64,000 nucleotides of DNA from Dipteris shenzhenensis (taxonomy: Eukaryota), in the NCBI GenBank assembly GCA_047967505.1, contig CM106538.1. The stretch is one strand, 5' to 3'. A model generated the notes under the pieces. That model searched no databases. It was not told where the DNA came from and saw only the letters and a program-made list of their open reading frames with translations. Every line of letters begins with the position of its first letter. Position 1 is the first letter of the stretch. This document shows positions 1 through 64,000 of this stretch, piece after piece. Made by a program: the position numbers and the translations under genes.

Positions 1-125
1 GGTTTGTATATATTCTACATATTCAACTAAATCTAGCATACAGTTAGTCATTTGTGGTGTACTCTCTAGCTATGCCCTCTCTCCTCATCTCCACTCTTCT
101 CCTCTCCCCTCTTCATATTTTGTCA
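1..125 (+). mobile_element. Right end of an LTR (same family as the LTRs at 45225-45481 and 51822-52076) abutting satellite DNA
   Basis: The reverse complement of 1-125 closely matches TGACAAAATATGAAGAGGGGAGAGG...ATACAAACC at 45225 and 51822. It ends ...TGTCA at 125, and satellite sequence resumes with no PBS. Confidence 0.85.
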
Positions 126-3100
126 TAACACACCTCAAATACTATTTTTTGGTGGTTGTGCATAATACTTGTTGATGAAAAACTGGGTTTGTGCCGACTT
201 TGACCATCCAAAGCATATCTGATGGGCACGATACTTTGCAAGAACCTCAACATAGGTTGTATTGATGTGTGTGAAAAGTATCATGCCCATCAGGTATGAG
301 TGCCTTTGAATACACACCTCAGATACTATTCTTTGGCAATTGTGCATAACACTTGATGAAAAATGGGGTTTGTGGCGTGTTTGGCCATCCAAAGAATATC
401 CGATGGACATGATAATTTTCATGCGCCTCTAATTAGATTATATGAACACATGTGAAAATAATTATTCCCATCGAGTATGAGAGCATTCAAATAATACACC
501 TCAGATACTATTTTTTGGTAGTTGTGCATAACACTTGGTGAAAAATAGAGTGGTGGCATGTTTGATGATCCAAAGCATATCTGATGGGCATGATATTTTT
601 CATGTGCCTCAACATAGATTGTATTAATGTGTGTATAAAGTATTTGCATTTGAATGACACACCTCAGATACATTTTATGGCAGTTGTGCATAACACTTGG
701 TGAAACACGGAGTTTGTGGTGACTTCGACCATCCATAGGATATCTGATGGGCACGATAATTTGGAAACAGATCAACATAGGTAGGATTGACACATGGGAA
801 AAGTATCATGCCCATCATGTGTGTTCACATTTGAATAACACACATAGATCTTGTTTTTTGGTGGTTGTGCATGACACTTAGTGATGAAAAATAGGGTTTG
901 TGGCGAGTTTGACCATCTAAAGCATGTTCAATGATGATACTTTGCACATGACTCAACAAAAGTTAAATTGACATGAGTGCAAGGTTTTATCCTCATCTGG
1001 TATGTGCGCATTTAAATAACACACCTCAAATACTATTTTTTGGTAGTTGTGCATAATACTTGATGAAAAACTGGGTTTGTGCCGACTTTGACCATCCAAA
1101 GCATATCCGAAGGGCACAACACTTTACACACACCTCAACATAGGTTGTATTGACATGTGTGCAAAGTATCGTGCCCATTGGGTATGAGTTGAAATTTGAA
1201 TAACACATGTCAAATACTTTTTTTTTTTGTAGTTGTGCATTACACTTGGTGAAAAATGGGGTTTGTGGTGCATTTGACCATGCAAAGCATATCTAATGGA
1301 CATTATATTTTTCATGCACCTCTAATTAGGTTAGATTAAGATGTGTGCAAAGAATTGTGCCCATTTGTATGAGAGCATTTGAATAATAAACCTTAGATAC
1401 TAATTTTTGCTGGTTGTGCACAACACTTGGTGAAAAACTGAGTTTGTAGCACGTTTGACCATTGAAAGCATATCCGCGATGGTGGGCACAATATTTTGCA
1501 TATGCCTCAACATATATTGTATTGATCTGTGTTCCAAGTATAGTGCCCATAGGTATGAGTGCATTCGAATGACACACCTTAGATACTATTTTTTGGCGGT
1601 TGTGCATAACACTTGGTGAAAAACAGGGTTTGTGGCAACTTTGACCATCCAGAGCATATATGATGGGCACCATACTTTGCATACAGATCAACATAGGTTG
1701 TCTTGATGCATGTGAAAATTATCACGCCCATCGATTATGTGTGCATTTGAATAAAACACCTAAGAGCGTGTCTTTTGGCCGTCGTGCACTCGGGGGGGTC
1801 ACTATGTATAAACCCTCTATATCACGTGCATTCAAGGCCTATATTTAGAATCCCTTATCTGTAAAATATTTTGTTAATAAAATGTACCCCTTTTCTATAC
1901 AAATCCGTAAATTTTTCCCAAAACTATTTTAAATAGTGCCTTATGTATATTTATTTCTGTAAATTTTATAAATAAAAAATATCGTTCTATTGAAGTCACG
2001 TGATAGGGTTACATATGATGAGTGACCCCCCCGAGGTCGTGCATAACACTTGCTGAAAAATGAGGTTTGTGGCAAGTTTGACCATCCAAAGCATATTTGA
2101 TGGGCAAGATACGTTGCACAAGCCTCAAAATCTATTAGATTAAATTGTGTCAAGAGTATCATGCCAATCAAGTATGTGCTTGTTAGAATAAAACACCTCA
2201 AATACTCTTTTTTGGTGGCTGTGCATAACAATTGGTTATGCATTACACACCTCAAATACTGTTTTTTGGCAGTGGTGCATAACACTAAAACGGGTTTTGT
2301 GGTGACTTTGACCATCTAGATCATATACGATGGGCATGATACTTTGAACATGGCTCAAAATAGGTTGCATTGATGAACTTTCAAAGTATCATGCCCATCG
2401 GGTATGTGCGCGCTCGAATAACACACCTTAAAGCATGTTTTTGGCGGGTTGTGCATGACAATTAGTGAAAAATGGAGTTTGTGGCATGTTTCACCAACCA
2501 AAGCATATTCGGTGGGCACAATACTTTGCACAGATCTCCAAATAGGTTTGATTGACACGAATGAAAAGTATCATGTCCATCCAATATGTGCACGTTCGAA
2601 TAACATACCTCAAACTCTATTTTTTGGTGGTTGTCTATAACAAACACTTGATGAAAAATGCAGTTTGCGGGGCGAATTTCACCATCCAAAGCATATGAAA
2701 TGGGCATGATACTTTGCACACAACTCAAAATAGGTTGTATTGATTCACGTGCAAAGTATCGAGCCCATCTAGTATGAGCGCATTTGAATAACACACCTCA
2801 AATATTATTTTTTAACACTTGGAAAAATGAGGTTTGTGACGTGTTTGACCATCCAATGCATATCTCATGCACAAAATATTTTTCATGCACCTCAAAATAG
2901 ATTCTATTCACACTTGTTCAAATCATCTTACCCTTTGGGTAAGAGTGCATTCGAATAATACACCTCAGGTACTATTTCTTGGCGGTTGTGCATAACACTT
3001 GGTGAGAAACCATGTTTGTGGCATGTTTACTATCCAAAGCATATCCGATGGGCATGATATTTTGCACATGCCTCAACATAAGTTCTATTGATGTGTGTCA

Positions 3101-3875
3101 AAAGTCTCGTGACCATTTGATATGAGCACATTCGAATTGACACACCTTAGATACTATTTTTTTGTGGTTGTGCATAACTTGGTGAAAAATGGGGTTTGTG
3201 GTGACTTTGACCATTGATGGGCATTATACTTTGCAAAAAGCCCAAAATATGTTGTATTTATACACATGAAAAGTCTTGTGCCCATCACATATGTGCATGT
3301 TCAAATAACACACCTTAGAGCATGTTTTTGGGTGGTTGTGCATAACACGGTGAAAAATGGGGTTTATGGCAACTTTAACCATCCAAAGCATATCCGATGG
3401 TCATGATACTTTGCACAAGACTCAACATAGGTTGGATTCACATGACTGAAGAGTATCATGCCAATCGGGTATGTGCACATCCGAATAACACACCTTAAAT
3501 TCTATTTTTGACGGTTGTGCACAACACTTGATGGAAAATGGGTTTGTGGCAACTTTGACAATCCAAAGCATATACGATGGGTGCGATAACTTGTACATGC
3601 ATTAACATAGTTTGTATTCATGTGTGTAGAGAGTATCATGTCCATTGGTTATGTGAATGTTCGAATGACACACCTCAAATACTATTTTTTGACGGTTGTG
3701 CATGACACTCGGTGAAAAACAGGATTTGTGGGGACTTTGACCATTGAAATCATATCTGATGGACATGATAATTTGCATGTGCTTTAATCTAGAATTTAGT
3801 GATGCATGTGCAAAGGATCGTACCCATAAATTATGTGCACAATCAAATAACACACCTCAAATATTATTTTTTGGC
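126..3875. repeat. Tandem satellite, ~180-185-bp monomer, about 19-20 diverged copies
   Basis: The motif TAACACACCTCARATACTATTTTT...GTTGTGCATAACACTTG...TTTGACCATCCAAAGCATAT recurs near 126, 310, 491, 836, 1017, 1201, 1384 and 1570, with ~181-186-bp spacing. Confidence 0.93.
1789..2035. mobile_element. MITE (247 bp) with 15-bp TIRs and 8-bp TSD, inserted in the satellite
   Basis: TIRs are CTCGGGGGGGTCACT / AGTGACCCCCCCGAG. The TSD GTCGTGCA lies at 1781-1788 and 2036-2043, and the interior is AT-rich. Confidence 0.9.
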
Positions 3876-3879
3876 TTAA

Positions 3880-4050
3880 TTTTTAGGATATAGTGTATAC
3901 ATAGTATGGTTTAAGGTTTAGGGTATATGATTTAGGGTACAGGTTTTAGGGTTTAAGTTATAGGAAATAGGGTTTATGGCATAGGAATTTGGGTTTAGGC
4001 TATAGGGATTAAGCTATGAGGATTAGGGTTTAGGATTTAGGTATGGGGTA
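3880..4050 (+). repeat. Degenerate plant telomere-like (TTTAGGG) tract
   Basis: GGTTTAGGG, TTTAGGGT, GATTAGGGTTTAGGATTTAGG and related 7-mers occur in tandem. Confidence 0.75.
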
Positions 4051-4683
4051 GAGTTACAAATTATATCGATGCTACCATTTTTAAGGCTTCAATGGGTTTA
4101 AGTATAATTAAACTTCATTCATAGGTTTTTAATAAGCTAAAAACACTTATTTCATTAATTTTGGACTTGTCAATGTACAAATTCATTTTTACATATACTT
4201 TTGGACTAGTTTTCAGATAAAATTTAAGAAAAACCCAATCTTCAAAGCACATATAAAAACATAAAAACAAGCATTTTTTTATATATTTTTTAAGGACATG
4301 AAACTAAAATTATAAAATTTAACGCAATCTAGATAAGTTACATGAAAAAATAAGATTAGGTTGTTGTAAACTCTGTTAATATTTAATGGTGTTAATAAAC
4401 ACCTTCAAAAGTTAAGCCTGAGATAAGTTACACAAAAAAGAGTGGTCCATTAATTGTAAACTCACTTTATATTTATAATAGTGTTTAGGAAACACTTTCA
4501 AAAGTTACAAGTGGAAGTAGCAAACTCTCACAATATTTATAATTTAGGTGTTTAAAAACACCAAAAGTTACAATAAGACTCTCATTGGAAGGCAAATTAC
4601 ACCAAAAGTTACAATAAGACTCTCAGTGGAAGGCAAATTTATTTTCATGACTACAGCCATTCAATTTGATGAATTTTCTATTT

Positions 4684-5118
4684 TCAAGTCCTTAGCCTAA
4701 ATTCAACCCATTCAAGAGCTGAGCTCATCTCATCCTCATCGATGTAGTTAAAATTATAGAAGAGAAGTAAGGATTGATGAATTTTCTCTTGCATAACACT
4801 TTGTTTATTCCGAATGGCTTGCGCTTCCTCGGGGGAAAATCTTCCATAACGAGCCACACGCGAAGATATCTCACTTTGAAAGTCTATCAACTCTCTCCTA
4901 TATGACTGCAATTTATCTATTTCAGTAGTAGCCATACTTATTTTTCTTTCCTCTTCCTTCTCTAGGCCCTTCTGACAAGCAAAGTCATCCTTCTCGTACT
5001 GGGTTAATGGAGCTGGATTTTGCTTTCTCTCCTCTCTCTTTCCTTGGTTCTCGGCAATCCATTCTTTGAGGCTGCTAATGGCTTGCTCGACAGAATCGAT
5101 TACCTTAAAAAGATCCAT
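4684..5118 (-). CDS. Hypothetical ~144-aa charged helical protein (MDLFKVIDSVEQAISSLKEW...VEFRLRT)
   Basis: This is the non-repetitive, protein-like C-terminal part of ORF 4684-5631, with ATG at 5118 and minus-strand TATAAA motifs near 5700 and 5965. No family was recognised. Confidence 0.45.
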   Translation of the reverse strand: MDLFKVIDSVEQAISSLKEWIAENQGKREERKQNPAPLTQYEKDDFACQKGLEKEEERKISMATTEIDKLQSYRRELIDFQSEISSRVARYGRFSPEEAQAIRNKQSVMQEKIHQSLLLFYNFNYIDEDEMSSALEWVEFRLRT

Positions 5119-5119
5119 A

Positions 5120-6160
5120 ATGGCTGCAAGATGAAAGGAGTATGCTTGAGAAGAGGAGGTAAGGCTGCGGGCAAGATGGAAGGAGCAAGCTTGAGGAGAG
5201 GAGTAAGGTAAGAAGAGTAAAGTGGAAGAAGTGTGGAGAGGAGTAAGGTAAGAAGAGTAAAGTGGAAGAAGTTTTTGCTGCGGGTGAGATATAGAAGATG
5301 AACGAGGTGAGGAAGGTAACGAGAGTGAGGAAAGATATAAAAGACTAACGAGGTGAGGAAGGTAACGAGAGTGAGGAAGAGAGTGAGGAAAGATATAGAA
5401 GACGAACGAGGTGAGGAAGGTAACGAGAGTGAGGAAGGTAACTAGAGGAGATAAGGCAAGATGAAAGGAGTATGCTTGAGAAGAGGAGGCAAGGCTGCGG
5501 GCAAGATGGAAGGAGCAAGCTTGAGGAGAGGAAGGAGCAAGCTTGAGGAGAGGAGTAAGGTAAGAAGAGCAAAGTGGAAGAAGTGTCTGCTGCGGGTGAG
5601 ATATAGAAGATGAACGACTACTAGCGGGCAAGATGGAAGGAGCAAGCTTGAGGAGAGGAGCGGGTGAGATATAGAAGATGAACGACTACTAGGGAATTTA
5701 TAGAACTACAGATGCAAGACCGTAATGCGAGATGACTAGATGCAAGATCGTAATGCGAGACATTATAAAATAAAATGATGGGATGCAAGACCGTAATGGG
5801 AGACATTTGAGACATATTAGATAGTGATAGTACATTGAAATCTATAAAGTAAAATGATGGAACACAGGAATGATATAATTAATAGAATCTCATCATGAAG
5901 AGCAAAGTGCAAGAAGTGTCTGCTGCGGGTGAGATATAGAAGATGAACGACTACTAGGGAATTTATAGAACTACAGATGCAAGACCGTAATGCGAGATGA
6001 CTAGATGCAAGATTGTAATGCGAGACATTATAAAATAAAATGATGGGATGCAAGACCGTAATGGGAGTCATTTGAGACATATAAGATAGTGATAGTACAT
6101 TGAAATCTATAAAGTAAAATGATGGAACACAAGAATGATATAATTAATAGAATCTCATCA
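5120..6160. repeat. Mosaic of GA-rich direct repeats plus a ~260-bp tandem duplication
   Basis: Repeated modules include GAGGAAGGTAACGAGAGT, GGAGCAAGCTTGAGGAGAG and GCGGGTGAGATATAGAAGATGAACG. The segment ~5660-5895 is repeated at ~5925-6160. Confidence 0.85.
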
Positions 6161-6448
6161 TGAGATACTTGCTGTACATAATAAATGATAGATTTTGAGT
6201 ACATTGAAATCTATAAAATAAAGTGATGGAACATAAGAATGAATTAGACTTTCAAAAAAGTAAAACCTAATGTATTGTACATAATAAATTAGACTTTCAA
6301 AAAAGTAAAACCTAATGTATTGTAATGAAAAAATATCATAAAATATCCTAATGTATTGCAACATTTAACATAAGTTTTAAAAACACTATCATTAATCGAT
6401 ACAAACAAGATAAAAATCTTCAAGGACTCATGTTTCTTTCTACATGTT

Positions 6449-9400
6449 TTACAACTGAATAGAGTCTGATGAGTTCTCTTGAGGCTGTGATTCTCTAAGA
6501 GTACATTGAGTCTCTACTTGTGTGGATGGTGTACATTGAGATTCTACTTCTGGTGCAATCGGGATAGACTTAATCTCTTCCTCCTTTACAAGATGTGATG
6601 TTGTAGATGCACATTGAGTCTCCACTTCTTGTGTAGGAAGAATGCATTGAGTCTCTAATTCAAGTGGTTCTTCATTGAGTCCATCATGTTGTTTCCCAAT
6701 GATAGCAGTTAGATAGTGAACAGTCTTAGCCACAAAATCTTGTAGCTCGAGCTTGGTATATGCTTCTATGGAGACATGTTCAAAAATTTCATTGAGATAC
6801 AACATGAAGTTGTACGCAATTCTCCACCCACTACTAAACATGTCCTTTTGGTCCACTGCGAGGCGTGTCTGGAAATTTGGTTGGTCTTGATGCTCCCTGA
6901 TTTTCATAATCGCAGAAACTAACTTGTTTGCAGACCTGTCCATCATGACATATGACAAAGTGAATTTGTGTGTAGTAAATAGTAACTTGATGCATGTTCA
7001 TAATGATATGATAAAAGAACACTTACTTGAACACCCCGTGAAAGCCTGTAATTGAGTTGACAAACCAACAATGGTTGTCATCAAGGTCCCATACTATAAG
7101 GCTCCAATGTGAACTACATCACCAATAAAGAGCGATAAGATTTATCACAATATTAAGTATTAATTGACACAATATTGTAAATAAGAGAGTAAAAGAAAGA
7201 TTGACACCATACTTACTTCTCATAGTATGGCATAAAGACAAGTAGTATGCCATCCAAGTCTAAAGGTTGTAGAATTGAACAAACATCATCTACTGTCTTC
7301 TTGGTATCACTAAGTACAGCTGAAAGAAGAGAATCGAGCATACAGACGCGATTCTGTACTGATCTAGGAAAATGAGATATAACCGTACTGCAGCAATAAA
7401 TAAACAAATGTTAGAAGCAGATTGAATCAAATGATTGAAGTATCAAGTCAAGAGATGTTCATATCAAACTTGAGGATGGCCATCATGACTTTGTCATTAG
7501 CCTCTTTCAAAGGGTCGGAGAGGATTGTAACTTCCTCGCTACCAAAAGTCAAAACACGAGGTTGCTTGCTAATGATGACCTTAACCTCAGAAGAGCTCCC
7601 CATTTCGTCCAATACAGCGGTTACATCAGGACAACTTATGGGCGTAGCAACCAATGTTTCCTCTGGATGCTCCACCACGTTATCAATAAATGCCTTAATG
7701 ATAGATGACATAAATGCCTGCAGATGCAAGTCTGTATATGTGGACAATGAGGTTTCACCGCCTCTCAAATCAAAAATTTGAGCAAGGAGCAAGAAGCAGT
7801 TATATCCAACTCTCCACCCACAACTGTGGTCATCATTCTGCTTTGCTGCAGGGCATGTTACATACTCTATTTGATCTTCCAAGTCACCCTCCATTTGCAT
7901 AAGTGCATCTATAGCACTTACCAACTTTCGAGCAGATCTACACATCAAAATAGAAAACATAAATGAATGTGTGTATTGCATAGGATGCATCTCATTGACA
8001 TAATTATGACACAAGTAGGTTATACTTACTCTGACACACTGCCATGGATAGATGCTATTGAATTGACAAAGAAGCATTGCTTGGCTAAGATGTCCACAAT
8101 TACCAAGCTCCAATGCAAGCTGCATTATCAATTAAGAATAATTATTATTTGATATAATCCTCCACAATGTAAGAGATAAGCTAGGTAGGGATTGATACTC
8201 ACTCTTCGTGATATGCGGTAAAGATAACTCGCGCCGCAGTCAAATCAATAGGTTGCAACCACTTAAAAATGTCATCTATGGTCTTCTCCTTATTGCTAAG
8301 TACACTAGAAACAAGAGGATCGACCATATATGCACATCTTTGTATATATAGCGAAAGCTGTTGTAAAACCATACTGCAATAAAAAGAAAAGAATATTAGT
8401 TCATTTGATCCAATGGAAATACAAAAGCATAAAGTCAGTAAAAAGTTTGTGTCAAACCTGAGGATGGCTATTATAACCTTGTCATTGACCTCTTTCTTGA
8501 AGTTTATGAGGATTGAAATATCCTCTTCATCGAATATAAAAGTAAGAGGTTGTTCTCGAACTTGAAACCTAACTTGAAATGACTTCTCCATTTGCTGCAA
8601 TGTATGATTATTTTCTAGAGTCATCCGATGGATAGCCAGAGCAGCTTTGCTTTCTTGAGATGAGCTTTCATGATTCTCTGCTCCAACTATGTCCTCCTCA
8701 TCCTCCTCCTCTCCCTTCTCCTATAAAAGGATAAAATAATTATGAGATTCAAAATTTTAAATTAATTATAAATTTAAAAAGACCTTTAAATGAATAAAGA
8801 AAATTAAACATAAGTCTTCATACCTCTACATATCTTCGTGGTCTTTTTATGTAACCTTCAGAGGCAAGGTCAGTGTCATATCCATCTTCCTCTGCTTCCT
8901 TGCTATTGCTGGTATCCTCACTATTATATCCAGAGCTTTGATCATTTTCATCATCTTTCTTGCTCTCATCGTACATGATCTGCTCTATGTCATCCTCTTC
9001 ATGTGAGATTGGACCTTTCTTATCAAACTTTATTGTGAGAGAAGCCACGGTATCAAGGTATTCCAAGCAAGCAGGGCTCTCAATAATATTTACATTGTGT
9101 CCTTTTCTGATAAGAGCTTCGAACAGATGTCCCATTCGGCACAATGTGACTTCCCATCCAGGCGGTAGCAAAAATTCCATCATACTAATTAAAAGATCAG
9201 CACTTTTTGCTGGCCTTTCATAGTGATTTGCATTGCGATGGAGGGGACTTGGAGCTTCATGCTCTTCCAACAGTAGTTGCAATCTCTTTGCATTCCCTCT
9301 TATATTGTTTTGTAAGGAGTGATCATTATAAGGGCTCTTCATGCACAAGAAAAAGGTTTCCAGACTCTGTATCTTGAGACCGCATTCTCTCTTGTCCCTT

Positions 9401-12225
9401 TTTCTTGAGTATATCCCATTGTAAATCTTGAGCTCATTGCCATATTGTTTTTCTAGGGTAGCAGACATTTGTTCCTTGTCATCTTTATCAGCAAATATGA
9501 CTATATTACATTGTCCCACTCTACCAATGGTGGTATGTAATATTCTGTCAAGGAGTGGACGGATGTCATCCGCTGATATTTCATAGACAAAGAAAAGCTG
9601 AGGTCTCTCCCAAGCAGTGTCGTCGGACAAAAAATCACTCAATGAAACTCCCTTGCACTCAACACTCTTTCCAGACTCTGAAATGATTTCATGTATGAAA
9701 TAAAAGCCCTTGTTCAAAGTCTTTTCTTTTCTGAGAGTGTGGTTGTTGATGACTTTTTGTGCATATGCATACACATTTTCCGGAATGTCATTTCTCATAG
9801 AGGGAGTAATTTCAGATCCATCATCTTCTACTTTCACCCATTTATGCGCCCAAGCCTTCTGTTTAGCTGACGGTAAAGCTGATGCCATCTGCCTCACAAT
9901 GTTATGATCAATTTTACATTGGCTGATTGGAATATTTTTTTCTCCCAATAAATATTCAATTGCACTCTTTACTGCATCACGCTTCACCTGTTGGATGATG
10001 TTATCTTCCATGCAATGATCTTTATCCTTTTTGCCAAAAAACCATTCTTTTGACATTAATTTCTCTGCAGCAAGACTTGCGTATTTATCTGGTAGGTTTC
10101 TTAAAGGCCTCCACATCCGAGCTGTCATCTCTTTTTTCTCAATCTTCTTTGCCTTCTCTTTAATCAATGATGGAGCCTCATATGTAACATCTCCTTTCTC
10201 ACATGCAAGACACACGTCTTTGATCTGATGAAAAACTTAATCACTACGGAAAAGTATGCTTGTGTAGTCTTGATACCTATCCCTTACTGTCTTGAAGCTT
10301 GTAATCACCTCAGCTCTTTCCTGCTTTCCCCTTGGTACAATGGCACTCAAGCATGTGTAGAAGTCAACAAGATTATCCGCTTCCACTTTAGTTGCAGTTC
10401 TTTTGAGAGTGGTCAAAGGAGAATTAAAAGTTTTCCATATGGTCCTAGCTTTGAGCAACATCTCTGAAGTGGAGGTGATTTTTCGTAGTGCATAAATGTC
10501 ATGATTAAGTCTTTCCGACTCAATCAAATATTTCTTCTCGTTCTTGAAGATACAAATGCATGCAGAATAGTAGTGAAATTGAGGCACACTCGCGAAAGTT
10601 TGATAAGTAATTTCTCCTTTCTTGTATGCATCTCTAGAGCGCTCATTACAAGCATAGGCATAGTGCTGACCATCTATTGCCTCAAATGTACAATGAGCTA
10701 AGAAATTTCTCTTGGCATCCCTTATATGTCGTTCTGGATCATTCACTGAACTCTGTCCTTCTTGAAGTGAGGGAACTTGTTTTCCGAGGAACTTAGTGAA
10801 TTGCATCTCAAAATCTATAGGCTGAGAGAAATTGATGGATTGACTATAATCTCCCATGACTGGCCAAAATGTTCTTGGACGGAGTACCAAATTAGAAACA
10901 ACTGGTTTTTTTCCATCAATCAAAGCCTGAAAAATCTTTTCAGCATAGGCTGTATCTAAGGTCCTGCTGTTGGTGAAGACACTTGCTTTGACCACTGATG
11001 AAGCATGTATAACTTGAGTCTTCTGGCCCCATATATATCCTGGATCCTCATCTGTCACAGCCTCATTCAAGCGAAGATTTAGGTTCTTCATTGATAACAT
11101 TTCTGCTTCTAGATCTGACTCCATTTCAAGACCCTCCGCATCCTCTTCATGTTCTTCCTCTTCTCTTCTTTGCCCTTTCTTTGTATATGAACGACCTCTT
11201 TTTCCAGTTATAGGACTTGGAACTGTAGCTCGTGAAGTACTTGCCTTTTGCATTTGACGTCGAGGTTTATTTTTTAGGGGCTCAATGTGAACTGCTTTAG
11301 ATCGCCCTACTTCTTCTTCTATTGCCTCAACTTCAGGTATACTTAAGGGCTTCACTTGTTCTGTTATTCCATCAACTTCATGAGTTACACCATCTAAGTG
11401 AGTAATACCATGAACAAGAGATGTGTGTGCATGTCCTGTCTTATCTGATGCATGTCGTGTCTCACTCAATTCAATTTCTGTTTGAGATGCATGTGCATGT
11501 CCGGTCTCCACCAATTCAATTCCTGTCTCAGATGTAGATCCCTTGTAAGCATCCACGTGTACAAGACCCTCATCCATTGCTACAATGTGTTCTGTCTCAT
11601 CCACTCCACTTCCTCTCTCATTTGTATTACCATGAACCAAATCTACATGGCGTGTCTCATCACTTCCTTTCTCATGTGTGGATTCTTGCACCTTAGGTCC
11701 CTCCAATGAAGTTGAACCTTGTTGGATGACACCCTGAAAGTATTCAAGGATAATCTTTGACTGCATTTTTCTTGCTTCCTCAATGGGAAATTCCTCCCAC
11801 ACATGTTGAAGGATCTCCAATGCAGGAACCAATTCAGGAAATCTAGGTGCTTTTGGCGGCGGCATCACAAAGTGCATTGCATCTTTCTTAGAAAGAAGAA
11901 ACGATCTGTTGCTCATTCTTGACTTTGTGTAAATCATCATTGTAGTGCTGTCTTTTTCAATTTTTATTCCTACTAAGGTGCCCCCTTGAATCAAATTGCT
12001 CTTGGAGAAAGATACATTTGATGCGCACTCATCTTTCTCCAACTCTCTCTTTGTCATCACTAGAATGAGATTTCCTTTACTTAAGACCAAGAACCATGCT
12101 TTCTTTGTTGTGTCAACAACTGTCCAGTTTGTGAAGTCCTTTGGGGCATAAATTCTTCCATTGTATTTCAGTGTCATACCATTGACAAATGCTGTAGCCT
12201 CAAGATCCATCCTGTATTCAAGCAC
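6449..12225 (-). pseudogene. Large spliced gene with one in-frame stop: ParB/Srx-like + inactive N4/N6 DNA-MTase-like + two Ulp1 (peptidase C48)-like domains
   Basis: ORFs 10237-12225 and 8818-10215 share a frame and are separated by a single TAA. GT-AG introns at 8721-8823 and 8374-8457 preserve frame into the Ulp1-like exons. Motifs: FEAIDGQH, RPAKSADLL...PPGWEV...GHNVNIIE, LHWSLVIVD, QNDDHSCG, SHWSLIVWD, QKDMFSSG. Confidence 0.7.
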
Positions 12226-12339
12226 AACACAAATTTTAAGTACTTTGACAAACTACAATTACTTTGAAAAATCAAAAGTACAATGAGTCCCATTAATACA
12301 CCTCCAGTTTGTATTCTTCCCAATCATATAAGTATCAAT

Positions 12340-14620
12340 TTCATGCTTTGGGAATAGCCTAAAAGGCTTTACAAGGCTTAGAGCATAAATGCTTTGGGAA
12401 TAGCCTAAAAGGCTTTACAAGGCTTAGAGCATAAATGTGAAAAAAAATAAGGATTTACAATGATCTCTGAATACAAATTTGAAGTTTGTCATATATAAGT
12501 ACAAAATGCTCTGTCAACTCCCGCAACTGATATAAGTGTAAAATGCTCTGTCAACTTCCACAACTGTAATCTGTCATGTCCACTGATACAACTTTCAATC
12601 ATCTTGAAAGTTTAAAAACCTTAATCGTTGCTTAAATGGTAGGGTTGTTGTGACTGTGAAACCGAATGTGAATGTGAACGAATGGACTGACTCCGATTAG
12701 GAACTAGTCGGGAAATTTTGAGCATGGCTTTGATTGGTTTTTTTGGAGTTCTCTCCTCTAAGGACAAACTAATCTATGCTAATCTAGACTACACCAACCG
12801 TCGAAGCGAAGAAAAGCAAGAAATAATTTCTTTTCCATTGTTCTTTTTAATATCCTTAGGTTGCGAATTAAAAGCAAAAAATAATCTTTCCATTATTCTT
12901 TTTAATACACTAAGGTTGTGAGTTTAAAAAAGATAAAATTTATATTTTATCTTTTTTAAACTCACACCCCTTTCTCTCTCTCTCTCCCCCCCTTCTCTCC
13001 CCCCCTTCTCTCTCGCTGCCGCCCTCATCCTCCCACCCCACCTTCCCCATTCTCACTCCCACGCCCACGTCCATTCTTTCACCTTCCCCATTTCCACTCC
13101 CTCTCCCACTCCCATCCTCCCACCACTTTCTCTCTCTCTCCCCCCCCATTCTCTCTCGCTGCCGCGGCAGCGACCCCCCCTTCTCTCTCTCTCTCTTCTC
13201 CTTCTCATTTTAAAAAAGATAAAATTTATATTTTCAAAAACTAATTTACTTACAACTCATAAGAATTGAACATTCACATTATCCTCCCACCCCTTTCTCT
13301 CTCTCTCCCCCCCCATTCTCTCTCGCTGCCGCGGCAGCGACCCCCCCTTCTCTCTCTCTCTCTTCTCCTTCTCATTTTAAAAAAGATAAAATTTATATTT
13401 TCAAAAACTAATTTACTTACAACTCATAAGAATTGAACATTCACATTAATAAGAAGTTAAAATCTTAATAAATTTGAATTTATATAATAAAAACTATAAA
13501 GTAGTTTAACTTAAAGTTTATGAAAAAATAATGTAAAATAAAGAAAACAAGACTTAAAATTAAAATTTTAATATTTACCTAGAAGAATATATTAATTCTC
13601 CCTAAAAAGAAATAAATTAAAGTAATAATAACGAATATTCTCCCTAAAAAGAAATAAATTAAAGTAATAATAACGAATGTAAGTTAAACTACTTTTAAAA
13701 TTTTAATTTAAAATGTAATAAAATTAAAATTATACTCTTTATATTCCAAAACAAAATGCATTATAGTCTAAATTAAACTAGTAAATTAAAAATGAAAGTG
13801 AAACTCATTTTAAATTCAAAAACAAAGAAAAATTTAAAATTGAAGTTTCTACAAGTTTTGCTTTTAGCATACATTTGTCTTTTCACATCCAGGGGTTTGT
13901 CTTTTGAAACACAAGGTTGTCTTTTATCACAATTTTCACATCCACGCGTTTGTCTTTTGAAACACAAGGTTGTCTTTTATCACAATTTTCACATCCACGC
14001 GTTTGTCTTTTGAAACACAAGGTTGTCTTTTATCACAATTTTCAAGTTTTCACACGTTTGTCTTTTCAAACACAAGGATTCAAGTGAGAAATTTTGAAAT
14101 TCTAGTTTCCACACGTTTCTCTTTTCAAACACCAAGGTTTGTCTTTTCAAACACAAGGATTCATAGTTTAAAAAAAGGCGGGAAATTTTGAAATTCTAGT
14201 TTCCACACGTTTCTTTTTCAAACACCAAGGTTTGTTTGTTTAAGTTTCGACTAAATCACACACCAATCTTCTCTAATATGCCTCATTGATCGTAGCTCCC
14301 AAATTCTTCCATCAAAACATCTCTCCTTTATCTCTTCTTGATCGTCGCCCACTCATTTTTTCTCCTCATTGGTAAGATTTTTTATCTCGATCGTACTTTC
14401 TCTTGTGCCCTTCCTCTCTAAATTTTCATCAAACACCAAGGTTTATAGTTTTGTTTGTTTAAGTTTAGACTAAATCACATACCAATCTCCTCTCATATGC
14501 CTCATTGATCGTAGCTTCTTCATCTTGTCTCGATCGTCGCCCACTCATTTCTCCTCTTCATTGGTAAGATTTTCTATCTCGATCGTACTTTCTCGTGTCC
14601 TCCCTCTCTAAATTTTCATC
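12340..14620. repeat. AT-rich region with several short tandem duplications (probably intronic)
   Basis: Duplications include a ~45-bp unit twice at ~12344-12435, ~13125-13280 repeated at ~13293-13447, and a 42-bp unit twice at ~13596-13678. GTTTGTCTTTTGAAACACAAGGTTGTC occurs three times at ~13895-14040, and a ~200-bp unit twice at ~14230-14620. Confidence 0.8.
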
Positions 14621-14699
14621 TCTCTCACTCTTCTCTCTCTCTCTTTCCTCTCCGCTCTAGTCTACGTTTCCTCTCATCTTAGTCTACTCTCTCCCCTCC

Positions 14700-16905
14700 T
14701 CTTCATTTCCCCTCTCTCTCTCTCTCTCTCTCTTCCTTTCTCCTCACCTTTTTCCTCTCTCACTTGCGCTCCCCACTCTCCTCTCCACTCTCTCTCTCAC
14801 TTGCCGCGATCTCCCCCCCCATCCCCTCTCTCTCTCTCCTCCCCCTCTCTCTCTCTCTCTCCACCCCTCCCTCTCTTTCGCTGCCGCGGCAGCGGCCCCT
14901 CCCTCCTCTCTCTCTCTCCCTCCCCCTCTCTCTCGCATCTCCCCCCTACTCTCTCTCCCCGCCCCCTCCTCTCTCGCTGCCGCGGCAGCGGCTCCCCCTC
15001 TCTCTTCCCTCTCCCCACCCCTTCCCTCTCCCCCTCTCCCCCTCTCTCTCTCCCTCCCCTCTCTCTCGCTACCCCCCCTTCTCTCTCTCCCCCCCTCCCT
15101 CTCTCGCTGCCGCGGCAGCGGCCGCGGCCCCCCCCCTTCTCTCTCTCTCCCCCTCCCCTCTCTCGCTCCCTCCGCCCCCTCCCTCCTTCCCTCTCCCCCC
15201 CCTCCCCCTATCTTGCTGCCGCGGCAGCGGCCGCGGCCCCCCCCCTTCTCTCTCTCTCCCCCTTCCCTCTCTCTCGCTGTCCCCGGCCGCTCCCCCCTTC
15301 CTCTCCCCCCCCTCCCCCTCTCTCGCTGCCGCGGCAGCGGCCGCGGCCCCCCCTTTCCCTCTCCCCCCTCTCTCGCTCCCCGGCCCCCCCCCCCTTCTCT
15401 CTCTCTCCCCCTTCCCTCTCTCTCGCTGCCCCCGGCCCCTCCCCCTTCCCTCACCCCCCTCTCTCGCTCCCCCCTTCCCTCTCCCCCCCCCCCCCTCTCT
15501 CGCTGCCGCGGCCCCCCCCCTTTCTCTCTCTCCTCGCCTCCCTTTTCCCCCCCCCCTTCTCTCTCCCCTCCCCTCCCTCTCTCGCTGCCGCTGTCGCGGC
15601 AGCGGCCCCCCCCCCTCTCTCTCTCTTCCCCCCCCTTCCCTCTCTCCTCCCCTCCCTTTCCCCCCCCCCTTCTCTCTCCCTCCCTCCCTCTCTCGCTGCC
15701 GCTGCCGCGGCAGCGGCCCCCCCCTCTCTCTCTCTTCCCCCCCTTCCCTCTCGCTGCTCCCTCTCCCCCCCCTCCCCCTCTCTCGCTGCCGCGGCAGCGG
15801 CCGCGGCCCCCCCCTTTCTCTCTCTCCTCGCCTCCCTTTCCCCCCCCCTTCTCTCTCCCCTCCCCTCCCTCTCTCGCTGCCGCTGCCGCGGCAGCGGCCC
15901 CCCTCTCTCTCTCTTCCCCCCCCTTCCCTCTCTCCTCCCTCCCTTTCCCCCCCCCCTTCTCTCTCCCCTCCCCTCCCTCTCTCGCTGCCGCTGCCGCGGC
16001 AGCGGCCCCCCCTCTCTCTCTCTTCCCCCCCTTCCCTCTCGCTGCTCCCTCTCCCCCCCCTCCCCCTCTCTCGCTGCCGCGGCAGCGGCCGCGCCCCCCC
16101 CCCCTTTCTCTCTCTCCTCGCCTCCCTTTCCCCCCCCCCCTTCTCTCTCCCATCCCCTCCCTCTCTCGCTGCCGCTGCCGCGGCAGCGGCCCCCCCTCTC
16201 TCTCTCTTCCCCCCCCTTCCCTCTCTCCTCCCCTCCCTTTCCCCCCCCCTTCTCTCTCCCCTCCCCTCCCTCTCTCGCTGCCGCTGCCGCGGCAGCGGCC
16301 CCCCCCCTCTCTCTCTCTTCCCCCCCCTTCCCTCTCGCTGCCCCCTCTCTCCCCCTTTCCCTCTCCCCCCCTCCCCCTCTCTCGCTGCCGCTGCCGCGGC
16401 AGCGGCCCCCTCCCTCCCCTCTCCCCCTCCCCCTCTCTCGCTGCCGCGGCAGCGGCAGCGGCCCGCTCCCCTCCCTCTCCCTCCTCCCTCTCACCGCCCC
16501 CCTTCTCTCTCCCCCCCCTTGCCCCCCCCCCCCCCCCTTCCTCTCCCTCTCCCCCCTCCCCCTCTCTCGCTGCCACTGCCGCGGCAGCGGCCCCTCCCCT
16601 CCCTCTCCACCCTCGCCTCCCCTCCCTCTTCCCCCTCTCTATCCCCGCCCCCCCCTCCCTCTCTCGCCGCCCCCCCTCCCTCCCCCCCTCTGCGTTGCCG
16701 CGGCAGCGGCCTCCCCCTCCCCTCTCTCTCTCCCCCCCCTCGCTGCTTCTCCCCTCTCTCCCCTCTCTTTCCCCCTTCCCCTTCTCTCCCCCCTCCCTTT
16801 CTCTCCCCTCTCTTTCCCCCCCCTTCTCTCGTCTCTCTCCCTCTCTCTTTCTTTCTCTCTTTTGCTGCCGAGGCAGCAAGACTCTCTCTCTTCTTTTCTC
16901 TCTCT
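14700..16905. repeat. Polypyrimidine (CT-rich) minisatellite punctuated by the palindrome CGCTGCCGCGGCAGCG
   Basis: About 18 exact or variant palindrome copies are spaced ~50-130 bp apart in C/T-only spacers. Two more copies lie at ~13156 and ~13323. Confidence 0.9.
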
Positions 16906-16969
16906 AAAAATCTATCCTTCACTTTTCTCTCTTTATAATAAAATTTCAAAGAATACAAATTTTAAAAAC

Positions 16970-17110
16970 AGTACCTGGAAAAAGTTGAAATCGATGCTTG
17001 TGCTTGCTTTTGCTCTTCCTCCTCTTTTTGCTTCTCCTCTTGCTCTTCCTTGTTGAAATGAGAGAAACAATGAGAGAAGGAGAGTATATATAAGAAAAAC
17101 TAGGGTTTTG
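16970..17110 (-). promoter_or_regulatory. Candidate promoter and first non-coding exon of the minus-strand fusion gene
   Basis: On the minus strand there is a telo-box AAACCCTA (~17101-17108), a TATATA (~17085-17092) and a donor-like CAG|GTAC at ~16975. The link to the gene is inferred only. Confidence 0.35.
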
Positions 17111-17189
17111 AGTGCTTCTCTCTCATTGGTCCTTCTATAACATTATCTCCTCTCCCATTGGCCTCTCTATTAGATTATCTTCTCTCTCT

Positions 17190-18070
17190 CTCCCACCCAC
17201 TCCCATCCTCCCACCCCACTCTCACTCCCATCCTCCCACCCCACCTCCCCCATTCTCACTCCCACGCCCACGCCCATTCTTTCACCTTCCCCATTTCCAC
17301 TCCCTCTCCCACTCCCATCCTCCCACCCCACCCCTCCCACTCCCACCCTCACTCCACCCCCACCTCCCCCATTCCCACTCCCACTCCCACTCCCATTCTC
17401 CCACCCACTCACATCCTCCCACCTACACGTCTAATTCCCCTCCCCATCCTCCCACCCCACCCCTCCCCCCCCCATTCCCACTCCCACTCCCATTCTCCCA
17501 CCCTTATCCTCCCACCTCACCCCTCCCACTCCCTCCTCCCACTCCCTTTTTCCCACCCCCCCACCTCCCCCATTCCACTCCCACTCCCATTTTCCCACCC
17601 CCCCCACCTCCCCCACTCCCACTCCCTCCCCCATCCTCCCACCCCACCCCTCCCACTTCCACCCCCACCTCCCCCATTCCCACTCCCATCCTCCCACCTC
17701 ACCCCTCCCACTTCCACCCCACCTCCCCCATTCCCACTCCCTCTCCCACTCCCATCCTCCCACTCCCACTCCCCACCCCACCCCTTCCACTCCCACTCCC
17801 ATCCTCCCATCCTCCCACCCTCACCCCACCCCCACCTCCCCCATTCCCACTCCCACTCCCACTCCCACTCCCACTCCCACTCCCATTCTCCCACCCCCAC
17901 CTCCCCCATTCCCACTCCCTCTCCCACTCCCACTCCCACTCCCATTCTCCCACCCCCACCCCCACCGCCCCCATTCCCACTCCCTCTCCCACTCTCCCTT
18001 TCTCCCACTACCACCCTCCCACACTCCTTTCTCCACTTTCCCACTCTCCCTTTCTCCCACTACCACCCTC
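17190..18070. repeat. (CCCACT)n-like C-rich low-complexity tract (G-rich minus strand)
   Basis: Tandem CCCACT/CCCATT/CCCACC units; perfect CCCACT run at ~17847-17885. Confidence 0.9.
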
Positions 18071-18149
18071 CCAACTATCAATTCCACTATTACTTATAAA
18101 TTCTAATTAAAACTATTACTTAAATAAATGATATTACTTGAAAACACTC

Positions 18150-18614
18150 ATAGGATTTAAGGTTTAGGATATCGTGGTTTGGGTTTAGGATTTGGGGTTT
18201 GGTGAGTTTAGGGTTTAGGGTTTAGGGTTCAAGGTTTGAGGGTTAGGGTTTGGGGGTTAGGGTTTAGAGTTTGGTGGTTTAGGGTTTAGGGTTTAGGGGT
18301 TAGGGTTTAGGATTTAGGGTTTGGGGTTAGGGTTTAGGGTTTGGAGTTTAGGGTTTAGGGTTTGGGGTTTAGGGTTTAGGGTTTGGGGTTTAGGGTTTAG
18401 GGTTTAGGGTTTGGTTTAGGGTTTGGGTTTAGGGTTTGGGTTTTGGGAGTTAGGGTTTAGGGTTTAGGGTTTAGGGTTTGGGAGTTAGGGTTCAGGGTTT
18501 AGGGTTTAGGGTTTGGGGGTTAGGGTTTGGGGTTTGGGGTTAGGGTTAAGGGCTTAGGGTTTAGGATCTAGGGTTTAGGAGTTAGGGTTTAGAGTTTAGG
18601 GTTTGGGGGTTAGA
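18150..18614 (+). repeat. Plant telomeric repeat array (TTTAGGG with variants) ending at an assembly gap
   Basis: About 65 TTTAGGG/TTAGGG/TTTGGGG units run up to the N gap. Confidence 0.95.
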
Positions 18615-18714
18615 NNNNNNNNNNNNNNNNNNNNNNNNNNNNNNNNNNNNNNNNNNNNNNNNNNNNNNNNNNNNNNNNNNNNNNNNNNNNNNNNNNNNNN
18701 NNNNNNNNNNNNNN
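18615..18714. other. Scaffold gap (100 N)
   Basis: Run of N; adjacency across it is not supported by sequence. Confidence 0.99.
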
Positions 18715-19825
18715 TGTATTACAACATATATTGCCTACACCTATCTTATATTATGCATGCCATCAAGCTCAACAATAGAAAATAAAGTTAAAAGTAGACA
18801 CCATTTGTGTTAAACAAAAATTGTATTGATAAACAAAATTGGTTCACAAAAAAGGACATTATCATGTCTCTAGGTCTATAAAAAAAATTGGTCTCCAAAA
18901 TAGACATTGTTAGGTATATGTTATAGAAAAGCGTTTATGACTACTTTGTATTATTGTAACTTGTATCGTTGCTCTCTTCATCATGGCTAGAAGGGTCACT
19001 TGGGACCTCATATTGCACATCTTCTTATTTATATTGGTACTCTTCTTGGATGATATAATCATGGTCCAAGAAGGTCTCAAGACAATCCATTATCTCCTTC
19101 ACGGTATAGAATTTATTAATTTTAGGTTTGAACTAGTTTCTCCAAATATTTCAAAGGCTCCTCAAATTGGATATTGTAACTCACAAGAAATGCTCCTCTG
19201 ATGAAGCTCTGTCTCAACATGTGCTTTGTTGGTACATCTGTTCCAAAGACCATGCATACATGCATCACAAAATCATGACAATGGTTTGGTAGCAAGGCCT
19301 GGTGTATCTTGTAGGTTGGGACCACAAAAAACATGAATTAGGAACAACTTCACAGTTCCACTTACTTTCCCTATTCACATCTCCTACCTTTATCTCCTAA
19401 CATACACGAGCACACTCCCTTTGTTTGGATGTGTAAGAGGCTAGAACTCCTTGAGATAAGTTGTCTTACAGGAAAGCAACAACATTGCTTGCACACTTTA
19501 AAATAGCATTATCTTTCTTTAGTTGTTCATCATGCATTAAAGCTATTTTAATAATAGACACTACTCCATCATTCTCCCCTTTTCCATGCCGGCAGAATTC
19601 CAAGTCATTTCCATGCTTGTCATTCTGCCACACCTAGCAAAAAAATAGAAGGGCCTGCAAGCCATTCAATGCAGCCCCATTAGACCAAACCCCATGCGTT
19701 TTCAATGCAACTCCTAGTTCTTTCAACCACATCTCGTGTAACATGAAACAATGTTTTACAAATAATGTGTCATGCTGCTTATCATCTGAAATGAAGAAGT
19801 GAACTGTTTTAATAAATTTTCATGC

Positions 19826-22800
19826 CTCCAAGTGACTGCAGCACTCCCAAAAGTCCACTGGTAGATCCGTCCCCTATCCAGAAATACTACCAGCCCAATC
19901 AGCATCAGTGTATCCATGCAACTGTATCTGGACCCCAGCCTCATAAAAATAGTCCAATACTTGCAATGTGGACTTCACATACCTGAGTATGCGTCTAGCC
20001 GCATCTCAAAATGCGGTTTCCTTGGAGCCTGCATAAACTGACTTACCAACCCAACAGCATAGCTCAAATTTAGCCTGGTAATAGTCATGTAAATCAAGCT
20101 TCCTACTATGCGTCTGTACATAGTAGGGTCCTCTAGAAGCTCACCTGCATCTGCGCTCAGCTTCACATTCTGCTCCAAAGGAACTGAAATATGCTTACAG
20201 CCTGTCATCCCATATTTGGATAGCATGTCCAGTCCATACTGCCTCTGCAAGTGCTGTATCCCACTTGGTGATCTAATCACCTCAATGCCCAAGAAATAAC
20301 GCAGCTCTCCCAAATCCTTCATCTCAAACTTATGCCTCAATAGCATTTTCACATGAAGGATATCTTCATCACTATCACCTGTGATGATCAAATCATCAAC
20401 ATAAATGACCAGCAGCATAATCCCTTTCTCTGTTTTTCTCACATAGAGTGAGAAATCTGCCTTGGAAATCTGAAAGCCAATAGTGACAAGATATTGTCCT
20501 ATCTTGTCAGACCATGCTCTAGGTGCTTGCTTCAAGCCATACAAGGCTTTCTTCAACCTGCAAACGAACTCGGGATGAGTAGCATGAACATAACCTGCTG
20601 GCTGCTCCATAAAGACCTCTTCTTGCAAATCACCATGCAAGAAGGCATTCTTTACATCCATCTGATGTAAAGACCATCCCTTTGATGCAGCCATAGCAAT
20701 GGCTGCTCTTACGGTTGCCATCCTTGCAACCGGGCTGAAAGTTTCTTTATAATCAATGCCATATGTCTGTGCATACCGCTTGACAACTAATCTTGCCTTG
20801 TATCTATTCACAGAACCATCTGCATTGTGCTTGATCTTATAAACCCACTTACAACCAATTGCATTCTTGCCTTTAGGCAAAGGCACCAATTCCCATGTAG
20901 CATTAGCATCCAAGGCATCCATTTCTTCATCCATGGCTTTCTCCCATTTTTCGTTTCCCATGGCTTGCTCAAAAGAAGTGGGTTCTAGTTCCTGTATCAC
21001 TTTGACCATATAGGCATAGTGAATGGCTGTAAATCCATCATATTTCAGCCTATCCACAGGATACCTAACCCTGGTAGACCTGCGCAAAATAGGCTCACTT
21101 CCAGGTGCTCTCAAAACATCCCTGGTCTTCCTTACTCCAGGTGTAACAACAGAAGGAATACCCAACTCATCATCAATGCTCTGTTCTGAGCCACTGGATT
21201 CACCATCCACACAAGAGTGACCTGCATTCACATCATACATGGGCTGATCTACCTTCTCTTTTCCTTTTCATGATACCTGCGTACCACTCTCTGCATTGCT
21301 TTGAGGGGATTCTCCTGATCTCAATCTGCCTGTCCATGGCGAAGTATGTGAACCACTGGTAGAGGACACTCCAGGTCCACTGATATTTTGTGATTGCTGC
21401 TGTGCATTCTGTGCAGCATTACCATTTTGTGCATCTACATCAATCATCACATTTACTGGTTTATACCAGCTGCTTTATACCAGCTGCTCATCTCATCAAA
21501 AACAACATCTCTGCTCACTGTGAACTTACGTGTAGAAGGGTTATAGCATCTATACCATTTCTGCTGCAGAGAATAACCAATAAAGACGCACTTCTCAGCT
21601 TTTGGATCCAACTTGGACCTCAACTCATCTGGCACATGGACATAGGCAATGCAACCAAAAATCTTCAAATGAGAAATATCTGGTTTCCTACCAGTATACA
21701 TCTCCTCTGGCGTCATGCCATGTATTGCTGCAGTGGGAGTCCTGTTCATTATATAGACTGCTGTAGCAACTGCTTCAGCCCAATAATAATCTGGTAGATC
21801 TTTTCATTTAGCATAGCCCGAGATACCTCTCCAATATGCCTGTTTTTTCTTTCTGCAATTCCATTTTGCTGTGGGGTATGGCTGCATGAATATTGCTGCT
21901 TTATACCATGCTCCTGCAAGAACCTTGCAAACTCATTTGAGAGGTACTCTCCCCCTCCATCTGACCTTAGGCATTTTATTTGCAGGCCTGTTTCTTTTTC
22001 AACCATAGCTTTGAAAGCTTTGAAGTGCCCAAACACTTCACTTTTCTTTTTCATAAAATACACCCACAGTTTTCTGCTGAAGTCATCAATAAATGTGACA
22101 AAATAGTGACAGCCTCCAATAGATGCAGCTTTTGTAGTCCACACATCAGAGTAGATTAATTCCAATGGCTTTTTACTCTCTTGAACATGCCTAGGAAAAG
22201 GTTTCCTTACCTGTTTCCCAAATTGACAAGCTTCACAAACCTTGTGCATTTCTACAACCTTGAATTTAGGCAATCCTACAACAACATTTTGGGCTTGCAT
22301 TGATTTAAGTCACTGTATATTAACATGACCAATGTGTTTGTGCTAGATATCAATATCTGCAACTACACCGGTCCCATGTGCAAACATTGCTGCACTCAAT
22401 TCAAGCATGTCCGCATCCAACGTAAATATCCTGCTCTTCTTCTTTCCTTTTGCTATCAAGCGACCGTTATTTTTCATATCCTCAACAAAGCATCCATGAG
22501 GATTAAATCTAACCTGCAAGCCCTGCTCAACCATCTGACCAATAGAAACCAGGTTCTTGGTGATGTTCGGGACATGAAATACATCAGACAAGTATTTCTT
22601 TTTCCCATCCTGCATAGACAAAGGAATTTTGCCAATCTGCATAATAGGATGTGCAGTATCATCACCAGTCTCCACAAATCCTGGCTTTTCCATCTTCCTT
22701 ACATCTTGCATCCATTCTGCATGACCTGTCATGTGGTTTGACGCACCTGAGTCAACATACCACACATAATTTTGTTCTTCTGCACTTGTCACAGAATTGA

Positions 22801-24646
22801 TCATATGCTGCACCATAAAAAGATGCTCATTTCTGTCATTACCTTGCCTGCTAGAAGATGCATAATTGCCTTGCTGCAATTTTCCATTCATAATGTCATT
22901 CTGCTTTTTGTAGCAGTCCTTAGCCATATGACCCATTTTGCCACAATAGTAGCATTCAACATTGCTGTTTGCATTTTGGCTTCTCTGCCATCCACCACGG
23001 CCTCTTTGGCTCCCCCTGCCTCTAGAGTTACCACGTCCTCTTGCATAGGACTGGTTTTCTTGCGTTTGCTGCATATTCTGATTTCTACCACGACCTGCAG
23101 ATCGGCCTCCTCTACCTCTGCCTCTACCTCTGCCAGCATTTGAGTAGAAGACAGCTTCTTTTGAAGTTCCTGCTGAAGAAGATGCACCACCATTTCTCTG
23201 CTCTTCAGAAATTAGAAGAGCAATCAGCTCCTCAAAATCAGGAAATTTTTCACGGACGGCAATGGATGTCTGGAACTGTGCATAATCCTTTCCTAGACCA
23301 TTCAAGGTCACAGAGAACAAATCGTCATCATCCACTGGCGACCCAATGGAAGCAAGTGCATCTGCAATTTTCTTCACTTTCATGTGGTAGTCATTTATGC
23401 TCAAATTTTCTCTTTGCACATTGTGCAACTCCTGTTTGAGTTGCATTTTCCTGGCTTGCGTATTTGTGCTATACATTTTTGCCAAAGTATCCCATGCCTC
23501 CTTTGCCGTATTTGCATCCTGAATATGCACAATCATGGAGTCTGAAATACTGATAGACAGCCAGTACATAACTTTCCTGGCTCTCTCATGCCATCCTTTG
23601 AATGCCTGCATTTCCTGTTGACTGGGAACATTAGGAAGAACAGGTTCTTCTTCATTTCTTATAATGAATTCCCAATAGCCTTTTCCCATTAAGAAATTCG
23701 TCATTCTAAACTTCCATGCCTGGAAGTTGTTCTTGTCAAGCTTTTCAGTGACAATCTGTGAAAGAGAATCAGATGCCATTACAGAACACTGCAAAATATT
23801 CTGTCACTGCAAAGAACACAGCTTTTGCCTCACACAGGCAGATCTGCAAAACTGATAAAAGTGGTATTTCACCACACAGTCACTTCCTAGTGACGATTTT
23901 GCATCAGAAGGCAACAGGCATGAATCTGCAACCCCCAATATCTCTGCACACAGGCATACGATGCAATTTCTGTGGCACCTTTCCACCGACTAGCCGCGCA
24001 GTGGTCGCACAACAAAAAACTGGGCCTTTTTCTGAGTGCCTGCGAAGAGCTTCCGCCTTCAAAACGGGTCCCGAAACGGCCTCAAATCAGAAAAATAAAG
24101 TCACACCGCGCTCTCGCCACACCGCGAAGGGCGTCTCAATCTGAAACAGTGCACTCCTGCACTTCTGGCTGTGCTACCTGCAGAGATTTGCTCCCAAACT
24201 CGAAATAGGAAAGCAACACTGGTCCTCTTACCAGGACACCACGAACTTGGCTTGCTTTCTTGAGCTCCTTACCATGAACAAGTCTCTGATACCATGTGAA
24301 GATTGTGGGAGAGAGGGAAGGAGTCTCACTTGCGGCTTTCTCGCATGCACAATGGGGGAATACACACAAAGGTGGAGGCTGAAAATAGTTTTCTTCTTCT
24401 TAGTTGTGAAAGCCAAAAGAACTCTAGTACAAAGAAATAGAAGAACCCTATATGTGGGTCTCAAACCAAACTCAACTAACTAAGGTGGCATACTAACTGA
24501 GCCACGAACTAGTGTAGATAAGGATAGCTGTCATCCAGCTATTATTCGTGGGCGGTGTACCAACCGCATCTCCAGCTAACAAGTCGGTGACATAAATGCA
24601 CAACAGTCACCCTGGCATATCGCGAGTGGAGCTCGATATCTCAACA
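19826..24646 (-). mobile_element. Ty1/copia element, family 1 (copy A), truncated within RNase H
   Basis: 5' LTR at 24295-24646, followed by PBS TGGTATCAGAG. Gag begins MASDSLSQ and has a CYYCGKMGH knuckle, followed by protease WYVDSGAS, integrase and RT YVDD. Homology stops at ~19826, with no PPT or 3' LTR. Confidence 0.95.
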
Positions 24647-26643
24647 CCCCCCCCTCGAAAATTTTAATTTAAATAAAGTAAAAAATCCCTAACCTAACCT
24701 AACCATCAAACTAACTATAGTTAGGTTAGTATTAACCTAGGTTAGTTTTAACTTAGGCTAGGTTAGATTTAACCTAGGTTAGTTAGTCTAACTCTAGCTT
24801 AGTTACTTGTAGTTTGGTTAGTTTAACTGTTAGTTAGTTAGGCTAACTGAATAGTTAGGTTAGTTTGATTGTACTAGGTTAGCTCAACTAGCTATTGTTA
24901 GTATAGTTAGTTGTAGTTAGTTTAAACCATAAGATAGGTTAGGTTAGATTAACTGTTAGGCATCTAATTGGACAGTTAGGTTAGTTAGACTAACTGGGCC
25001 AATTAGGTCAACTGAGTTGGGTCGATTACTACCCCTCAATTAGACTTAAATCCCATTCACACCAGACCTTAAGACCAAGGCCACCCCCCCCACACACACA
25101 CAAAAAAAAAAGGCCAATTTTACCCCTACTTCAACACTTCATATCGTGCCTGTTTGGAACCCAAACTGGACCCTGTTTGAACCAAAATTTCACACACAAA
25201 AACACCATGGTACGGGGTATTTTTCCAGCCCATTCCACACCATTTAGGCATCTCTAGCACTTGCTCGTTCATTTGCGCCCCCGTGTGGGCCTGCACTGGC
25301 ACATTTTCCTACACACGTGGGACAATCTTAGGCACATTATTAACATGATGGTACCTACAACACTAACACCACTCTAGCCCTCCAAACAAAACTACATCAA
25401 CACCCGCACTTGCGACAGAGACACCCTTTGCAACTCTCACCCAATCTACATGCAACTACGCTCCGGCCAATGCCTCCAACTCCAACGCTCACCAAATCAA
25501 CATACAACTCTGCTGCAAACACCACCTCCAACAATCCTCTACCCCAATTCCCCCCTTGAAATTCAAGAAATCCCTTTAACTCCTCCATGCCACAACATGG
25601 CTGGACGTTGTCGTGACAATGATCAACCTCGATGCAGAGGTTGACAATTTCTTTAATTGCAAAAATAATCACAGTCAAGGCAGGTGCCCCTTGGGAAAAT
25701 TGGAACTTCCCGAATATAATGGTAGGGGAGATCTAGCCCGATTCCTCCGGCATTTTGATGCCACATGCCGAGCAAGTGGAGATCAATCCCATGAAACCAA
25801 GGTGGCCTGGTTTCCATGGCCTTAGTTGATGAAGCGTTTGAATGGTACCTAGACCTTCTAGTGGAAGAGCGAGCAACATGGGACCTGCTTCAAACAGAAC
25901 TCAAAAGGTGCTTTCAAATGGAGAGGCTACAAGATGATTATGCTCTCCAACTAAGCAAGGCAAGATGAAAAGATTAATCACCAAATGTTAACCATGCCCT
26001 GATGCAAAGTACATCACAGCTTGGTTCATTGCAGGACTAAGGAAAAAAATCCAAAAGGATATGAAAAAGATTAGTAGTAGTTATGAAACATTTAGTGCTG
26101 CTCATGCGGCAGCCATTGACATCGAAAATGGCATGACTGACTCTGATACTAGCATTGATGATGGCAGATCTAGTGCACGAGATAAGCACTCTAAAAAGGG
26201 CAAATCCAAGTCCATTGCTGAAACATCAACTGAAGATTGCCTAGAGGCCATGACCATAAAGCTGAAAGAAGACATGATGCAGGCCATGGAACAAAATCTT
26301 CACTTGTCTCAGCCACCACCTCAGACTTATCCACGGTGAGAAAATATCTGGTGTCCACATTGCATGGCCAATCATACAACAAATGAGTGCTCAATCCTAA
26401 GAGTCAGGATCATTGCACAAGCAAATCCACCACCAAGGTTGTGGTGCCATATCTACATCATTGATGGCCATGATGAAAACAGTTGCATTTTCAACATGTG
26501 CAACAACCTGCCTTGACCTCAACAATACCAAGTGGCACCCATGCTAGTGTACAGGCAACCAGCACTTGCACAAGTGCCCCCAGCTCGGAGGCTAAATCAT
26601 GTTCCCGTTTAGACACAAGTCCCACAACTACTCAGGAATCCGT
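24647..26643 (+). mobile_element. 5' part of a degenerate Ty3/gypsy element (GTTAG-rich leader and gag remnant)
   Basis: Gag-like KLELPEYNGRGDLARFLRHF and knuckle-like WCPHCMANHTTNEC. The frame joins the minus-strand gag at 39475 when the inversion is undone. Confidence 0.75.
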
Positions 26644-29600
26644 AAGTGGGTTGCATATCTTTTTTGCAGATAATCACTTTGGCAGTGGCAGTGACACATG
26701 CTTTGACAGTGGTACATGCCTGGTTGAGATGCATTGACAGTTTGTTGGATGCATGGTTATTTGCCTATGTTGGATACATACGGTGGTACGGTGATGTATA
26801 GAGATCCTGTCAAATGAGCATTGTTTGTAGCTATTTTCAGGGCTGATTTGTTACCGTATTCGGGGCTGATTTCATGGCATTGTGTTTGCCATTGGTCAGG
26901 ACATTACAATTGCTGCTGTTGCTATTTTTTATGACAAAACAATTATTTTTAGGACTGAATATCTCTTTCCTGGTGTGGAATTGCACTTTGTGCCGAACTG
27001 GAAAGTTGTATCTCACAGAACATACTACAACTTTTCTTTTGGGAGCAAGTTGATCCGGTATAAGCTGCAGGAGTTACAGCCTCTGCAAGACCACAAAAAG
27101 TTGCAGTCTACTGTCTATTTGTGACCAATGTGCAGGAAGCTGTTTTTCAGGTGAGAATATCTGAGAATCCACAAGGATTTGGCTCTTGAGGTCAACTGAT
27201 AAGTTGTAGATCTTTCTACCAACTATAACTTTGCTGTTTACAGCTTTGGCATCCGGTCTTTCAGTGAAAAGATATCGCTGTTCAAAAATAGGGACAGCGT
27301 GTTATTTTGCCCAAAGTGGCTGTGAGGTATTGTTGTAGGAATTTCTCTTGCACAACAGTGAATTGGGAACTCACAGTAAATTACAGAAAGTGATTGGAAT
27401 CTCACTTCAGTCCAAGGGCATTATTGGCATTTTGGCAAGTCACTTTGGCACATTTGGCAAGTGGTGAATGCTTGATTTTGTTGCCAAACAATTGCGCGCT
27501 TGAGGTGATGCATTGGTGATGCAGTAAATGCCATTTCGATCCATTATGGATTTGCATTGGTGGATGCTGCACTGATGTTTATGGATAGTTGAGCTGGGCT
27601 CCTATTGCCATTGGTTGAGCAAGCATTGCTCATTTGGTTCAGTGCATTTCTTACTTGGATTGCCAGGCATTGGCAGGTTACTGGGCTGCATATATTCTTG
27701 TTTATGCCTCTTTATGGCTGAGTGCTTTTGAGCATTGGATCAGCCAATTTATTTGAAGACCTGATTTTGGTCTGGACAACACTATATTTTTTGGTCATTT
27801 GGGTTGCCTATTGCACTATACTGCTCTTTTTTGGTTGTGACCTATTGTGCCACAGATATGGCATCTACAGCTGGTAGTGCCCTCTTTGATATTGAGAGGT
27901 TGGATGGATCAAACTTTCAGTATTGGAAAGAGCAGATTTATGATGTGTTAGTGCAGAAGAGGCAGCATAAGCCCATTCAATGCAAAGGTGTCAAGCCTAA
28001 TAGCATTAAACAGAGTGATTGGGATGACATGGATGAGCAAGCATGCTCTATCATTCAGTCATCACTCTCGAAGTCAGTCTACTTGTAGGTACAGGATGGT
28101 GTACAGGGGTGTAGACTACCATGCATATGAATTTTATACTCGTATATGGCGGATGTATGACCATGATAGTGTTATGTTACAGCATGATGGGCTGAAATGT
28201 CCTGATGGGCTGAAATACAGCCTTGATATGCACTCCAAAGGTCGATCAATTGGTAGAAATAGGTCATGTTCAAGGGGGAATTCTAGGAGCAAGTCTAGCT
28301 CTCGGACCTGTGTTAGATGTTTCTATTGTTGAAAAAGTATTGCTGGAAATGGCTGAGAAAATACAAGAAGAAGAGCAAGGTTAAGAATGACAGGAAGAAG
28401 GAGAAGAAGCATGTTGAGCTTCAAGGCATGGATGCTAGGGTTTCCACTGACAGTAGCAGTGATGAAGACATTCTTTTGTCTATTTTTGACACCTCCTTCT
28501 TGGCCACTGATGTACCCATTCTTGGTGATTGGATGTTAGATCCATGTGCTTCATGTCATATGACCCCTCATAGGTCATGGTTCAGTGCATATCAGGAATG
28601 CATTGTGGAGAGTGGTTTGATGGGCATTGATCATTCTATGGATGTCTATGGTTATGGGGATATCCACCTTGTTATGCCTAGATCTTGAGCCATTGCAGTT
28701 GGTTCATAGTGCAGTTTGTGGGCCTATGCCTACTGTTTCACTGGGTGGCGCCTCTTACTTTGTGACATTTATTGATGTTGCTACAAAGTACATATGGGTA
28801 TATCCGATTTGGCAGAAGCATGATGTATATGATACATTTCAGCGCTTCTTGGGTAATGCTGAAAATCAGTCAGGAAAGAAGCTATTGAGCTTGATGGCTG
28901 ATGGTGATGCAGAGTTTACCTCTTCTAGATTTCAGCATCTATGTGATACACTTGGTATCAGGAGGGTGTTGACCACTCCTCCTCTTTCTGCTCATGATGC
29001 CTTGGTAGGAGGCATAAATTGGATTCTATTGGACAGGATTGGTAGCATGCTACGATATGCAGGTCTTATCGAATGCTATTGGGCTGAGGCATGTAAGACA
29101 GCTGCATACTTGCTTAACAGGTCACCCAGGAGATCTCTGAATGGTAGAGTGCCATTTGACTTCTTGACAGGCAGGGCACCATGTTATGAGCATTTACGTG
29201 TGTTTGGTTGCGAGGCTTATGCTCATGGTTCCCGATCGAGGAGGTGTATCTTCCTTGGATACAGTGAGTCTAGTAGGGACTACAGGTTATGGGATTCTTC
29301 AACTAGAGAGTTGATACGCAGCCATAATGTCTATTTTAGAGAAGATGCTATGTTTAGACAGCCCAGGACTGTGGATAGCAGGAGAGTGGTGTTCCAAGAG
29401 GGTGTAAGTGCACTGATATCTCCAAATTCTATGCAGGGACAGCCCATATCCCTTGGAGTGGGAGGTTTTTCCCATGGTGAGCAGGTTATAAAGTTGGGAC
29501 AGCCACGATTACTTCCTGATTTTGGTCAGAGACGGTCATATGTCTCTAGTATTCCACAGGTTTATACTCCTATGGAGATTGTTGATGCATCTTCTATGGA

Positions 29601-30858
29601 CAGTTACAGTTTACTCCCAGGATGCAGAGTGCCTCTTGCAGATGAGGATGAGGCTATGCATGGTGAGGAGGATACCTTGGCTAATGATGCCCGGTATGAT
29701 CCATTGGCTGGTTATGCCAGGACAGATGTGGTTTCTGCAGTTATTGACTCGGGTCATATTGCGCATGGGTAGGAATCATTGATATGTTTGCTTCGTAAGT
29801 GCCTTCATGGCCAAAAGCAATCCCCTTGAGCTTGGCTTCATAGGTTTGATACCGTTATGAGAGCTCAGGATGTGATGCACAGTGAGACAGGTTATGGTCT
29901 TAGTATTCAGGAGGTTGCTATCCTTCTGAGGTTACTTGCCATATGGTTCCTTATGGACAGGGATGCTTTGAAGTGGGAGCTGCATGGTCTTGATGATGTT
30001 TGTCAGATACTTGGTTGTTTCAGTATGGAGAGGGGGAAGTTATTGAGTACTCCATTGCCTGTATTGGCTCCATACTTGAAACACTGCAGGTTTGACGATC
30101 ACAGATCAGTTGAGCAGCAAGTTATGGTTGATATGGCAGCCATAGTACTCCATGCATCCATGACTGTGTTGAGACTTGGTTCTCACATGTTTGCCATTGG
30201 GGCTACACTTCCGGTTCTTGCTTCTGTTGCAGTGGGAGTTGGTAGCATGATTATGGCAGATTTTGGCAGTAGGGAAGCGGTTGTGGACATCAAGTCCTTA
30301 TGCTTCCAGGAGCAGCATGCAGGTGATGTATGCAGGTGATGTAGGTTGGGTAGACTAGCAGAGGTCTATTGTAGGGCATGTGCTTATGGTCACAAGTGGT
30401 ACAGAGACATTTTCTTTACACAGTGATAGTTCAGGTGCTATGGACTTAGCACAGGAGCACGTGGTGGTGAGAGTTCACTCTCCCAGTGAGATCTAGCATG
30501 AGATCTTGGTTGACAGGCATCTACAGCTTGTCATTTTCTATCCTGCAAACCTGATATCTGCTAGCAGCTTATCCTCTATGCACTTTGCACATTGTAAAGT
30601 GCCGATGGGCATAGGATGACGGTGTGGTCATCTTGTTTTTCAGCCTATGGCTGATTGTATTATATGTGTACCTTACTCCCTTAAAGGCACACTGCCTTTA
30701 AGTGGGAGGTTGTTGGGGTAAAGGGCAGTGTGCCCACCCACTTGTACAGTGCCCATGTATACTCATATATATATATGATAGAGGAATAAGCTGGAGTAGC
30801 TTTTGCTCCACCACTTTTGGTGTCTCCTATCCCTTTGTGTGTGCTCTCCTCTCTCACA
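26639..30858 (+). mobile_element. 3' part of a non-autonomous copia element, family 2 (degenerate gag/PR/IN, RT largely lost, 3' LTR 30711-30858)
   Basis: Gag MASTAGSALFDIERLDGSNFQYWK, protease-like WMLDPCAS and integrase LVHSAVCGP...YWAEA are present. PPT AAGTGGGAG precedes a 148-bp TG...CA LTR. Confidence 0.88.
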
Positions 30859-33800
30859 ATGGCATCTGATTCTCTTTCACAGATTGTCACTGAAAAGCTT
30901 GACAAGAACAACTTCCAAGCATGGAAGTTTAGAATGACGAATTTCTTGATGGGAAAAGGCTATTGGGAGTTCATTATAGGAAATGAAGAAGAACTTGTTC
31001 TTCCTAATGTTCCCAATCAACAGGAAATGTAGGCATTCAAAGGATGGCATGAGAGAGCCAGGAAAGTTATGTACTGGCTCTCTATCAGTATTTCGGACTC
31101 CATGATTGTGCATATTTAGGATGCAAGTACACCAAAGGAGGCATGGGATACTTTGGCAAAAATGTACAGCACAAATACGCAAGCCAGGAAAATGCAGCTC
31201 AAGTAGGAGCTTCACAATGTGCAGAGAGAAAATATGAGCATCAATGACTACCACATGAAGGTGAAGAAAATTGCGGATGCACTTGCTTCCATTGGGTCGC
31301 CAGTGGATGATGACGATTTAGTTTCTGTGACCTTGAATGGTCTAGGAAAGGATTATGCACAGTTCCAGACATCCATTGCCGTCCGTGAAAAATTTCCTGA
31401 TTTTGAGGAGTTGATTGCTCTTCTAATTTCTGAAGAGCCGAGAAATGGTGGTGCATCTTCTTCAGGAGGAACCTCAAAAGAAACTGTCTTCTACTCAAAT
31501 GCTGGAAGGGGTAGAGGTAGAGGTAGAGGAGGCCGATCTGGAGGCCATGGTAGAAATCAGAATATGCAGCAAACTCAAGAAAACCAGTCCTATGTAGGAG
31601 GACGTGGTAACTCTAGAGGCAGGGGGAGCCAAAGAGGTCGTGGTGGATGGCAGAGAGGCCAAAATGCAAACAGTAATGTTGAATGCTACTACTGTGGTAA
31701 AATGGGGCATATGGCTAAAGACTGCTACAAAAAGCAGAATGACATTATGAATGGAAAATTGCAGCAAGGCAATTATGCATCCTCTAGTAGACAGGGTGAT
31801 GATAGAAATGAGCATTTGTTTATGGTACAGCATATGACAAATTCTGTGACAAGTACAGAAGAAAGCAATGATGTGTGGTATGTTGACTCAGGTGCGTCAA
31901 ACCACATGACAGGTCATGCTGAATGGATGCAGGATGCAAGGAAAATGGAAAAACCAGGATTTGTGTAGACTGGTCATGATACTGCACATCCTATTGTGCA
32001 GATTGGCAAAATTCCTTTGTCTATGCAGGATGGGAAAAAGAAATACTTGTCTGATGTATTTCATGTCCTGAACATCACCAAGAACCTGGTTTCTATTGGT
32101 CAAATGGTTGAGCAGGGCTTGCAGGTCAGATTCAATCCTCATGGATGCTTTGTTGAGGATATGAAAAATAATGGTCGCTTGATAGCAAAAGGAAAGAAGA
32201 AGGGCAGGATGTTTACGCTGGATGCAGACATGCCTGAATTGACTGCAGCAATGTTTGCACATGGGTGTAGTTGCAGATATTGATATTTGGCATAAACGCA
32301 TTGGTCATGTTAATGTACAGCGACTTAAATCAATGCAAGCCCAAAATATTGTTGCAGGATTGCCTAAATTCAAGGTTGCAGAAATGCATAAGGTGTGTGA
32401 AGCCTATCAATTTGGAAAACAGGCAAGGAAACCATTTCCTAAGCATGTTCAAGAGAGTAAAAAGCCATTGGAATTAATCCACTCTGATGTGTGGACTACT
32501 AAAGCTACATCTATTGGAGGTTGTCACTATTTTGTCACATTTATTGATGACTTCAGCAAAAAACTTTGGGTGTATTTTATGAAAAAGAAAAGTGAAGTGT
32601 TTGGGCACTTCAAAGCTTTTAAAGCTATGGTTGAAAACGAAACAGGCCTGCAAATAAAATGCCTAAGGTCACATGGAGGGGGAGAGTACCTCTCAAATGA
32701 GTTTGCAAGGTTCTTGCAGGAGCGTGGCATAAAGCAGCAATATTCATGCAGTCATACCCCACAGCAAAATGGAATTGCAGAAAGAAAAAATAGGCATATT
32801 GGAGAGGTATCTCGGGCCATGCTAAATGAAAACGATCTACCAGATTATTATTGGGCTGAAGCAGTTGCTACAGCAGTTTATATAATGAACAGGACTCCCA
32901 CTGTAGCAATACATGGCATGATGCCAGAGGAGATGTATACTGGTAGGAAACCAGACATTTCTCATTTGAAAATTTTTGGTTGTATTGCCTATGTTCATGT
33001 GCCAGATGAGTTGAGGTCCAAGTTGGATCCAAAGGCTGAGAAGTGCATCTTTATTGGTTATTCTCTGCAACAGAAAGGGTATAGATGCTATAACCCTTCT
33101 ACACGTAAGTTCATAGTGAGCAGAGATGTTGTTTTTGATGAGATGAGCAGTTGGTATAAACCAGTAAATGTGATGATTGATGTAGATGCACAAAATTCAC
33201 AGCAGCAATCACAAAATATCAGTGGACCTGCAGTGTCCTCTAGCAGTGGTTCACATACTTTGCCATGGACAGGTAGATTGAGATCAGGAGAATCTCCTCA
33301 AAGTAATGTAGATAGTGGTACACAGGTATCATGAAAAGGAAAAGAGAAGGTAGATCAGCCCATGTTTGATGTGAATGCAGGTCACTCTTATGTGGATGGT
33401 GAATCCAGTAGCTCAGAGCAGAGCATTGATGATGAGTTGCGTATTCCTTCTATTGTTACACCTGGAGTAAGGAAGACCAGGGATGTCTTGAGAGCACCTA
33501 GAAGTGAGCCTATTTTGCGCAGGTCTACCGGGGTTAGGTATCCTGTGGATAGGCTGAAATATGATGGATTTACAGCCATTCACTATGCCTATATGGTCAA
33601 AGTGATACAGGAACCAAAACCCACTTCTTTTGAGCAAGCCATGGGAAATGAAAAATGGGAGAAAGCCATGGATGAAGAAATGGATGCCTTGGATTCAAAT
33701 GCTACATGGGAATTGGTGCCTTTGCCTAAAGACAAGAATGCAATTGGTTGTAAGTGGGTTTATAAGATCAAGCACAATGCAGATGGTTCTGTGAATAGAT

Positions 33801-35521
33801 ACAAGGCAAGATTAGTTGTCAAGGGGTATGCACAGACATATGGCATTGATTATGAAGAAACTTTTAGCCCAGTTGCAAGGATGGCAACCGTAAGAGCAGC
33901 CATTGCTATGGCTGCATCAAAGGGATGGTCTTTACATCAGATGGATGTAAAGAATGCCTTCTTGCATGGTGATTTGCAAGAAGAGGTCTTTATGGAGCAG
34001 CCAGCAGGTTATGTTCATGCTATTCATCCTGAGTTTGTTTGCAGGTTGAAGAAAGCCTTGTATGGCTTGAAGCAAGCACCTAGAGCATGGTCTGACAAGA
34101 TAGGACAGTATCTTGTCACTATTGGCTTTCAGATTTCCAAGGCAGATTTCTCACTCTATGTGAGAAAAACAGAGAAAGGGATTATGCTGCTTGTCATTTA
34201 TGTTGATGATTTGATCATCACAGGTGATAGTGATGAAGATATTCTTCATGTGAAAATGCTATTGAGGCAGAAGTTTGAGATGAAGGATTTGGTAGAGCTG
34301 CGTTATTTCTTGGGCATTGAGGTGATTAGATCACCAAGTGGGATACAGCTCTTGCAGAGGCAGTATGGACTGGACATGCTGTCCAAATATGGGATGACAG
34401 GCTGTAAGCCTATTTCAGTTCCTTTGGAGCAGAATATGAAGCTGAGCGAAGATGCAGGTGAGCTTCTGGAAGACCCTACTATGTAGAGACGCATAGTAGG
34501 AAGTTTGATTTACATGACTATTACCAGGCCAGATTTGAGCTATGCTGTTGGGTTGGTAAGTCAGATTATGTAGGCTCCAAGGAAACCGCATTTGGATGCG
34601 GCTAGACGCATACTCAGGTATGTGAAGTCCACATTGTAGTATGGACTATTTTATGAGGCTGGGGTTCAGATACAGTTGCATGGATACACTGATGCTGATT
34701 GGGCTGGTAGTATTTCTGATAGACGATCTACCAGTGGATATGTGTTCTCATTTGGGAGTGCTGCAGTCACTTGGAGCAGCAAGAAACAACCTACAGTTGC
34801 CTTGTCGAGCACAGAGGCTGAGTATAGAGGTGCAGCAATGGCTGCATGTGAGGTAGCTTGGTTGCATAAGCTACTCTATGATATGCATCAGTCTACAGAT
34901 GGGCCAGTTGTCATTTATTGTGACAACATGAGCAGTATTATACACTTGGCAAATAACCCAGTCTATCATGCTAGAACAAAGCACATTGAGGTGCATTATC
35001 ACTATGTGCGGGAGAAGGTTTTACTAGGTCTTATTGATCTAGTTTATGTTGGCACAGAGGATCAGGTAGCTGACATCTTCACAAAAGCATTGGGCACAGA
35101 GAAGCTGCGCAAGTTCAGAGACCTGCTTGGTGTGTAGGAATTGGGATTGAGCTCAAGGGGGAGTGTTGAGATATCGAGCTCCACTCGCGATATGCTAGGG
35201 TGACCGTTGTGCATTTATGTCACCAACTTGTTAGCTACAGATGTTTATGCGGTTGGTACACTGCCCACGAATAATAGCTGGATGACAACTATCCTTATCT
35301 ACACTAGTTCGTGGCTGAGTTACTATGCCACCTTAGTTAGTTGAGTTTGGTTTGAGACCCACATATAGGGTTCTTCTATTTCTTTGTGCTTGAGTTCTTT
35401 TGGCTTTCACAACTAAGAAGAGGAAAACTGTTTTCAACCTCCACCTTTGTGTGTATTCCCCCATTGTGATTGTGAGAAAGCCTCAAGTGAGACTCCTTCC
35501 CTCTCTCCCACTATCTTCACA
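30859..35521 (+). mobile_element. 3' part of copia family 1 copy C (gag-pol with stops, 3' LTR 35164-35521)
   Basis: Starts exactly at the gag ATG and carries IN, RT and RNase H ([16 protein letters not shown]). PPT AAGGGGGAG precedes the LTR, which is followed by GATCT. Confidence 0.95.
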
Positions 35522-38500
35522 GATCTCTGCATCATTGAGTTGTCAGCTGGTGAAGTAGAATGGGTAATCTTTCTTATGTTCACTAGGTTGACAAAGCACA
35601 CTCCCAATTGCATACTTGGATCCATCAGTATGAACATGAAAACCGATATCCCAATTGAGAGATATAAGGATGGGTGTTGTGATTAGGTGCCACTCTAAAA
35701 GCTCAAAGGCTTGGTCACACTCTTCCGTCCATAAGAATTCCACTAATAAATTGTAAAGTGGTCTAGCTATCATGGCATACCGCAATATAAATCTTCTATA
35801 ATAGCAGGCATGTCCCATAGAGACCTGTACACCTTTGAAATTTGTAGGAGGAGGCAATTCCATGATGATTTTGATTTTGTCCATGTCAGTCGCAATCCCA
35901 TGTTGAGCGTGTGTCCCAAAATAACTCCGTGGGTGACCATGAACTGGCATTTTGTTGGATTTAGGGAGATGCCATACTCCCTACATTTGATTAGTACTGC
36001 TTCAAGGCATTTGAAGTGGTATTTTTTGTTTGAACGGATGCACAAATCATCCAAGAACACCTTTAACAACTTATTTAGAAATGACTTGAAAGCTGTGAAC
36101 ATGGCTCGCTGGAATGTGGCCGGGGCATTACAAAGGCCAAATGGCATGACTCTATATGAAAAAATATCCCATTCTATAGCAAATGCTATTTTTGATTGGT
36201 CTTTAGGAGTAATTTGCACTTGGTTATAGCCACTGAAGCCATCCAAGAAGCTATATGTTTCAGAACCTACCACCTTTTCCAACACTATTTCTGTTAAGGG
36301 TAGGGGATAGTGATCCCTAATTGTGGCGGCATTCACATTCTTTAAGTTTACGCATATTCTAAGCTTCTTTTTGCGCTTAAGCACAATGATGATGGGTGAA
36401 ACCCAGTTAGTGTGCTCTATCTCATAGATGAATCGGCATCTAGGAGTTTTTCCAGCTCGTCATAAACCATGGTGCCATACTTAGGATTTGTGCAATAAGG
36501 TCCACATACCTTAGGGTGAGAACCTTCCCTTATAGGTATCATGTGTACTACCACGTCTGGTGAAATTCCTTTCATCTCTTTGTATGACCATGCTAGGTAG
36601 TCACAGTACTCCCTTGGGAGTGCTTTGAGTTTGGTTTCATCTTCCTGTCGAAGCTGTTTCCCAATGAAAACCAAAATTTCTTCCTCCCCTTCCAGGGCGA
36701 GGTATATTGTGTGTGTTTGTGCCGGTCCCTCATAGATTGGAGTTTCTCCAATGCTATCGGTTTCTTGAACTTTAGATTCTCTTAGTGGTCTTGGTACTGC
36801 TATTGGGACACTACCACTTGTGTAATTCATGAAGTACTCTGGCACTTCTCGAAGATCAGCCTCTGATGGTGTTGAACTAGCCTGACATGTGCCATGTGCA
36901 CTAGGTCACATAGTTTCATTTACCAAGTTGTTAGGCTCTTTTGACTTTCTTTTCTTAAAGTCTCTTGATCAAGCTTCATCCGCACATGTGGTTTATACTT
37001 CCAAAACTTCTTATGTTGGGAACTATGGGGTAACTTTTCCATTGGTAAGGTGTTCCCAAGTAAGGGCTTATTTGCTGCGCATACTCCTTCTAGTCCCTCA
37101 GGGGACCATTCAAGAGGCGGTGGTTCTAATTTTGAGGGAGCTGGCTTTGCAAGATACAATTTGATGATCATTGTTTGTACTCGCTCAAATTCATTGAAGT
37201 GTTCCTCGGCCTTGGCTTTTCTGCAATTTCATCCTTTAGCTTTCTTGTAGGATCTTTTGCTGTTATTCAACTTTGGAGGTTCAACTTTTGGGAGCTCAAC
37301 TGCCATTAGGGCATGCAGAATGGCTAAGCCATTGTCAAAGATATGATCTTCAATTTCAGCATTCTCAGTCTCAGTTTCAAGGTCCCAAGGAAAATCGGAG
37401 TCATCATTGGTATGGGTACCTTCTTCAGGTTCATTATCCCACTTGAGGTCAGCCATAAAGCTAGATCGATTGGTTCTTCATGTGTGAGTGGAGGATCTAC
37501 CTATAGCACCTTAGCATCTATCTATGAGAAGATGGGATCTAATGCATGGCAACTGTTGATTGTTTGCGAATGTTTGTATCCAATTATTGACATTGCTTTG
37601 TGAATCGCCCGCTATGGGCATGATGTTGCAAGGGAGCTAATTTTCTTGAGATTGTGTCATCTAACGCTCTAGGAACAATTGGTTTTATATCTCCTGTCCC
37701 CACATTCACCCTCACTACGGTGTCGCGATTCTGGATTGTCAGTCTATCAGTCCCTAGTCATGGAGGACTGATGCTTCCCGTAACCAAGGACGTCCTAGTA
37801 AGATTTGAAGGGAAAAGCAGACTCCTGCCACCTTTGCTGTCCCCACATTCACCCTCACTATGGTGTCGCGATTCCGGATTGTCAGTCTATCAGTCCCTAG
37901 TCATGGAGGACTGATGCTTCCCGTAACCAAGGATGTCCTAGTAAGATTTGAAGGGAAAAGCAGACTCCTGCCACCTTTGTTGACACACCATTCACTATTC
38001 CCAAGGGTTTAGCCCGTGAATCATCAGCAAGGTGTATGTTGAAATTAGCCATTTGCATTGGTGGGAGACCCCATTCATCGTAGAGCTCCTTTGATAGGAC
38101 ATTTACACTTGCTCCACCATCCACTATGGCTTGGACTTCATTATATGCCTTGTGAATCAAAGGCACAATAATGTTGCATATGTCACAGCTCTCACCCATT
38201 CGCACAGGGATATCTTTGATGTCATTCATAGGTGGAGGGGGATTTGTGAGTTCAATCCATGCTTTGAAACTCTCCCAAAGATTGGGACAATTCCGTAGGA
38301 GGATTCCAATGGGAATTGACACAGGGCAACTTAGGATGCTAGAGAGTGCGGCTCCTTCAAGTTGATGTGGCGGTACATTATGTTGTGGATTCTGTTGTTG
38401 GAACAGAGGCTCGAGCAGAGTATCAATACTTTGTGGGGCCAAGTCATGGATTGGATCTTGAGCTTGTCTCTCAACCTCAAATTGAGCTTGTTTCTCAGCC

Positions 38501-39475
38501 TCAAATTGAGCTTGTTCCTTTTGTACCCATTGTTAAAGTGCCTAAAAACGATCCCTCTCCAATTCTACATTTGGGTATGGAGCTTCTTTTATTTGAGGCT
38601 CGGGAGCTGATGTGGATGAGCTTGGCTACTCATTGCTTGGTGGAGGTGGAGGCACTTGTGCTTTCTTTTTAAGAAGTCTCTTTGGTTGGTTGGAATGTTA
38701 AGGTCCTTGGTAGCCTCTTTCTGATGGCGTGTAATTACATTCACAAGTTGTGATATTATGCTTGCCGGCCCCAAACTTTGATGGTCCACCCCAATGATGC
38801 CGATTGGGATGTCACGCTTAACCTCTGTTTGTTGTGGGACCTTATTTTTCATGGGACAATCCATACAGGCATGTCCTATGCCACAATCTCTGCAAAGTGG
38901 TTGGAAAGTAGCGTGGCTACCATGATGAGGGCACTCTGCAATCCTATGATTTTCTCCACAACCGTAGCACTTGATTGGCGCTCGATATGTGTTGGGACGT
39001 ACTTGATTTGCATAGACTGGTATTAGTCCCTTTGCGCCTTCTACATAGTACATGGGGTACTTTGCTCCATACCCAAATGGCGAGTCTACTTCCTCGGCTT
39101 GCAATTGATGTATTGGAGCTACCTGAGGAGCTGGATTTGGTGCTCTTGGATATGGTCATCAGGGATGTTTTTATCGAAGCTATACTTATATATTAATATA
39201 AAATTTTGGCAAAAGTTTATTGAGCTAGTTTTTTTAGTTTCACAGCATTTGTAGAGCATATTACAGTTATATATTTTTTCTTTTGATTTTTTAAAAAAAC
39301 TTGTAAATACTGGTGAAACTTTAAATTTTTTCTCATAAAAGTTTCAAATCTTGGCAAAATTTTCAAACCTTTATTTTTATCAAGGCATACAAACTTTCGA
39401 CACCATTATAAAAGTTTCACTTCTTAATGAAATTAGTAGGAAAAAATAATCCATGATGGTACTAACTGTAACGGA
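35522..39475 (-). mobile_element. Middle part of the degenerate gypsy element (gag knuckle, protease, RT, start of RNase H)
   Basis: Motifs CYGCGENHRIAEC, AIVDGGASVNVL, LDGFSGYNQ, MPFGLCNAPATFQ, FLDD and VHTDGS. A 143-bp tandem duplication lies at 37694-37979. Confidence 0.92.
39160..39455. mobile_element. hAT-like MITE inserted in gypsy gag
   Basis: Termini CAGGGATGTTTTT / AAAAAATAATCCATG; near-TSD ATGGTCAT (39152-39159) and ATGGTACT (39456-39463). Removing it restores the gag frame. Confidence 0.7.
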
Positions 39476-40571
39476 ATGTTCACAAGGACTAAGATGCACC
39501 AGAGTATGTCCGTACAAGGACCCAAATGCGCGGGAAAACACGAGCTAACAAAGCTCAACTGCAACCAAAAGAAGCTGCATAGTGCACAAGCACATATCCC
39601 ACACAATGTCCACAAGACGTACTTCTGCAAAACGTCCCGCAAAGAGACCAAAATCAGCCAATGCTCAGCTCCAAGACCTCAAATGCAACACCGGCTATCT
39701 CCCAGGCATACAACTGCATCAAACATGCAATCCAGAGGCTCCCCAACAGCTCCCAGATGAGCTAGAGACAATGGCAAAGAACTATGCCAAGACTGGAACC
39801 TGCAAGTGCCAAGAATGGCTATGGCGCCAAAATAAGACCCAAATCTGCAGGGAGGAAACCTCAATGTGAGGTTATAGGTAGCACAATTGCAAATTTTTAG
39901 GAAGCCTGGTGTCGACGGAATCGCAATCGGAGGACTGTGCGAACTCCACCACAAGTTGCATATGCAGCTCTCCACCGCTCCTTCACGGTCTCTTACGCCA
40001 AAGAAGTTGCTCACCAACCGACTCCTGGCTCACAGAATAGCAGCAACAATTGCTCTTGACGCCTATCTACTAGTTGCCCATGATAACCAACGCCTCCACC
40101 AACAAGCACACAACGGCCAGCCACTTGCTACAAAGGATGCATCAACAGCCAACGATAGGCTCCCACGAGATAATGTCAAGACCAACGGACAGTCGTCTCC
40201 TTCCAACACTAGGTTGCTAGAGCACTGGAGCGCTCGAAGATAACCCAAAGTGATTCTTGCAGCTGCATTGTAGAGCAAACAGATTTGGATGATGTCTACC
40301 CAAAATCTCTCCGTGAATGAGAGAATCAAGCTCTCCAAAGCTCTCGGTAGATCTCTCGAAGCAATGCCCGTTCTCCTCTCACCGAGCTCCTCGTAGATCG
40401 AACGCCATGGGCTCTGATACCAGTTGTGAGAGAGGAGAGCACACACAAAGGGATAGGAGACACCAAAAGTGGTGGAGCAAAAGCTACTCCAGCTTATTCC
40501 TCTATCATATATATATATGAGTATACATGGGCACTGTACAAGTGGGTGGGCACACTGCCCTTTACCCCACA
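39471..40571 (-). mobile_element. 5' part of the copia family 2 element (5' LTR 40425-40571, PBS, leader)
   Basis: The LTR is identical to 30711-30858 except for one T at its start. PBS TGGTATCAGAGC at 40411-40422. Confidence 0.92.
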
Positions 40572-41422
40572 GAACACTGCAAAAAATTCTGTCATTGCAA
40601 AAAACACAGCTTTTGCCTCACACGGGTAGATCTGCAAAACTGACAAAAGTGGTATTTCACCACAGTCACTTCGTAGTGACGATTTTGCATCAACAGGCAA
40701 CAAGCATGAATCTGCAACTCCCAATGTCTCTGCGCACAGGCATACGATGCAATTTTTGCGGCAACTTTTCACCGACCTGCAGAACAGTGGTCACACAGCA
40801 AAAACAGGGCCTTTTTTTGAGTGCCTGCAGAGAACTTCCGCCTCCAAAACGGGCCCCGAAATGACCTCGAAGCAGCATATAATGCCCTCTTGCCACACCG
40901 CGAAGGACGTCTCAATCTAAGACAGTGCACTCTTGCACTTCCGGTTGTGCTACCTGCAGAGATTTGCTCCCAAACTCAAAAAAGGAAAGCAACACTGGTC
41001 CTCTTACCAGGACACTGTGAACTTGGTTTGCTTTCTTGAGCTCCTTACCATGAACAAGGCTATGATACCATGTGAAGATAGTGGGAGAGAGGGAAGGAGT
41101 CTCACTTGAGGCTTTCTCACAATCACAATGGGGGAATACACACAAAGGTGGAGGCTGAAAATAGTTTTCCTCTTCTTAGTTGTGAAAGCCAAAAGAACTC
41201 AAGTACAAAGAAATAGAAGAACCCTATATGTGGGTCTCAAACCAAACTCAACTAACTAAGGTGGCATACTAACTGAGCCACAAACTAGTGTAGATAAGGA
41301 TAGCTGTCATCCAGCTATTATTCGTGGGTGGTGTACCAACCGCATCTGTAGCTAACAAGTCGGTGACATAAATGCACAATGGTCACCCTGGCATATCGCG
41401 AGTGGAGCTCGATATCTCAACA
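40572..41422 (-). mobile_element. 5' part of copia family 1 copy C (5' LTR 41071-41422, PBS, leader)
   Basis: Homologous to 23772-24646. The flank AGATC is the reverse complement of GATCT at 35522-35526, so both halves share one TSD. Confidence 0.93.
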
Positions 41423-41585
41423 AGATCAACTATACCACCATAGAAAGAGAAGCCATAGCAATGGTGTATAGTGTTAAGAAATTTTGGCGCTATCTAATGG
41501 CAAATGATTTTGTCTTCTACACCGACCATCAAGCATTGCTTTATCTTGTGAACCGTCTTTGTACAACAGGAAGAATGTAAGATCA
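41423..41585 (+). mobile_element. Continuation of gypsy RNase H, truncated
   Basis: Translates INYTTIEREAIAMVYSVKKFWRYL...YTDHQALLYLV, continuing QLNDAE from the minus strand at 35522. Confidence 0.88.
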
Positions 41586-41948
41586 GTCGCCGTGTGGAGA
41601 AGTGCATGCATAGTGCCACTTTCATTCCTCTTGCAACTTTGAATATTGCTAACAATGTGTTTGACTAGTGCAGCATTTAATTTTTTATCTATCAAATCCT
41701 AGTTATTGCTTCAAAAGATGATAGACAATTAAATTAAAATGTTATTTCTTTTAATGTTTTCTCTTTTCAATTCATGGTAAATGTTTTTCAAAAAATTTGG
41801 GGATTTTAGGATTAATTTTAATTTTTAGGGTTTTGATATATATTAAGGGTTAAGAGCCCTTTTTACATCACATTCTCACTTTCACATTTAGAGAGCCATA
41901 GAAACTCCCATCCTTAAAAGTTACTCCCTCCATCAACTGCTATTTGCT

Positions 41949-44420
41949 ATGGATTCAGCTAGAACTACGTTCCATGACTTCATCTCACGAACTGCATTTG
42001 TAGATCGTGAGGAAGAGCTATTTTTAGTGTTTGATAGGACTGTAGATGTCCTAGCCACATATATGCGAGCCAAGGATGACTTCTCAAATCTCATCCTTTA
42101 CATGCAAGATAATTTCTCAAATTTTGCCTATACACTTGACCACTCTTCAAAGAGATGGGTTTTCATAGATTATATAAAGTATATCTGTTCATATAGGAAC
42201 CCAAGTTTGTAAAGTGCTTGGCCCACTTTTGTGACAACCTTACAGACGAAGGGTTTAGGACAATCGAAGTTCAAGACATCCTAGATGCGGGGATAACAGG
42301 AAATATAGGCACTAAATTCCTTTCACGGGAGATGACATTCATCTTCCTTCTCCAAGAAGGAAATTTAGAGGAAGAAGCCTCATCGTCTAGCACCCCCTCT
42401 AGTAGAACTGCTGATCTGGTCGCGTCCCTAAACTAGACTCGAACATCTACATGGAAGAGAGTCTTGACAATCCAACATAGGAGATGGAAGCAGCTCAAGC
42501 ATTGAGCCTACTTCAAGAGCCCCCAGTAGAGCAAGAATCTGCATCGAAGACCGCTGACCCAGACTCTAAATTATGGTCCTTGTCCCCCCTCATCATCGAT
42601 GGAGAAGAGTACGTATTCCTCCATGACATAGAGATTCTTTTTAGACTATGAGAGGATGAGGCACTCGGAGTCCTATTGGGGTTCAATGTTGACACAAGTG
42701 TAGGTATCGAAGACCAGACAATGGAAGACTTTCTCTTAACGATGCTGGTTTCAATGAGGGATGCAGACATGTCTATATACGATGCACAACCCTCTCATGC
42801 AGAAGCTTCCACCTCCAACACAAGTCAGGAGAAAGCGTCCACCTCCCAAATGGAACATCACACAACACCTGGTTCCATAAACATTGCAAATGAGGAAGGG
42901 ATAGAATCCGATGATGTTGTAGTGGTAAGTTTGAACAATATTTTTTATTTTGATGTTCTTTCAATATAATTTGTTTTCTCAGTCTTCCAATGTTTGTTGA
43001 ATTGTTGCAATATGCATTTGAGCTTGATGAATTACCATCTCAATGGGGTAATGTTCGTAGCGCATTTGGGCGAGATCGGGGACGAGCATTTTCTGAGCGA
43101 AATCTTCCGAGCGTCCGAGCGAAGGAAAAAAAAAGCTTCCAACTATGCATAAATATGGCAAAAATCGATCAGAAGAAAACATAGTTTCACTTAGAAATAT
43201 GCAAAGTATTATAGCAATGCCTATTTTATACAAAAATCTTTAGGTGAATCTGTAGGAATGGTGAGAGCATAATGGGATGGCTTTTGAAGAAACCCACATG
43301 TAGAGTAGACTTCTCTATGAAAATTCCCTTATGATCCTTCTTACAACTTTTACTTAAGAGGGGGTGACATTGAAAACCCTCTCTCAACCTATCTTCATGA
43401 AAGAGTTTCTTCAAAGAAAACTCATTGAAGCAAGCCATCCAAGGTAGTTTCGCTGGCGAAACTACCTTGGACAGCACTTTTAAAAGTGACATAACTTTCA
43501 TATCCAATGTCCAAATATAGTCATTCAACCACTCAAATTGATCGAAACACCCCATTTGAGCACATATATGAAGTTAGATTTGGGAAAATCTTCCATATAT
43601 AGTATTAAATATTACATGTATTTTATGAGAGTGATATATAAGCCCAAGTTAATACTTATTTATAGTAATTTAAACTTCTTTAGAAACATGTCCATAAATA
43701 TGCTATAAAAACACTAAAAAGATATTGCCATATGATATAAATGTGTTAATAAGTAATTATATATGCATAGTATTATTACATTGAGAGTGATTATGAGGAA
43801 TGTTTCTTAAAGGAATCAACACTTTTTTAAGGTAATAACAGGAGTACAAAGGGATGTCTCTAAATAAGAAAATTATGTTGTGTAAAAATGAATGAGTGAC
43901 TAGTCTGTATATTTTTATGATAAAGATATCTAGTTTTAGTGAAAATAAAAGTGTAAAAACCATGTTTCCTAAAGAAAAACATTTTTAAAAATCTCTTGAA
44001 AAACACGCTCGGATAAACCTGCTCACAGGTTTTTGCTCGTAAAATTGACGCATCCGGGCGAGATCATTCTTTGGCCCATTACCTTGGCAAAGTCGCAGAG
44101 CATATTGTGGTCTTTCACAGCAAATTGTCTCCTCAAGGTCCTTCAAAGCTGCTAAAGTGCAAGGCTTTGTCGCGCACTATCGGATACTCCAACATTACTC
44201 GAAATGCCAACAAAGTCATTTTGGTACACCGCATGGCTGCTATCAATGCCTTTCGATCGAACATTCATGACAGGCATTGAGGGCAATTGCTACGTCTTTG
44301 GCATAGCAGGAGAGGAGGATGTTAGTGCTGTTGCAGCTAGATTTATATCTAGGAATCCACTAGGGGTTTTAAAGACCCCTTATCTCGATGTACTTGAATA
44401 GCCAATAAGAAAGATAGCCT
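41949..44420 (+). pseudogene. Degenerate spliced gene of unknown family
   Basis: Collinear protein-like ORF pieces, a telo-box and TATATA at ~41824-41843, a donor GTAAGT at ~42924, and acceptors at ~42982 and ~44028. Many stops are present. Confidence 0.35.
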
Positions 44421-44643
44421 GTGAGGCCTTTTGTATATATAAACATATATTTAAATGGATATTTCAATGGATACATGACTACATGTCTTTATTATTTGTT
44501 TTATCACTACTCATCATGAATTCCATTGTATTTTTTTTAAGTCTTTGATGATATATTTTCTCCATCATTTTAATTGTGTTAATTTAATATATTTCTAGCC
44601 AATTTAGTATCATTTTTACCAATTTTGGGTATCGAAAGTTCAT

Positions 44644-44862
44644 TTCTGTCAAATCCTGAAGGAATTTCACCATCACGTAGAAGGGAAAAGTGTCTAGCAC
44701 GTTGCCAAGACCCCAAAAAGCCCAAAACCCACCATGACGTGAATTTTACCAAAATGCCCAAATTCGCGTCGTGGCGGGTTTTAGGCTTTCTAGGGTCTTG
44801 GCGACGTGCCGAACACTTTTTCCTTCTGTGCAACGATGAAATTTCTTTAGGATTTGACAGAA
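44644..44862. repeat. Long imperfect inverted repeat (~103-bp arms, ~13-nt loop)
   Basis: TTCTGTCAAATCCT...GACGTGAATTT pairs with AAATTCGCGTC...AGGATTTGACAGAA; mismatches are mostly transitions. Confidence 0.9.
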
Positions 44863-45071
44863 TTCAAAACTTACATTAAAATGATCAGTTAATGCAGTCA
44901 TAGAAATGGAAAATACACAACAATGCGATAGTGTAGAGAATGTTGATATATTTTATTAAAAAAGATCGGCCCTTGGGCCTTAGATACAAGATAGTGCCTT
45001 CAAGGGCAGGGGTTGGTCTAAGTCCTAAGAGTGGGCTGCAAGAGAATCTAGGGCTTCAAACTTGGGTCACT

Positions 45072-45224
45072 TTATAGCCACTTCACCAAAACCATGTCCT
45101 TGTCCATGACCATGATGCGCTTTGCATGGATGGCACACAAGTTGGCGTCCTTGAATAGAGCGGTGGTCACTTACTCCACCGCCTCTTGGAGCGCCCCCAT
45201 AGCTCCTGTGCTGAATTGCATGTC
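45072..45224 (-). pseudogene. Histone H3-like pseudogene, C-terminal half of the histone fold
   Basis: Translates [48 protein letters not shown], versus H3 [47 protein letters not shown]. A minus-strand AATAAA lies at ~44952-44957. Confidence 0.9.
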
Positions 45225-48200
45225 TGACAAAATATGAAGAGGGGAGAGGAGAAGAGTGGAGATGAGGAGAGAGGGCACAGCTAGAGAGCACACCACAAAT
45301 GACTAACTATACACTAGATTTAGTTTAAAAAATAGAATATATACAAACCCATTTAGGGTTAGGGTTAGGGGATCTAACCTTTTCCTTCATAGCACTCTAT
45401 AAGGTTAGTGCTATGCACATATGATCACGTGATGGTGCTATGCACACATGATCACATGATGTTGAGCGTGAACTCTCAACACCTTCCCTCAAGATCAACA
45501 TCATGAAGTAGGCCTTCCCTCAAGATGATGATTCTGGGGAATCGAAGAAGGACTGAGCATTACATTCCATCACACCCCTTTAATGGGAATGTCCTTCCTC
45601 TATGTCAAACCAAGAGCTAGTCGGTGTTTCTCGAATAGCTCTTTATCGAGTGGTTTGGTAAAGATGTCTGCAACATTTTCTTTGCTATCACAATGCTGTA
45701 GTGTGATGTCACCAAGTAACACTCTTTCTTTGATGAAGTGCTCTCTGACATCAATGTGCTTTGTCCTGGAGTGATATACTAGATTTTTGGCCAATTCTTG
45801 AGCCGATTGATTATCACAGTATATTGTTGTCGGCCGATTGATTATCACAATAGTCTTCTCAGCCATATAGCCTCACATGCACCTATAGTGAGTGCTCTAT
45901 ATTCTGCTTCAATCGAAGACAAAAAATAGTTGGTTGTTTGTTTGACAACCATGATACAGCACCTTGACCAAGGAAAAATGCATATCCCTGTGTCGATCTC
46001 CTGGTCTCATGATCTGCGGCATAGTCACTGTCACAGTATCCATGCAACCATGGATGACCTTCTTTGTATTCTATCCCAAACTGCCTTGTACCTCTGATGT
46101 ATCTCAAGACTCTTTTGGCTACATTCTAGTGAGACTGTTTTGGATTTTCCATAAACTATGCTAGTGAGCTAAATCGGCAAAATACTTGTCGATTCTGCTG
46201 TACCAACTTCTGGGTGCTTGTTTTAAGCCGTAGAGACTTTTCTTGAGATGGCAAACCTTATTCTCCTTTCCTGGTTCAACATAACCTACTGGTTGTTTCA
46301 TGTAGACTTCCTTGTCTAGATAACCATTGAGAAATGCATTCTTGACATCAAGCTGATACACATTCCATTTGCTGAGTGTCGCTAGTGATATCAAGAACTA
46401 TATGGAATCCATCTTTGCTACTGGAGCATAAGTCTCATCATAGTCTTGATCATATTCTTGTGCAAATCCTTTTGCAACTAGTGTGGCTTTGTATCTCTGA
46501 ATATTGCCATCTGGATTGTACTTCACTTTGTATACCCATTTGTTTGCTATGGCCTTCTTTCCTGGTGGAAGGTCGCATAATTCCCAAGTATTATTTTTAT
46601 ACAAAGCATCCATTTCATCATTCATAGCAGTTTGCCATTCTGGCTTGTCCACTGCAGCTTCGAAGTACACTGGCTCTGTAGCCATGATGGTAGTCATAAG
46701 AGCATAGTTGGTGGTTTCCACCTGAATTGCTTTGCTTTTTTGAGCATATGTCAATCTGCTGGAGGTCTGCTTTCCCTAGTAGACCGTCTGAGCTGCTGTG
46801 GCTCTACTTGGGGTGTTGATGGCAATTCTTGCTCTTCTTCATCAACCTGTTCTGTAGATGACTGTGAAGTCGATGCTTCTATCTCCTGTGTAGGTGAGGT
46901 TTTCCATTCTGATTCCTCATCAAAGATTACATCTCTGGAGATAATGACTTTGCAGTTGATGGGATCATACAATTTGTATGCTTTGCTTTCTTCACTATAG
47001 CCAACCATGATGCCTTTGCTTGACTTTGCATCCAATTTCCTGCGATGATCATCATATATGTGGGCATATGCTATGCAACCAAATATGCGGAGATGCCCAA
47101 TGTGTGGCTTGTGTCCAGTGAATGCTTCATAAGGAGTCATACCCTGTATCGGTTCGATAGGAAGACGATTAAGCAAGTAGTTTGTTGTAGCTATTGCTTC
47201 TGCCCAATACTGATTCAAAAGATGCTTTTCACTAAGCATTGCTCTAGCACTGTCTGCTAAAGTCCCATTCTTCCTTTTAGCTCTTGCATACTGCTGAGGA
47301 GTATCTGCACATGGGAATTGTCTTCGAATGCCATGATTTCTGCAAAAGTTCATGAATGCTGAAGACATGTATTCACCTCCTTTATCTAATCTAATGACCT
47401 TGATCTTTTTGCCTGTCTGGTTTTCTACCATGGCTTTGAATTCTTGAAATCTGGAAAACACTTCAGATTTCTCTTTTAGAAAGTAGACCCAACAATATCT
47501 GCTGTAGTCGTCGATGAAAGTCAAGTAGTAAAGTGAACCATTGATGTTGCAGGTCTGGGCATAACCCCATACATCTATATGTATCAAATCAACAATACCT
47601 GATGCACGAGAGGTACTTCTGATAAAGTTGGTTCACTTTTGTTTGCCGAAGCAGCATGCTTTGCAAACTTTTCCAAGAAACTGTAGCTTCGGAATCCCAA
47701 TTGCCATATTTTGATTCTTGAGATCTAACAAGTACTTGAAGTTGACATGACCATATCTCTTGTGCCATTTTGCAGATATTGGCATTTGTTGTGGTTGAGC
47801 TAACATGGCATGCTTATCTAGTACTGTAGCTAGCATTCTGTATAAGCATCCTTCCTTGACACCTTTTGCTACTAGTTGACATCTTTTGGATTTATCTCTG
47901 ATAGTGCATTCATCACTATCAAAGATGACTTTGTAATTGTGTTCTGTCATTGGACCTACTGACAAAAGGTTCTTGCTGAGCTTCGAAACATAGAGCACAT
48001 CTTTCACTAATCCTTTTGTACTAGTGAAATTGTTCATAGGGATAACACCTGTCCCTTGAACTGGATTCGGTGTATTATTGTCTACTGTGTAGATGATATT
48101 TTTCTATCCTTCTAACGGCTTCATTTCTGTGAACCTTTCCTAATGATTTGTCATGTGAGATGATGCACCGTTGTCGATGTACCAAGGATCCTGTTCCACT

Positions 48201-51200
48201 TGGTTGACTTGATAGCTGTTATCCTCTTTGGGATTGAAATTAGTGTCTAGGTACACTGTATAAGTCTGATGCAATTCCTCGCTTGCAAGAAACATATTTC
48301 CATGTTCATTTGCAAAATGACTGTGACTAGAATGTCCACCACGATGATTTCCTCTGCCTCGAGAATTCCCTCGATTATTGCTAGACTGATTGCCTTAGTC
48401 GTACTGCTTCTCGGCGGTAATCTCTTTCATAGTGTCCAAACTTGTGACAGTAGTTGCACTAAATGTTTGAGACATTGGTGGATCCATTCCCTCTTCCTTG
48501 GAATCTTCCTTGGTTGGAATGATTTCCTCTTTGCTGATTGCTGAGGATGATGCTGATACTGATGTTGATGCTGACTTTGATTTTGTTGCTGATGATGACC
48601 ACTTTTCTGATATGATCTACCTCTACCTTTACCTCTGCCTCTGCTTCTGTCTGAAGGTGTGAATGCCTGATCATTAGAATGACCTTTACGTGCTTGAATA
48701 GCTTGAGTTCTGAGTTCTTCACCAAGTAGAACTGATTGAAGTTCTTCCAGTGTCAGAATTTGTCGTTGGATGGCAATACTCTAGACTAGATTCTCGTATC
48801 CCTCTCCTAGTCCATTCAAAATGACTTGAACCATTTCTGCAAGGTTCATAGTCTCTCCTTCTACTACAAGTTGATTGTTATAGTCTTTTATGCAGAGTAC
48901 ATTTAAGCATGACCAGTTTCACTGCTGTTGCGGAAACTCTGGTTGATCTAGCTTCTCAGTGTGAGAATCCTAAATGTGTTCTTGGACTCGTAGAGAGCTG
49001 CAAACATATCCCATGCTTCTTTCGATGTCTTGACTATGTTGTGCTGTCCTAGCATGACATCTTGCACATTCTGCTTGATCAGGTGATAGGCGTACTTGTC
49101 TTTCTTATCCCATTCTGCCTGAGCTTGGGCAATGGCAGGATCTGCTACTGGTGCGAAAATTGTTTGTGTAGATGTAGATCCCATTGCTAGTGTTGTGACA
49201 ACAGATGGAGTAGAGCTACTAGTGGCTAGATTGTCCAATGGTCTAGGTGTAGACCCATCGACATACTCCCATTTGTCCTAAAGTACATGAATGGTCTCCA
49301 TTCAGTATTTCCATGTACCATAATTGGAGTTGTCTAACTTAGCATATGCCTCTAGATTGAGGTTGCTAGTTGTAGACATGGTGCAAGAAATGTACTCAAA
49401 AGTGTCGTGAAAATCTCTGTATGAATCAACTGCAAATAAACTGACTATGCCAAGTGAAATCTCCGAACCATCGGTGAACATAAAACTGCAATATATAAAA
49501 TATGATATGTATTACAAGGCTTGTGGCAATGATGCCGGGAATAGCCAAGAGGCTTTACAAGACTGAAATGATGTGCACGATGCCGTGAGATAGCCGAATA
49601 GGCTTCACAATAGTGGCATGTGTGTGTGAAATAAAGTGCTATCTGCCCACTAAAATAACCTGCAATGCCTCTGTACTCTCTAAAGTTTGCTCAATGAACT
49701 GATGAACATAAGGTTTCAGGTAATGTAATGATGTGAAACCGTATGTGAGTGTATGGATTGACTGTACTAATCGAGAATTTTGGGCATGGCTTAGATTGGC
49801 AACTTGGCAAAATTCAAAGCGTCCCCTCTATGGCGATCTAGTCTACTTTGATCTAGATCTATACCAACCATCGATCGATGAAAGAACATCAAATAATTCC
49901 TTTTCTTTTGTTCTTTTTAAGTGTTGGGTCAGATGCATCGATGTAGAGGCAAATGTGCATGAAGGAAGTGGTTTTGTCAGCGAGGCTCAAATGTGAGTGT
50001 AACTTGCACCAAAATGTGCGCGTGATGTAATGAGCATGTAGAGCACAAAAAAATGAGTGATTTTCCTTTTTAAAGCACCCTCAAATTCTTCCTAGATCAA
50101 GAGATATGACTTGATCTAGGTGGAGGGGCAAAAGGAGTGCAAATGGTGCTCAATGATGATGTGTCACTATGGGTCACATGCAGTGTGATGTGGCACTATG
50201 CCTAGCAAGAGGTGTGCCTGTAAAGCCCTGTGCTGAGGTGGTAGAAGTGGTCACATGCAGTGACTGTGAAGCACTGTGTGTGCCTGCAGAGGTCAGTGCT
50301 GATTGGATAGTTGAGGTGGCACTACTGAGGTGGCACAGATGATGATGTCAGTAGATGATGTGGCAATGATGGCATGGCAGATGGCATGTTAGAGGTGATG
50401 TGGCAAATGATGTGTTTGTGTTGACATGGAATACTGACGTGGCAGTGATGACATGGACTGATGATGTGGATGTCGGTGATGATGTGGTAATCGATCATGA
50501 TGTGGCAGTTGGTGATGACGTGGTTGCCACCATGGCAAATGACATGGCTGATAAGTTTAACGTGGCATTGGTGGATGACGTGACACTGATAAGATGAGTT
50601 GATGACATGGTAGATGAAGGAGGCTATTGACGTGGCAAGATAAGATGCCACGTGGATCAACCTTGACCAAACATAGCTGTGGTGACCCAATTAAAGTTTA
50701 CCTGATCCGGGGTAATCTGACCACGGTTATGCTAACTAACCCTATCAATCCTTGAGGATAAGGTGGACATGTGGTGATTCTTGAGCTACCAGAATCTGAA
50801 GAGATTTCGTTCGAGATCTAGGGAATCCGTTGCCCTCGAGCTTTCGTTGACGGAAGCAGAGGTGTTGCTTTGCTGAGGCTTGGATGGCACCGACACGGAC
50901 GCTGTCTTTGGAGCGGCATGCTTTGAGAAGCAACTCGGTGGATGCTTTGTCTACTTGTTGGAGAGGTAAGCCATGGGCTGCTTGTCAACCAAGTGTTCGA
51001 GAAGCGCTGGCATGCAGAGGAGCACAGGCTTATAGAAAGCTTGTATGCGCTGGAGAGGTTGGGCGGCTGTTTGTCGTAAAGGAAGGCCAAGCTTTTGTTG
51101 GAGCAGGTCATGACGTGTAGACTATGGCAGCCGTGGAGAGCCCTTCTTGTCACTGTGTGTGAAGGAGGCACTAGAGCTACGCTTGCATTGGAGAAGCTGC

Positions 51201-52076
51201 AGTTGTTTGAGCTTGGTTGTGTCACTGCAATTCGTATAGGTGGCTGTTGAGAGGCTCTATGGAGCCTTGTGCATAGAATGACTCGTTGGAGCCTGTGCAA
51301 GAGTCATTATGTGTGCGATGTGGCTAGAGGAGCGTGATTGTTGTAGGTCGCACGTAGAGGCTACTGTAGGTCAAGTCATTAGATAGAAGGATTGAAAGGC
51401 ATGTTAAGCCGCTCCTCCCAAAGACAGACGAGCAACAAACGGAGAAAAAGAATGGACACTTGAGAACCAAGAAATCCAATCCCCCTCAACAAGATCTCTT
51501 AAAAATCTCTCAAGAGAATGAAGAACTCTTTCTTGTAAGAAGAACTCTCAAAGGCTCTTGGAAACTCTCTCAAAAGAATGAAAATGTATCTCAAAGAACT
51601 TTGAAGAATGAAATGAATGGAATAAGAACTCTCACTACTCTCATACAAAGAAAATCTCTCAAGAATGAGCAAAGGAGATTAATGGGAATCTCTCATGAAT
51701 GCAAATGGATGGAAATTTCTATCATCAACAAAATGAAAGAATGAATGCTCAATCTCTCTCAATCTCTCACGCTCTCAAGGATCTCGATGTCTCAGTAGAA
51801 GACAAGGGAGCTCTGATACCATGACAAAATATGAAGAGGGGAGAGGAGAAGAGTGGAGATGAGGAGAGAGGGCACAGCTAGAGAGCACACCACAAATGAC
51901 TAACTGTACACTAGATTTAGTTTAAAAAATAGAATATATACAAACCCATTTCGGGTTAGGGTTAGGGGATCTAACCCTTTCCTTCATAGCACTCTATAAA
52001 GTTAGTGCTATGCACATATGATCACGTGATGGTGCTATGCACACATGATCACATGATGTTGAGCGAACTCTCAACA
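45225..52076 (-). mobile_element. Full-length degenerate Ty1/copia element, family 3 (copy D), inserted in the H3-like gene
   Basis: LTRs at 45225-45481 and 51822-52076, TSD ATGTC/ATGTT, PBS 51810-51821, PPT next to 45482. The gag ATG is at ~49379, followed by IN, RT (internal deletion near 46160) and RNase H fragments. Confidence 0.95.
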
Positions 52077-52846
52077 ATGTTGTCCTTGTATTCCTGTGCT
52101 CTCTCTCGTATGACACATTGGAAGGGAGCATGTGGGATCAGGTTGTCAGTGGTCTTCTACATTTTCCTGATCTCCCTTAGGGCCTGCGCTCCTGGCTTTG
52201 CTCTATACAGCTTCTGACTCTTGGTGGAGGCTGTATAGGTACCTGAACAAGATCCCACGGCCTCCTATCTACCTTGAATTTCTTCCACTGCTCTTGTCTG
52301 CATTGATCCTCCTCTGGCTCCTCCCTTCGCAGACGTCTTAAGCTTTGTCCTTCTTTGGGATGGGTCTTCCTCGGAGTCTACTTTACTCTCTTCATGGGCA
52401 CAGGGATCATCTCTATGTTTGGCTATATCACTGGGAGAGGGAAGATGGTGCTCAGACTGGTAGTCTATTGTGGCCCATAGGAAGCCTCTCTATGTCCAAA
52501 AGGTTATCGAACACATTTTGTTTGATCGGGACAGGGCTCTCATGGGGAGGGGAAGGCCGAGGTGAAGGCTGAGGCGAAGGTTAAGGGGAAGGCAGAGGGG
52601 AAGGTTGAGGGGAAGGTTGAGGGTCAAAGGCTGGGGGGAAGGCTCATGCTCAGGATAGTTGGGGGAGGGCTCACGAGAGTCCTAGGAGACCTCAAGAGAG
52701 TTGGGGGAGGGCTCACGAGACTCGAGGGAGGCACCATCGGACCTGGATAGGTTCATGTGCACAGATGCCATGGAGGTGGTGGACCTAGAGAAGGAAGGGT
52801 GGAGGCAGCGTCCAATGGGTCTAGTAGTGTTCTTCACTCTTGCCAT
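52077..52846 (-). pseudogene. Histone H3-like pseudogene, long N-terminal tail plus first half of the histone fold
   Basis: ATG 52846 gives MARVKNTTR, then an S/P-rich tail with two frameshifts. It ends KLYRAKPGAQALREIRKM*KTTDNLIPHAPFQCVIRERAQEYKDN, versus H3 [42 protein letters not shown]. Confidence 0.9.
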
Positions 52847-52857
52847 TGAATAATGAG

Positions 52858-52932
52858 AGTTAGGGTTTTTTTTAACGTGTTATATAGGCCCATCATGTTT
52901 TGACATCCCTTGTAATTACGTTTAGGGTTTCA
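52858..52932 (-). promoter_or_regulatory. Promoter of the H3-like gene: telo-boxes, TATA, site II motif
   Basis: AAACCCTA at ~52861-52868 and ~52923-52930, TATATAA at ~52880-52886, TGGGCC at ~52887-52892. Confidence 0.6.
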
Positions 52933-53387
52933 TCATGCCCCCTTCCAACCCCCCCCACCCTCGTCGTCCTCCCCTCCCATTGCCCTCCCCCTACTTGCCC
53001 CGCCCACACCTGTCGCCCTCCCCCATACCCCCCATCAACCCCTCCCCCCACCCTTTCTACCACTCCACCCCTCCCCTTGCCCTGCCCCATGCCCCTCCCT
53101 TCTCTCCCCCCTCCTTCTCTATGTCCCCACTTTCCCCAAAGTCGTGTGAGTACAAAAATTGTGGTCAAAATAAGCAAGATATTAAAGAGTGAGTACACAA
53201 ATTCTGGTCAAAATAAGCAATATATTTATTTCATATTTGTATACAATTACACCATAGCTTCTGTTGGTGGTTCGACCCATCTGCTCCCTTCTCTCACTCT
53301 AGCTTGCAACCAACGTGCAACTCCTCGACTCCCTATGGATGCTTTCCAAGCACTATGCCTTCTATTCTTTGATACAATTTGAACTGC

Positions 53388-53660
53388 CACTACAAGGCAT
53401 AGGCCCTTTTCCCTCCCTTTTCCGATGGTTAAGCACCGACGTTTAGTGCGCACGAGGCGCTAATCATCGGTATGCAAAGCGGGCTTAAAAAGTGTCACTA
53501 TATAGCGACACTTTTATAAACATTGCTATATAGCGATGTTTATAAAAGTTTCGCTATATAGTGACTTTTGCCAAACTTGTATAAGGTCATTATATAGCGA
53601 CCTTTTATAGAGAGTGTTTAAATTTCCCATACCGACCTTTGAAGATAGTTTTACCCAATG
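53388..53660 (+). mobile_element. Probable CACTA (En/Spm) terminus with palindromic subterminal repeats
   Basis: Starts CACTACAAGG. Four TCGCTATATAGCGA-like palindromes lie at ~53495, 53523, 53551 and 53587. No partner end was seen. Confidence 0.55.
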
Positions 53661-53689
53661 ACAAAAAAAATTTCTTTTCATACATGTTT

Positions 53690-54535
53690 ATTCCACTCGG
53701 GTGATCTCAACACTGGTACAGTGGCTAGAGCTAGTTTGCAGGTTTTAAAGGATTTCTAGCATTTTGCAGTCCACTCAAAGGATACTAGCAGTTTGTATAA
53801 TGGGTGGGCTATGTTCGGAATAAGATGAACCTCCTGTAATAGCATGTGTGGCTAGTAAATCATTGGACTCCCTTGGCATTGGTGGGGGGTAGTAACTCCA
53901 GGATGAGTTTGATTTTATTGTGGTCTGTAGAGATTCCATTCCGAAACACTATGTGGCCAAGAATGACACCATGTTTGACCCAGAGCTAGCACTTAAGAGG
54001 ATTAAGGGATATGCGGTATAAGCGAGACTTCTCGAGGATGAGAGCCTGAGGTACTTCAAGTGGTCATTCCACATCGAGTTCACACAGATGTCATCCAAGA
54101 AGACTTCCATGAAATCTCTCAGATGTTCTATGAATACCATGATCATCATCCATTGGAAAGTGGTAGGGGCATTGGTTAATCCAAATATCATCACCCTAGC
54201 TACATACACAACCCACTCGGTTGCAAAGGTGGTTTTATGTTGATCTTGCAGGGCGATAGACATTTGGTTGTAACCTGAGAATTCGTCTAGGAGGTTATAT
54301 GCTTCCTTTCTGGCTACCCTTTCTAGAACATGTTTAGTGGATGGCAAGGGGTAGTACTATGGTCATGCCTAGTGGTAGTGTTAACTTTTTTCAAATCCAC
54401 GCATACTCTAATTTTTCCATTCTTCTTTAGGACTATCACGATGAGTGATACCCAATCCGTATGCTCAATTGCATAGATGAATCCCACATCTATGAGTTTC
54501 TAGATTTCCTCCCTCACTATGAGTGTGTATTTGCC
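53690..54535 (-). mobile_element. Degenerate gypsy RT fragment
   Basis: KIRVCVDLKKL, LDEFSGYNQ, FGLTNAPTTFQ, FLDD. Confidence 0.88.
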
Positions 54536-54572
54536 TATGGGCTTGGAGTCCTATGCAAGGAGTGTGTGACTG

Positions 54573-57500
54573 TGTGAAGATTGTGGGAGAGAGGGAAGGA
54601 GTCTCACTTGCGGCTTTCTCACATGCACAATGGGGGAATACACACAAAGGTGGAGGCTGAAAACAGTTTTCCTCTTCTTAGTTGTGAAAAGCCAAAAGAA
54701 CTCAAGTACAAAGAAATAGAAGAACCCTATATGTGGGTCTCAAACCAAACTCAACTAACTAAGGTGGCATACTAACTGAGCCACGAACTAGTGTAGATAA
54801 GGATTGCTGTCATCCAGCTATTATTCATGGGCGGTGTACCAACCGCATCTCCAGCCGCATCTCCAGCTAACAAGTCAGTGACATAAATGCACAACAGTCA
54901 CCCTGGCATATCGCGAGTGGAGCTCGATATCTCAACACTCCCCCTCAAGCTCAATCCCAAATCCTCCACACCAAGCAGGTCTCTGAACTTGCGCAGCTTC
55001 TCTGCACCCAATGCTTTCGTGAATATGTCAGCTACCTGATCCTCTCTGCTGACATAAACTAGATCAATAAAACCTAGTAAAACCTTCTCCCGCACATAGT
55101 GATAATGCACCTCAATGTGCTTTGTTCTAGCATGAAAGATTGGGTTCTTTGCCAAGTGTATACTGCTCATGTTGTCACAATAAATGACAACCGGCCCATC
55201 TGTAGACTGATGCATATCATACAGTAGCTTATGCAACCAAGCTACCTCACATGCAGCCATTGCTGCACCCCTGTACTCAGCCTCTGTGCTCGACAAGGCA
55301 ACTGTAGGTTGTTTCTTGCTGCTCCAAGTGACTGCAGCACTCCCAAATGAGAACACATATCCACTGGTAGATCGCCTATCAGAAATGCTACCAGCCCAAT
55401 CAGCATCAGTGTATCCATGCAACTATATCTGAACCCCAGCCTCATAAAATAGTCCATACTGCAATGTGGACTTCACATACCTGAGTATGCATCTAGCCGC
55501 ATCCAAATGCGGTTTCCTTGGACCCTGCATAAACTGACTTACCAACCCAACAGCATAGCTCAAATCTGGCCTGGTAATAGTCATGTAAATCAAACTTCCT
55601 ACTATGCGTCTCTACATAGTAGGGTCTTCCAGAAGCTCACCTGCATCTGTGCTCAGCTTCACATTCTGCTCCAAAGGAACTGAAATAGGCTTACAGCCTG
55701 TCATCCCATATTTGAACAGCATGTCCAATCCATACTGCCTCTGCAAGAGCTGTATCCCACTTGGTGATCTAATCACCTCAATGCCCAAGAAATAACGCAG
55801 CTCTCCCAAATCCTTCATCTCAAACTTCTGCCTCAATAGCATTTTCACATGAAGGATATCTTCATCACTATCACCTGTGATGATCAAATCATCAACATAA
55901 ATGACCAGCAGCATAATCCCTTTCTCTGTTTTTCTCACATAGAGTGAGAAATCTGCCTTGGAAATCTGAAAGCCAATAGTGACAAGATACTGTCCTATCT
56001 TGTCAGACCATGCTCTAGGTGCTTGCTTCAAGCCATACAAGGCTTTCTTCAACCTACAAACAAACTCAGGATGAGTAGCATGAACATAACCTGCTGGCTG
56101 CTCCATAAAGACCTCTTCTTGCAAATCACCATGCAAGAAGGCATTCTTTACATCCATCTGATGTAAAGACCATCCCTTTGATGCAGCCATAGTAATGGCT
56201 ACTCTTACAGTTGCCATCCTTGCAACCGGGCTGAAAGTTTCTTCATAATCAATGCCATATGTTTGTGCATACCCCTTGACAACTAATCTTGCCTTGTATC
56301 TATTCACAGAACCATCTGCATTGTGCTTGATCTTATAAACCCACTTACAACCAATTGCATTCTTGCCTTTAGGCAAAGGCACCAATTCCCATGTAGCATT
56401 AGCATCCAAGGCATCCATTTCCTCATCCATGGCTTTCTCCCATTTTTCATTTCCCATGGCTTGCTCAAAAGAAGTGGGTTCTGGTTCCTGTATCACTTTG
56501 ACCATATAGGCATAGTGAATGGCTGTAAATCCATCATATTTCAGCCTATCCACAGGGATACCTAATCCTGGTAGACCTGCGCAAAATAGGCTCACTTCCA
56601 GGTGCTCTCAAAACATCCCTGGTGTTCCTTACTCCAGGTGTAACAACAGAAGGAATACCCAACTCATCATCAATGCTCTGTTCTGAGCCACTAGATTCAC
56701 CATCCACACAAGAGTGACCTGCATTCACATCATACATGGGCTGATCTACCTTCTCTTTTCCTTTTCGTGATACCTGCGTACCACTCTCTGCATTGCTTTG
56801 AGGGGATTCTCCTGATCTCAATCTGCCTGTCCATGGCGAAGTATGTGAACCACTGGTAGAGGACACTCCAGGTCCACTGATATTTTGTGATTGCTGCTGT
56901 GCATTCTGTGCAGCATTACCATTTTGTGCATCTACATCAATCATCACATTTACTGGTTTATACCAGCTGCTCATCTCATCAAAAACAACATCTCTGCTCA
57001 CTGTGAACTTACGTGTAGAAGGGTTATAGCATCTATACCCTTTCTGTTGCAGAGAATAACCAATAAAGACGCACTTCTCAGCTTTTGGATCCAACTTGGA
57101 CCTCAACTCATCTGGCACATGGACATAAGCAATGCAACCAAAAATCTTCAAATGAGAAATATCTGGTTTCCTACCAGTATACATCTCCTCTGGCGTAATG
57201 CCATGTATTGCTGCAGTGGGAGTCCTGTTCATTATATAGACTGCTGTAGCAACTGCTTCAGCCCAATAATAATCTGGTAGATCTTTTTCATTTAGCATAG
57301 CCCGAGATACCTCTCCAATATGCCTGTTTTTTCTTTGTGCAACTCCATTTTGCTGTGGGGTATGACTGCATGAATATTGCTGCTTTATACCATGCTCCTG
57401 CAAGAACCTTGCAAACTCATTTGAGAGGTACTCTCCCCCTCCATCTGACCTTAGGCATTTTATTTGCAGGCCTGTTTCTTTTTCAACCATAGCTTTGAAA

Positions 57501-60185
57501 GCTTTGAAGTGCCCAAACACTTCACTTTTCTTTTTCATAAAATACACCCACAGTTTTCTACTGAAGTCATCAATAAATGTGACAAAATAGTGACAGCCTC
57601 CAATAGATGCAGCTTTTGTAGTCCACACATCAGAGTGGATTAATTCCAATGGCTTTTTACTCTCTTGAACATGCCTAGGAAAAGGTTTCCTTGCCTGTTT
57701 CCCAAATTGACAGGCTTCACAAATCTTGTGCATTTCTGCAACCTTGAATTTTGGCAATCCTGCAACAATATTTTGGGCTTGCATTGATTTAAGTCACTGT
57801 ATATTAACATGACCAATGTGTTTGTGCCAGATATCAATATCTGCAACTACACCGGTCCCATGTGCAAACATTGCTGCACTCAATTCAGGCATGTCTACAT
57901 CCAACGTAAACATCCTGCCCTTCTTCTTTCCTTTTGCTATCAAGCGACCATTATTTTTCATATCCTCAACAAAGCATCCATGAGGATTCAATCTGACCTA
58001 CAAGCCCTGCTCAACCATCTGACCAACAGAAACCAGGTTCTTGGTGATGTTCGGGACATGAAATACATCAGACAAGTATTTCTTTTTCCCATCCTGCATA
58101 GACAAAGGAATTTTGCCAATCTGCACAATAGGATGTGCAGTATCATCACCAGTCTCCACAAATCCTGGTTTTTCCATTTTTCTTGCATCCTGCATCCATT
58201 CAGCGTGACCTGTCATGTGGTTTGATGCACCCGAGTCAACATACCACACATCATTGCTTTCTTCTGCACTTGTTACATAATTTGTCATATGCTGCACCAT
58301 AAACAAATGCTCATTTCTGTCATCACCCTGTCTACTAGAGGATGCATAATTGCCTTGCTGCAATTTTCCATTCATAATGTCATTCTGCTTTTTATAGCAG
58401 TCCTTAGCCATATGACCCATTTTGCTACAATAGTAGCATTCAATATTGTTGTTTGCATTTTGGCCTCTCTGCCATCCACCACGGCCTCTTTGGCTCCCCT
58501 TGCCTCTAGAGTTACCATGTCCTCCTGCATAGGACTGGTTTTCTTGCGTTTGCTGCATATTCTGATTTCTACCACGGCCTGCAGATCGGCCTCCTCTACC
58601 TCTGCCTCTACCTCTGCCAGCATTTGAGTAGAAGATAGTTTCTTTTGAAGTTTCTACTGAAGAAGATGCACCCCCATTTCTCTGCTCTTCAGAAATTAGA
58701 AGAGCAATCAACTCCTCAAAACCAGGAAAGTTTTCACGGACGGCAATGGATGTCCGGAACTGTGCATAATCCTTTCCTAGACCATTCAAGGTCACAGAAA
58801 CCAAATCATCATCATCCACTGGCGACCCAATGGAAGCAAGTGCATCTGCAATTTTCTTCACTTTCATGTGGTAGTCATTTATGCTCAAATTTTCTCTCTG
58901 CACATTGTGCAACTCATGTTTGAGTTGCATTTTCCTGGCTTGCGTATTTGTGCTATACATTTTTGCCAAAGTATCCCATGCCTCCTTTGGCATATTTGCA
59001 TCCTGAATATGCACAATCATGGAGTCTGAAATACTGATAGACAGCCAGTACATAACTTTCCTGGCTCTCTCATGCCATCCTTTGAATGCCTGCATTTCCT
59101 GTTGACTGGGAACATTAGGAAGAACAGGTTCTTCTTCATTTCCTGTAATGAATTCCCAATAGCCTTTTCCCATCAAGAAATTCGTCATTCTAAACTTCCA
59201 TGCCTGGAAGTTGTTCTTGTCAAACTTTTCAGTGACAATCTGTGAAAGAGAATCAGATGCCATTACAAAACACTGCAAAATATTCTGTCACTGCAAAAAA
59301 CACAGCTTTTTGCCTCACACGGGCAGATTTGCAAAACTGACGAAAGTGGTATTTCACCACACAGTCACTTCCTAGTGACGATTTTGCATCAACAGGCAAC
59401 AGGCATGAATCTGCAACTCCCAATATCTCTGCACACAGGCATACGATGCAATTTCTGCGGCACCTTTCCACCAACTAGCCGCGTAGTGGTCGCACAGCAA
59501 AAAACAGGGCCTTTCTCTGAGTGCCTGCGAAGAACTTCCACCTTCAAAACGGGCCCCGAAACGGCCTCAAATCAGAAAAATAAAGTCACTGAGGGCTTCT
59601 CCCTCGCCCGCAGCATATACTGCGCTCTCGCCACACCGCGAAGGGCGTCTCAATCTGAAACAGTGCACTCCTGCACTTCTGGCTGTGCTACCTGCAGAGA
59701 TTTGCTCCCAAACTCGAAATAGGAAAGCAACACTGGTCCTCTTACCAGGACACCACGAACTTGGCTTGCTTTCTTGAGCTCCTTACCACGAACAAGGCTC
59801 TGATACCATGTGAAGATTGTGGGAGAGAGGGAAGGAGTCTCACTTGCGGCTTTCTCACATGCACAATGGGGGAATACACACAAAGGTGGAGGCTGAAAAC
59901 AGTTTTCCTCTTCTTAGTTGTGAAAAGCCAAAAGAACTCAAGTACAAAGAAATAGAAGAACCCTATATGTGGGTCTCAAACCAAACTCAACTAACTAAGG
60001 TGGCATACTAACTGAGCCACGAACTAGTGTAGATAAGGATAGCTGTCATCCAGCTATTATTCGTGGGTAGTGTACCAACCGCATCTCCAGCCGCATCTCC
60101 AGCTAACAAGTCGGTTAACAAGTCGGTGACATAAATGCACAACAGTCACCCTGGCATATCGGGAGTGGAGCTCGATATCTCAACA
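54573..60185 (-). mobile_element. Full-length Ty1/copia element, family 1 (copy E)
   Basis: LTRs at 54573-54937 and 59809-60185, near-TSD GACTG/GAGTG, PBS 59797-59808, PPT next to 54938. Gag-PR-IN-RT-RH is present with a few stops and one frameshift. Confidence 0.96.
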
Positions 60186-62365
60186 GAGTGTAGGTGTGCT
60201 AGAAGGTTCTAGTGACTCATTAGTTAGGTGTGTCAGGTTGGTGTGATGAGTGAGTGGTGATCATAGGAGGTGACTGATTGAGATAATCATGGAGATGATT
60301 GTGGATCTGGGATCTACCTACATGGAGGAAGTTGCCTATATATGTAGCCACTCTTGGAATAAATCTTGACATTGTGTTCCTCATTTCTTTCTCATGAATT
60401 CACACATGGTATCATAGCTTGGTTAGAATCTGAGTGCCTAGAATGAGATTCCTAGTAGATTCCAACTAGATTCTATCTTCTTCCCAAATGCCGAGTCCTA
60501 TCTCTCCCTCTTCTACCTTGAGCTTGGGAAGCTTTTTTCTCTCCATCCATGTAATGATTTGATAAACCCATTCAGCCACACCTTCCTCACTTATGGGCAA
60601 CCTGTCTGACTGGTGGGATTGAAGAAATTCATTGCCATGTCTGCGCACCGCCTTTCTATCTGTTTTGCACCATTTTTGCAATGCTGCACACCTCAATCAC
60701 TTACCTTGCAATTCATCTGAGCCAAGCTTTCTCTACAACTAGAGCTACCCTCTATAGAAAATTGGAGCAATTTGGTCCAGAGATGAGGGAGTACTCAGCA
60801 AAAAACTAGTCGACCTTTTGAGAAGACAGAGTTTCTCAAGTGATGGAGATGCTGGTGCCCCAGGGGATATAACATGGCATTTCAGCTGTGGTTTGTTCTG
60901 ATCTTTCCTTGCATATATATCTATGATTGCACAACAAAATCCCCTAGCTTGGTGATGCTTGAAGTGAGGTGTCAAGCCTCCAAAGTTTCCATGTACTCTG
61001 CAAGCATTTCTAGTGTATTTTTTGGAGTTTTTTATGCTACATTAAATGCTTGAGGAGTAAACATTCAGTTCAGAGATTGTTCTTCCAAATTTCAGTTCAA
61101 AGTGTGCCCTTTCAGTTCAAAGAAGTTTCTTCCAAGTTTAGTTGGTGTTAATCTCTTAACAACATGCCAACTTCAAGTTCTCAAAGCTCTTCAAATGTCA
61201 AGAAGACTACAAAGACAAAGTACAAGGTGTATAAGACTCCAATTAAGAGGTTGTGCGAGAAGCCAACGGGTTATGAATATGCCAAACAATTAGGATTTTT
61301 AGAATTCTTATCTTGCAATTTGCATCTATATGGTGAAATTGATTTTCTTGTTCAAAAAGATTGATCTTTTGTAAAGGGATTAGATACTGCCATTAATTTA
61401 GTAAGACCTTCCCAAAATGGCTTCCAAACTGAAAATAGATAAGTTTGAAGGAGAGGGGCTCCACACTTGGCAAACAAAACTGAAGTTTATTCTCATGAAA
61501 AAGGGAATATGGAAGGTAGCAAATGGAAAAGAAACTAAACCTACAACTAAAAAAGGAGAAGCTTCATGGCTTCCAAAAGATGAAAAAGCACTTGCTATAA
61601 TTGGTCTTGGTCTGGAGTGATTCCTTTATTCATCACATTGATGGATGTGAGACTGCTCATGCTGCATGGACTCATCTTGAGCATGTTTTTAGAGCATAGG
61701 GAGGCTACTCTAAGTTTAGCTTGCTTATCAATGTTATGGAAATTATATTTTCTGATATATCTTGCTTTGGATATTATTACTTTAGTCAATTGTGACTATG
61801 GCAAAGTACTCCATAGGAGTGCACCAGATGCGGCGGGGGTCCTAGTGGATACTTTGTGAGACTTTGTGTGGTTAGTTGGGGATGCCTAACTAGCTTGTGT
61901 TTTGCCATGCTAGATGGTCACTATTGTGGGTGATTCCATGTTAATACTGATGTCGCTAGTGTTATTGGTGTTGTACTTGATTATTGTGCTTTGAGCGTGG
62001 TTATGTTGGAATCGGTTGATTCGGTGATTCGTTCAATCGATTGTTAATAACTAATGTAATTGGCGGCTTGAGTACAGGTGATGGAACTCATAGCGAGGAT
62101 TGGAGTTAGTGCGAGGGTACCGATCAAGGTGTTGCACAGCGCATTATATATTGCCATGGGCCAATTTTGTATTTGTTTTATTATTGCAAGTGTGAGCAAT
62201 ACATTTTGTTGAGGACATAATTCATTTTGGGACCTAAGATGGCTATGTAAAGCAAATCCCTCATTTTTGGATGAGAGGGATAATTTTGGCTCCTTGGTGC
62301 TTTTATGAAATATCATAAATACTCTAGATGAGGAAGTGTGAGCCACTCATCTAGGGGGAGGAGAT
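60186..62365 (+). mobile_element. Deleted copia element F (LTR end at 60406, PBS, gag remnant, PPT)
   Basis: TATA and AATAAA precede ...CACACA followed by TGGTATCATAGC (60407). Gag MASKLKIDKFEGEGLHTWQTKLKFIL starts at 61417, and a purine tract AGGGGGAGGAGA lies at 62353. Confidence 0.7.
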
Positions 62366-64000
62366 TGTACCCAGTCTGTTGTCGCTCTCATGGTGTGATT
62401 GTGCTTTTTTTCTCCAATTGATTAAGTGGTGAATTTGTGTGTTGAAAAGATTACCTTTTGGTTTCAATGGTATCAGAGCTCAGGTAACGCTCCTGTGAAG
62501 GAAGAAGGCTACCTCGTGGCTCATGTGAGAAGTTAATAAGAAGTTTCTCTTATCAAGGACGAAGAAGAGAAAGTCCACGGAAGAAAAAGAAAGGGAAATT
62601 CCGAGGCTCTAACCGTGGTCATTTTGTTGCACAAGAGGGAGCGGGTGCAGTGATAGAGAAGTTTTTATAGAAAAAAAATTCAGTGCCATGGTTTTGTGCA
62701 ATCAACCTTGACCATTGCTCCTTGATAGCCGATGTGAAATTATGCAGTCCAATCTCCACTATCTCTGAAGCTCAGAGCTAGGCTTACATTAAAGCTTTGC
62801 ACTGTCCAAAGCTCTGCACAGCGTGATAGCGCCCCACTTGCAGATGTCGCACTCTCGAAAAACTATATGCACCTCAGCTTCTGAGGATCTCCGCCATGAC
62901 TGGACTCTGCAGCAAGCCTTCTGTTATCGCGAGCAGCCATGCATACTGGTCTTGTAGTCATCAATAGCACCGCCCTTGGAAACGTAGCCTTTGCAAAGAC
63001 CAGTCGCCTCTAGACTGCGCATATTTTCAATTTCAGCAGTGATGGATAGCAGCCGATGAGAGACCTTGGGAGTCTCTCTCTCACTTTGCCCACACACTCG
63101 TGAGAGTTCGTAGCATTGACGAGCAGACTCTTCTAGAGACTCTGTCTATGTCTGTGTGCACTCATCTACAGCTACTGCCAACCAACAGCTTGGGTCTCTG
63201 ACTCTGTGCGCTCTACAACCCTGCAGTCTCCTTACATAGTGGCCACCTCTTTTGTCTCTGCCAGCCTATGTAGCCACCTACTTGGCCTACTTCACCTCTA
63301 CTGCCGCTCTACGCACTTGATTAGCCTCTGCGTGTGTACTCATGAACAGTCGTCATGGTCGCACGAGGAACTCTACCATCACGGACTCTAGAGCACCATC
63401 GTGACTCGCATGCACACCGGGGATAGCAATCAACAGCGCGGTTGAACAGGGTACAAGGTTCAAAGGCCATATTTTAAATTTAAAAAAAAAGAGGAAAATG
63501 CAGCAAGCTACAAGGCTCAACAAGGTGATTGGAGCTCAACAAGGAGAAGACCACAGCCAAAATCTATAAGCTTGAATCAAGAAGGTGATTGGAACCACGA
63601 ATCACCGAGCAATTAATTGGAGATTGGTTGAGCACAGACGACTACAAGCGACATCATCAATCACATATCTCCCACTCTAGTCTTTTCTACCTCCAATCAA
63701 AGGAGCGAGATAAGTGATTTCTTTTGCTTTATATTTCATACACTTAGTATCTTCCGCCATCCATTTCTTATCATACACTCGAATCACGCTTTTTCATCTA
63801 TTTAATTCTCAGACACTTAGTATCCTTTATTTGTATTTATTGCATTATCATGGCGCATCAGCCACAACCACCCATGCTCCAAGAGTAGCTAGACGCACTT
63901 CAGGCACAGTTGGTCGATGAGTGTGAGAATAGGGAGAGATTGGAAAAGAAAATCAATGGTAAGAAAAGGAAGAGACATTCATCTGACGATGATTCCGACG
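62366..64000 (+). mobile_element. Start of another LTR element (short LTR-like 62366-62466, PBS 62468, leader)
   Basis: TG...CA segment followed by TGGTATCAGAGC; no coding domain was recognised within the window. Confidence 0.5.

Follow-up and report, generated by a model that had tools for sequence, protein, structure and literature searches.

A locus in the window (the whole stretch of 64,000 nucleotides analyzed here) raises the question of what kind of gene joins two Ulp1-like modules to a long upstream coding region, and where that region came from. The initial annotation read it as a fusion of a ParB/Srx-like domain and a DNA methyltransferase-like domain with two Ulp1 modules in one plant protein. 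Plant transposons have captured Ulp1 domains repeatedly. To our knowledge, VANDAL is the one system of transposon-captured Ulp1 with functional data, and we know of no established role for Ulp1 in transposons. The gene described here appears to provide a second partner, unrelated to VANC: a conserved, Pfam-less core of ~700 residues with two C48 modules, outside the eudicots. It would allow the effect of a chromatin-tethered SUMO protease on a repeated element to be studied in a separate, independent system.

Gene structure and the tandem Ulp1-like modules

On the minus strand, a single frame of 1144 codons extends from stop to stop (8818-12252) and contains one in-frame TAA, which divides it into ORFs of 671 aa (10237-12252) and 472 aa (8818-10236). 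The first Met is at 12210, 1129 codons from the donor at 8824, and the frame ends with a TGA at 8818-8820. A single long frame with one TAA had been noted before; its extent, given as ~1135 codons (8824-12225), is corrected to 1144 codons, or 1129 from the Met. The two ORFs are one frame, continuous in relatives: the alignment with P0003 spans the TAA site at 46% identity and those with P0006 and P0008 also run across it, indicating that the frame is unbroken there. The window copy is a broken, nonsense-mutated member of a repeated gene.

The predicted gene model has eight exons and seven GT-AG introns of 82-103 nt each (5124 nt, 1707 codons; Table 1), and the TAA is the sole internal stop across the spliced model. 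The frame is predicted to be retained through two tandem Ulp1/C48-like modules, and the proposed in-frame splicing to Ulp1-like exons is consistent with the sequence. Exon 1 encodes, in order, an N-terminal globular part, a linker with disordered repeats and NLS-like stretches, the conserved core and an acidic tail. The acidic composition carries on over intron 1 into exon 2. The exon 1 donor GT at 8822-8823 overlaps the terminal GTA-TGA of the frame.

Table 1. Features of the gene in the window. Exons and domains are predicted.
Feature	Position	Strand	Remarks
Exon 1	8824..12210	-	1129 codons from first ATG
In-frame TAA	10237..10239	-	Codon 658 counted from Met; His at the same position in P0003
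Core part 1, 'DGQH domain' and helical region	9853..11040	-	Conserved motifs; ParB/Srx-like at motif level only
GYIWG		-	Core part 1, conserved motif
LVLRP	10876-10890	-	Core part 1 motif
FEAIDGQH	10663-10686	-	Core part 1 motif
ESERLN	10504-10521	-	Core part 1 motif
KARTIW	10435-10452	-	Core part 1 motif
Core part 2, predicted alpha/beta domain	8970..9730 (approximate)	-	Conserved motifs
LFFVYE	9580-9597	-	Core part 2 motif
NIVIFAD	9487-9507	-	Core part 2 motif
LLPPGWEV	9148-9171	-	Core part 2 motif
NVNIIES	9076-9096	-	Core part 2 motif
Exon 2	8458..8720	-	Acidic linker and beginning of Ulp1-like module 1
Exon 3	8203..8373	-	Module 1, middle
Exon 4	8030..8119	-	Module 1 His-Trp exon: putative catalytic His; Asn at C48 Asp position
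Exon 5	7470..7937	-	Module 1 Gln/Cys part ('KQNDDHSCGW'), linker, module 2 start
Exon 6	7217..7387	-	Module 2, middle
Exon 7	7027..7113	-	Module 2 His-Trp exon
Exon 8	6449..6935	-	Module 2 end ('QKDMFSSGW'), short 'ETQC'-type repeats, stop 6449-6451

Modules 1 and 2 align to each other across ~210 residues, with introns in corresponding positions. In Pfam, PF02902 ranks first for exon 4 (E 0.0076, 16.5 bits, profile positions 96-120 of 217) and for exon 7 (E 0.37, 11.0 bits, positions 95-120 of 217), both His-Trp exons thus matching the same profile positions; the scores stay below the gathering cut-off of 20.7 because only 28-29 residues can be scanned per exon. All four PDB matches of the 29-residue exon 4 are ChlaDub-type C48 proteases, with the His aligned; the Cys-bearing exons on their own have no match in Pfam or the PDB. 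The spliced modules were scored against a C48 profile built from 14 bacterial PF02902 matches, with 500 shuffles as control. Module 1 reaches 19.7 bits (0 of 500 shuffles) and module 2 reaches 3.6 bits (2 of 500). The modules as predicted thus match the family profile, and the claim of two Ulp1 modules holds for a tandem, C48-like pair.

The modules resemble Ulp1/SENP proteases (C48, clan CE) in having the His-Trp strand, Gln and Cys motifs in family order, but differ in being tandemly duplicated and in their putative catalytic residues. In module 1, His, Gln and Cys align with the C48 residues; where Asp is expected, the ungapped alignment to ChlaDub shows Asn, and the position moves in the gapped profile alignment. 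Module 2 has His and Gln, with Ser for the catalytic Cys. Protease activity is uncertain because both modules have Asn instead of the triad Asp and module 2 has Ser for Cys. Judged by these residues, module 1 could be an active SUMO or ubiquitin-like protease, and module 2 is probably a non-catalytic binder.

The conserved core: family, copy number and constraint

By sequence comparison, the core of ~700 residues belongs to a small Pfam-less family, and the gene that contains it is a so far undescribed one of the plant lineage. Its first part is common to P0002, P0003, P0005-P0011, P0014, P0016 and P0017, and its second part to P0004, P0008 and P0014. An exhaustive search of 1.84 billion proteins yields ten family members at E <= 0.001, one of them from the lycophyte Diphasiastrum complanatum, and two further relatives come from an additional search. 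In the ESM Atlas, P0008 lies closest to unnamed eukaryotic clusters (scores of 0.97 and 0.94), in which Streptophyta are most common. No DNA-binding domain is recognized in the core in Pfam, NCBIfam, PHROGs or PADLOC.

The gene is multicopy in public assemblies. In run X1, 7, 10, 5 and 2 contigs fall on the stretch at 99% and above, 95-99%, 90-95% and under 90% identity, respectively; in run X2, the counts are 12, 17, 10 and 8. The core is under purifying selection. Across codons 751-1121, a 3577-base X1 contig differs by 16 synonymous and 10 non-synonymous codon changes and by one in-frame 3-base insertion. The resulting dN/dS of ~0.15 (binomial 3e-6 with the site ratio and 9e-4 if 0.30 is assumed) draws on 30 of the contig's 42 differences, up to position 10002. 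Some of the contig pieces could be alleles or come from related strains rather than being paralogues.

Similarity of the core to ParB/Srx and DNA methyltransferases

One alternative for the origin of the core is that a prokaryotic or phage ParB/Srx domain and a beta-class N6/N4 methyltransferase, both catalytically dead, were taken up by a plant element and fused to SUMO proteases. We regard this as doubtful. The peptides LVLRP and FEAIDGQH that had suggested a ParB/Srx domain are present in the window. By hhalign, the D-G-Q-H following hydrophobic strand residues is in register with the identical motif of DndB ('iDGQHR'; 5 columns, E 0.0026 on slices) and with 'vIDGQQR' of GmrSD_N (DUF262; 8 columns), and 1 of 60 column shuffles reaches the score in each case. 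The likeness is confined to these 5-8 columns, however, and the Box II Arg is absent: in all 11 family sequences that cover the motif, the next residue is Y, V, I or F. Loss of the Arg from phosphate-binding motifs of this kind (GxxR, DGQHR, GERR) abolishes NTP binding, according to a preprint.

Profile searches provide no signal for a ParB/Srx domain. The 11 sequences of alignment A2, among them the window's ParB-like segment (residues 405-671), P0008 and P0014, give no match to ParB, DndB, GmrSD or methylase families in Pfam, NCBIfam, PHROGs or PADLOC at a threshold of E <= 10. Pfam scans at E <= 1 on both window ORFs and at E <= 0.1 on P0002-P0011 find no ParB, DndB, GmrSD or methylase family, PDB sequence searches find no ParB/Srx or methylase match for the core, and tblastn against 50,697 phage records yields no match. 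With custom HMMs of five prokaryotic families (DndB, ParB_N and GmrSD_N among them), no family member scores above shuffled sequences. Whole-profile hhalign against the prokaryotic sets gives E values of 0.035-0.88, although the positive controls succeed (MTase vs ParB-MTase, 99.1%; ParB_N vs ParB-MTase, 95.5%), and 51 of 60 shuffles reach the score of the ParB-MTase N-terminal slice against the core.

Fold searches with two AlphaFold models find no ParB or methylase match, the outcome that the initial annotation had named as refuting its ParB/Srx reading; with a mean pLDDT of 45-47, the models are not good enough to refute the fold firmly. In the P0008 model, the DGQH motif lies between strand 104-109 and helix 111-127 (pLDDT 70-90), the position that the phosphate-binding loop takes in ParB/Srx proteins. 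For residues 1-730 of P0008, every named Atlas neighbor is a phage cluster that carries PF02195, PF01555 or both, at scores of 0.78-0.79, a noise-level range that a third of shuffled proteins reach, making these neighbors a lead only. One Atlas neighbor of the window's own segment (score 0.87) has ParB_N on 18% of its members.

Statistical support is likewise lacking for the methyltransferase assignment. The N6_N4 methylase family (PF01555) has no match at E <= 10 in P0008 or P0014 in Pfam, NCBIfam, PHROGs or PADLOC; no Pfam methylase match is found in the window's C-terminal ORF at E <= 1 or in P0004 at E <= 0.1, and no family score exceeds shuffles with a methylase HMM. hhalign gives E 0.88 for the MTase set and E 0.55 for ParB-MTase. 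On a by-eye reading, the predicted order of strands and helices in P0008 496-710 fits a permuted methylase. A by-eye register for the methylase motifs has no statistical support: in the targeted comparison of the motif-I slice, the real score is equaled or exceeded by 11 of 100 shuffles in one case and by 43 of 100 in the other. In four sequences it places YEIS, NELQ, DCRR and DCRT where the catalytic (D/N/S)PP(Y/F/W) would be, and CRMGH, YQMGF, VQGLT and LVGLT at the SAM-binding FxGxG; neither motif is present.

Phage fusions of ParB_N and N6_N4_Mtase (PF02195 + PF01555) are the nearest named neighbors of the core in language-model feature space (0.79, noise level). As in the core, a domain with a 'DGxH'-type motif precedes an alpha/beta domain in these fusions, but they are ~440-490 residues long and the ~700-residue core has no significant sequence, profile or fold similarity to them. 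According to the literature, ParB-methylase fusions are common in prophages; the initial annotation had noted that they occur in phages and prophages. Examples, including shared open frames, are also seen in bacterial genomes. Bacterial ParB and DNA-methylase ancestry could not be shown from the sequence comparisons and models at hand. We give about one chance in three to the core having descended from a ParB-methylase cassette of phage type whose catalytic residues were lost. A fuller scenario seems quite unlikely: a mobile element of a streptophyte would have taken up a phage-type ParB-N6/N4-methyltransferase cassette, whose nucleotide-binding Arg and methylase motifs were then lost; selection would have kept the cassette as a chromatin or sequence reader, and it would have been fused to the tandem SUMO proteases. 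If true, this protein would represent a new class of factor, encoded by an element and directed to particular loci as a deSUMOylase or against silencing, that was assembled independently of VANC. Should the core be a dead ParB-methylase pair, it would clearly illustrate the reuse in plants of a phage cassette for DNA handling; otherwise it is a new domain family worth a structure.

Proposed function and its alternatives

Our preferred explanation, which we hold at about even chances, is that the locus is a nonsense-mutated copy of a repeated streptophyte-type gene that probably resides on, or stems from, a mobile element and whose core would direct the tandem C48 modules to their targets. The intact form would be a putatively nuclear protein of ~1700 residues with an N-terminal globular part, a disordered basic/acidic linker, the core ('DGQH' domain, helical region, alpha/beta domain, in that order) and, after splicing of seven introns, two C48-type modules. 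Without being an enzyme itself, the core may target the protein to nucleic acid or chromatin, possibly by binding DNA. It would lead the protease to particular loci, as VANC-Ulp1 (KAONASHI) of VANDAL transposons is thought to do, and the protease could alter the SUMO state of chromatin and silencing there, in a presumed anti-silencing role. Because neither terminal inverted repeats nor a transposase nor a further copy of the gene is found in the window, copy number alone points to a mobile-element context.

By analogy, VANC-Ulp1 (KAONASHI) is the closest counterpart of the window gene, and it gives the earlier idea of an element-borne chromatin factor a published parallel. A 2026 review (PMC13317346) describes VANC genes with a captured Ulp1 domain in VANDALs, which are non-TIR Mutator-like transposons of Arabidopsis and other eudicots, and a VANDAL partner protein under whose direction copies of its own element lose DNA methylation. 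Both genes appear to join a targeting part to Ulp1/C48 in a repeat-rich setting, and KAONASHI is thought, in the same source, to act on silencing. In contrast to KAONASHI, the window gene has an unrelated orphan family as its core, two tandem C48 modules instead of one and, as far as its relatives show, a lineage outside the eudicots. Pfam detects no DUF1985/VANC or MULE transposase in the gene ORFs, in P0002-P0011 or in the 13 window ORFs scanned out of 25 of at least 200 aa. With neither a VANC/DUF1985 domain nor TIRs, the gene is not assigned to VANC/KAONASHI.

The core and the Ulp1 exons could instead be two genes, the core ending at TGA 8818-8820 and the downstream same-strand exons forming their own gene or, as in Ulp1 transduplicates, a captured piece of one. 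We consider this unlikely. The long frame does have its own stop, the intron 1 donor is weak (GTATGA), no RNA run contains the stretch, and Pfam and other profile scans find no C48 family in the full-length core relatives P0008 and P0014; these two were called without splicing on short metagenome contigs, where downstream exons would be missed. The 1673-residue Atlas relatives have no common Pfam family, and the Ulp1 fusion may therefore be confined to this lineage or be a prediction artefact. Against two genes, an AG acceptor lies 103 nt downstream and exon 2 begins precisely there, in frame and with the acidic composition maintained; no Met-led start precedes the protease module, and all seven introns are of one size class.

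It is also improbable that a lineage-specific host gene or its pseudogene, with near-identical contigs as alleles, strains or segmental duplicates, accounts for the locus: purifying selection, regular-sized introns and the lack of a transposase, TIR or LTR bounding the gene would suit it, but one small run contains pieces from four identity classes, the lowest under 90%, the gene is set among satellites, low-complexity DNA and copia elements, the window copy has a nonsense mutation, and the scattered, fragmentary representation of the family resembles that of element genes.

An interrupted frame and its predicted exons

The gene lies on the minus strand, and the conserved part of its first exon, a core of about 700 residues, consists of a 'DGQH' domain, a helical region and a predicted alpha/beta domain; downstream exons encode two tandem Ulp1/C48-like parts (modules 1 and 2). 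The minus-strand stop-to-stop ORFs 10237-12252 and 8818-10236 constitute one frame, with its first Met at 12210, and are separated solely by a TAA at 10237-10239. Protein relatives of the core align through this position: P0003 (100 aa) is 46% identical across the TAA and has His in its place, and the alignments of P0006 and P0008 exceed 400 residues and cross the same point. In the window copy, a gene that is otherwise continuous is thus interrupted by a nonsense mutation, and the one long frame with a single TAA described in the initial annotation is borne out. Having relatives in the protein search, the frame of the core is, as judged from sequence, no chance opening. Stopped at codon 658, the window copy would lose both modules together with the greater part of the core.

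The predicted gene model has 8 exons and 7 GT-AG introns of 82-103 nt on the same strand. Its exons total 5124 nt (1707 codons), in which the TAA is the sole internal stop. The acidic tail of exon 1 carries on into exon 2, and exons 2-5 and 5-8 give two paralogous modules that align with each other over about 210 residues and match in intron places and phases. All seven splice junctions are predictions. Two joints in X2, a public sequencing run whose contigs match the window, skip 95 and 553 bases (sides 30 and 27); neither fits a predicted intron, and both were set aside. One stretch of intron 1, 8748-8782, has a metagenome depth much higher than its surroundings and is also found within a 4630-base contig otherwise unlike the window, which suggests a dispersed repeat.

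Two Ulp1/C48-like modules

When the His-Trp exon of each module (28-29 residues) is scanned alone, the best Pfam family is PF02902 (Peptidase_C48), matched at profile positions 95/96-120 of 217 with E values of 0.0076 (module 1) and 0.37 (module 2); scores under the gathering score are expected here because the queries are fragments. All four PDB matches of the module 1 exon are ChlaDub-type C48 proteases, with the catalytic His aligned and Asn opposite their Asp. The Cys-bearing exons alone had no match in Pfam or the PDB. Spliced modules were also scored, against shuffles, on a C48 profile made from 14 PF02902 matches in 7 of 401 bacterial genomes. Module 1 reached 19.7 bits with His, Gln and Cys aligned, a score equalled by none of 500 shuffles (best 3.5). 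Module 2, in which Ser replaces Cys, reached 3.6 bits, equalled by 2 of 500. The Pfam and PDB matches and the module 1 profile score support the two-module Ulp1 reading, as originally proposed. Module 1 is possibly an active protease, and module 2 probably is not.

The core family and the proposed ParB-methylase ancestry

Searched exhaustively with phmmer, 1.84 billion representatives gave 10 proteins at E <= 0.001. The relatives include short plant-like fragments (P0002-P0005 and P0007), among them P0005, a hypothetical protein from the lycophyte Diphasiastrum complanatum, and longer proteins from ENA assemblies (P0006, P0008-P0011 and P0014, the last of 1199 aa). Two further ENA-type relatives, P0016 and P0017, came from a word-index protein search that is nearly blind to this family (successive yields were none, only P0007, and two new members). 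Relatives have in common the signatures LxLRP, FL..V.WEPVDGQH...AC, ES.R.N and K.R..W, after which come a helical stretch and an alpha/beta part common to P0004, P0008 and P0014. No Pfam families were found in members of the core family. P0014, P0016 and P0017 have a common N-terminal extension with an 'HGWW' motif absent from the window protein, whose own N-terminal part (about 130 residues) differs from it.

In the Atlas, P0008 adjoins two eukaryotic clusters in which Streptophyta are commonest (scores 0.97 and 0.94; 62 and 55 members). A giant-virus origin, raised by NCLDV neighbours in the Atlas (0.87-0.88), drew no support from a scan of viral contigs; a locus scan with the ENA-group alignment gave pattern matches, 77 of them viral and 156 from metagenomes, none of which tblastn confirmed.

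The core had initially been read as a ParB/Srx-like segment joined to a DNA-methyltransferase-like one. Searches of Pfam, NCBIfam, PHROGs and PADLOC (E <= 10) with 11 members of the family alignment, including window residues 405-671, found no ParB, DndB, GmrSD or methylase family, nor did Pfam searches of both window ORFs (E <= 1) or of P0002-P0011 (E <= 0.1). PDB sequence and profile searches with both ORFs, the family profile and the Cys exon gave nothing relevant, and tblastn against 50,697 phage records gave no match. HMMs of five prokaryotic families scored none of 14 core family proteins above shuffled sequences.

Bacterial comparison sets (DndB, 23/401 genomes; ParB_N, 57/61; GmrSD_N, 44/151; N6_N4_Mtase, 55/81) and 20 ParB-methylase fusions were aligned and then compared by hhalign. 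Across local, alternative and global modes, the sole alignment of note was that of the DGQH columns, which line up position by position with 'iDGQHR' in DndB at E 0.035 and with 'vIDGQQ' in GmrSD_N at E 0.16. For the C-terminal part of the core, E was 0.88 against the methylases and 0.55 against the fusions. Controls reached 99.1% for methylase against fusion, 95.5% for ParB_N against fusion and 37.7% for DndB against GmrSD_N. The true superfamily pairs DndB-ParB_N and GmrSD_N-ParB_N reached just 0.1%, so the test has low power at superfamily distance. When columns of the DGQH slice were shuffled, the real score was reached by 1 of 60 shuffles for DndB, 1 of 60 for GmrSD_N, 4 of 60 for ParB_N and 51 of 60 for the N-terminal part of the fusions (one shuffle, at about 133 with all four templates, is probably an artefact and is counted as reaching the real score). 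For the methylase motif-I region, 11 of 100 shuffles (fusions) and 43 of 100 (methylases) equalled the real score; a C-terminal 'X-I-II' methylase motif match made by eye was rejected as evidence on these counts.

A preprint states that the Arg after the motif is required for nucleotide binding in ParB-fold proteins; Arg follows DGQH in 0 of 11 family sequences. Neither DPPY nor FxGxG occurs where a methylase register would put them. From 11 sequences, AlphaFold modelled window residues 405-671 at a mean pLDDT of 47.0; its P0008 model, from 14 sequences, averaged 44.7, with residues ~25-140 reaching 70-92 and the DGQH loop lying between strand 104-109 and helix 111-127. Foldseek of these low-pLDDT core models against PDB and BFVD was uninformative, with long meaningless alignments (rmsd 17-69) and no usable ParB/Srx match. 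Lacking library matches, with likeness limited to the DGQH columns in the one and a motif I no better than shuffles in the other, neither segment was borne out.

One lead points the other way. Every named Atlas neighbour of P0008 residues 1-730 is a phage cluster with ParB_N and/or N6_N4_Mtase (0.78-0.79), and among the neighbours of the segment from the window itself there is one with ParB_N in 18% of members (0.87); by the tool's own statement, a third of shuffled proteins attain scores of that range. It is striking that these phage neighbours coincide with the independent guess of the initial annotation. We regard ParB-methylase ancestry of the core as a live hypothesis and no finding, and as less likely than not.

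Constraint, surroundings and possible function

Contig pieces matching the window at 99+, 95-99, 90-95 and under 90% identity number 7, 10, 5 and 2 in X1, the other public run, and 12, 17, 10 and 8 in X2. A 3577-base contig that spans 8640-12213 shows 42 differences, besides a single 3-base insertion that keeps the frame. The 30 differences at 8890-10002 affect 26 codons; 16 of the codon changes are synonymous and 10 are not, which gives a dN/dS of ~0.15 at a site ratio of 4.13 for this one contig and interval (binomial 3e-6; 9e-4 for the same codon counts if the synonymous share is taken to be 0.30). Selection has thus preserved the family at the protein level.

The gene is surrounded by a 181-bp satellite, tandem repeats, a C-rich low-complexity block, a telomere-like array and copia elements. 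The 64-kb window holds no second copy of the gene and no transposase beside it. Neither TIRs nor CACTA ends were found, and the flanks showed no similarity. The gene is likely of mobile-element origin.

The best-supported analogy is with VANDAL transposons and their VANC-Ulp1 (KAONASHI) proteins. A review (PMC13317346) describes VANC as inducing methylation loss and as recognising short motifs within non-coding repeats of the element itself, and some VANC versions as carrying a captured Ulp1 domain. Judged by architecture, the intact form would tether a SUMO-type protease (module 1) to chromatin through the non-enzymatic core, with module 2 perhaps helping as a SUMO-binding pseudo-protease. 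Ulp1 domains on element-associated proteins are already known; the core here is an orphan. A full-text literature search gave, among the papers listed, no account of the core family or architecture and no plant protein bearing ParB, methylase and Ulp1.

Features surrounding the gene in the window
Feature	Coordinates	Strand	Remarks
Satellite, ~181 bp unit	125-1765 and 2311-3777 (within 125-3777)		69-72% matches, many internal inverted matches
333-aa ORF just 3' of gene	4684-5685	minus	coiled-coil-like end, no Pfam family
Short tandem-repeat blocks on both gene flanks	5126-6324 and 12343-14235		units 37-265 bp, some 98-100% identical
C-rich low-complexity block	14700-18100		GC 0.60-0.64, GC skew -0.65 to -0.79, strong strand skew
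Telomere-like array (TAGGGTT)n	18151-18613		~66 copies, 78% matches
Ty1/copia-type gag, integrase, RT ORF sets	19975-23803, 28621-34486, 46751-47632, 55612-59287		some stop-split
RVT_1 ORF	35770-36459

The tandem-repeat blocks of the two flanks show no similarity to each other, and the 333-aa ORF lies partly inside the repeats at 5126-5617. The C-rich block has repeated GCTGCCGCGGCAGCGG punctuation, with (CCCACT)n at 17196-17994, and gives rise to spurious ORFs of 700-800 aa in several frames. The adjoining (TAGGGTT)n array is an interstitial plant-type telomere repeat.

Follow-up and report, generated by a model that had tools for sequence, protein, structure and literature searches.

The locus described here raises the question of whether a eukaryotic protein can carry a beta-class DNA methyltransferase fold stripped of its catalytic motifs, as an initial annotation had proposed from peptides matched by eye. 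The window (the whole 64-kb stretch of DNA analyzed) is eukaryotic and rich in copia elements, sequencing runs labeled algae metagenome match it, and the surroundings of the locus consist of satellite DNA, low-complexity DNA, and copia elements.

A reading frame interrupted by one stop codon

A motif check placed all seven peptides quoted in the initial annotation on the minus strand, where they span 9076-9651: GVSLSDFL (9628-9651), PQLFFVYEIS (9574-9603), GQCNIVIFAD (9487-9516), LKIYNGIYSRK (9400-9432), SLETFFLCMKS (9334-9366), RPAKSADLLISMMEFLLPPGWEV (9148-9216), and LFEALIRKGHNVNIIES (9076-9126). The candidate beta-class methyltransferase-like fold to which they belong occupies 9031..9672 on the minus strand (ORF aa 182-395, corresponding to model residues 33-246) and lies within a listed 465-aa ORF (8818..10215, minus strand). 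This ORF has a helical region near its N terminus (aa 44-149) with homology to the protein P0002, then an alpha/beta domain, and then an acidic tail. A 662-aa ORF lies upstream in the same frame, separated from the 465-aa ORF by a single TAA (10237..10239, minus strand; X658 of the read-through product). This upstream part of the reading frame (10240..12210, minus strand) has 657 codons, counted from the ATG at 12210 up to the TAA, seven sense codons (10216-10236, minus strand) lie between the TAA and the start of the listed 465-aa ORF, and the read-through product of both ORFs is 1,130 aa long, with 1 stop in 1,130 codons.

We read the TAA as a premature stop rather than a recoded codon, because the copia ORFs of the window gain no length under the alternative code (table 6, TAA/TAG=Gln). 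A tiny intron excising the TAA was also considered and rejected; the sole in-frame GT..AG span is 27 nt, versus 103 nt for the neighboring intron. Since the TAA sits upstream of the domain, the allele in the window may be disabled. Downstream, the frame probably continues across that neighboring GT..AG intron (8721..8823, minus strand), as the TGA of the 465-aa ORF lies inside the GTATGA donor, and the acidic tail goes on (EKGEEEDEED...) in phase 0 in a predicted exon 2 starting at 8720.

In a comparison with contig X1, which is 98.8% identical, 16 of the 26 changed codons among the differences listed (to 10002) were synonymous and 10 were nonsynonymous; the synonymous share expected is 27%, and the excess among these differences is significant (P = 2.3e-4). 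Both 3-nt indels among them (8701 and 8990) keep the frame. Because synonymous changes exceed expectation against X1, we conclude from this pair of sequences that the 465-aa part is under purifying selection. No inverted or long direct repeats bound the region 3900-13300, no terminal inverted or long terminal repeats were found at the locus, and tblastn detected no second copy of the protein within the 64-kb window.

The candidate domain in sequence searches and structure models

A search of 1.84 billion representatives returned a single detectable homologue of the domain region, an unnamed protein (P0001) matching aa 204-443 with an E value of 1.2e-13 and 28% identity. The blocks kept between the ORF and P0001 coincide with those picked in the initial annotation; because the same blocks are conserved, they are real conserved features as judged from these two sequences, and so is the domain. 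Regular-expression searches of the 1,130-aa read-through product and of P0001 found neither [DSN]PP[YFWH] nor F.G.G (in YhdJ, used as the positive control, DPPY is at residue 40), which bears out the earlier observation that DPPY/SPPY and FxGxG are absent. The position aligned to DPPY reads YEIS in the ORF and NELQ in P0001, the position aligned to FxGxG reads CRMGH and YQMGF, respectively, and the presumed beta2 strand still ends in an acidic residue (NVNIIE in the ORF, NVNVID in P0001), as in IGIE. Both motifs are missing in both family members, and their loss would therefore be older than the divergence of the two. A Toprim-like reading of the segment FFVYE...IVIFADKDD was dropped, as its DxD is not conserved in P0001.

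Pfam hmmscan at E ≤ 1 and E ≤ 10 gave no PF01555 (N6_N4_Mtase; gathering score, 26.7 bits) row for the ORF, the domain alone, the read-through protein, or P0001, and NCBIfam and PHROGs gave nothing linking the domain to N6_N4 methyltransferases. With an HMM built here from 80 beta-class methyltransferases, hmmsearch --max and hmmalign yielded no alignment and no score, and a six-frame scan of the window found nothing below an E value of 2. Comparison of the ORF and P0001 with the same 80 enzymes by hhalign gave a probability of 0.3%, at the low power of a query profile of just 2 sequences; of 100 column-shuffled controls each, 28 reached the score in local and 12 in global alignment, so the match is no better than that of shuffles. 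Neither the 465-aa ORF nor upstream aa 385-662 retrieved homologous proteins in a further search, nor were related loci found in metagenome and viral contigs with the two-sequence alignment as the query. When metagenome contigs were scanned with a degenerate DNA pattern of the GW.V.L..MG block, 2 matches came up, which were dismissed as chance, their flanks being dissimilar. The ESM Atlas gave no usable match for the domain, and the sole match of the ORF alone in a PDB sequence search was a lipoprotein (E value, 0.26). In a PDB profile search, the best match was chloroplast uL4 (E value, 0.024), which scored above any methyltransferase; we take it as a chance match, with the acidic tail partly behind its score. 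By any sequence criterion, the domain is not a member of PF01555. Of the collinear match to the N6_N4_Mtase pattern, what stands is that the peptides exist and are conserved, but in sequence terms the match itself does not exceed chance, and its support comes from a structure model of low confidence.

When that AF2 model of the domain was aligned with 48,161 PDB representatives by VIA-align, ranks 1-8 and 10-13 were taken by beta-class DNA amino-methyltransferases or MT-A70 proteins. Alignments with these top matches comprised 135-172 residues and ran across model residues 5-252. All 8 PF01555-type representatives in the PDB, defined as those found by sequence with YhdJ (6pbd, 8urk, 1eg2, 1g60, 5hek, 8s9n, 1boo, and 2zie), were within the top 12; SAM-dependent methyltransferases made up approximately 27 of the top 50, and chains of the MTA1 complex were also among the matches. 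For M.RsrI, which has DPPY at 65-68 and FAGSG at 250-254, the motif mapping of the initial annotation implies model-to-chain offsets of +3 (beta4) and +39 to +42 (motifs X, I, and II), and the ends of the VIA alignment give +3 (33 to 36) and +41 (246 to 287); for M.BceJIV, the mapping implies -4 and +29 to +31, versus -3 and +33 at the alignment ends. The register suggested by the model thus agrees with the motif mapping for both enzymes. For the first model, VIA returned only generic beta-alpha-beta matches, and Foldseek on the second model returned nothing at E ≤ 0.001.

Flanking parts of the protein

In the upstream part (10240..12210, minus strand), an N-terminal region is followed by a middle of low complexity, rich in acidic residues and His, and by a C-terminal domain at approximately aa 385-657 that contains IDGQH. 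Searches of Pfam, NCBIfam, and PHROGs (E ≤ 10) and PDB sequence searches were all without a match to this part. In the ESM Atlas, the nearest neighbors of aa 385-662 were fungal DUF3723 clusters (score, 0.95; 169-170/256 features), and the ten best family-bearing matches all share a family or clan with the top one; we treat this as a lead only. The PF12520 (DUF3723) HMM gave no row at E ≤ 10 for the upstream domain. For the ParB/Srx-fold DGQHR group (Pfam ParBc/DndB, NCBIfam DGQHR, and the DGQHR motif), Pfam, NCBIfam, and PHROGs gave no match at E ≤ 10, and the sequence reads IDGQHY. The possible ParB-likeness of the region comes from a four-residue motif spotted by eye.

Downstream of the domain, exon-like pieces (6449..8720, minus strand) appear, from frame translations read by eye, to contain two tandem, diverged copies of a Ulp1/C48 cysteine protease-like unit, which form a direct repeat at 990-nt spacing. 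The first unit reads H...D...Q..HSCGW and the second FSSGW (Cys to Ser); a His, Asp, Gln, Cys pattern (THSF, AIDAL, KQND, HSCGW) was seen by eye in 7448-8131. Searched unjoined, these exons had no Pfam match at E ≤ 1 and no PDB sequence match, and their Ulp1 label is a motif reading by eye.

Readings of the domain and known methyltransferases

We consider the chance about even that the domain is a non-catalytic methyltransferase-fold module. If the AF2 model is correct and the resemblance is due to common descent, the domain would most likely derive from the beta-class (circularly permuted) N6A/N4C DNA methyltransferase fold. The eukaryotic nuclear protein that carries it is large, with at least 1,130 aa, and lineage-restricted, and the domain sits in it between an upstream domain that is DUF3723-like in its language-model features and the downstream Ulp1-like protease exons. 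With the (D/S)PPY loop of catalysis and the FxGxG loop of AdoMet binding both lost, a domain of such descent would be incapable of methylation and could act as a non-catalytic DNA/chromatin-binding module or scaffold. The annotators' view of an inactive methyltransferase derivative is in keeping with the two missing motifs and with the beta-class enzymes being the best matches of the AF2 model, but no sequence statistic speaks for it.

It is quite possible, if short of an even chance, that this is instead an alpha/beta (Rossmann-like) domain specific to the lineage and not related to DNA methyltransferases, in which the by-eye motif match and the low-confidence AF2 topology are coincidental or come from AF2 defaulting to a common methyltransferase-like arrangement; however, a chance topology is unlikely to place 8 of 8 PF01555-type representatives in the top 12 of 48,161 with 135-172 residues aligned, or to reproduce the register that the motif mapping had independently predicted. 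It is very improbable that the domain is an active methyltransferase of DNA or RNA whose motifs are unconventional; the conserved acidic residue at the presumed beta2 end and the one glycine kept in the presumed motif I loop (RMG/QMG) would fit such an enzyme, but (D/S/N)PP(Y/F/W/H) and the glycine-rich loop are missing in both family members, the DPPY-aligned position reads YEIS or NELQ, and the characterized beta-class enzymes compared here all keep both motifs.

Whatever its fold, the locus could also be a decaying pseudogene or mobile-element relic without present function, which we regard as unlikely but worth serious weight. An in-frame TAA that no alternative code explains splits the 1,130-codon frame, the Ulp1-like units downstream are degenerate tandem duplicates (in the second, Ser replaces Cys), the neighborhood is made of satellite, low-complexity DNA, and copia elements, and plant transposons often carry Ulp1-like domains. 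Against decay, the 16:10 synonymous excess (P = 2.3e-4, among the differences listed) and the frame-preserving indels point to recent purifying selection on the 465-aa part, there is a single stop in 1,130 codons, and the locus has neither terminal inverted nor long terminal repeats and no second copy in the window.

A more far-reaching version of the module reading, which we consider improbable, is that the host lineage domesticated a phage-type fusion of a ParB-like domain and a beta-class N6/N4 methyltransferase, that both active sites decayed, and that the product was retained under selection as a non-catalytic DNA/chromatin platform fused to a Ulp1-like (SUMO-type) protease, its upstream domain being distantly related to the DUF3723 of fungal Starships. 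ParB-N6_N4 methyltransferase fusions are described in part of PMC12704722 as a common phage and prophage architecture, and the order from ParB-like domain to beta-class fold would match here if the IDGQH region is ParB/DGQHR-like. DUF3723 (PF12520) is an auxiliary gene family of the Starship giant transposons, and its function is stated as unknown in passages of PMC9156397, bioRxiv 10.1101/2025.02.28.640899, and PMC11162782; the host here is not a fungus, and the likeness is limited to language-model features of the upstream domain and does not extend to the methyltransferase-like domain. Domestication of this kind would provide a first structural/functional handle on DUF3723, and the eukaryotic chromatin proteins defined by it would form a new, pseudo-methyltransferase class. 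Should the fold assignment itself hold, a bacterial-type beta-class fold would have been kept in a eukaryote without its catalytic residues and beyond sequence detection, a beta-class pseudo-enzyme joined to a Ulp1-like protease would point to a new chromatin or genome-defense factor, and by-eye motifs combined with structure prediction would be able to recover homology missed by HMMs; should it fail, the locus would be a near-orphan gene interrupted by a premature stop and of no more than local interest.

Among known systems, the best structural matches of the model, over approximately 140-170 residues, are the beta-class N6-adenine/N4-cytosine methyltransferases (PF01555: M.RsrI 1eg2, M.MboIIA 1g60, M.PvuII 1boo, CcrM 6pbd, and YhdJ), with which its predicted elements are collinear (strand with the DPPY position, helix, strand, helix, hairpin, helical insert, helix-strand-helix-strand) and share an acidic residue ending the presumed beta2 strand. 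Neither HMMs nor profiles show the domain to be similar to them, however; it lacks both DPPY and FxGxG and is embedded in a eukaryotic multidomain protein of at least 1,130 aa. The bdelloid rotifer N4CMT (8s9n) and the Marchantia 4mC enzyme are active, have intact motifs, and are found by sequence, whereas the domain here has neither motif. To our knowledge, the known eukaryotic uses of the beta-class DNA methyltransferase fold are such active enzymes, and the known dead methyltransferase domains all come from other clades. Passages of PMC4738411 give METTL14 and the MT-A70 subunits of ciliate MTA1c (7f4l, 8xyl) as inactive methyltransferase folds, along with a dead domain in DIRS1 retrotransposons and a second, inactive domain in fungal clade-4 proteins, and describe such folds as staying under selection after losing both catalytic and cofactor residues, presumably as binding modules or scaffolds. 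These inactive partners and domains fall into the MT-A70, PCIF1-like, or Dam-like clades, and sequence searches still detect them, whereas the domain here escapes such detection; in role, METTL14, the inactive MTA1c subunits, and the dead DIRS1 domain may be its closest analogues.

The reading frame and its surroundings

The initial annotation placed a catalytically dead beta-class N4C/N6A DNA methyltransferase-like domain at 9075-9655; this stretch lies on the minus strand inside an open reading frame (ORF) of 465 amino acids (8818..10215(-)), and all seven of the listed peptides were found between 9076 and 9651. The ORF is in frame with a 662-aa ORF (10237..12225), with only a TAA (10237-10239) and seven sense codons between them, and the frame read through the TAA gives 1,130 residues from the ATG at 12210. 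As genetic code table 6 (TAR=Gln) did not lengthen the copia ORFs in the window, recoding of TAR as Gln was ruled out and the TAA is best read as a premature stop; judged from its sequence, the window copy is interrupted. Just upstream of the presumed ATG are a 46-nt perfect tandem duplication (12343-12434) and a 37-nt tandem duplication that is 89% identical (12493-12566).

The terminal TGA of the 465-aa ORF sits inside GAG|GTATGA, and a candidate GT..AG intron of 103 nt (8721-8823, minus strand) would link the ORF, in phase 0, to an exon extending the acidic tail. That exon runs on into two tandem diverged units (6449-8720, minus strand), spaced about 990 nt apart, which by eye look like Ulp1/C48 protease domains interrupted by introns, with HSCGW in the first and FSSGW in the second (Cys to Ser); this label found no match in Pfam or among PDB sequences. 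No inverted or long direct repeats bounding the locus and no second copy of it within the window were found.

The upstream domain (residues 385-662 of the 662-aa ORF, with residues 385-657 placed at 10240-11055(-)) contains IDGQH, which we take to be reminiscent of the ParB-fold DGQHR motif. ParB-likeness was unsupported by Pfam, NCBIfam, PHROGs or PDB sequence searches; according to the cited passages, ParB-N6_N4 methyltransferase fusions are common in phages (PMC12704722). The nearest ESM Atlas features were fungal DUF3723 clusters (score 0.95), and in Pfam searches the domain was unmatched by the PF12520 (DUF3723) HMM. DUF3723 is described in the passages cited as an auxiliary gene family of fungal Starship transposons, function unknown (PMC9156397, bioRxiv 10.1101/2025.02.28.640899, PMC11162782). 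We treat both likenesses as leads only.

The window is eukaryotic; among the public sequencing runs containing the stretch, two carry the label 'algae metagenome'. Several LTR retrotransposons of the copia type, oriented both ways and with RVT_2, rve, gag and Pol_BBD matches, lie at 19975-24650, 28600-35520 and 54570-60200, with fragments near 40600-41430 and 46750-47590; their mutual identity of 94-99% suggests recent activity. A satellite array of more than 15 copies of a ~181-nt unit (60-86% identity) occupies 1-3900, a C/T-rich, GC-rich (60-64%) low-complexity block of extreme strand skew, with spurious long ORFs on both strands, covers 12950-18100, and an assembly gap of 100 N starts at 18615 (18615-18714). 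A 315-aa ORF (4684-5631(-)), without a Pfam match, carries internally repeated Ser/Leu/Pro-rich segments and then a charged C-terminus, probably coiled-coil.

Conservation and selection

Searching all 1.84 billion representatives with HMMER gave two homologues of the 465-aa ORF at E<=0.001, both unnamed: P0001 (269 aa, E 1.2e-13, 28% identity), covering residues 204-443, and P0002 (138 aa, E 2.6e-7), covering residues 44-149. The blocks conserved with P0001 (FF..E, V.F, K.Y.GI, IQ.L..F..C..S, Y..P, GW.V.L..MG and G.NVN.I..P) coincide with those listed in the initial annotation.

A 3,577-nt contig from a sequencing run, 98.8% identical to the locus and spanning 8640-12213, differs from the window by 42 substitutions. 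Of the differences listed, which reach as far as 10002, 30 lie within the ORF and affect 26 codons, 16 changed synonymously and 10 non-synonymously, where the observed transition/transversion mix predicts a synonymous share of 27% (binomial P=2.3e-4); two 3-nt indels (8701, 8990) keep the frame. Together, the synonymous excess and frame-keeping indels argue for recent purifying selection on the 465-aa part. The domain is real, selected and almost orphan. The differences from this contig are unevenly spread, with 31 substitutions in 8816-10002 and only 11 in 10003-12213; allelic recombination or gene conversion, or a difference in constraint, could account for this.

Sequence and structure tests of the methyltransferase reading

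All sequence tests of the by-eye methyltransferase match were negative. PF01555 gave no Pfam match at E<=1 or E<=10 for the ORF, the domain, P0001 or the read-through product; nothing was found for this reading in NCBIfam or PHROGs, and the ESM Atlas held no usable match for the domain. Our own set comprised E. coli YhdJ, its relatives and 80 loci encoding YhdJ/CcrM-type enzymes, with identities as low as 30%; the 80-sequence alignment and HMM took YhdJ and 79 loci, leaving out one translation shorter than 200 aa. With this HMM, neither the window domain nor P0001 obtained a score in hmmsearch --max, and hmmalign aligned practically no columns. In hhalign, the window and P0001 matched the 80 enzymes with a probability of 0.3% over 22 non-collinear columns; column shuffles scored at least as well as the real profile in 28/100 (local) and 12/100 (global) trials. 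With just two family sequences for this region, such profile tests have limited power. Searched against PDB sequences, the two-sequence profile found no methyltransferase (best match chloroplast uL4, E 0.024).

The single-sequence fold of the whole ORF (pLDDT 36) yielded no methyltransferase in the top 50 of the VIA structure search, only generic beta-alpha-beta matches to residues 204-279. Folded with the two-sequence alignment, residues 150-410 reached pLDDT 41.7 and pTM 0.43 (pLDDT 57-73 for residues 41-115). Foldseek, a check proposed by the initial annotation, returned nothing significant for this model against the PDB. In a VIA search of 48,161 PDB representatives, the same low-confidence model placed all eight PF01555-type representatives (those that YhdJ finds by sequence) within its top 12 matches, and about 27 of the top 50 were SAM-dependent methyltransferases. 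For M.RsrI, with DPPY at 65-68 and FAGSG at 250-254 of the PDB chain, the by-eye mapping leads one to expect offsets between model and chain of +3 and +39 to +42; those seen at the two ends of the structural alignment are +3 and +41; M.BceJIV agrees within 2 residues, and the C-terminal end of CcrM is off by about 9. The model's likeness to beta-class amino-methyltransferases is specific and in register, though the model is weak and unbacked by sequence statistics.

Ancestry and likely role

The proposed match finds support in the low-confidence structure model and fails in Pfam, our own HMM and hhalign. Methyltransferase ancestry is plausible, if unproven; we give even chances to true descent from the beta-class fold. 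That the region is instead an unrelated alpha/beta domain strikes us as somewhat less probable.

Should the fold assignment hold, the domain would be non-catalytic, because the DPPY position (YEIS in the window, NELQ in P0001) and the FxGxG position (CRMGH or YQMGF) are replaced in both family members. The reported motif loss was borne out: neither [DSN]PP[YFWH] nor F.G.G occurs anywhere in the protein, and the control YhdJ has DPPY and FAGSF. The co-option of bacterial-type N4C methyltransferases in bdelloid rotifers and Marchantia, stated in the initial annotation, agrees with the literature consulted and with PDB entry 8s9n. A non-catalytic domain would most likely act in binding or scaffolding, by analogy with the role described, in the passage cited, for inactive methyltransferase-fold proteins (PMC4738411).
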